Below the pieces are notes generated by a model. It was not told where the DNA came from and ran no database searches. It saw only the letters and a list, made by a program, of their open reading frames with translations. A stretch of DNA of 44,915 nt from Octopus bimaculoides (Eukaryota), in contig NC_068982.1 of assembly GCF_001194135.2 (NCBI RefSeq), forward strand, positions 17,329,770-17,374,684, written 5' to 3'. A program made the translations under genes and the position numbers. Shown in pieces: positions 1 to 44,915 of the stretch. The number at the start of each line of letters is the position of its first letter. Within the stretch, counting starts at the first letter, position 1.

Positions 1-334
1 GGTGGTGTGGTGGGCGTAGCGGAGGTTGTGGTGGTGCTGGTGGTAGTAGTGGTGGGGGTTGTGGTAGTGGTGGTGGTGGTAGTGGCGGTGGCGGTGGTGG
101 TAGTGGTGGTGGTAGTGGTGGTGTTGGTGGTATTGGTGGTGGTAACATTGTCGATGGCTATGACAATAATGATAGCGTAGGCGATTCGTGAGGTATGACC
201 GTCTTGCTAATGGTGGAAGGATATCTAGACGGACCATTTAAAGAGTTCAACAACGACAACAGCAACAACAACTACTACTATTACTACTACTACTACTGCT
301 ACTACTACTACTACTGCTGCTGCTACTGCTGCTG

Positions 335-380
<46 letters not shown>

Positions 381-745
381 GATGATGGCATATAAGAACA
401 ATAAATAATAACCAATAAGAGACTTGGGAAAAACGTATAATGCTCATAGAGGGTGATATAGAAAGAAAAGAGATTAATACTAAGAGAGCGAGCGAGAAAA
501 GGAGAGAGAAGAGACAGAGAGAGAGAAGAGACAGAGAGAGAGAAGAGACAGAGAGAGAGACGAGACACAGAGAGAGAAGAGACAGAGAGAGAGAGAGGGA
601 GAGAGAGAGAGAGAGGGAGAGAGAGAAGGAGAGAGAGAGGGAGAGTGACAAATTCAGAAAAAGCAAAGAGACGTTGAGAGAGATACAGAGAGATAGAGAA
701 AAGCAGAGAGAGAGAGAGAGAGAGTGAGAGAGAGATGAGAGAGAG
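1..745. repeat. Compound simple repeats: (GGT)n 1-140, (AAC)/(TAC)/(TGC)n 248-382, (GA)n-rich 483-745
   Basis: Read directly from the sequence. Confidence 0.95.
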
Positions 746-1328
746 GAGAGTAGAAGGTGCAGGATCCTGAAGACATTGCAGAAAACAAGAAATAGATTCT
801 CAGGGTATCACTCAAAGTAATACGTGTGTGCATCTACAAGTGTCTTTGCACATACGTACAGTGTGTTTATGTCCATACACGAGTGTATGTATGCATGTTT
901 GTATGTATGTATACATATGCATACATATATATATATATACAAAATGGCTGTTAGTTAGCAAGGTGAGACACACATAAGAAAGAAGNNNNNNNNNNNNNNN
1001 NNNNNNNNNNNNNNNNNNNNNNNNNNNNNNNNNNNNNNNNNNNNNNNNNNNNNNNNNNNNNNNNNNNNNNNNNNNNNNNNNNNNNTGCTCCAGCATGGCC
1101 ACAGTCAGATGACTGAAACAAGTAAAAGAGTATATGTTTGATGAATGTATTATTGAGGCATTGTTTCACAGCCAGATTGCCCTTCCTGTCACTAACCATT
1201 TCCTTATAAGGGATCTCTTCTTTTACATGCCTTCATTGGTGCACAGCCAGTGGATGATTTCTTGGAAGGAGAAATAACAAGTGTCACCACATACACACTC
1301 TCTTTACACTCATTTCCCTCCATGTGTT

Positions 1329-1593
1329 ATTTCTTTACTACCCACAAGGGGCTACACACAGAGGGGACAAACAAGGACAGACAAACGGATTAAGTCGATT
1401 ATACCGACCTCCAGTGCGTAACTGGTACTTATTTAATCGACCCCCAGTGCGTAACTGGTACTTATTTAATCGACCTCCGAAAGGATGAAAGGCAGAGTCG
1501 ACCTCAGCGGAATTTGAACTCAGAACGTAGCGGTAGACGAAATACCGCTAAGCATTTCGCCCGGGGTGCTAACGTTTCTGCCAGCTCGCCGCC
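1329..1593 (-). mobile_element. SINE family B (tRNA-derived head), full-length, with an internal ~33-bp tandem duplication at 1411-1475
   Basis: Reverse complement of ggcggcgagctggcagaaacgttagc...gagttcaaattccgc.gaggtcgac...tttgtcccctc...gtggg..taaagaaata. ccagtgcgtaactggtacttatttaatcgacc occurs twice. Confidence 0.85.
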
Positions 1594-1658
1594 TGTGTGT
1601 GTGTGTGTGTGCATGCGTATGTGTAAAAAGAGAACACAAACAACATTTAAAATTTACA

Positions 1659-1924
1659 ACAGTTGTTTCAGAAGAATTTTAGTGATGTGTTCATAGATTA
1701 CATCATAACATATAATCCACCATCTTCAGATAAACTTTTAAACCAGTGAAATGTCAAATGGGGGAGACTACATCAAACCAGATGAATCCGGTGTCATTGA
1801 ACCAGATTCATGTAATCTCACCTGTTTGACATCTTACCTATTTAAACTTTTACTTGAAGAATGTGGATTATATGTTATTATGTAATCTATAAATACATCA
1901 ATAAACTTCTACCGAAACAGCTGT
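1659..1924. repeat. ~266-bp imperfect palindrome (long hairpin)
   Basis: 1659-1773 aligns to the reverse complement of 1810-1924. Inner stem atgaatccggt/accagattcat with a loop of about 8 nt. Confidence 0.85.
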
Positions 1925-2140
1925 CATGAATATTAAACACCAAGACCACACCTGGAACCAATCCCAGAGTCAAATGTACAGTTTAAATTTCATTTGGTAT
2001 TTACATATCTACTGTATCCTACCAAAACTTGATACCTTCATTGTTGTTTACCTCACTGGGAAATCTATGTTATTGTACCTAGCCATTTCTGGCATCCTAC
2101 ATGTTGATATGCCTTGGTACTATTGAATTCTTATAACTAA

Positions 2141-2176
<36 letters not shown>

Positions 2177-2442
2177 CCAGTGGCACGTAAAAAGCACCAT
2201 TTGAGCGCGATCATTTCCAGCTTTGCCTTATGGCACTTGTGCCGGTGGCATGTGAACAAAACATTGGACTAACTCCTGTGCAGGTGCCACATAAAAAACA
2301 CCATTTGAGCGTAGCTGTTACCAGTACCGCATTAAAAAATGCATGTTTCTTCAAGAATACCCAGTCATTCTTTTACTTGTTTCCTCTAATGGTGGTAACG
2401 ACAAGCATTACTTTTCCAATTAACCTTCCATATCCCACATGT

Positions 2443-2490
<48 letters not shown>

Positions 2491-2685
2491 GATAGGCTTC
2501 TTTTAATTTCTATTTACCAAATTTACTTACAAGGCTTTCGTTAGCTCAGAGCTATATACAATCGACAACATTTGTCCAAGATGCCATTTATTGTGGATTA
2601 TCAAACTTTCAGCTGTTTTGCTGTACCTGTCTGGTTTTACTTATTTCTTGTGTTTTTGTTCATTTTTTTTTCTTCTTACCTCTAG

Positions 2686-2790
2686 AGTCCACCTGGGATG
2701 AAGCAAGTTGTTCTGTCATTTTTCACACGACTTTTGACCCGGATCAAGCAGCCTCTCTTACCACATATCAATGTTCACAGAGCTGTACAG
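2686..2790 (+). CDS. FHIP2A: FHIP2A/FAM160B1-like, first visible coding exon ([35 protein letters not shown]); gene 5'-truncated
   Basis: Pyrimidine tract + tag acceptor, gtaaag donor, 105 nt, phase 0/0. Closely resembles the recalled vertebrate FAM160B1 segment [35 protein letters not shown]. Confidence 0.92.
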
Positions 2791-3167
2791 GTAAAGTTTT
2801 TGTGATGTTGGTTCTTTACTCAAAATGAAAGGAAAGCACTCTCTTATAATTTAACATTTTTCACTTGTTGTTGTTATAATTTAACCTCAAGTCAGTCCTA
2901 AGTGAATAGAACTATGATCATCAACATTCAAGCCATGACATCCTAACTTTTTTAAACATAGATTATCTCATCCTACATCATCTGGTATGTCTTTCCTATT
3001 TTAAAAACTGACTTAGAGTGTGATTTGAGAGAGATTTGGCTGTTATTTCTAGCATGGTTAATAATCTATGTGGAGGCTCCTTCATTGGTGTATTTTCCCT
3101 AGTCTTTGATTTAGGAAGTGACTCTTCAGCAAAATTAGCTTTATACACTCCACTATGACTTCTAGTG

Positions 3168-3290
3168 TGGAGGCGCAATGGCCCAGTGGTTAGGGCAGCA
3201 GACTCGCGGTCATAGGGTCGCGGTTTTGATTCCCAGACCAGGCGTTGTGAGTGTTTATTGAGCGAAAACACCTAAAGCTCCACGAGGCTG
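3168..3290 (+). mobile_element. SINE family C, 5' portion only
   Basis: About 120 bp nearly identical to 11135-11255. Confidence 0.8.
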
Positions 3291-3748
3291 GAGTATGATA
3301 GCAGGACAGGAACAGTTGTCTTGCTGTAGGAAAGATACATGGCTACCCTGCCTCATATAAAGATAGATTAAAAATTGTGATAAGTTCGCAGGATATACCC
3401 GCATAATGCAGTCTGCACAACTGTAAAAAAATTTCACTGTTATTGTGAAATATTATCCAGTTGTAAAAACTCCTCAAATCTATTCAGGTCTAAGTGGCCA
3501 ATTTGCTCACCATATGTTATGGATACAAAACTTGGGTAAACCAAGGTTTACTTTAGATTGTCACAATTACAATCGGTTTCATTCATTATTTATGGTTGAA
3601 TTGTGGCAGACATTTGCAATAAAAGCTTTCCTTACGATGCTTGCAACATGTGAAAATGGATGTAGACTAGTTTGTAATAAAAAGTTATTTTGTCATTTGA
3701 TGAAATTGAAATCTATCTTTTTTTCTTTTTTTTTCAAATTTTGTATAG

Positions 3749-3871
3749 CGATTGATTAAAATATGTGGTGAAATTAAGTCTGGACCATCTGAAAATGAAG
3801 AAATTCAGTTTTTGTGTACATTATGTGCCAAAATCAAATCTGATCCATACTTAGTAAACTTCTTTTTGGAG
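3749..3871 (+). CDS. FHIP2A: FHIP2A-like exon ([41 protein letters not shown])
   Basis: ttgtatag acceptor, gttagt donor, 123 nt, phase 0/0. Carries the FAM160B motif [22 protein letters not shown]. Confidence 0.95.
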
Positions 3872-3995
3872 GTTAGTATAAATTTTTATTCACATAGGCA
3901 TGTACATACATACATACATACATACATACATACATACATGCATGGATGTATGCATAGCCAAATAGTAGCATATTTTCAACAAAATATACAGTATA

Positions 3996-4384
3996 GGCGC
4001 AGGAGTGGCTGTGTGGTAAGTAGCTTGCTTACCAACCACATGGTTCTGGGTTCAGTTCCACTGCGTGGCACCTTGGGCAAGTGTCTTCTACTATTGCCTC
4101 GAGCCGACCAAAGCCTTGTGAGTGGATTTGGTAGACGGAAACTGAAAGAAGCCCGTCGTATATATGTATATGTTTGTGTGTGTGTTTGTCCTCCCAACAT
4201 CGCTTGACAACTGATGCTGGTGTGTTTACGTCCCCGTAACTTAGCGGTTCGGCAAAAGGGACCGATAGATTAAGTACTAGGCTTATAAAAGAATAAGTCC
4301 TGGGATCGATTTGCTCGACTAAAGGCAGTACTCCAGCATGGCCACAGTCAAATGACTGAAACAAGTAAAAAGAGAGTAAAGAGT
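3996..4384 (+). mobile_element. SINE family A, full-length copy
   Basis: Head ggcgcaggagtggctgtgtggtaag...gggttcagt.ccac (tRNA-like A/B-box pattern), internal (TA)/(TG) tract, tail gactgaaacaagtaaaaga(gagtaaa)n. Multi-copy in this window. Confidence 0.85.
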
Positions 4385-5188
4385 ATGCATTCATTCACAT
4401 TCTATGCCTATATATGGTCATGGATTGGCTTTGGATTCACTGAATCAGTAGAGTGACATACAGAATAACTTGACGTATGTGATTCTCTTTATATTCTAAA
4501 TTTAAATCGTACTCAGATTGAATTCATTCTACTGATTCTGTCAATCGACTGCCAATCCATGACTAGATATATACATAAAATGTGAATAAATGGATATTGT
4601 ATATTTTGTTTGAAATGTGCCACAATTTGGCTGGAGGATTCATGAAAGATAAATATAGGCTGAAAAACTCTTTACATGTAGTTGTTAGATCTGACTGTAA
4701 AAGATGCCAGATAACTATGGTAGCTGCTATGAAACTTATGGTGGAGGGGAAAGACATGTATTCAGTGCTTTTCCCCACAATAAAAATAAATATATGACTG
4801 TTGTATACAGGTTGGCAACAGGAAGAGCATCCTAATATAAACATCTAGCACAATTTCAGAAATTTATTATGTGCATTGGAAAAGGCCACTTAGAAGGCCT
4901 CCACGATGATGGTAAACAATTTAGTCAAGCAATTTGGGTCAAGACGAAAAAGAATGGCACAATCAAGACAGTTGGAAGTGCATTGTGACCAGCAGTGTAT
5001 AACAGCATCTGATGTCCTGGTTGATACTGTGATTGTGCAGGAGCAACATGTGGAGATGAATGTTGTTGTTTCCATGCCAGTTTTGAATGCTGAGTATATA
5101 ACTAAAATTCATGATAATTTGAACAAAAGAATTGCTTTAAATTATTTCAAGGTTAATTTTTTATTTCACCTTTTTTTTTTCTGTTTAG

Positions 5189-5317
5189 GTCCCCAAGAAT
5201 TCAGATGGACCAAAATATGCACAGCTTTCACCTTTGTCACAAATGGGGCCAAAGTCATCAAAGCGTTCCTTAGAGTATTCCATTGTGAATTCATTGTTGG
5301 CAATGTGCTCCAGTGAG
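5189..5317 (+). CDS. FHIP2A: FHIP2A-like exon (VPKNSDGPKYAQLSPLSQMGPKSSKRSLEYSIVNSLLAMCSSE)
   Basis: T-tract + tttag acceptor, gtaagt donor, 129 nt, phase 0/0. YSIVNSLL matches the FAM160B Y.LVNSLL segment that precedes DGR.AVKACEGL. Not in the supplied ORF frame. Confidence 0.85.
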
Positions 5318-5900
5318 GTAAGTTTCACTATAAATTATCTTTATTCTACTTTCATGTGTATATATATATATCTGCCAGCATGGAAGACAGATATTAAATG
5401 ATGTTGATGGTGATATGTACATACACATTTGCGCAGGCATAAGATGATAAGATGTGATTAAAAGTTCACTTTCCAGTCACATGATCTCTAGTTCAGTTTC
5501 ACTGTGCAACAATTTGGGCAAGTGTCTTTCACTATAACCTCATGTCAACCAAAGCCTAGTGAGCAGATTTGAAGATAAGAAACTGAAAGAATCCTGTTTT
5601 ATATATATTTATATATATTAAATGTAAATTGAAAACAGAACACAAAGAATATCATGGCACACATGTTTCAAGCTTTATACACAAACTGTCATTACATCAG
5701 TATATAAAGGATGGTTTAAAGCTATCTTCAGCCGCAAACATTTTCAGTCCCAAGATTACATCACAAAGAAAAAGAGAGAGAGAAGGGAAAGTCCACTTAG
5801 TATTATCCATTATAATAGGCTTATCCTTTAAACTGTTATATCTGCATAAATATTCGTTGGTATTCAGAAATCTGCCCATTCTGTACCACAATTCAGCATA

Positions 5901-5941
<41 letters not shown>

Positions 5942-6716
5942 AATGAAGATGTGTGTTATGTATGGAAAGGTGTGTTTGTTGTGTCTCTTTGTTTTGATGT
6001 TGTGCATTAGTTTAAACGAACATCACTGTCAGGCAAAGGCAAGTGATGCCTTCCCTTTGTTTCCAATCTAAGATGAAAACATATCCAGCTTTATTGGAGT
6101 ATTACCATGCTCGGAAACAGGTGAGGGTTGGTAACAGGAAGAGCATATAGTTGTAGAAATTCTGTCTGATCCATGCATGTATGGAAAACGTTTGTAACCT
6201 ATGAGATGTAATTAGCAGAGGAAATGGTTGCTCTGAAAGCATGGTAGCGAAGGTAAGAAAGGGTTGTGAAAATGTTCAGGAGCTATTACTGGTGCTGGCA
6301 ATAACGGTATGTTTCTTCAAACTGAAGGGCAGATTGTATTGTGCTTGCTGTAGAACTGTAATGCTGCTATGGACTTGAGAAAATTGGGAAAAAATGAAAC
6401 CAGCATACTTTGGTGGATGTTCAATGTAAATGTACATGAATGATATGATAAAGTACTCATGGTTATAGGTTCAAATCCCAATGTGTGGCACCTTAAGTAT
6501 CTCCTATAGCCTTTGGTTGTCTAATGTCTTGTGTGGAATTATTTAAACTAGTCTATATAAGGCATCATCATTGTTCTACATTTGCTTTCCATGCTGTCAT
6601 GAATATATATATACTTACATGTATGGTTGTGTGTCTTTAAAAAATAGTGTCAAAAAATAAGCTATATTTTATTCAAAAGTTCTTTATTTTAATGGTAATT
6701 TTATTTCTCCAAACAG

Positions 6717-6910
6717 GATGGAAGAGTTGCTGTGAAAGCTTGTGAAGGTCTAATGTTGTGTTCAAGTCTTCCAGAGAAATCTGCTGTTACCTGTCTCATA
6801 GAAAATACTGACTTCTGTGCCAATCTGACCAACCGTCTCATTAAGCTCTACCAACGTTTACCTTCTACAGTCAATCCAGATGACCTAGATGCAGTTTATG
6901 CAAAATGGGG
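6717..6910 (+). CDS. FHIP2A: FHIP2A-like exon (DGRVAVKACEGLMLCSSLPE...AVYAKWG)
   Basis: caaacag acceptor, gtaaat donor, 194 nt, phase 0/2. Hallmark DGR.AVKACEGLML. Confidence 0.95.
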
Positions 6911-7662
6911 GTAAATAAAGTTTGTATTTTCCATGACTACAACTGAAGTGTGTTTTGAACTTAGGATCAGATGGTCAAACTTTGTTACTAAAGCCATTTT
7001 ATATTGTGCCTCTGAGCAAAGCATATAACCCTGCTTGTTCCTCTTTGTGTGAATGTCAAAGAATGGATAACAAGTTCCACTCTTACTTTATGGTGTAGTG
7101 GTTGCAGGTAAGAAGACCATCCAGCTGTAAAACCAGTTGGTCTTGGCCAAAGAGACCAATTGAATAAGTACCAGGCATTAAAGACAAAAAAGTACTGGGG
7201 TGTGTTGATTACTTGACTAAAAATTCTTCAAGGCGGTACCCCAGCATGGCCACAATCTAATGACAGGAGCAAGTAAAAGATTAAAAGTTAAAAATATATC
7301 CTTTGTGCAGTCTCTTGACCTGCTAAAAATAACAACTAAAGGTCCTTCATGTTGCACCTTAAAAAGTAAATGGAGTTGGTGAATAAAGTACCAGTCGATT
7401 GTAAGAGTTTAGCAGATTTGTTAGAACATCAAATCTGAGTAGTTGCATTCTGAGTCTAAATTCCATAGATGTCCCTGGCCATTCATCCACCATGGGTCCT
7501 CAACTAATTATGAAAGTCTCCAGCCATTGTCACCAACGAGGATTATGGCCGTCAACTACTTCAGTTGTATCTAGGTTGTAAAGGATAAAAGTCTTTTTTT
7601 TTTTTTTTTTTTTTTTACTAACTTTCCATTTGTTTCTAATTTCCAATTATTATATTTTCCAG

Positions 7663-7854
7663 GTTGGATGGAATATCTGAAACTGAAAACCAACAAACTT
7701 TTCCTGGTAAACGCAATGTTGTGTCTTTCCTCTCTTGGCTTGATTACTGTGATCAACTAATCACTATTGCCAATCCCACAGTCGCTCGAGCTTTTGCTAG
7801 ATTTATCTACAGCAACTTTCTCGTAGCATTCATTGAACCAGCCATCATGCAAAC
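7663..7854 (+). CDS. FHIP2A: FHIP2A-like exon (LDGISE...FPGKRNVVSFLSWLDYCDQLI...EPAIMQT)
   Basis: ttccag acceptor, gtaatt donor, 192 nt, phase 2/2. Motif FPGKR...SFLSW.DYCDQL. Confidence 0.95.
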
Positions 7855-7981
7855 GTAATTGTATTTTCTTGTTCTGATTCAATTATTCTGTGCCAGTTTC
7901 TTCTTTTAATCAAAATTTGGACATTTTATTTTAATTTAATTTTTTATCACATCAAAAGAGTGGCTGTGTGGTAGGTAGCTT

Positions 7982-8210
7982 GTTTCTTTATTGCCCACAA
8001 GGGGCTAAACATAGAGGGGACAAACAAGGACAGACAAAGGGATTAAGTCGATTACATCGACCCCAGTGATAACTGGTACTTAATTTATCGACCCTGAAAG
8101 GATGAAAGGCAAAGTCGACCTCGGCGGAATTTGAACTCAGAACGTAGCAGCAGACGAAATACCAATAAGCATTTCGCCCGGCGTGCTAACGTTTCTGCCA
8201 ACTCGCTGCC
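7982..8210 (-). mobile_element. SINE family B, full-length
   Basis: Near-identical to 1329-1593. Confidence 0.85.
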
Positions 8211-8750
8211 TTAAGTTAATATTTTAAAATCAACCTTGCAGATAAAGTATGCTAATCTCTTCATCATCACCATCATTTAATGCCCATGCTGGTACCACAT
8301 AAAAAACCCCCATGTTGGTGGCACGTAGAAAAGCACCTGTACCAGTGCCACACCAAAAAAGCATCCATGCTGGTTTCACGTAAAAAGTACGCAGTGCACT
8401 CTGTAAAGTGGATGGCATTAGGAAAGGCATCCAGCTGTAGAAGCCATGCCAAAACAGACTGGGACCTGATGCAGCCCTCTGACTTGCCAACTCCCATCAA
8501 ACCATCCAGCTAGTACCAGCATGGAAATTGGATGTTAAGTCATGATGATGATAATGTTCCATGCTGGTGTAGGTTGGATATTTTAATAGGATCCAATGGG
8601 TCCAAGGACTGCATTGTGCTCTATTGCCGACTTTGGGATGGTTTCTATGGCTTTCACATGACTTATTTGTTGTTCATACACTCATCCTTTCGGTGGCTGA
8701 GGCTCCGGTTATAAGATACTGCAGTGATGCATGATTTACCACACACTGTT

Positions 8751-8781
<31 letters not shown>

Positions 8782-8920
8782 AGAAAACTTAAGCTCCCTT
8801 CCTCTTCCCTTGTAAAAATGTTTGGAAAGATAGCATTTTTAGGGTTATGCTATATTTTCAAACAGTTGAGGTTGCAGTTGCTGCTTTAGAAATGTCAAAT
8901 AACTGAGCTAAGCACTTTCC

Positions 8921-9450
8921 ATTATTTAGTTTCATAAGAAGGTGGTGAGCTGGCAGAATCGTTAGCCCCGTTGGACGAAATGCTTAGCGGTATTTCGTCT
9001 GCTGCTATGTTCTGAGTTCAAATTCCACCGTGGTCGACTTTGCTTTTTGGGGTCGATGAATTAAGTACCAGTGAAACACTGGGGTTGATGTAATCGACTA
9101 GTCCCTTTCCCCCAAATTTCAGGACTTGTGCCTTTAGTAGAAAGGATTATTTAGTTTCATTAGGCTGTGAGCTGTTAGAATCATTAACATGTCAGACAAA
9201 ATGCTTAGTGGCATTTTCTACTGACTCAACCTTTCTGAATTCAAGTGCTTCCAAGGTCCATATTGCCTTTTATCCTTTTGTGGTGGTGGAGGGGGTGTCA
9301 ATAAAATAAGTACCAGTTGAGCACTGAAGTCAATGCAGTTGACCAGCCATAAATTTCAGGTCTTCTGCTCATAGTAGAAAGGGTCAATTAGTTTCATCAG
9401 GATGGTGAATTGGCAGATTCCTTAGTGTATTGGACATAGTATCTGGAAGT
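8921..9450 (+). mobile_element. Head-to-tail array of three SINE family B copies (progressively degraded)
   Basis: Heads at about 8940, 9163 and 9400, each preceded by (att)a(t)ttagtttcat. Confidence 0.7.
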
Positions 9451-9761
9451 ATTTCTTGTCATCATGGTTGTAAATGAGCATCACCATCATACAAGCAATG
9501 CTCTTTGCTTCCAGTCTTCCATGAATAACGTCTGTCCATGGGGGAAAAAAAAATTACCTTGCTTGGAAACAGGTAAGGGTTGGTGACCAGACAGGCATAT
9601 GACTAGAGAATCTCTGTCAGCAGATTCTGTCTGACCCAGCCGAGCATGGAAAAATGGACACTGAAATGGTCTTGGTGAAGAGTTGTGATCTGCTTCAAAA
9701 TGTGACCATTCTATGAGTTTGATTTTATCTCTTAAGTAACCTCATGTATTTTGCCCTGCAG

Positions 9762-9841
9762 GAGTGAGTCTGGTGTGGTGGCAGCTACAGCTTACCTTAG
9801 GCGGTGCTTAAAGACTGTTGTGTCAAGTATTTTGCTGTCTG
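9762..9841 (+). CDS. FHIP2A: FHIP2A-like exon (SESGVVAATAYLRRCLKTVVSSILLS)
   Basis: ccctgcag acceptor, gtaaat donor, 80 nt, phase 2/1, which exactly bridges the neighbouring exons. Similar to SE.G...STA.L.R in FAM160B. Confidence 0.88.
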
Positions 9842-10851
9842 GTAAATATCCTTTTATTATTTTTTTATCAATTTTTGCTCTTTAAATTCTGAGTTCATAT
9901 TCCATTTGGATCAGCTTTAACTTGCATCTTTGTTCAGGCCAATAAAATAAAGTGCCAATCAAGTACTGGGGTTGATTTAACTGACTCACCCCCCTCCCTC
10001 AAATCTCTGACCTTGTTCCATTATTCATCATCACCATCATCATCTTTTGACATCCATTTTCTATGCTGACATGGATTGGATGGTTTGACAGGAGCTGGCA
10101 AGGCTGGAGGGCTGCACCAAGGCCCCGGTTGTCTGTTTTGACATGGTTTCTATGGTTTGTTGCCCTTCTTAACATCAACCACTTTACAAAGTGTACTGAG
10201 TGCTTTCTACATGGTGCCAACATGAGTGCTGTTTTATGTAGCACTGGTACGAGTGCTCTTTACATGGTACTGGCACAGGTGCTCCTAACGTGGCACTGGT
10301 ATGTTTGTTATTAAGTGGATTCACAGAATCATTAAAGCATCAGCAAGAATGCTTTGCAGTATTTATTCTGGTGCTTTACTTTCTGAGTTCAGATCCTGAA
10401 GTTGGTTTTGCTTTCATCCTTATAGGGATGTTAAAATAACTGTCAGGTATGGAGATCAAAGTCATTGAAATCGTTGTCACTTCTCAAAATTGCTGGTCTT
10501 GTGTCTAAAATTAAAAATTATTATTATTGTTTTTATATATGAAATGAGTGTAGTGGTAAGAGTGGTTTTAGTATAAATCATTCATGGGCAAACTGAATAT
10601 GTTGAAAATGTAATTCTGGATAGATTATATCAAAAAAAAAAAAAAGGCTTGACAATCATGGTTGGAAAGCCTTTGATTAGGGGTGACTTGAGACTAAAAA
10701 TCAACATACCTCAAAAACTGTGGTTTTTTGTGTTGAATTTGTTTTGTCTTTTTTTTTTCTTTTTTTTAACAATGTTGATTTTATAAAAGTATTTTGTCTT
10801 TAATTAAACTAAAATTTATTGTTTTTGAAAATGTGTTTCTTATTCCTGTAG

Positions 10852-10961
10852 AATTTGTGCGTTTCATTTTGGGAGATGAGAAGAAACCTGAAAAGTCCCA
10901 GGAGAGTTCTTGTAAGATGAAGATGCGCCTCATAGAAAGATGTAATCACTTGTCTGAAGAG
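10852..10961 (+). CDS. FHIP2A: FHIP2A-like exon (EFVRFILGDEKKPE...RLIERCNHLSEE)
   Basis: cctgtag acceptor, gtactg donor, 110 nt, phase 1/0. Motifs FILG and RLIE.C.H.S.E. Confidence 0.92.
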
Positions 10962-11134
10962 GTACTGCAAGATATTTTGGCTATGACACTTTGATCAATT
11001 TTCCTTTTACATGAATATTAGTGAACACAGAGCTTATCTTTTTGTACACAAGAGAAATAGATAAACTGTGGTGCTGTTATATTCATTTTGATTTTAAAAA
11101 CTGTTATTTTCTCAGTCCAGTGATAGTGTTATTG

Positions 11135-11485
11135 TGGAGGCGCAATGGCCCAGTGGTTAGGGCAGCGAACTCGTAGTCATAGGATCACGGTTTCGATTCC
11201 CAGACTGGGCGTTGTGAGTGTTTATTGAGCGAAAACACCTAAAGCTCCACAAGGCTCCGGCAGGGGATGGTGGCGAACCCTGCTGTACTCTTTCACCACA
11301 ACTTTCTCTCACTCTTACTTCCTGTTTCTGTTGTGCCTGTAATTCAAAGGGTCAGCCTTGTCACACTGTGTACACGTGTCTGTGGAGTGCTCAGCCACTT
11401 GCATGTTAATTTCACGAGCAGGCTGTTCCGTTGATTGGATCAACTAGAACCCTCGACGTCGTTAGCGACGGAGTGCCAACTACTA
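11135..11485 (+). mobile_element. SINE family C (tRNA-derived), full-length
   Basis: A box TGGCCCAGTGG and B box GGTTTCGATTCCC in the head, a non-tRNA body, and atagtgtt on both flanks (possible TSD). Confidence 0.8.
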
Positions 11486-11563
11486 ATAGTGTTGTTAATA
11501 ATCATTTAATAAATTACTTTACTTTATCCTACATTTAATTTATTTTCTTGTTTTTTTTTGCAG

Positions 11564-11756
11564 ATTTCTTTGATATCACTGAAGCTTTTTGATACTTTGT
11601 TACAAAAGAATTGTAGCTTCATTGTATACAACTTGGTGCTGCGTAATTTAGAAGGAGGGAAACACATTCAGTCAGGAGTTTCCTGTCACTACAGTTTACA
11701 ATCTAAATGTCCTGCATCTTTGGCTGACACTGTTTTTAGCGATTCCATAACTATAG
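11564..11756 (+). CDS. FHIP2A: FHIP2A-like exon (ISLISLKLFDTLLQKNCSFIVYNLVLRNLE...DSITI)
   Basis: T-tract + gcag acceptor; gtaggt donor at 11757 gives phase 1, matching the next exon; 193 nt. Motif YNLVLRNLE. Confidence 0.9.
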
Positions 11757-12426
11757 GTAGGTAGGAGTATTCCTACGATACTCTGATATTCCATAAGTAT
11801 TCTTGAGAATTGGTTGTTTTCCTACGAGCCATTAGCAAACTCTGTAATGTCAGACTTGTTATTCAGGTGTTGTATGTTGCTTATTGTTGATGTTTAACCT
11901 CAGGTTAGCTCTGTTCAAACAGAACTTACGATCAAAGGTATTTCACCTGGACTGTTACATATATTTTTTCTTTCCTATATACATGACTGCATTATTCAGT
12001 GTGTCCTTTCATTTTTTTAAGATGGTAGTATGTGATTTGAGGGAGATGTATCTTCTAATTCTGGCGAATTGTGATTGATAGTAGATGTTGTCGTTCATAT
12101 ACAGTAGTACCGCAGGTGATTTGAGTGAAAATATGATGGCTAGCTTAAGGAAGAAGAGCAAGAAGTTACAAGAGCTTTGCAGAAGCCAGACTGCATAGGC
12201 CATGTCTAATTGTGGGTGGTTTGCTGGGAATAATGATAGCACATTGGATAAAATGCTTTGCTGTATTTAGTGTCATCCCTTTACATTCTGAGTTCAAATC
12301 CAGCTGAGGTTGACTTCGCCTATCATCCTCTGTAGTTGATAAAATAAAGTACCACACAGTTGCTAAATTGGATATAATTGATTTTATTCTCCACTTCCCC
12401 ATCGAATTTGAAGATTTGTACATATA

Positions 12427-12807
12427 GTCGCAGGAGTGGCTGTGTGGTGAGTAGCTTGCTTACCAACCACATGGTCATGGGTTCAGTCCCACTGCATGGC
12501 ACCTTAGGCAAGTGTCTTCTACTATAGTCTCGGGCCAACCAAAGCTTTGTGAGTGGATTTGGTAGACGGAAACTGAAAGAAGCCTGTCATATATATGTAT
12601 AGATATATATGTATGTTTGTGTGTCTGTGTTTGTCCCCCCAACATCGCTTGACAACCGATGCTGGTGTGTTTACGTCAAAAGAGACCGATAGAATAAGTA
12701 CTAGGCTTACAAAGAATAAGTCCTGGGGCCGATTTGTTTGACTAAAGGCGGTTCTCCAACATGGCCGCAGTTAAATGACTGAAACAAGTAAAAGAGTAAA
12801 AGAGAGT
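12427..12807 (+). mobile_element. SINE family A, full-length copy
   Basis: Colinear with 3996-4384. Confidence 0.85.
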
Positions 12808-12870
12808 ATAAGACAATATTTTATTTATTTAATTTTTTTCTTTTTTTGTTTTCATAATATGAAAAATCAG

Positions 12871-13297
12871 AGACTATGAGCGAATCAGATGACTCAAAGA
12901 GTAAGGATTTGACTCAGACACCTCCCAGCAGTGTTGAAATGGAACGATTAGCAGAAGCCATTGACGTACAAACTCTTTCTAGTGATGATTCTTCCCATGT
13001 ATCACCTTTACATTCTGTTTCTAAAGACGGAGATCAGAACTCCCCACAACCCGATGACCAAACAGTTTCGCTTCAAAGTAATTCAGACACTGAAAAAAAC
13101 CACATTGATTCAGCAACAGACAATGTTTCCGTGGCTGAAACATCAAAACCTCAACAACAGCAGCAGCAACAACAACCACAACAACAAGCTGTTTCAGAAA
13201 TAAATGATTCTGATAATCTATTCCTCTCTCAAGATAACAAAGCTCCTGAGATGACTATTAAATATTATCGCTCAGAAGTTCATAAAGTTATTAACAG
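12871..13297 (+). CDS. FHIP2A: FHIP2A-like long low-complexity exon (S/D/Q-rich, polyQ, ends YRSEVHKVIN)
   Basis: aatcag acceptor after a T-rich tract, gtaagg donor, 427 nt, phase 1/2, open over 141 codons. C-terminal EVHKVIN joins SFLCL in the next exon, as in FAM160B EVHKIVNSFLCL. Confidence 0.88.
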
Positions 13298-14324
13298 GTA
13301 AGGACCCCTTTCTTTGATTTAGATGTTGTTTTATAGTTCATAGGTGCAGACACAACCTTATTATTAAGAAGTTTACTTTGCAGTCATGTGACTCTGGGTT
13401 CAGTCCCACTGTTTAGCACTTTAGGTAAGTGTCTTCTGCTACAATGCTTTGGTTTGACCTAAGCCTTGTTAGTGAAATTTGGTAGATGGGAATTGTGCTG
13501 TGGAAGCCCTTCAAATGAACTGTAGCTATTCTGGGGCAAGGAGTGTTTTTTGTTTGTCTCGTGCTAGCATCACTTAAAAAGGATTCAGTACATTCTTTAA
13601 AGTGGTTACCATTAGGAAGAGCATCCAGCCATAGAAACCATGACAAAACAGACAACTGGGGCCTGATGTAGCCCTCTGGCTTGCCATCTCCTGTCAAACT
13701 GTCCAACCCATGCCAGCATGGAAAATGGACGTTAAATGATGATGGTGATGATCATGTATGAAGTGACTTGTGTTTAGAGATGCAGACACGTATGGAAACG
13801 CTGCTTTTCTACCCGACTAAAAGATTTTTAAAAAAAATACAAAACAATAAAGTAGCTCAGTTACTATTACTATTTTAATCATTTCGGCAAATGTAGGAGA
13901 CAACTCCCATACTATTCAAACTCTTATTAGACCTCCTCAATGAAGTATAAATTTCACACTGTACATATTGAAGTAGTGATGAGACAATCATGAAGTAATC
14001 ATGAAAACTAAGCAAACTTAAAAAACTATAAATCACTGAGTTTATCGCTTGAGCATTTAAACCAGCCAAATCTGGCCCAAATATTTCACCTGTGTGAAAT
14101 AAACAGTCACATCATCGAAATCTCAAAGCTATGTGATAATGCAGGATTCATTCAAAATGACATGAATAAATAAACATTAGCGTTACATTTGATAGAGTAA
14201 TCTGGATGTTAAAAGGTTGTTTACTTGGTAATATATATTCTAAGTTCTTACTTTTCAAGCTGTCAGATGAGAGCATGTCACTTCTTGTTATACTTCTATA
14301 AGTTTCTGGTCTTTTTCTTTGTAG

Positions 14325-14415
14325 TTTCTTGTGCCTTTTACCTGAAGATATTAAATCAGCTTTACCTGAAGCAGATAGCGGTTATGATATGTACTTACGG
14401 GATGCTCATAAACAG
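14325..14415 (+). CDS. FHIP2A: FHIP2A-like exon (SFLCLLPEDIKSALPEADSGYDMYLRDAHKQ)
   Basis: ctttgtag acceptor, gtgagg donor, 91 nt, phase 2/0. Motif FLCL.P...KS......GYD.YLRDAH.Q. Confidence 0.95.
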
Positions 14416-15339
14416 GTGAGGTTCTTTTTAAACTGTTTCAGCATCGCAAAAATAAATACCAAAAAGACAAACTTCTCTCTCTCTCTGATTTACTGACCTG
14501 CTCATTCTCTGTCTTTCAGTCACTCTTATTCACTTACCCATATTCTCTCTCTCTTTCTCTCTGCCTCATCCATCTATTCACACTTTCTGTCTTCCATTCT
14601 CCCCCTCACCTTTACTTTACCCATCAGTTCACTTACCCCCCTCTTTCTACATTTCGTTGAGAGACAATTAATAACCTGAAGTGTTATACTTTCAATTTGT
14701 CCCAGCAATTAAACCTATCAGCAACTTTTGAATTCTACTAATTACTTATATTGACTTCAGAGTTGGTGATATCCATACTTTTCTCAGTCAGCTCATGAGA
14801 AGACTTGTGTTCAATACCATAAGTCATCAAAACACTCTCCACTCTTACTGTGCACCCCTTGAATTATATTTTGCCTCTTGATATCCTAAACCACCTTGGT
14901 TAATGTTCCCCTCTTGGCTGAAGGGGTTCTTATCTTGCAAGTTGCTCAGTAACCCTGTTGGTGCTGGAGCCACGTAAAAACCACCTGTGTCTGTGCCATG
15001 TAAAAGGTACCTGTGCCAGCACCACATAAAAAGCACCCAGTACACTCTGTGAAGTGGTTGGCATTAGGAAGGGCATCCAACTGTAGAAACCAAGCCAAAG
15101 CACATGACTGGAAGCTAATGCAGCTCTCCTGCTTGTCAGCATAGAAAACAGATATTAAATGATAATGATGATGGTGTTCCTATTTGCTTTTGGACAGAAT
15201 TTGGCTGTTGAGAATTCACTGTCTTTGTCATGGACACAATGCAACATTGAATCTGTGATATCAACCATTGAGCCTTTGACTAGATACTTTTACCACCTGT
15301 GCTTTGAGATACAGCAAGATTGTCAACTTTACAATATTA

Positions 15340-15552
15340 CCACACCAGTACCGCCGGACTGGCCCTCGTGCTGGCAGCACGTAAAAGGCACCCACTACAC
15401 TCTCGGAGTGGTTGGCATTAGGAAGGGCATCCAGCTGTAGAAACTCTGCCAGATCAGATAGGAGTCTGGTGTAGCCATCTGGTTCGCCAGTCACCAGTCA
15501 AATCGTCCAACCCATGCTAGCATGGAAAGCGGACGTTAAATGATGATGATGG
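15340..15552 (+). mobile_element. Retroposon family D (SINE body or LINE 3' tail ending in (ATG)n), representative copy. Other + copies at about 6050-6190, 8265-8550, 9470-9670, 13560-13750, 14950-15175, 21020-21250, 23050-23520, 28550-28745, 30905-31045 and 41610-41822
   Basis: Shared core ggttggc.ttaggaagggcatccagctgtagaaac...ccaacccatgccagcatggaaa..ggacgttaaatgatgatgat. Confidence 0.8.
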
Positions 15553-16199
15553 TGTTAGACAGGCTTGAAACCTTGTATAAAAGAAAAGGAAACTTCTGAG
15601 AGTTTTAATTGCAAAATACCACTATGATTAAGATAAGAGACATACTTCACAATGTAGAGGCGTTGGGTACCAGAAAAACTTGCTGTAACACAGAATTCTG
15701 TATTGTGAAGCCTATTTTCTCATTGACATCCATGTTATATAACATGAAAATCAATAGAACAAAATAGGTTTCACATTTTAGAATTCCATCTTATTCCTTT
15801 AGCATTCAGCTCTGTGAAATGTAATGCTTATTTGTTCACATTGTTTGGAATTAATCATGCATTTTCTTTTAGCTTCAACATTTTGATGATGTGATTGTTT
15901 ATTTTTAGAATGACATTGTAGGGTAGGTGTGAGAGGTTGGATCTGGCTGGTTTGAACATGAAACAGGTTGAATATTTGGGTTGGATATGGCTGATCTAAA
16001 TATTAAAGGGTCAAATGAAGGTTTTTCAGGAAAGCAATACTTCTGCAGTGCAGGAAAGATACTTGTATATGCTTTGTTTTTTTAAAAAAGATTTTATAAT
16101 GTCAATGCACCTCTGTGCTCAACTGGTTGTTATTTTTTAGCCATGAGTCAGCACTGTTCAAAAAGTATTATAACTGAAGTTATTCCGTTGTTTTTGTTC

Positions 16200-16439
16200 T
16201 CTTTTTTTATCCCAAAGATAGTGTATTTAAACTGGCCTTATCCAGCAAAAATGATCACCTTGTATTATCTTCAAATTGGCCTGGTCCAGCCTCTCACACT
16301 TACCCTACAATATTATTCTGAAAATAAACAATTGCATCATTAAAATCTCAAAGCTACAAGATAATGCATGACTGATTTAAATCAATGTGAATAAATAAGT
16401 ATCACATTTGACAAAACAATATGAATGCTAAAGGGTTAA
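16200..16439. mobile_element. piggyBac-like MITE family. Same-orientation copy at about 14040-14218, inverted copy at about 15793-16015
   Basis: Terminus aatgctaaagggTTAA (CCCT TIR with TTAA target). The three copies align over about 180-220 bp. Confidence 0.65.
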
Positions 16440-16556
16440 GTCTCTCTTAAAACCATAGGGAAATTTCACTGCTATTTCCAGCAAGTTAAGCAACTGCTCA
16501 GTGGTTTCTACATTAGATATGTTTATGTTTGTGCTTTGTCTATTAAATATTTTTAT

Positions 16557-16958
16557 TCTCTCTTTTACTCTCTTTTACTTGTTTCAGTCATTTTGACTGT
16601 GGCCATGCTGGAGCACCGCCTTTTAGTCGAGCAGATCGACCTCAGTACTTATTCTTTGTAAGCCTAGTACTTATTCTATCGGTCTGTTTTGCCAAACCGC
16701 TAAGTTACGGGTACGTAAACACACCACCATCGGTTGTCAAGCGATGTTGGGGAGACAAACAGACACACAAACACACACACACATATACATATATACGACG
16801 GGCTTCTTTCAGTTTCCGTCTACCAAATCCACTCACAAGGCTTTGGTCAGCCCTAGGCTATAGTAGAAGACACTTGCCCAAAGTGCCACGCAGTGGGACT
16901 GAACCCAGAACTATATGGTTAGTAAGCAAGCTACTTACCACACAGCCACTCCTATGCC
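16557..16958 (-). mobile_element. SINE family A, full-length copy
   Basis: Reverse complement of the 3996/12427 copies. Confidence 0.85.
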
Positions 16959-17010
16959 TATTGTATAACTTTTGAAATTTATTTGTTTTCTTTTATTCTA
17001 AATTGGACAG

Positions 17011-17148
17011 TTTAAGTCTTATGAAAACATGTGCCAAGACTGGAAATGGCCTAATCAAATGGATTGCAGTACAGAATCAGACCATGGCTTTTACGAAGGT
17101 GCTTTTCTTCAGATGTTATTTTCAAAAGTCTCTCAGATGCTGCATCAG
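17011..17148 (+). CDS. FHIP2A: FHIP2A-like exon (FKSYENMCQDWKWP...GFYEGAFLQMLFSKVSQMLHQ)
   Basis: ggacag acceptor, gtttgt donor, 138 nt, phase 0/0. Motifs W.WP and F.EG.FL..LF. Confidence 0.93.
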
Positions 17149-18033
17149 GTTTGTTGATTCTTTTTCTTTTTAATTGACTTAATTTTTTTAACATCTTATT
17201 AAAATTTTTAGCACCATCCGAGCAGATTGCGTATTGTAGAAGCATAACCAATTTATTTTGCATAAATTTTAACAGCAAAATCTTATGCGGACCCCAGTTG
17301 AGGACCACTGACATAGTGGAACTGAACTTGAAACTGCTTGGTTGGGAAGCAAACTAGTCAACCACATGCCCATGCCAGTGATGCTAATTATAGGGCTGAG
17401 GGAAAATATCTCAGGGGAATGTGCTGCATACTAAATGTTTATTTGATAGTATCTAACTTATGTAATTTAGTGAGTTGGAAAAAATTCTTTCAATTAAGAT
17501 TATTCTTAATGTCAATGAGCAAAGGACATAGCTCTGATAATATCAGCCAATTAGCATTTATAGAAAATAAAGATGATGCAGGTAGTGTTTCATCTGACTA
17601 CAGTATTTATTATTTGTTAGATAGATTAATTCAAGCAGAGTTATGTGCCTTGCTCAGCAATACAAGACAGCGAGCGTAGTAAGTAGGTTTGAACTTACCA
17701 CCAGATGGTTAGTTGCTTAGCAACTTAACGTCGCAACCATGTGTATATGTATGTATGTGTGTATGTATATATTATATTAGTGGATAAAGGACAACAAAAA
17801 CCAAGGCAAGACAAGTATCTCGAGTCATTTAGAATAATTAGGGTAAAGTGAATTTGAAGTCTTACAGCTGTTTCTGAGATATCCCAAGTGATAGGCTAGC
17901 ATGTCCATGCACTGGGTATTCCCTCATCAGAGACAAGGTGAGTATGTTTGAAAGTTTTAGACAGGGAAATTCACAGTTTGTAAGGAATAAGGTAGAATAT
18001 TAAAAATAAGGATTACTCCCAAGTAGCAATAGC

Positions 18034-18072
<39 letters not shown>

Positions 18073-18229
18073 TGATAAACATAAATCAAAATACATTAGT
18101 TTCATATGCCTTGAAAGCTTAAAATATAAATGTTGAAGTATATCAATTCCAAAAAGATTTTAAAATGAACTAACCTTTAATGTTTACTCAGGAAGAGAAT
18201 TTTCTTTATAAAGACTGGCACCTATTTTA

Positions 18230-18495
18230 TTGGTCTCTTTTGCTGAAGCACTAAGTTACTGGAATGTAAATAAATCAATGCTAGTTGTCAGGCTGTGCAG
18301 GGTGGACACAGACACAAAGTTACACACACACACACATGATGGGCTTCCACAGAGTTTCTGTCTACCAAATTCATTCATATGGCATTGGTTGGCCCAGGGC
18401 TGTAGCAGAAGACCCTTGCTCAAGGTGCCATGCAGTGGGGCTGAACCAGAAACCACATGATTGAAAAGTGAGCTTCTTAGCCACAAGGCCAAGCC
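18230..18495 (-). mobile_element. SINE family A, old degraded copy. Other degraded or partial copies at about 1086-1130, 2390-2590, 5440-5590, 7140-7290, 13350-13500 and 43700-43810
   Basis: Recognisable modules gggcttccacagagtttc..., gacccttgctcaaggtgccatgcagtggggctgaacc. Confidence 0.6.
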
Positions 18496-18851
18496 TTTGC
18501 CTTTTTGAAAATTGATCTTAGTATGACTATTAGACAGAATATATTTGGACTTTTGTGAATAAGCATATCAAAATGAGCAATCATTGTTGAATTTTAATCT
18601 ACAAATATAAAGCATTGGAGATAAAGTATTATGGCCTCTGACAATTATGTGGCACTAAAATGTGACACGCAAACTAGAAAGTAGTGCCTCTTTGTAGTTT
18701 CTGCTGCTTCTTTACATTTTACATTTAAATGCTGTTGGAGATAACTTATCCTTTCTTTGATAAAATTAGTGAATTCAGTTAAACATGTTGACCTCTTCCT
18801 TGTAGAATTATGACCAGTTACCAATCTAAAACACTCCTATTCTTTTTACAG

Positions 18852-18992
18852 AGTTATGCTGTGAACCTTCAAGTTACATCTGTGATCTCTCGTCTATGTC
18901 TGTTTCCTCAGCCAGTTTTGCATGACTTTTTCTTGGATCCTGCTCTGCCAGTAACAAAAGATATTAAATTATTATATTCAGTCTTGCAAAAG
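18852..18992 (+). CDS. FHIP2A: FHIP2A-like exon (SYAVNLQVTSVISRLCLFPQPVLHDFFLDP...YSVLQK)
   Basis: tttacag acceptor, gtcagt donor, 141 nt, phase 0/0. Motif Y.VNLQVTSV.SRL.LFP.P. Confidence 0.95.
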
Positions 18993-19094
18993 GTCAGTAT
19001 CTCAACACTTAATTTCGTCTGTTGTCATCAACTTTATCACTGATATTGTCATTGTTATCATCATCATCATCATCGTTTAACGTCCGCTTTCCAG

Positions 19095-19268
19095 TCTTTT
19101 ACTTGTTTCAGTCATTTGACTGCGGCCATGCTTTGTAAGCCTAGTACTTATTCTATCAGTCTCTTTGGCCAAACCGCTAAGTTTGGGGATGTAAACACAC
19201 CACCATCGGTTGTCAAGCGATGTTGGGGTGACAAACACAGATACACAAACATATACACACACACACAT

Positions 19269-19314
<46 letters not shown>

Positions 19315-19474
19315 GACGGACTTCTTTCAGTTTCCGTCTAACAAATCCACTCAAGGTTTTGGTCGGCCTGAGGCTATAGTAGAAGACACTTGCACAACGT
19401 GCCACGCAGTGGGACTGAACCCAGAACCATGTGGTTGGTAAGCAAGCTACTTACCACACAGCCACTCCTGTGCC
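19095..19474 (-). mobile_element. SINE family A, full-length copy with expanded (CA)n(TA)n
   Basis: Reverse complement of the family A consensus. Confidence 0.85.
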
Positions 19475-19883
19475 TATATATATATATATTTATATATATA
19501 TCATCATCCAGTGTTTTAAATCCTTCATCTAAAATTTGAGGTTCACTCACTGATTATAAGCAATGGCTTTGTTAATACGTTGTTCACTTGCAGTCTACCA
19601 CAAAGGCATGTTCGGGCTGTTGTTTGATAGACATTTGATTATCTCACCTGCAAACATGTTGGATCTTGGTGACAGATCATCTGGCTATAAGAAACAATGC
19701 CCCACTATACCCTCTTCTGCCCTAAGCAAACATGGAAAAGTAAATGTTGAAACAGTGGTAGAATAGTGGTGGTGATATGTGTATGTGTTTACATATACAC
19801 ATATGTATATACACAGTAAATACAATGTAGATTAATTAATCATTTCTAATTGGTATCTTTATTTAATTCTGTTTTCTTTGTAG

Positions 19884-19987
19884 GTTGTTAGTGATATAAA
19901 ATCCAGGAAAAAATCAAAGGCAAACTTCTCTCAGATGCTTCAAACTACTCGCAAGCTATTGATTAATGAGCATAAAACCATAGACAG
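19884..19987 (+). CDS. FHIP2A: FHIP2A-like exon (VVSDIKSRKKSKANFSQMLQTTRKLLINEHKTID)
   Basis: ctttgtag acceptor, gtaagc donor, 104 nt, phase 0/2. Its position and phase fit the V.D...R....NF...L...RK.L region. Confidence 0.88.
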
Positions 19988-21708
19988 GTAAGCAACTACC
20001 TTCGTCGCCTTTCTGAGCATGTTAGTTCCTTTGACATGCTTACAAGAATGTCTCTCTTTATTGCTACTAATTACTTTTTGGCATGCATCATTCAACTGAT
20101 GTCAGCAACATGGTACTGAATGTGATTTAGAAGTGTCAGGGAAGAAAGATGAATGTAAACCAAATTTATTTAGTGTTTTGATAAACTTTTATTTTTGAAG
20201 TATTCTGAATGAAAAGAAAACATTTATGGAAAATGAAATACTTATACTCAAAGAGTGAGAAATTTTAATAACATATATTAAATAGTTATTAGATATGTTC
20301 TGTATGTTTTGGTTGTGAGGTTTCAAATTGATAAAACTAAGGGCTCCATTAACAAAAATCAGTATTTAGGCAATATGAAATTGAAGCTTGAACTTGAATT
20401 GAAATTCAACAATACAGTGGGGTTCTTTTTCGTACTATCCACCTTTATGTCTTGTTTATTGAATACACTACTGGACCAGTTATCTTGCAATCTTTATCAT
20501 CATCATAGTTTACTGTTCACCTTCCATGCTGGCATGGGTTGGACGATTTGACAGGGGCAGGCTAGGCAGGAGCCTGCACCAGACTTCTGTGTTTGTTTTG
20601 GCAGGTTTTTTATGGCTGGATACCCTTCCTAACACCAACCACCCAGCAGAGTGGACTGAGTGCTTTTTACGTGGCACAAGCGCAGGTGAGGTCAGTTTGG
20701 CATGGTTTTTACAACTGGATGACCTTCCGAACACCAACCACTTTACAGTGTGGGCCGGATGCTTTTTAAGTGGCACCAGCATTGGTAGGGTCACCAAGTA
20801 ACTTGCAAGACAAAGATCCCTTGGGAAGGGAGGGGATCCTTTCGAGCGTTGGACCTCGTGGAGGCAAAGTGGCTGAGTTCCTTTTGAGTGTTGGGCCACA
20901 TGGAGGCAATGACTGAAACTTTTGGCATTATGTCATGCTTAAGAAGAAGACCCATCAAACTGAGCAAAATCACAGTTGTGGCAGATACCGGTGTCACACA
21001 AATTGGCACACATACCATTGGCATGTAAAAGCACCCAGGTGTTGTGCAAATGGCACCTGTGCTGGTGGCATGTAAAAGCACCCATTACACTCTTGGAGTG
21101 GTTGGCGTTAGCAAAGGCATCCGACCCTAGAAAACCATGCCAAATCAGACTGGAGTCTGGTGCAGCCTTCCAGCTTACCAGCCCTGGTCAAACCATCCAA
21201 CCCATGCCAACATAGACAATGGATGTTAAATGATGATGATGATGATGATTACACAGTATTCCCGGATTTCTGGAAATTCTGGATTTCTTGAAGGTAAATA
21301 AGAGGTCCGGTACTGTATTAGTTTAAGTTTGAATTTCAATTTCATATTTAAAAGAAAATCTTAGAGTTAAATGTTTTTCCTCTCTTGGGTTTTAGTCTAG
21401 AAAAACATTGGAATTCTAAAGTTGAGAAATTTGTCATTTTGTTTTTTTATTTTATAAGTTTGATAGCAATAAAGTTTGTAAATCTTAAGAGAATTAAAAA
21501 ATGCTCAAGAATATAGCAGTTATTTTGGCATTTAGTTTCCTAAATACCAATGATGACTCAGTTGATTTTTTTTTTTACTATGTTATAATAGCATGCCCAT
21601 ATCATATCTTTTTTGGTTCTGCATGTTTAAATAGTTTTTTTTTTCTTTTTCTTTGTCATGTTGATATGTGAATAAATTTTCTTTTTTTTTTACTTTCAAT
21701 CTGTTCAA

Positions 21709-22154
21709 CAGAGCTGACCAGAAACCCTAGCATGCCTGGCAAAATGCTTAGCGGTATTTCATCTGTCTTTATGTTCTGAGTTCAAATTCCGTCAAGGTTG
21801 ACTTTGCCTTTCATCCTTTCGAGGTTGATAACTTAAGTACCAGTTGCATACTGAGGTCAGTCAAACTGACTGGACCCTCCCCATACATTTTGGACCTTGT
21901 GCCTAGAGTAGAAAAGAATATTAAATTCAAGGAAGGCGGTGATCTGACAGAAATGTTAGCATGCCGGGCAAAATGCTTAGTGGTATTTTGTCTGTCTTTA
22001 CATTCTGAGTTCAAATTCTGCAGAGGTCGACTTTGCCTTTCATCCTTTCAGGGTCAATGAATTAAGTACCAGTTACATACAGAGGTCAATCTAATCGACT
22101 GTTCCCCCCCACAAAAAAAAAAAAAATTCAGGCCTTGTGCCTAAAGTAAAAAAG
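21709..22154 (+). mobile_element. SINE family B head-to-tail dimer flanked by an 11-bp direct repeat
   Basis: Two monomers. AATCTGTTCAA at 21698-21708 and at 22155-22165. Confidence 0.8.
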
Positions 22155-23157
22155 AATCTGTTCAAGCAGGTTTTCCCCTCCCCCTCTGATAAGGATTATA
22201 AGGGGGTTTTATGAGCTTCTGTCACTTCGTAGTCTTTATATTATTCATAATTATGTCATCTTAACTTCTTTTGATCCAGGTAAAAATTACTAAGGTTTAA
22301 AAATTTATTTATTTATTTCATTTAGGTGCATAAAAATCAATATTTTTGTTTCTTTGAATGCCAGTGACATTATCATCATCATCATCATCGTTTAACGTCC
22401 GTTTTCCATGCTGGCATGGGTTGAACGGTTTGACCAGAGACTGGCAAGCCAGGAGGCCACACCAGGCTCCAATCTGATCTGGTAACATTTCTACAGCTGG
22501 ATGCCCTTCTTAACGCCAGCCACTCCTAGAATGTAATGGGTCCTTTTTACGTGCCACCAGTGCAGGAGCTAGTCAGGGGGCACTGGCATCGGCTACGTTT
22601 CGATGGTGCTTTTTACGTGCCACTGGCACAGGAGCCAGTCAGTGGGGCTGGCATCGACCACGTCCGGATGGTGCTTTTTATGTGCCACTTACATTAATGT
22701 TTTTTTTAATCCAATGGACTGCTTGCCTCACCATATTATCTCCCTGGGATTAAGCTTCTAGAACCTAAATAGGTTCCATTTATAATTAACAGATTAGAAT
22801 TACATTACTCTTCCTCTTTCCTGCCTCCTCCATTACCCTCCACCCATCCAACACCACGTCCTCTGTTATTCCCCCCACTACCATCCTCTCATAACAATAA
22901 ACCTAATCCATCCATGATGGTTGATGGGCTTTGTTTTGCCTTGTTAGCTACAAGGTGACCCCCACCAGTGCTGGTCCGTCAAAAGTACCCAGTACACTCT
23001 GTACGTGATTGATAAACCAAATCAGGCAAAAACAAGACAAGGTCTTAAGAAGACCCCTAAGTTGTGCTGGTACCTTGATGAAATGCACCCAATACACTCT
23101 GCAAAGTGGTTAATGCTTGGAAGGGCGCCCAGTCATAGAAACAATGCAAAAGTGATG

Positions 23158-23390
23158 AAGGTGACGAGCTGGCAGAAACGTTAGCACGCCGGACGAAATG
23201 CTGAGCAGTATTTTGTCTGCCATTACGTTCTGAGTTCAAATTTCGCCAAAGTCGACTTAGCCTTTCATCCTTTCAGGGTCGATGAATTAAGTACCAGTTA
23301 CGCACTGCGGTCAATGTAATCAACTTAATCCCTTTGTCTGTCCTTGTTTGTCCCCTCTATGTTTAGCCCCTTGTGGGCAATAAAGAAATA
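23158..23390 (+). mobile_element. SINE family B, full-length, nested in a family D copy. Degraded B copies also at about 7360-7500, 10320-10440 and 12215-12360
   Basis: Family B consensus, with family D sequence on both sides. Confidence 0.85.
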
Positions 23391-23979
23391 AGAAAATATG
23401 CAAAAAAAATGAGACATTGGAGCAAAGCACATGGTTCTTCAACCTGTTGGGTCCTACCAAACCATCGAGCCCATGCCAGCATGGGAAATGGACATAAAAT
23501 GATGAATATGATGAATTATGTGGTCACTCAATGTAGCTTCCTCAATAAATTATGGATGTCTCTTTTAATTTCTAAATTTCAGGGCAAAGTTACCTTTAGT
23601 GAAAGGGTTATTGTAACTAAAAAAAAAAAAAAAGTTCTAAGTGTTTACTTTGGTTAGTTATATCTATAATATGGGACAAGTGTCAGGTTTGCATTCAATA
23701 AACAGGGCCAATAGTAGGTGAAGCAAAGTGATACTAGACTGTATTGTTTTTCTCTTTGCTTTCCTGTTGTCTTGTTATTTATTCTAAATTTTGGTTGTCT
23801 TGTCTTAAACTTGCCCCTGCATGCTTTTACTATTGATGAAATCCAAGATGTGATGAACAACCACTTTATCGTTATTTCTTCTTTTTTGTTTTGAAAAAAA
23901 TTTAATTCTATTTTGTTTTAACTAATTATATATTTACTTCTGTGCATGTGTGTGTTGTCTTCAAATGACTTGTCTGCAG

Positions 23980-24012
23980 CATGCGGCATGAAAGTGTCCC
24001 ACCAATTTTCTG
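23980..24012 (+). CDS. FHIP2A: Candidate 33-nt cassette microexon of the FHIP2A-like gene ((S)MRHESVPPIF(C)), possibly also an alternative last exon
   Basis: tgtctgcag acceptor, consensus gtaagt donor, symmetric phase 2/2, no stop in frame, upstream ACTAAT (23921). No homology support that I recognise. Confidence 0.6.
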
Positions 24013-26729
24013 GTAAGTATTTCTTTCTCTTCTACACTATGTATTCAGGATTTAGCCATTCTTACTGCTTCTTCAACAAATACTAATCTGCATGTCTGCT
24101 TGCTAGTGTTGTTGTTGCTCTTGAAATATCTTCCTGCTTGTTCACTGTTTGTTTCTTTGTTTGTCTTTTTCTTTATTGCTACTCCCAAAGGGGGTCCAAA
24201 CCTTCTCTATTGCCATTGTATTGTGATATTAGATAAAGGGCATTACTTTGCTTGCTTCTACTTGTCCAGATGAAATTTAGATAGAAAAGGCATTTTTTTT
24301 TTTTTTTTTAATAAACATTTGCAAAAATTATTCAGTCTATATTAAAGTCTAAAGCAAGTAATTAAGTTGAAGCATAAAGTTATCAAGATCAAAGCTCAAA
24401 GCAAGGTCACATGGTTGACTTTGTATTAACTCTGAAAGCTGACTTACCAGATTTGTGCAGTCTCAGGGTATTGTGGGGTGCTTAATTGTGTTAGTGATTA
24501 CAAAATGGTTAGCGTTAAGTTCAAGTTCGCGGTCTGCAAGAAGATTTGTAGTGCAGTTGTATGAGTACCAAAGAGAATTGATGTAGAGCAGTTTAAACAA
24601 CCACATATTGTTTAACTTATTTTGATTTCTAAGACATGATTCTTTTAAGTTATCTAATTATGTCACTCTATCCCCCAGATATTCAGCATATGTTTGATGG
24701 TTTGGAAGCAGTTTTATTTCACTAGTTGGAAAGTTTTTGACAATCAGTGAACACCATAGGTGTAATCAACTGTTAGAGATATCTGGTGGTTATTACACCC
24801 TTCATATTTGACTATGTCTGCCTCAGTTTGTTTACCCTGCATTAGAAAATGTTGAAGTTTGGACATTTATCAGATTATGTACACAGTAAATGCTCCTTCT
24901 GTAAAAATTGTTGCTTATTTTAACAATAAGTGAATGTTCTTAATACATATATCAATATCTTAATACATATATAAAGATATAAAGGGAATTACAAATTGCC
25001 CAATCAGAGATCAATGAGATACAATGATCTAAGAATAATCTGTTGTCAGATGATTGATTGGCATTGGTATCTATGNNNNNNNNNNNNNNNNATCATGACA
25101 CCTCTCTCTCTCTCTCTTTTTCTTTTTTACCTTTTTAAAGTAACCTTTAGAGTATGGCTTCAGCCATGGAATATTTCCAGTATCCTGAAACTGTTGAATA
25201 ATTCTGCTAGTTTAGGTATAGGTGTTTGCTACCAGCTGTGATTGGAATTTGCTCTTAATTTCATCTTGTGCAATAAGGTGGCATTTGAAACAGTCATGAT
25301 GCAACGCTACTCTATTTCAGGACTCGTGTAGAGCCAGAAGACATAGCGGTGAGCAGGTGTTTTTATAAGGTTTGGTCTGTGGGCATCAGATGTGAAATTG
25401 TCTCTGTACATGCTATAGAATATCCAGGATATCTAGAAACATGATTTGATGCTAGAGTCAACAATTGCCAGGGTGTTCAGTCATGTTGAATCATGTTTTG
25501 ATTTCTATCCTGATCATTTCTGCTGTTGCCAGGACTACACAAATGTCATTCATGCGCACACGTTTATTGTCTTCTAATTAGATCATCAATAACTCTCAAT
25601 AATGTGCAATAGAATGTCAACCTCGTTAAAGCTAATTGTTCGTTGAATCTTGATACGTGAAGTCACATGCCAGGAGTGTTGTAGCCTAGTGTTGAAGTCA
25701 ATTAATACTGTACATACCACTATCTTCCCTTGAGACAAATACTTCCAACTGCCACTGGACCACTGAACCACCGACAGAAATGTGGAATGGTGGCCATGTG
25801 GCAACATCTTGTTGAACTGTTTAATTGCAAAAATGCTAGAAACAGTTTCTGCCGTTATGATAGAGGAAAGATGTTTCTGTGTTCAAATTTAATCAGGGTT
25901 AGTTTTCCTGTCATTCTGTATGGGGGTGGGTGTTAATAAAAATGAATCACTGTCAACATTACCACAACCATTATTTATAAACATTTCATGTTAGACCTTT
26001 GGCTTTCATTTAGCATTATGCCGAAAAATTGTCCAACTGTGCATTATTTCTTCATTACCGTAAGATGTCTATTTATTCACTAGTCTAGAAACCTAGTTTT
26101 TTTTCCTTTTTTTTATCCATCAGATACATATTTTACTGGCCACTTAAAAATCTTTGTTTTGTTTTTTTTCTCTTAATTTTCTCTTACCTTTTTTTAATCC
26201 CTTATAAAACCTTGAATTTTTGTGGATTAGAAAAATTCTCTTTGCACTTGATACTAAACATATTCTGTTCTTATCTCTAATGATAACATGGACTTCTAAT
26301 CCTAGCTTCCCAGATTGTTCTGGGTTTTGTATGCATAATTAAAAATATGTTGGTTGTCAACATATCTCAGACATAATGATATTCATGTTATAAAGATGGA
26401 CTATGCTTTTTTTACTAATGTATTACAGTAACATAATGGGATTAAGTCAATTGGTGACATCCTGTTTTATTTGTGTGTGTGTGTGTGTGTGTTAGACGTT
26501 GTAATGAGTCAAAAACATTTTAAGCCTCATCCACATGCAGGCACACACATATGTTCATGCATACATACAAAATCTTTGTCCCACATCTTATATATATACA
26601 CACGTACATGCTGTTTATAATATGTTTGTACTGTATGTCAATATGTAAATGCTAATAGAAATATAGAAAGAAAAGCATAGACTCTTTCATCATAATTATA
26701 ATTTATTTGGTTAAACATTTGCTATGCTT

Positions 26730-27002
26730 CTGTTGTGGCGGACTTCCCCAAGTAAGAAGTAAATTGTTGCACTACTGATAAATAGTGGACAGACACAGCA
26801 AGTGGTGTCAGTCGGCAAGGACATGTCAGTGGCGACAAGGAGTTTAACTACAAGCAGTGGCAGATAAGACTAACACAGAACTGAACTAAAGAAAAATCTC
26901 AAAGCGGGGAACTGTTGTGGCAGACACTCCCAAGTGAGTAGTGGGCATTTCCACTACTGATATATAGTGGACACACACAGCAAGCGGTGTCAGTCTGCGA
27001 GG
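26730..27002. repeat. Two ~91-bp direct repeats (26730-26820, 26912-27002), period 182
   Basis: Both read ctgttgtggc.gac..cccaagt.ag.agt...cactactgat..atagtggaca.acacagcaag.ggtgtcagtc.gc.agg. Confidence 0.8.
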
Positions 27003-27070
27003 TACGCCATACGGGCCAGTCACACAGACGACAAAGTTATGTTGTCATAATGTGGGACATATCAGCTTCC

Positions 27071-27300
27071 TTAACCCTTTTGATACCAACCTGCCTGAAA
27101 CCACCTCTGGCTCTGTAGTACCAATGTCTTGTTTTCATAAGTTTTGAATTAAAATCTTCCATCAAACCTTAGTCACAATTTATGTTCCTAACACTAGCAT
27201 AATGATAACTAAGTTATTTTACTAAATTCTTTGTTATATTTAAAATTAATTGAAAGAAACACAGAGCATCTCAACAGAAATATGGTAACAAAGGTGTCAA
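27071..27300. mobile_element. Second piggyBac-like MITE (~230 bp)
   Basis: TTAAcccttttgatacc ... ggtaacaaaggtgtcaa: imperfect TIRs, left TTAA intact. Confidence 0.55.
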
Positions 27301-28880
27301 AGGAAATTATCAGTATTCGATAATATTTTCCTAAGATTGTCAATTAATCATTCACAACAGCATTATGCAAATGTCCAGTGTGTTGGGTGGGGGTGCAGTT
27401 TTACTCCATTAGATAACTGTTCTTTCCAAACTATCTCTGCTTCTGTGATAGGAAACCTCCCACCTTAAAATGTTCACATTTACATTAAAAACCTTCCATC
27501 ATGATTTTATTTTAAGAGGCAACAATTTCTAATAATATTTAATTATAAAAATATAATAGGATTTTTGAAATATTGAATGGCTTTAAGAGGCCACTGGATT
27601 AAAATACAAATCAAAGGAGTCCATTGACAAAAAATGGTTGAGAACCACTGACCTCTTGGTCAGTGTCTGAAAAAACAAAATGTGAATAAAAATGGAACCA
27701 GAAAATTTGGTTGAATGTTTACAACAGAGTAAACTCTATTATAGGCATCTCTTTGCCAAATTTTCTTCCTAACTGTCTGAATTGTTTTTCTACTCTGCCA
27801 TTTATCCTGCATGGCTTAGAGCCGCCCTGTTTTTTGTACTGATGCGACAAAAACATTGTTCTAATTGATATACCACTCCAGCTGACATTGGAGGCCCAAC
27901 ATTGATAGCCACGTCCTGAATGTCCTATTCTCCAGTGCAAGGAAGCTTGATGATAGAAGGTGGAATTTGAACTTAGAACATAAAGAGACATAGCAAATAC
28001 TGCAAGTCATTTTCTCAGATGTTCTAATAATTCCACTAAACCATTGCCTTGAACTTTTTACTTTCCATTGACTACAAATTGATAAAAGGCAAGTTGAAAT
28101 CTTAACTTGAAGGTCAGACAGTTAAAGCAAGGCATTCTATCTAATGCTTTAAATCATCATTTAATGTCTGTTTTCTATGATGGTATGGGTTGGGGTGGTT
28201 TTAGAGGGCTGCACCTGGCTCCAGTCGTCTGTTTTGGCATGGTTTCTACAGCTGTATGCCTTTCCTAATGCCAACCACTTTACAGTGTATTGGGTGCTTT
28301 TCATGTGGTACCAGCACAAGTGTTCTTTGTGTGGTACTGGCTGGGTACTTATTACGTGGTGCTGGCACAGGGGCCTTTTATGTAACGCCAGCACCAGTGG
28401 TTTTTAGGTGGCATCAGCACAGGCACTGAATGGTTCTGCCAAATCACTACCTTACTTTGTTATCACAAGTTAAAGATGTAAAATTAGGTCTTGCACCGTT
28501 CAGATATATTTTTGCTTGTAGGGCGCATGAAAAGACATTCGAGCAAGTTCGTTGCCAGTGCAGGTGGCACGTAAAAGCACCCACTACACTCTCAGAGTGG
28601 TTGGCGTTAGGAAGGGCATCCAGCTGTAGAAACTCTGCCAGATCAGATTGGAGCCTGTGTAGCCATTTGGTTCACCAGTCCTCAGTCAAATCATCCAACC
28701 CATGCTAGCATGGAAAGCAGACGTTAAACAATGATGATGATGATGATTCCTGAATACAGAACTTTTACCAAACTCAAGCACACACACACGTGCATGTTTA
28801 TCTCGTTTGTTAAGATCTTTAGATACCTTTGTTATAGATTTATGTTTTATTAAATTTTGCTCTTTTCTTTTATTGTGCAG

Positions 28881-29001
28881 CATGGACACAGAAACTTTCA
28901 ATGAAATGTCTGCTGTGATTGTACTGGAAGAATTTTGCAAGGAACTTTCAGCTATTGCCTTTGTGAAACAGTATGCTGTAATTACTCGACTATCTTTGTG
29001 A
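28881..29001 (+). CDS. FHIP2A: FHIP2A-like terminal coding exon (MDTETFNEMSAVIVLEEFCKELSAIAFVKQYAVITRLSL*)
   Basis: Pyrimidine tract + gtgcag acceptor, phase 2. Hallmark C-terminal VIVLEEFCKEL.AIAFVK followed by TGA. Confidence 0.95.
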
Positions 29002-29063
29002 AATCCCTTGGAGCTATATGTGATATTAATGGAGAGAAAATGGTAAAAGAAATACAAGTCAAT

Positions 29064-29069
29064 AAATAA
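29064..29069 (+). promoter_or_regulatory. Candidate proximal polyadenylation signal AATAAA
   Basis: First AATAAA, about 60 nt after the stop codon. AT-rich context, so it may be chance. Confidence 0.3.
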
Positions 29070-29508
29070 ATAATCCAACTAAAGTAAAAATGGAACTGTG
29101 TGAAACACATGACCACCCAAGAACAAATTTACATCTGTCCATGATTGCTTGATGTGTGAGAAATAGCAGTGAAATATCCCTTGATCACACCCTACCATCT
29201 TAGTAAAAAAAAATAGAAAGAAAAAAATGTTGGATAATGTGATTCAGGGTGCACTATGCTTGGAATAAAGAAGCAGTGGTCATGATTGGAAGGCTTTTTG
29301 TCATCGGGTCGTCCAATCAAAATTGGCCTTGCGCTAAACATACACACACACACTCACACACACTTAAACACGCACACATTTTTAAAAGCCTTCAAGAGTA
29401 ATTTTATTTTATTTATAATTACAAAGTTTTCTCCCCGTCCTTTCTTGTCACTTCTTTACATAGGCCCTATCTGTGCAATGCCTTACATATAATATGTGTG
29501 CATGTATG

Positions 29509-29511
<3 letters not shown>

Positions 29512-29563
<52 letters not shown>
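29512..29563. repeat. (TA)n microsatellite running into an assembly gap. Other (TA)n at 2144, 5902, 18037, 19275, 44323; (CA)n at 2444, 26475; (TAA)n at 30300
   Basis: Read directly from the sequence. Confidence 0.95.
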
Positions 29564-30114
29564 NNNNNNNNNNNNNNNNNNNNNNNNNNNNNNNNNNNNN
29601 NNNNNNNNNNNNNNNNNNNNNNNNNNNNNNNNNNNNNNNNNNNNNNNNNNNNNNNNNNNNNNNNNNNNNNNNNNNNNNNNNNNNNNNNNNNNNNNNNNNN
29701 NNNNNNNNNNNNNNNNNNNNNNNNNNNNNNNNNNNNNNNNNNNNNNNNNNNNNNNNNNNNNNNNNNNNNNNNNNNNNNNNNNNNNNNNNNNNNNNNNNNN
29801 NNNNNNNNNNNNNNNNNNNNNNNNNNNNNNNNNNNNNNNNNNNNNNNNNNNNNNNNNNNNNNNNNNNNNNNNNNNNNNNNNNNNNNNNNNNNNNNNNNNN
29901 NNNNNNNNNNNNNNNNNNNNNNNNNNNNNNNNNNNNNNNNNNNNNNNNNNNNNNNNNNNNNNNNNNNNNNNNNNNNNNNNNNNNNNNNNNNNNNNNNNNN
30001 NNNNNNNNNNNNNNNNNNNNNNNNNNNNNNNNNNNNNNNNNNNNNNNNNNNNNNNNNNNNNNNNNNNNNNNNNNNNNNNNNNNNNNNNNNNNNNNNNNNN
30101 NNNNNNNNNNNNNN
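29564..30114. other. Assembly gap (551 N). Other gaps: 986-1085, 25076-25091, 44396-44405
   Basis: Runs of N. Confidence 1.
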
Positions 30115-30789
30115 TCACACCTGAAAGGTTACTCATGATGGGAAATTCTAAATAATGCCAAACTGAATCACCATCATCAAGTAAACACACACACACACAC
30201 ACACGTGCACACATGTGAAATAACCTTGTTATCAATTCTTCAAAATCAGTTATTAGCAGTGTGCTATGCTGTTGTTTATTTTAACATTTATTATGTGCAA
30301 TAATAATAATAATAATAATAATTATAATAATTATTATTATTTGATTCTTTTTTTTTTATTTTATGACTGTCGTGATGGTAATTGCTTCGAGAAGCAAGTG
30401 AACAACTAGGTTCTCAATCCAGCATGGAACTCTTCACTTATGTCATTAATACAAGATCTTCCCAATTGCTTTGCATTAAAAAAAAATCTTATGAATCATA
30501 TCTTCCTATCAACATTGCAGTGGAGATGTTTGAGATAGTATCAAAAAATTTATCTTGTTGTTGTGACTTCAAATTCTACTGAGATTTAAAGTCAATTTTA
30601 TCTTATATTCCTGTGAAGAGTTGATAAAATAAATATTAAAAAAACAAAAAGATTCACTTTTTGTCTCAGTGTATTCCAGTAACAGAATTAAGGTATAGTT
30701 AAATTTTTTTATTTTTTCAAAGATTGTTTGTACTGTAAGAGGATAATATTATTTTAATCTAGGATTATCCTTTCTTCCTGTTTCTTGAG

Positions 30790-30900
30790 TAACGCTGCGA
30801 TGGACTGGCGTCTCGTCCAGCTGGGGGGGAACACATAACACCATAGAAACCCTTGAAACCGGGCCCATGAGCCTGGTTAGGCTTTAAAAGGGCGCATAAA
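30790..30900 (+). mobile_element. Fragment of a further SINE-like repeat (ctgcgatggactggcgtctcgtccag...)
   Basis: Motif recalls the ctg(c/t)gatggactggcgac(c/t)tgtccaggg block of V-domain SINEs. Single copy here and recalled from memory only. Confidence 0.35.
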
Positions 30901-31079
30901 AAAATAAAAATGCAGCTGTAGAAACCATGTCAAACAGACTATGGAACCTGATGCGGCTTCTGGCCTTGTCAGTGCTGTCAAACTGTCCAACCTGTGCCAG
31001 CATGGAAAATGGGTGTTAAGTAACGATGATAATGATGATGAAGTAACAAGGTCAATTTAATTATACTTTTCCTCTGAAT

Positions 31080-31236
31080 GGAGTGGCTGTGTGGTAAGTA
31101 ACTTGCTTATGAACCACATGGTTCTGGGTTCAGTCCCACTGCGTGGCACCTTGGGCAAATGTCTTCTACTATAGCCTCGGGCCGACCAAAGCCTTGTAAG
31201 TGGATTTGGTGGACGGAAACTGAAAGAAGCCCATAG

Positions 31237-31268
<32 letters not shown>

Positions 31269-31480
31269 TGTTTGTGTGTCTGTGTTTGACCCCCCAACAT
31301 CGCTTGACAACCAATGCTGGTGTGTTTACATCCCCGTAACTTAGCAGTTCGGCAAAAGAGACCGATAGATTAAGTACTAGGCTTACAAAGAATAAGTCCT
31401 GGGGGTCGATTTGCTCGACTAAAGGCGGTGCTCCAACATAGCCTCAGTCAAATGACTGAAACAAGTAAAAGAGAGTAAAG
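31080..31480 (+). mobile_element. SINE family A, near full-length copy
   Basis: Colinear with 3996-4384. Confidence 0.85.
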
Positions 31481-31927
31481 AATTATGCTAATGTTAAAAT
31501 TTAATATCAAGAATTCTAAACAACATAGAATTCTGTTGTTAAAAATCAGATTTTTATGCAGCTTTATAAAATAGTCATTGAAAGACTTCAGAACGACATA
31601 GGAAAGTTCTAAACTCACGTTTACATAAAAGTGTAAATCTTTTTTGTGTAGTTGCACCACACTGGATGGCATATTAAGTACAATATAAACTATGTAGAGT
31701 AGTTTTAAATGAGGTTGTTTGTTTATATGGTTTATGAAAATTTAACAACAAATGGAGAAAGATTTGCTCAACTAAACAGGAAACAGCAAGATGAGTGACA
31801 TTGTGAATGGTGTGAGACTAAAGATGATGAACTTGGGCAGCTCAAACAAAGAAATCTGCAATCAGTAGTCAAAGAGCATTTATTTATTTTTATTTATTTA
31901 TTGCAGTTTGTATTTTCTTTTGATTGT

Positions 31928-32175
31928 CTTTTACTTGTTTCAGTCATTTGACTGCGGCCATGTTGGGGCACCACCTTAAAGAGTTTTAATTGAACAAATC
32001 AACCTCAGGACTTATTTTTAAAGCCTGATTTTTAGTATTTATTTTATCGGTTTTCTTTTGCTGAACCTCTAAGTTACAGGGACGTAAACACACCAATACC
32101 GGTTGTCAAACAGTGGGGAGTACAAACACAGACATAAAGACACACACACATATGACGGGCTTCTTTCAGTTTCCA
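31928..32175 (-). mobile_element. SINE family A, 3' half, abutting the Gypsy integrase end
   Basis: cttttacttgtttcagtcatttgactgcggccatg...gacgggcttctttcagtttcc. Confidence 0.8.
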
Positions 32176-35100
32176 AATGTCCAAAACCGTATACTTTGGT
32201 TTAGCTTTTAACACACGGTGCGGACCGGAATAAACTACCTGGAAAGGAAGCTTAACTGCATCTTTGCGTAACATGAGTCCAGGAATTGCTATCGTGTGGA
32301 ACCAACGTGTTAATCGACTGTGGTCTCGTTATTAATGGAGGTAATTCCGCCATGTAATTTCACAGCCGGTGAATATAGCTGGAAGGATCATGCTGGGTAG
32401 CTGTAGCCAATATCGTTTTACCAGGCAGTGTAAGTGTCGAACCATAAAGTTATTCTGCCGAGGAGTAACCTAGGTTTTCGTTAACAGCGGTACGTAAACC
32501 TAGCAGTGCAATAGGCAGGGCTTCGAACCATCTATCCAAATCGAAATGTGCTCGGAAAGCTGCGTAAAGTTGTCGATGTAAACGTTCTATCATTCTGTTA
32601 GACATGGGGTTGTCAGCTGTTGTACGAATTCGACGCGTACCTCGCAGGTTAGACAGGTCGGCGAGAAAAACTGGACTGGAACTGACGACTCCACGTCAGG
32701 TCGTTTTGTCATAGGTGCTCCAAAGCGTGAAGTCCATTCGATCTTTAGGGTTACTCCTCATGTAATTGTACTCTGAGTACTTGTGTTGTAGTCGAGTATT
32801 CATTTCGTACTCTATCCCTATATTAGTTGAGTGTGTAGGTTGCCATCCATTTTACAGAGTGTCCAAAGTGGGTTTGTTTTACATGGCACCAGCACCGTGT
32901 GGGTTGTCTTGTAACTCACAAGACTAGAGAATCCCCGAGGCAACTGTAAGAGATGAAATGTTTTTTAATTTGTATTTGGAAAAACAGCCTATATAGGTCA
33001 AAAGATACATTTTATCCTAAAGTTGTGGAAGAGGACCTGCGATATATACGTGGATGTGCTTGAAATGAGCGTCTGGAGTAGCGATAGTCCTTAACGGTAT
33101 TTTGATGTGGTGCTTAGTCCTGGTGTTTTGGAAGGATATACAATGGCGCGCCCAATTACGAATGTTCTTCTGCATTTTAAGCCAAACAAAACCATTTGAA
33201 ATTAATTTCGCCGTTGCCAAAATACCCTGATAGAAATCAGAGAAGTCGATTCGTCTATGATTCTCTTGGAGGCACGGTCTAGGAAATCCAGTAGATGCAT
33301 CAGACCATATAAGGGAAACACTAGAATGCAGTTATAATAGACGATGACTGATGTCGGGAGTTGTAATAACTCGTCATTGTTCTTTTGATTCATAGTAATC
33401 ATTTCCAAGTTAAAAGTATTGGCAGAATGCAAAGCATTGACAAAAACACAGGAGAAGGTGTCTGCTGCAGAATTATCAGCACCCTTCTTATAACGAATAT
33501 CCTCACTAAACTGTGAGACATAATCAAAGTGCTCGATGTCCCCAAGAGAGTATTTATCAGACTTAGACTGCATACGTCAAGGGCTTATGATCAGTATATA
33601 GTGAATGAAGGTTCGCCCTTCTAAGAAATGACAAAAATGTTTCACAGATAATTACGTAGTCATAATTCGCTTTCGAAAGTACTGTATCTCGTTTCTGCTG
33701 GTTTGAAACGCTTGAAAGAGGTTGCTTAGCATCATGAACAAACTGTTGCAGTACCGCACCGATTCATACGTCAGATGCATCTATTATCAACGATAAATTT
33801 CTTTATTAAACTACGCAGGGCCGAACACAGAGGGGGAAGAGGAACGTCTGGTACCGGATGGGCTAATAGTGTAACTTTGGTTAACTCTTCTTTGATATCG
33901 TTAAAAGATTGCAATTCTGCTGGATTTAGAGAGATGGTTTCGTTTTTTCTTCTTTTACGATTACGTAACAACACTCTTAGCGGAAATATAGTTTCCGTAC
34001 AGTGCGGAATAAATCTTCTGAAGAAATAAGACCAAGAAATTCTCGCAACCTCTTCAGCAATGCAAGAACAAGAATATTTTTAATGGCATATATTTTTTCA
34101 TTTAAAGAACAGATTCCATCTTTATCAATAATATATCCCAAAATGTAATAGAAGAAGCACCAAAAAGACATTTACTGGGGTTAATTATAACTCCGAACTT
34201 TGACAAGCTTGTAAAATGGTTATTCAAATGCTGTTTGTGCTGCTCCACCGTAGGGTTAGCAATCCACAAATCGTTGCTATAGGCAATAACTAAGTCTAAA
34301 CCACGAGTTCAAATGACCAAAAGGCATTTTAAGAAATTCTAAAAATCCAAAAGGAGTAGTTATGCTATTTTAGGAACATCAGCAGATTCTATAAAAATCT
34401 GATGATAAGTGCGTACTAAATCAATTTTAAAAGCAACAACATTACAACCGTGTAAGGAAGCTGAGAAAATAGGAATATGTGGAATTGAGTACTTCTCAGA
34501 ACAGTTAAAGCATTCAAATATCTGTAGTATCCACAAAGACACTAAGCTCTCTCAGATTGTTTGAAACCATATGAAGTGGAGAAGACCAATTATTATAGGA
34601 AGGTCGAATTGTTCCAAGATCCAACATGTGACTAAATTCGCCCCTAGCAATTTTTAGTTTGTCAACGGTGAGACACCTATGTCGCAATGAAACAGATCCT
34701 TTAGTGATGATATGATGTGTAACAGAGTGTACCGGACTCTCATTATTAAAAAAAAGGGCGAGTGATGTCTGGAAATATCTTAAGGATCATATGATAACAA
34801 ATAGATGTAGAAGGTACAAAGAAAAGAGGACTGGCAGTATCACGTTTACTGCACGGACCCTGCTAAGACAAATCCGCTTCCAGCTCTATCAGTTGTCTGT
34901 GTTTCAAGTCTACAAGCAGACAAAAATGATGCAGAAAGCCGACTTCAAGAATAGAATATGGAAGATTCGCATATATAAAGATCCGCTTAAACTGACGCCT
35001 CAGATTAAGATTCAACGTCATAGATTTCTCACCGTAAGTGGAAATGAGAGAATGGTTAGCAGCTTGTAATGTGATAGTTGATGGTTTTCCTGAATCGCAT

Positions 35101-35790
35101 AAGAATTTCACTGGTCAAATGCAGCAAGTTTTTCCTGTATCTACAAGGAATCGATACTTTAAAATCGTGTCACAGACAAAAAAGAAAAACAAAAAAATAA
35201 CGTGATGTATCGAAATTTCGCCATGTGATCTAGTCTCACTTAATTCCTGGTTACGCCGTTTTCCCGTGGTTGAGTAGATGAATAGGAAGAACATGGTTGA
35301 ATATACTTGTGTGCATTAACACCAAAACTATTATGATACCAACAAAACAACGTAAGGTCGCCAACGAGGACCGAAAGAACGTTTTCTAGAAGTCCTCCGG
35401 CCACGAGAATTCAAGCGTGTAGAATACCTGGAGAATTTCAACTGTTCGAGCTTATCTGTTAAAGTCTGAATTCTATCTTCTGTTGTACGAAATATTGCCA
35501 ACTCAGAGGAAATAGAAAAGACGAAGGCAAGAGAATAAGCTTTTACATTACCAGTATTTGAAGAGGCAATATCCGTAATACTATCTGCCGACTTGGGTAG
35601 TCAGGCTCTGCTCTCTTATTGGTGTTAAAATGGCTTGCAGATTGGAAGGGAGGTGCGAGAAGAGCACGCTTCATGTGGGTTTATCAATCATTAAGTCTCT
35701 CATTCTTCTCGACAATTGAGAAGGCTTCTTATCTTCTGCAGGTATTCATCAGAGATATCTTTTAAAAATACTGGTGTAGAGTATATTTGT
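32170..35790 (-). mobile_element. Degenerate Ty3/Gypsy LTR retrotransposon internal region (gag-PR-RT-RH-IN)
   Basis: Minus-strand fragments in Gypsy order: gag (KPSQL.RRMR.L, LPSNLQAIL, CWYH.SFG..A.K...PC at about 35790-35300); protease FLVDTG (about 35150); RT (FSKID-like FKIDLVRTYHQI, 34360-34540; LREFLGL); RNase H (IYTDHKPL.YA..S.SDKYS...IEH.DY.SQF); integrase (zinc-binding region ...WARHC, HIHVYIAGPLP, MIERLHRQL, YSGPHRVL). Many stops and frameshifts; no LTRs recognised. Confidence 0.88.
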
Positions 35791-36394
35791 CTTAGATATA
35801 TAGAAAATCTTACATTTTTTGAAGAAAAAAGATTCTGTGATGTTCATGGCTTTCCTACTAAAATTAAGACATGAAAAAGTTGATTTATCAATTATTATTT
35901 CTTACCAAGGAATAGAATTTGAGAATTTTAAGAGTGAGAGGATGGGATGTTATAATACCTACGCCTTTCTCAAAACATTTTTCAGCCTCATAGATCCTCT
36001 AAACCATGAAATCCAAGGATGCTACTGCTTTTCAAATGAAATTATAGAAGATTGGTAGTATAATATTGACTTTGCTCTTTACATTATATCTTCAATAATC
36101 TTCATATGCAATATTGATATTATTATCGTAATCTTGTTATAATATTTTGGAACATTTAAAGATAATTTTTGGCCGGCCTTTTTGATGGAAACTGCAATTA
36201 GGTTGAAATCTGATGTCGACAGACACTACACGAGGAAAATTAGAAATAATGACAGGAACGATGCGCAAAAATCCTAATTCATAAAGGGTGAAATGACAAT
36301 ATAAATATCTAAATTAATTTCTTTAAAAATCCCAAGCCTTCGTGCATCATGTAGTTCTCTCTAGTTACATAACATTAAATTGATGATATATAAA

Positions 36395-38380
36395 TGTGGT
36401 GGCCGGTAAGAAAGTCACAGGAAAAAAGTCATAATGCCATCATATTTATATATGATGGCATTACATGTATGTGAATAAAAATCAGGTTTTGTTCATTTCT
36501 TAAGCACAGTAAGGTAATCAAACAAAAATATTTAAGGCAGACAGACTGGAAACAGCTTACATAATATCGTGGCATTACATGTATATTCAATGTTTTTTTA
36601 TGCTGATGCTTAAGAACAATATTCCATCCGACGCCACAAAGAAACTCTGTTACAGTCTTGTGGTCCTCACGTCGAGCGACACACAAGTTGCGAAGGCGTC
36701 CCTGTAGCTGCACATAGCGTCGACGAACTCTTTGAGAGGAGTTGCCAACAGCATCCTGCTCAATAATGGTGCTTACTGTCGTTTCTTCACGTTGAAACCA
36801 TTCAATGACACGCCAGAGTGAAGGATGGTAGTGACCAACGAGGTCGAAGTATTTATTATTCCACCCTTCGCAGATGTTGTTGGTACGGGCGTTGTTGTTC
36901 ATAGTGGTGTCATGCATATTCCAAAGGTGAGAGGCAAAACATAGGTGGAATGTAACGCATTCTCAGAGGCATCAGGGCATCACTGGACATGGCAACTGGC
37001 TTCTGAATCACTCGAAAGGAGTCAATAATATAAGTACAATCGAAGTATATGAGCAAATCATCGGCTTCAGGTGGATCTTGTGAACTCACAGTTTTGAGGT
37101 ATCTCATACCTTCATTAACGTTTTCTAGGGGCAAAAGAGCTAGAGCATCAATCATGCCACAAAACAAACGAAACTCAGTACTGGTATTATACTGTATTCC
37201 CAAACCCAGTTCCTGGATCTTACGCCAAGTGGACTGCGTAAGATAATAGAAACAACCTTTGCTCTCTACGTCGCGGCCAAACACTGCAAGAACAGCTCTC
37301 AGTACACCATCTTCGAAGTCAGTCACCTCGGTTTGTACATTAATAGAATAGCCTAGGTCTGCACACTTATCAACTATAGCCTGAAAGAGATCTTCGTTGG
37401 TGATACGAGTCTAGTTTGGAAGAAGAGCTGTATACTGAAGTACCAGCAGTATCACCGAAAGGGACACGGATGAAACAGATCTGTTTGAAAATATTTGGAG
37501 CCATAGCAAAGTTGCCATTCATATATATACAGGGTCGGATTAAGACCCATCGAGGCCCTAAGCACATAAATGATTTTGGTGCCCCCCCCCCCAAGATTAT
37601 GTAATTCAAAATATAAACAATAACAAACCATAAAATAATTTTTTATTTTTCAAAACAGAACAAAACAGTAAGAGGGAAAATAATGTTTATTTTTGTATAC
37701 TTCCACTTTATTTCTATTTGAAAAGTTTCCTCCTACATTTTTTGAATTGCGAAGTCTTTAATCAGATCCTCAGAATTAATCTTAGGTAACACATCTGCAC
37801 CTATACTTAGTAGAGATAAAGGCATCCTGAATATTGTTTTAACAAGTTTAAAGTGATTTTTTTAATGCCGTAAACCATTTACTATACCTGTGGTGCCCCT
37901 TCCTTCCTTTGATGCCCTAAGCACGTGCTTATTTTGCTTAACGGTTAATTCAGTGCTGCATATATAGAGTATCAGCACCAGCAGGGAGTCTGAGGCCATC
38001 ATAGTACCAAACACTAGAATGCGGTTGTTTGCATTCGGTCCGTTATCACAGAGTAAAAACTCTTCGGGATTAAGACCAACTGTCATAGTGTAGTGAGTAG
38101 GAAGTTTACTAGGATCTTTTAGCAAACGTGATACAGGCAGAGTAGGCCGTAGGTTGCGCAGAGTTCGTAACTCATTAATTTACCATCAATTCTGCATATT
38201 CCTTTACAGAGACTGATTGACATATTAACCTTAAAAAAGTGAGAATTCGAGAGTTAACATTTCTATTAAAGAAAGACGCAGAAAGAGTGTCTTTTTTTTT
38301 TTTCCTGTGACTTTTTTTCATGGATTCATAAATCTTCTCCAGGATAGAACACTAGTCTATCGTATATAACTTTTCCCACC
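36395..38380 (-). mobile_element. Degenerate Mutator-like (MULE) DNA transposon, interrupted by a hAT insertion
   Basis: Transposase fragments EEFLLCDNGP...RILVFGT, LYM(N)GNFAMAPNIFKQ, TDFEDG...GCFY.LTQSTWRKIQELGL and RTNNICEGWNN. A 17-bp inverted match, aaagtcacaggaaaaaa (36411-36427) vs ttttttcctgtgacttt (38298-38314), is a TIR remnant. Outer ends approximate. Confidence 0.85.
37530..37958 (-). mobile_element. Non-autonomous hAT element (429 bp) with imperfect TIRs and an 8-bp TSD
   Basis: Ends CAGGGTCGGATTAA and TTAATTCAGTGCTG. Right flank CATATATA, left flank CATATATA+TA. Internal minus-strand peptide LSLLSIGADVLPKINSEDLIKDFA resembles the C-terminus of hAT (ZMYM1-like) transposases. Confidence 0.8.
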
Positions 38381-38811
38381 AGAAGAATTTGACTCAACGC
38401 CGCAAGTCAACGATATATTCGTTAAATCCACAGTATTGTTGTTATTTGCATTGGAGATCCATACCAGTCACTGTACAAAGACGCTCAGATGACGGAAGCT
38501 ACCATCGCAACGACTGCAACCGGATCTACAAATCTCGGACGAGTTTTCACATGAGACGACAAGACAAAACATTGAACTAAGAACATTTTGTAGCTGTGTC
38601 TTGCCGAACTTTCATTCGTCAAAACGCAAGAGTCCAACAACAACAACAGTCTAGAAAGCAGTATATTTTTGGACCGGTTCGGCGAAGACTCGGGAACAGA
38701 AGACCAATTGAAAAGCTGTCCTATGATTTCATAAATTCTGGAGTTTTAAATCGTGGGTAATTATTTACATGCTACACCGCCTGATTCGTTCACCGGTATC
38801 GACAAGCAGCG
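38380..38811 (+). promoter_or_regulatory. Putative PIGS promoter/5'UTR region
   Basis: Unique, CpG-enriched sequence directly upstream of the candidate start codon, followed by an AT-rich intron. TSS not located. Confidence 0.45.
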
Positions 38812-38839
38812 ATGAATAAAAATAAGCGTCTCGAGAAAG
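38812..38839 (+). CDS. PIGS: PIGS-like candidate exon 1 (MNKNKRLEK + 1 nt)
   Basis: ATG in a CpG-enriched, promoter-like segment. Donor AAG|gtaaaa is phase 1, which matches the phase of the exon at 42924 (G+AG = Glu). Too short to confirm by homology. Confidence 0.6.
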
Positions 38840-39192
38840 GTAAAAACAATCTAATTTCTTTTATTTACAAGTCATATAATTTCTAAAAAGGTGCTATTTC
38901 TATTTTTCTGTACTTCGTTATATTTTTGAAAATTATAAAGTATGTTAAAATAAATTTGAATAGAGATATTTTGCGGATATTTTCATCATGCGAAGTAAAA
39001 TAATGTAATTTCAAATGTTAAACCTGCATATTAAAGTAAATGATTGTTACCGCTCCTATGAAAGCTATACAAATCGTTTTATTGTAAATCTATTATTTAC
39101 CCTGGATACCATAACTGTCCTGTCGCATTATTCAGCAGTTTATGCTTGTTTGACATTTTTTAGAGCCTAATTTTCTCTCTCTTTCTTTCTTG

Positions 39193-39228
<36 letters not shown>

Positions 39229-39989
39229 TTCACACACAAATATATCGTCTGCAAAAGAGAGTAAAGGAAATATATAAAAATAAACCTCTCAGTCTAACGG
39301 GTTATCTGATAGCAAAGATAAAACACCCGATATCGTCATATAAATGAAAGCCTGTCGCATCTTTTGCTCTTCTCGAAGATATGTAAATGTTGCGAAATAG
39401 CTTTTAGATATATATATAATACATCAACAAATATCACATATTTGGACGGGTGTAACTTGAAATAGGATATGGCTATAATTTATAGCTGGTGGACCTTTGA
39501 TCTTCGTTTGCCTGTTCGATCAGGGCTGAGTAGGGGACTAAACAACAGTAACTTTAAGAGATAGTTTTCAGAATGGTTGCGTTTAGGAAAATTACTGCGG
39601 AATTCGTCAGAGATGACATCTGTTCATCTGTTATGGATGTACTGTATTTAAATACACAATATATATCAGGGGGAAATGGAAAATCGTCCGCCGCGGCTAG
39701 CGAGAACGCCAAATGTATTTTGGCCTCGTTGGACCTTATCAAAGACGTGTACTCATGTATATATGTATGTCATTGTTCAGTTTTATTTCAAGATTTTCTT
39801 GCCAATAGAGAAAGAACCGGTTTCTAACCTAGATCCAAGGTTCCTTCGTTGGAATTTCAACATCAACAACAGGCTATGTATGTATGTATGTATGTGCAGA
39901 TTTGTATATTTTATAAATGTATTCTTATGCATATAGTTGCATATCTAGACGTTCTTATATATATGTTTAAATGATAAACTTCTGGAAAG

Positions 39990-40900
39990 TTTTACAAATT
40001 TTTACAGTTCTAGTGATGGATTGGATCTGTAGTCTTTGAATTAGCCTTCTGTCTGATTTTGAGAATCCTAATTTCTCAAGATTGGTATTTAGGCAGTGTG
40101 TTACATATCCCAGGGCTCCAATAATTACAGGTATAACCCTGAACTTGTAGTCTGAATAGAGTAACTACAGATTTCTCTATAGTTCAGCATAGGTGTTCTC
40201 TTTTTCGTTTATCTTCAGCTTTATGTTAACATCTGTTGGACAGGTAATTTCCAATTCTGTGCACAGTTTCTCTTCTCTATCCCAAATCATATCAGGTCTG
40301 TTGTGCTTACATTTTATTGAGGCCTTCACTGGGACATTCCCCCAATATCCCTTTTTATTATGAGTGGCTATGGCTTCTACCGTATTGTGGGTTCTTATTT
40401 CTTTGTCCTCAAGATTATTCTTCTGACAGATTTCATTATAGAGTGTCCTAGCTACAACATCATGTCTCATTGGTAAATAATACTGTGATGACATTTTCGG
40501 ACAACTGCTTATGATGTGGGTGATGTCTTCAGTGTGAACTCCACAAAGTCTGCATCGGTTGTCACATTTTACTGCTTTTCCTGCATCTCTATCCCTTTTG
40601 TGCATCAGGTACTTGGTTGATATTTCCTGTTCCTGGATTGCAAACATATACCCTTCAAAAGTGGGAGGTAGTAATCTGGTTATTGGTCCATGATAAACTG
40701 CTTTGATGATCGATGTTACTATTATCATGGAGCTGTCTTCTAACATATCCATGCGTAGTCTTCTGCTCAAATAGGCTCATCCTTTCATCTGATGATACAT
40801 TACGGTAGAGTGGTGCGACTTTTTTGGGCATGTATTCTAGGTTATCAGACAAAGAGTGTTTGCTCAAGGAGCTGCTTTCCAAGTCTTATGACGTTATCAG
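39990..40900 (-). mobile_element. 5'-truncated non-LTR retrotransposon with a restriction-like endonuclease (R4/NeSL-type) in PIGS intron 1
   Basis: CCHC finger CRLCG...EDITHIISSC, RHDVV, PD-(D/E)xK core HNRPD..IWD.......EITCP, KE..YAEL, then VIPVIIGALG in the next frame. Confidence 0.85.
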
Positions 40901-42923
40901 CCCCTTTAGAATCACTTCGCAGACCCCAGTTTGAGAACCAGTGGTCTAGCCAATGGAAAGCGGACACTAAATGATGATGATATGTATGTATATGTTATTT
41001 AGTAATAGAAGCAGGGCATAGTACCAGAATTTTCAACTCAAATCAAATATAACAAACAACTGCTAATTGTTGTTTGAATATCTCTGTAAGTGGAGTCTGA
41101 ACAGGCTGCTTTGCACAGGCATTGAGTCTATCATTTAATATGTATGTTTCTGGTCTGTGTAATATATCAATTATGTAAGATCTTTCTCAGTTGAAATGTT
41201 TCAATATATATGGCCAAAACAGTAAGTCAGCTACTAAGTTATGAAGATGAATATGTATAGAGAGGGAGAAAGCGAGAGGAAAGAAAAGATATATAAAGTG
41301 AGGTAGTGGTGAAAGGAAAGATAGGAAGATGTGTGAGTGAATAGTATTGAAAAAAAAAAAAAAGGGATGGTTGTATCTGTAGGTTTACATGCAAAATCTG
41401 GAAAAGGACAAAGAGCAGAGAATTGAAAAAGTCATAAATATGAGGCAGTAGATGGGGAAGAAACAAACCAGGTGTCATAGTATGTGTGTGTGTGTACTGA
41501 TGTTGAGCTGTTGTTGCATGTTAGACTAGTCTAGCTCTCTGTTGAGTCCATCATGAGAATCTCTCACCACATGCCTTTGACACGGTGAGGCAGGCAGTGT
41601 TGTGTAGTGGCTGTGGCCTAAAGGTTTGTGGTAGTGCTACATTAAAAGCACTCATTCCACTATGTAAGGTGTCTGGTGTTAGGAAGTGTATCCAGCCATA
41701 AAAACCCTACCAAAACAGACAGTGAAGCCTGGTGCAGTCTTCTGCTTAGCCAGCCCCTGTCAGGCTGTCCAACCCATGCCAGCATGGAAAAATGGACGTT
41801 AAAAGATGATGATGATGATGAAAGAATTAAGGACAGATACTTTCCTGTTTGGTGATGACCTCATTGACTTTTTGAAGTTCAACTTGGAGAAGAAAACAAA
41901 AGTGATGAGGGAATGGCTCTCTCCCAGTGAATTTGTCAAAAAGTGGTTGACTGGCAAAAATGGCTAGGGTGAATGGAACTACTCTAAGCATGCCCTTATA
42001 AATCAGAGAAAACAGCTGGGTAAGGGCTTATGCCCTTGGTGGTCAGGGCAATCATAGATCTGTGAGGTTTCTTGACTGATCCCTTGGAGGCTCTTGTTTC
42101 AGGAGGACTACATCAGCCATGTCTTCTCATATTTCTTGCTTAGAATATATATTTTTATCCTGCCCACGACTCTTCTCTTTTTAAGTTCTGTATTTAAGAG
42201 ATGAGGAATTATGTACATTATTTACATCTTGTTTGTTGTTAACACAACGTTTTGGCTGATATATCCTTCAGCCTTCATCATGTTGGAAAGAAGAGCTTTA
42301 CAAACACAAGCGTTTCACATATTAATGAAGAGGCAACACAAGATTTGGTGAAGTGGCTGGCCATGCTATGGATATAAACCAATGGGGGAAGTGAACTGGC
42401 CAATGTTACACATCATCATTATCGTTGTTTAACGTCCACTTTCCATGCTGGCATGGGTTTGACTGAGGACTGGCAGGCAGGGAGGCTGCACTAGGCTCCA
42501 ATCTGATTTGGCAAGGTTTCTACAGCTGGATGCCCTTCCTAATGCTAACCACTCTGAGAGTGTAGTGGGTGCTTTTTATGTGCCACTTGTATGGGAGCCA
42601 TTCAGGTGGAGCTGACATTGGCCATTCTTGAATGATGCTTTTTATGTGCCACTGGTAAACTGTGACCTGTCCACTGACAAAATTCCATGCTGCATCATGA
42701 CAAATTAAATTTGAATATTGAAGTGTATCTAACAGTTTTTGTGTGACTTTAAATGGCTTATAAACACCTTCTACACTGCAATTGTTTATACATATTGTAT
42801 TCTTTAAACACCTTTTAATTTCTTTTTGCAGGTGGCACTGGCATCGGCCACAACTAGGATTTCCTTCCAACAATGGTCATACGTTTAAACTTAAAGAAGT
42901 AATTCTTATTTTTATATTCACAG

Positions 42924-43063
42924 AGAAAGCCACTCAGGCATATGCAGCTCTTGGAATTGGTTTGATCTGTGTGTTTTTTGGTATTCCGCTTTGGTGGAAG
43001 ACAACTGAGGTATACAGAGTACCGTTACCTTATGATGAAATTGAAGCACTGACCGATACCAAG
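42924..43063 (+). CDS. PIGS: PIGS-like GPI transamidase subunit exon 2 (EKATQAYAALGIGLICVFFGIPLWWKTTEVYRVPLPYDEIEALTDTK)
   Basis: ttcacag acceptor, gtatgc donor, 140 nt, phase 1/0. First TM helix followed by the PIG-S hallmark G.PLWWKTT..YR..LPY..I. Confidence 0.92.
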
Positions 43064-44315
43064 GTATGCAGTATTTGTTGTTGTCATTGTCCATTGAATG
43101 TTTCTTGACAAGCTGTATCATCTTATGATGCTAGTGTTACTAGTTTAAGGACTAATATCCTGTTAACGACATTAATTTTAGTTTTCTCTTGGTTGTTGAA
43201 AGTTTCTATGTTGTAAGACGACCTTAGATCTTATATAGATTAAGTATTCCAATTATAGTTTTTTTGTCAACCTTGAAACCAGTTGCTCTGAGAGAGAAGG
43301 AAGAAAATTTATGAAGTAATAAAATATCTTGAAAGTGTTTCTCTCCATACATTAATCATATCAAAATCAATGACCAAAAGTTGGCAACTAAATCATGTTT
43401 TTCACTGTTTTCTTCCTTGTCTATTCCTCAATGTTGCTCACCCACCTCTGTAATATACCATATTTTAAAGGCAGATTAAAAAATATGTATTTTTCCATTG
43501 CTCAGTCAAAGGAAGGAGGATAGGACCCATATCCTTTTTAGTCCGAAGAAGTTGTCCTCAAACTGGAGATTTGGCCTGAATGCTTGGAACAGAATTGACT
43601 CTGTTGAAGGTACTTGAGGACCAGATGGTGGTTTTTATATCAGGTGATGAATTAAATCTTCCACTCTAGAACAGGAATGGCGTCTTTGACTGCGTTCCAC
43701 ATAGTTTCTGTTTACCAAATTTCTGTTGGAAGGCTTTTGTCAACCTGAAGCTATGATTGTCGATACTGCTGCATAGAGGGACTGAACCTGAACTCCATGA
43801 CAACACAGCCATGTCTAAACCCCTTATCTGAAGTGAATTTAGGAAGTTTGAAGTAAATTTTGAGCTTCTGAGATAAAGGAACTTTGCTTTGAGACATTGA
43901 CAAATGCTCTTATGACATGGAAAAACCAGTTTTAATAATGATTTTATAAGTGTTTTTCTCTTTGCTGTTGTCTTGTATCTGTAAAGTATGAGAACTTTTA
44001 TGTGTGGTTATCTGAACAGAAACTCTAGATATCATTCTGCCTTAAATGTCTGTGTGTCACCACACCTGCATAGAAACGTGTATACACATGAATGAACAAG
44101 GCCACTTCTACTTGATCTTTTGATCTACTAGAAATAGTTACCACATCACCCTCATATCACACTGACTATCTTATGAAAGACACAACATTGCATGTAGATA
44201 CTATGCCTGAATAAAATATTGGGTGATCATGGCTGGTATGCTTTGGACATAAGTGTGCTGGTTTAGGACTGACCTGGGGTTAAACCACACCACAATAACA
44301 TATATGTACACTCAC

Positions 44316-44358
<43 letters not shown>

Positions 44359-44448
44359 CCTAAGAAGGCTTACCTGATTATCTTTATACATATTTNNNNN
44401 NNNNNCATAGCAAGTAACCTAATCTGAAATCGTCTGTTGAAACAAAGA

Positions 44449-44680
44449 CAATTGTAGTGTGGAGAGTGTTTATAAGCCATTTAAAAACACAAAAAACGTT
44501 AGATTCACTTCAATATTTAAATTTAATTTGTCAAAATATTTTTGTAGCTTTGAAACTGCGACCTGTTTACTGACAAAATTCTGTGCTGCATCGTGACAAA
44601 TTAAATTTGAGTATTGAAGTGAATCTAACGATTTTTGTGTGATTTTAAATGGCTTATAAACACCTTCCACGCTGCAATTG
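44449..44680. repeat. Long palindrome (arms 44449-44533 and 44594-44680), probably a MITE. A one-arm copy lies at about 42663-42810
   Basis: The arms align as reverse complements over about 85 bp with few mismatches. 44559-44708 aligns directly to 42663-42810. Confidence 0.85.
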
Positions 44681-44704
44681 TTTATACATATTGTATTCTT
44701 TAAA

Positions 44705-44735
<31 letters not shown>

Positions 44736-44915
44736 GTTTAACGTCCGCTTTCCATGCTAGCATGGGTTGGACGATTTGACTGAGGACTGGTGAAACCGGA
44801 TGGCAACACCAGGCTCCAATCTAATTTGGCAGAGTTTCTACAGCTGGATGCCCTTCCTAACGCCAACCACTCAGAGAGTGTAGTGGGTGCTTTTACGTGT
44901 CACCCGCACGAAAAC
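44705..44915 (-). mobile_element. Retroposon family D, minus-strand copy running off the window. Other - copies at about 10020-10310, 20500-20790, 22370-22690, 28135-28430 and 42410-42660
   Basis: (CAT)n followed by cgtttaacgtccgctttccatgctagcatgggttgg...ggatgcccttcctaacgccaacc. Confidence 0.8.

Follow-up and report, generated by a model that had tools for sequence, protein, structure and literature searches.

Neural microexons that depend on the SRRM3/4 (Srrm234 eMIC-domain) machinery have been described as carrying a long AG-exclusion zone, a weak 3' splice site, a UGC near the acceptor and a branch point of the CUAAY class, and these cis features are common to mammalian eMIC targets too (PMC8797185). 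The eMIC program has its origin in bilaterian ancestors, and low conservation of neural microexon programs between phyla has been reported. Human FHIP2A assembles with FTS and Hook and takes part in Rab1-linked cargo binding (PMC8730729, PMC12772502).

Like the SRRM3/SRRM4 microexons of bilaterians, the octopus exon presented here is short and has a length divisible by three (33 nt), so that the frame is kept, and it lengthens a trafficking protein by a few residues within a surface or linker region. The weak acceptor, the long AG-exclusion zone, the adjacent UGC and the CUAAY motif are likewise shared with these microexons (PMC8797185), and the strong 5' splice site is shared with mammalian microexons. 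In contrast to SRRM3/SRRM4 microexons, the octopus exon is without a UCUC-rich pyrimidine tract. An orthologous microexon was seen in none of the aligned non-cephalopod FHIP2 sequences, which fits the low conservation between phyla and lends no positive support to membership in these programs.

The 33-nt exon of Octopus bimaculoides FHIP2A

The window, that is, the whole stretch of 44,915 nt of Octopus bimaculoides DNA that was analysed (NC_068982.1, positions 17,329,770 to 17,374,684), contains an FHIP2 gene, encoding the dynein adaptor FHIP2A. This identity, put forward in the initial annotation, is supported by Pfam domains and by the RefSeq name. The concatenated exons encode a RAI16-like N-terminal domain (PF10257, E = 4.7e-33) and, at the C-terminus, DUF5917 (PF19314, E = 7.8e-23) followed by the KELAA motif (PF19311, E = 6.8e-14). 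Homologues map onto the window's exons, and the named protein matches are FHIP2A, FHIP2B and FAM160B1, placing the gene closer to FHIP2 than to FHIP1. The window's own product, found by querying a representative protein library with the contiguous last exon, is the RefSeq protein XP_052831793.1 of Octopus bimaculoides (828 aa), which is named FHIP2A isoform X5, a label implying that the gene has several predicted protein isoforms. The exons under discussion are as follows.

19884 to 19987, + strand: upstream coding exon covering the end of DUF5917; maps at 100% identity to residues 744-777(+) of XP_052831793.1
23980 to 24012, + strand: microexon of 33 nt, CATGCGGCATGAAAGTGTCCCACCAATTTTCTG, preceded by ctgcAG and followed by GTAAGT
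28881 to 29001, + strand: last coding exon, KELAA-motif helix ...VIVLEEFCKELSAIAFVK..., beginning C/ATG GAC and ending with stop TGA at 28999-29001

Depth-first spliced mapping of XP_052831793.1 onto the window provides the decisive evidence for the exon. The protein, which is a computational RefSeq model and not a cloned cDNA, splices onto the window at 100% identity through 19884-19987, 23980-24012 and 28881-29001 as part of an exon chain that starts with 2686-2790, and every intron in the chain is GT-AG. It reads ...KTIDS-MRHESVPPIFC-MDTETF... and carries ...KTIDSMRHESVPPIFCMDTETF.... Within the Gnomon pipeline, such an exon in an XP model would need spliced-read support. The upstream exon ends at the donor CAG/GTAAGC (...GACAG/gtaagc) with two nucleotides (AG) of a codon left over; the microexon completes this codon (Ser778), encodes MRHESVPPIF and gives the first two nucleotides of the Cys789 codon, so that, relative to the skipped form, inclusion inserts the 11 residues MRHESVPPIFC. 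It has the form expected of a cassette microexon: its length is at most 51 nt and a multiple of 3, the phase that it needs is open, and its AG/GT borders are canonical. Past the last coding exon, AATAAA occurs at 29061 and 29065.

These data confirm that 23980-24012 is a real coding exon of Octopus bimaculoides FHIP2A that is included in RefSeq isoform X5, and the boundaries and preserved frame proposed in the initial annotation match the exon of the spliced protein exactly. The accompanying remark that the exon is undescribed does not stand, since its inclusion is already part of the public RefSeq annotation; literature searches covering microexons of FAM160B1/FHIP2 and of cephalopods, and RBFOX splicing in octopus, returned no paper on it. 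The reading that we prefer, with a probability of roughly 0.6, is that this is a genuine coding microexon, most likely a cassette that some transcripts include and others skip; its alternative use is what we infer here.

Splice sites and RBFOX- and QKI-type motifs

The splice-site features of the microexon are listed below.

23849 to 23977, + strand: AG-exclusion zone upstream of the acceptor, with an AG-to-AG gap of 132 nt
23921 to 23926, + strand: ACTAAT (CUAAY class), with the probable branch A some 54 nt before the acceptor; also a QKI-type core
23976 to 23978, + strand: TGC (UGC) just before the acceptor AG (cTGCag), positions -5 to -3
24013 to 24018, + strand: donor GTAAGT (CTG/GTAAGT), a consensus 5' splice site scoring 10.7 bits on a generic PWM

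The GTAAGT at 24013 is the sole + strand copy in the 8.9-kb intron (19988-28880). Upstream of the exon, the 132-nt gap is among the top 6 of the 2687 AG dinucleotides on the + strand, and the AG-exclusion zone of the microexon (132 nt) compares with zones of 22-74 nt for the gene's other 14 exons; this statistic was picked after the sequence had been viewed, though it is a published feature. The longest pyrimidine run at the acceptor is 5, the shortest among the gene's 15 exons, making this the weakest tract in the gene. The T-rich tracts are distal (23872-23893 and 23908-23919), only a weak pyrimidine tract lies beside the AG, and neither TCTC nor CTCT occurs in 23849-23979, meaning that the UCUC enrichment described for eMIC exons is absent from this stretch. 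No AG lies between the ACTAAT at 23921-23926 and the acceptor, and this ACTAAT is probably a distal branch-point sequence. Recursive splicing was considered and rejected, as no 5' splice site is regenerated after the acceptor (GACAG/CATGCG). The UGC near the acceptor is a 3-nt motif and by itself is weak evidence.

The intron holds 1549 AG..GT segments of 3-51 nt, 387 of which are frame-preserving and free of stops. Among the 387, the microexon scores highest for its donor, and no other is preceded by an AG-free stretch nearly as long; in about 90 kb (both strands of the window) it is also the sole microexon-sized AG..GT segment that combines a donor of at least 9 bits with an AG-exclusion zone of 100 nt or more.

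RBFOX-type hexamers (TGCATG) and pentamers (GCATG) occur around and within the exon, together with a second ACTAAT.

23818 to 23823, + strand: TGCATG, 157 nt upstream of the acceptor
23943 to 23948, + strand: TGCATG, 32 nt upstream of the acceptor, inside a TG-rich stretch
23979 to 23990, + strand: two GCATG pentamers, the first (23979-23983) spanning the acceptor and the second (23986-23990) within the exon
24082 to 24094, + strand: ACTAAT directly followed by TGCATG (24089), 70-82 nt downstream of the donor

No 300-nt stretch of the window has more GCATG than the five counted here, a number reached in 1.4% of first-order Markov simulations (P ~0.014), although taken by themselves the three complete TGCATG hexamers are within expectation (P ~0.13). 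The microexon has five GCATG nearby, versus 0-2 for the gene's other exons. Thus the RBFOX-type and branch-point/QKI-type motifs claimed in the initial annotation are present, with GCAUG locally enriched, and on direct reading all of its sequence details (a symmetric 33-nt exon, the GTAAGT donor, the weak acceptor and the TGCATG, GCATG and ACTAAT positions) are correct.

RBFOX sites downstream of a donor usually enhance inclusion, while sites at an upstream position, such as that of the TGCATG at -32, usually repress it. As in RBFOX-regulated cassette exons, three UGCAUG and two more GCAUG lie within 280 nt, one of them at +77, the classic enhancing position. Unlike classic RBFOX exons, the octopus exon also has copies upstream and inside the exon, positions at which the motif usually represses or has an uncertain effect. 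The TGCATG at -32 lies in TG-rich low-complexity sequence and may be incidental. In a similar manner, ACUAAU 54 nt upstream and 70 nt downstream resembles QKI/How-type ACUAAY regulation (competition with SF1 at the branch point), but no distinct UAAY half-site lies up to 20 nt from the core to complete the bipartite arrangement: the only nearby UAAC (23919-23922) overlaps the ACUAAY core, and there is none near 24082. The upstream ACUAAU is more simply explained as the branch point itself than as a QKI element.

Taken as a whole, the microexon looks like a regulated exon, its cis features fitting the published SRRM/eMIC neural microexon code with RBFOX sites added. Since ordinary exon definition would not suit an exon this short with an acceptor this weak, it would probably be recognised through the near-perfect U1 site CTG/GTAAGT, a distal CUAAU branch point within the 132-nt AG-free zone and the UGC beside the acceptor, an architecture corresponding to that used by the SRRM3/4 machinery. 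The five (U)GCAUG sites around and in the microexon could additionally let RBFOX modulate its inclusion. Neural enrichment and dependence on eMIC and RBFOX may be expected from these features.

The first alternative to cassette use is that the microexon is constitutive in octopus, an insertion specific to the lineage that every transcript carries, with the RefSeq isoforms differing elsewhere in the gene. The one isoform retrieved does include the microexon, its donor is very strong, and the exact 817-aa skipped isoform is absent from a collection of 15 billion proteins. That collection, however, holds one of at least five isoforms of the gene, and hence this absence says little; moreover, skipping gives the linker its canonical length, and the weakest acceptor in the gene, the 132-nt AG-exclusion zone and the distal branch point are typical of regulated exons (PMC8797185). 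We consider constitutive inclusion unlikely, though it is the most serious competitor.

Less likely still, the segment has no biological role and is a pseudo-exon that arose by chance, or infrequent splicing noise promoted to an isoform by automated annotation. The abundance of AG..GT segments in the intron (1549, with 387 in frame and open) would allow for such an origin, as would the fact that the insert occurs in none of the aligned homologues. Against this, the microexon ranks first of the 387 and has a pairing of donor and AG-exclusion zone that nothing else in 90 kb shows; the window's densest GCATG cluster falls on it, no repeat origin is seen for it within the window, and its boundaries are exactly those of a RefSeq model.

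The proposed read-through past the donor

The initial annotation had noted that read-through past 24012 gives ATT TTC TGG TAA in frame, and direct reading confirms this. From it, an alternative last exon had been proposed as the terminating arm of a three-way switch (skip, include, or leave the donor unused), in which the last option would lead to a stop at TGG TAA, intronic polyadenylation and a ...PPIFW protein without the KELAA helix. The in-frame TAA directly after the microexon appears to favour this proposal, as do an AATAAA at 24310, 298 nt past the stop and the first to occur there, and an ATTAAA at 24341, both lying about 300 nt downstream after a T-run. In the phase of the microexon, however, the TAA consists of bases 2-4 of the GTAAGT donor; any exon in that phase with this consensus shows a TAA, which consequently carries no information. 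Nine poly(A) hexamers lie in the 4.9 kb before the next exon, and such hexamers occur about every 540 nt in the intron, so that those past the stop are at background density. With the 789-aa ...PPIFW product also absent from the 15-billion-protein collection, and with a donor that is the best in the intron and near-perfect for U1, which argues against frequent non-use, we regard the terminating arm as very improbable.

The insert in the protein and among homologues

In the AlphaFold2 (AF2) model, the 11-residue insert follows the last helix of DUF5917 and precedes the C-terminal KELAA helix, and Pfam likewise places DUF5917 before it and KELAA after it. It falls in a low-confidence coil (770-791) flanked by helices 758-769 and 792-827, with pLDDT <50 at residues 778-780 and 783-785. 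Together with the alignment of homologues, these results bear out the earlier claim that the exon adds 11 codons just before the conserved C-terminal helix. The insert is gapped in 18 of the 18 aligned homologues, which include a bivalve, vertebrate FHIP2A/2B and metagenome sequences. The linker has 44-49 aa in three cDNA-like metagenome contigs (L003, L008 and L016), compared to 46 aa in the octopus skipped form and 57 aa in the included form. As judged from this alignment, the insert is shown to be lineage-specific among the available homologues.

A word-indexed protein search with the spliced C-terminus or with 266 aa of conserved exons yielded only matches of <500 aa and at most 54% identity, none of them from a cephalopod, and this index is therefore silent on the exon. 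A degenerate microexon pattern had zero matches in a metagenome scan; the control pattern VIVLEEFCKEL detected 19 FHIP2-like loci, none of them cephalopod, and the zero-match scan is therefore uninformative about conservation. The orthologous 3-kb phase-2 intron of an annelid-like contig (L012), used as a negative control, holds no comparable microexon candidate. With regard to origin, derivation from a copy of the last exon's beginning (both begin CAG/CATG) was rejected, as their local alignment score is the same as the mean for shuffled sequences. The microexon region is unique within the window and not repeat-derived there, which says nothing about it in particular because 74% of the intron is likewise unique. 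Rfam and ORF scans of both strands around the exon returned nothing.

Under the cassette reading, inclusion would place MRHESVPPIFC in a flexible linker, roughly doubling the tether between the DUF5917 body and the KELAA helix and disrupting neither, and skipping would yield the linker length of every other FHIP2 examined. As a kind of feature this is ordinary, being a short frame-preserving exon in a trafficking gene whose inclusion is already in RefSeq. Nevertheless, a lineage-specific insert combined with an almost full published eMIC cis code and RBFOX sites makes a clean candidate, one suited to the question of whether the bilaterian neural microexon machinery acts on cephalopod-specific targets, and it marks the DUF5917-KELAA linker of FHIP2A as a site tolerating isoform variation. 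A far more elaborate scenario, in which a cephalopod-specific, neuron-enriched microexon under eMIC and RBFOX control adjusts how the C-terminal helix of FHIP2A is tethered and thereby alters dynein-Hook cargo coupling in neurons, and in which occasional donor non-use with intronic polyadenylation produces a KELAA-less protein, has in our estimation only a slim chance of holding in full.

Similar to vertebrate FHIP2A/FHIP2B (FAM160B1/B2) and bivalve FHIP2, the octopus protein has the domain order RAI16-like, DUF5917, KELAA. The intron preceding the KELAA exon likewise keeps its position and phase in the annelid-like contig L012 and in contig L019. An insertion at the DUF5917-KELAA junction is absent from the 18 homologues compared, and octopus FHIP2A further differs from its vertebrate counterparts in having a long low-complexity, poly-Q-containing exon (12871-13297).

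The 33-nt exon in the public FHIP2A model

The concatenated exons of the window gene match Pfam RAI16-like (PF10257), DUF5917 (PF19314) and the KELAA motif (PF19311), and its named relatives are FHIP2A, FHIP2B and FAM160B1. No close relatives were seen in a word-indexed protein search. An exhaustive HMMER protein search with the contiguous last exon as query recovered an 828-aa match (search handle P0025) with 100% identity across that exon, and exact-sequence look-up identified it as XP_052831793.1, RefSeq FHIP2A isoform X5 of Octopus bimaculoides, whose sequence includes ...LLINEHKTIDSMRHESVPPIFCMDTETFNEMSAVIVLEEFCKELSAIAFVK... Residues 103-828 of this protein map to the window at 100% identity in 15 GT-AG exons (tblastn and depth-first spliced mapping), with residues 1-102 lying upstream of the window.

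FHIP2A exons in the window (spliced mapping)
Exons 1-5 (+): 2686-2790, 3749-3871, 5189-5317, 6717-6910, 7663-7854
Exons 6-10 (+): 9762-9841, 10852-10961, 11564-11756, 12871-13297, 14325-14415
Exons 11-15 (+): 17011-17148, 18852-18992, 19884-19987, 23980-24012 (microexon), 28881-29001

It follows from this mapping that the window is O. bimaculoides DNA and that the microexon proposed in the initial annotation belongs, with exact boundaries, to a public gene model; it is already annotated and is an ordinary kind of feature. Direct reading confirmed everything the annotation had said of the sequence in this region. The exon, CATGCGGCATGAAAGTGTCCCACCAATTTTCTG, is preceded by ctgcAG and followed by GTAAGT. 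Because the upstream exon (19884-19987, donor GTAAGC) leaves a codon unfinished after its second base and the last coding exon starts at 28881, inclusion preserves the frame and adds MRHESVPPIFC between DUF5917 and the KELAA motif (Pfam). When aligned with the octopus protein, 18 of 18 homologues (the bivalve Sinanodonta woodiana KAL3865122.1, vertebrate FHIP2A/2B and metagenome-derived sequences) are gapped at the insert; since its residues are absent from every homologue, the exon could not have been predicted from protein homology. Without homology, Gnomon would be expected to require spliced-read support before placing a 33-nt exon deep inside an 8.9-kb intron. The 817-aa skipped form is absent from the protein collection, an absence of little weight where XP_052831793.1 is alone in its 90% cluster.

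An internal AG (aaAG/TGTCCC) would also permit a shortened exon of 18 nt, still in frame (23995-24012, +; S-VPPIFC); this AG is without a pyrimidine tract, has an AG-free zone of just 15 nt and shows no sign of use.

Splicing architecture and the proposed switch

In the intron containing the microexon, 1549 AG..GT segments are 3-51 nt long and 387 of them are frame-preserving and open; among these 387 the microexon has the highest-scoring donor, and its upstream AG-free run greatly exceeds all others. On the two strands of the window together (~90 kb), no other microexon-sized segment combines a donor scoring 9 bits or more with an AG-exclusion zone of 100 nt or more. The intron contains a single + strand GTAAGT, and the AG-exclusion zone of 132 nt ranks among the six longest for the 2687 AGs of the + strand. 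No comparable candidate was found in the orthologous intron (same position and phase) of the annelid-like metagenome contig L012, so the scan is not positive in every intron. Compared with the other 14 exons, the microexon has the longest AG-exclusion zone (132 versus 22-74 nt), the shortest pyrimidine run (5 versus 6-20) and five GCATG versus 0-2, together with UGC at -5 to -3, CUAAY at -54 and a strong donor. Nowhere in the window does a 300-nt stretch have more than these five GCATG, a density reached in 1.4% of first-order Markov simulations; for the three full TGCATG hexamers alone, P is ~0.13.

Motifs around the microexon (sequence reading)
23818, 23943, 24089 (+): TGCATG
23979, 23986: further GCATG
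23921, 24082: ACTAAT

PMC8797185 traces the origin of neural microexons, along with that of the Srrm234 eMIC domain, to bilaterian ancestors, and states that most cis features of eMIC microexons are common to mammalian targets too. The octopus exon resembles these microexons in its AG-exclusion zone, UGC and CUAAY but differs from them in lacking the UCUC feature. Because of the three shared features, the upstream ACTAAT would primarily be a distal branch point and not a site for QKI, whose bipartite element is absent around the exon. The TGCATG at +77 occupies the classic enhancing position of RBFOX-regulated exons, and the GCATG copies at -32, -157 and within the exon may act in either direction. 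Direct observation covers the exon, the one model that includes it and its cis features. The best explanation would be a cassette that is recognised through the AG-exclusion-zone/UGC/CUAAY architecture and is probably neuron-enriched; that it is skipped, tissue-biased and factor-dependent is a reasonable hypothesis. A literature search turned up nothing published about this exon or about microexons in FHIP2/FAM160B or in cephalopods.

The initial annotation also proposed that, when the donor is unused, translation stops at a TAA and the microexon becomes an alternative last exon. Read-through does give ...ATT TTC TGG TAA; however, this in-frame TAA consists of the second to fourth bases of the GTAAGT donor, which makes the stop automatic in this phase. 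Moreover, no other donor in the intron is as strong, AATAAA and ATTAAA together occur nine times in the 4.9 kb up to the next exon (the nearest 298 nt beyond the stop), and the 789-aa product is absent from the protein collection (exact-sequence look-up), making termination here highly improbable. The initial interpretation holds in part: the FHIP2A exon is real and has the motifs described, but the three-way skip, include or terminate switch found no support.

Just past the donor of the upstream exon, at 20010-20090 (+), are AGCATG (~20017), ACTAAT (20066) and GGCATGCATC (~20080); exon 19884-19987 is thus flanked by the same motif types as the microexon. Annelid-like, host-derived FHIP2 genes (loci L012, L017, L004 and L005; JGI metagenomes, Ga0209367_1005055 and others) likewise carry a phase-2 intron directly before the KELAA exon, so the intron position is old; the microexon was not seen there.

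The insert in the protein

The distance from the DUF5917 exon to VIVLEEF is 44-49 residues in cDNA-like contigs, and 46 (skipped) or 57 (included) in octopus. An AlphaFold2 model built on the 19-sequence alignment (octopus plus 18 homologues; mean pLDDT 66.7, pTM 0.61) places a helix at 758-769, a low-confidence coil at 770-791 and a long C-terminal helix at 792-827, with the insert (779-789) entirely inside the coil. On this model, inclusion is predicted to give a longer tether and to break no domain. Membrane Rab1 binding is via the N-terminal region of human FHIP2A, and no role is given for the C-terminal helix in the excerpts of the two sources (PMC8730729, PMC12772502).

Exon 12871-13297 (+; 427 nt) encodes a serine/aspartate-rich, poly-Q-containing (QQQQQQQQPQQQ) segment inside the low-confidence stretch 448-606 of the model; it is mostly missing in vertebrate homologues, and the bivalve has a comparable insert.

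Other features of the window

Features outside the FHIP2A exons
42764-43105 (+): first coding exon of PIG-S (GPI transamidase subunit; PF10510, E = 5e-13), the gene that follows FHIP2A downstream, in the same orientation
32450-35600 (-): intergenic, downstream of FHIP2A; decayed LTR-retrotransposon pol remnants matching reverse transcriptase (PF00078) and integrase zinc-binding domain (PF17921), with stops and frameshifts scattering the pieces across several frames
40177-40770 (-): ORF of 197 aa whose zf-RVT match (PF13966) is weak and under the Pfam cut-off, probably a non-LTR retrotransposon remnant
36429-37410 (-): a pair of ORFs of 162 and 138 aa that overlap in different frames, transposase-like in look (...CEGWNNKYF...HPSLW...), with no Pfam match
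986-1085, 25076-25091, 29564-30114, 44396-44405: N runs (assembly gaps); the 551-nt gap at 29564-30114 is just past the FHIP2A 3' end and adjoins (TA)n and (CA)n microsatellites
8230-8510, 10000-10310, 13416-13750, 20460-21290, 22360-22760, 28100-28710, 41550-41860 (both orientations): examples of a dispersed SINE-like repeat family (self-BLAST)

This repeat family makes up ~22% of the window as a whole and ~26% of the intron with the microexon, and the microexon region lies outside it.
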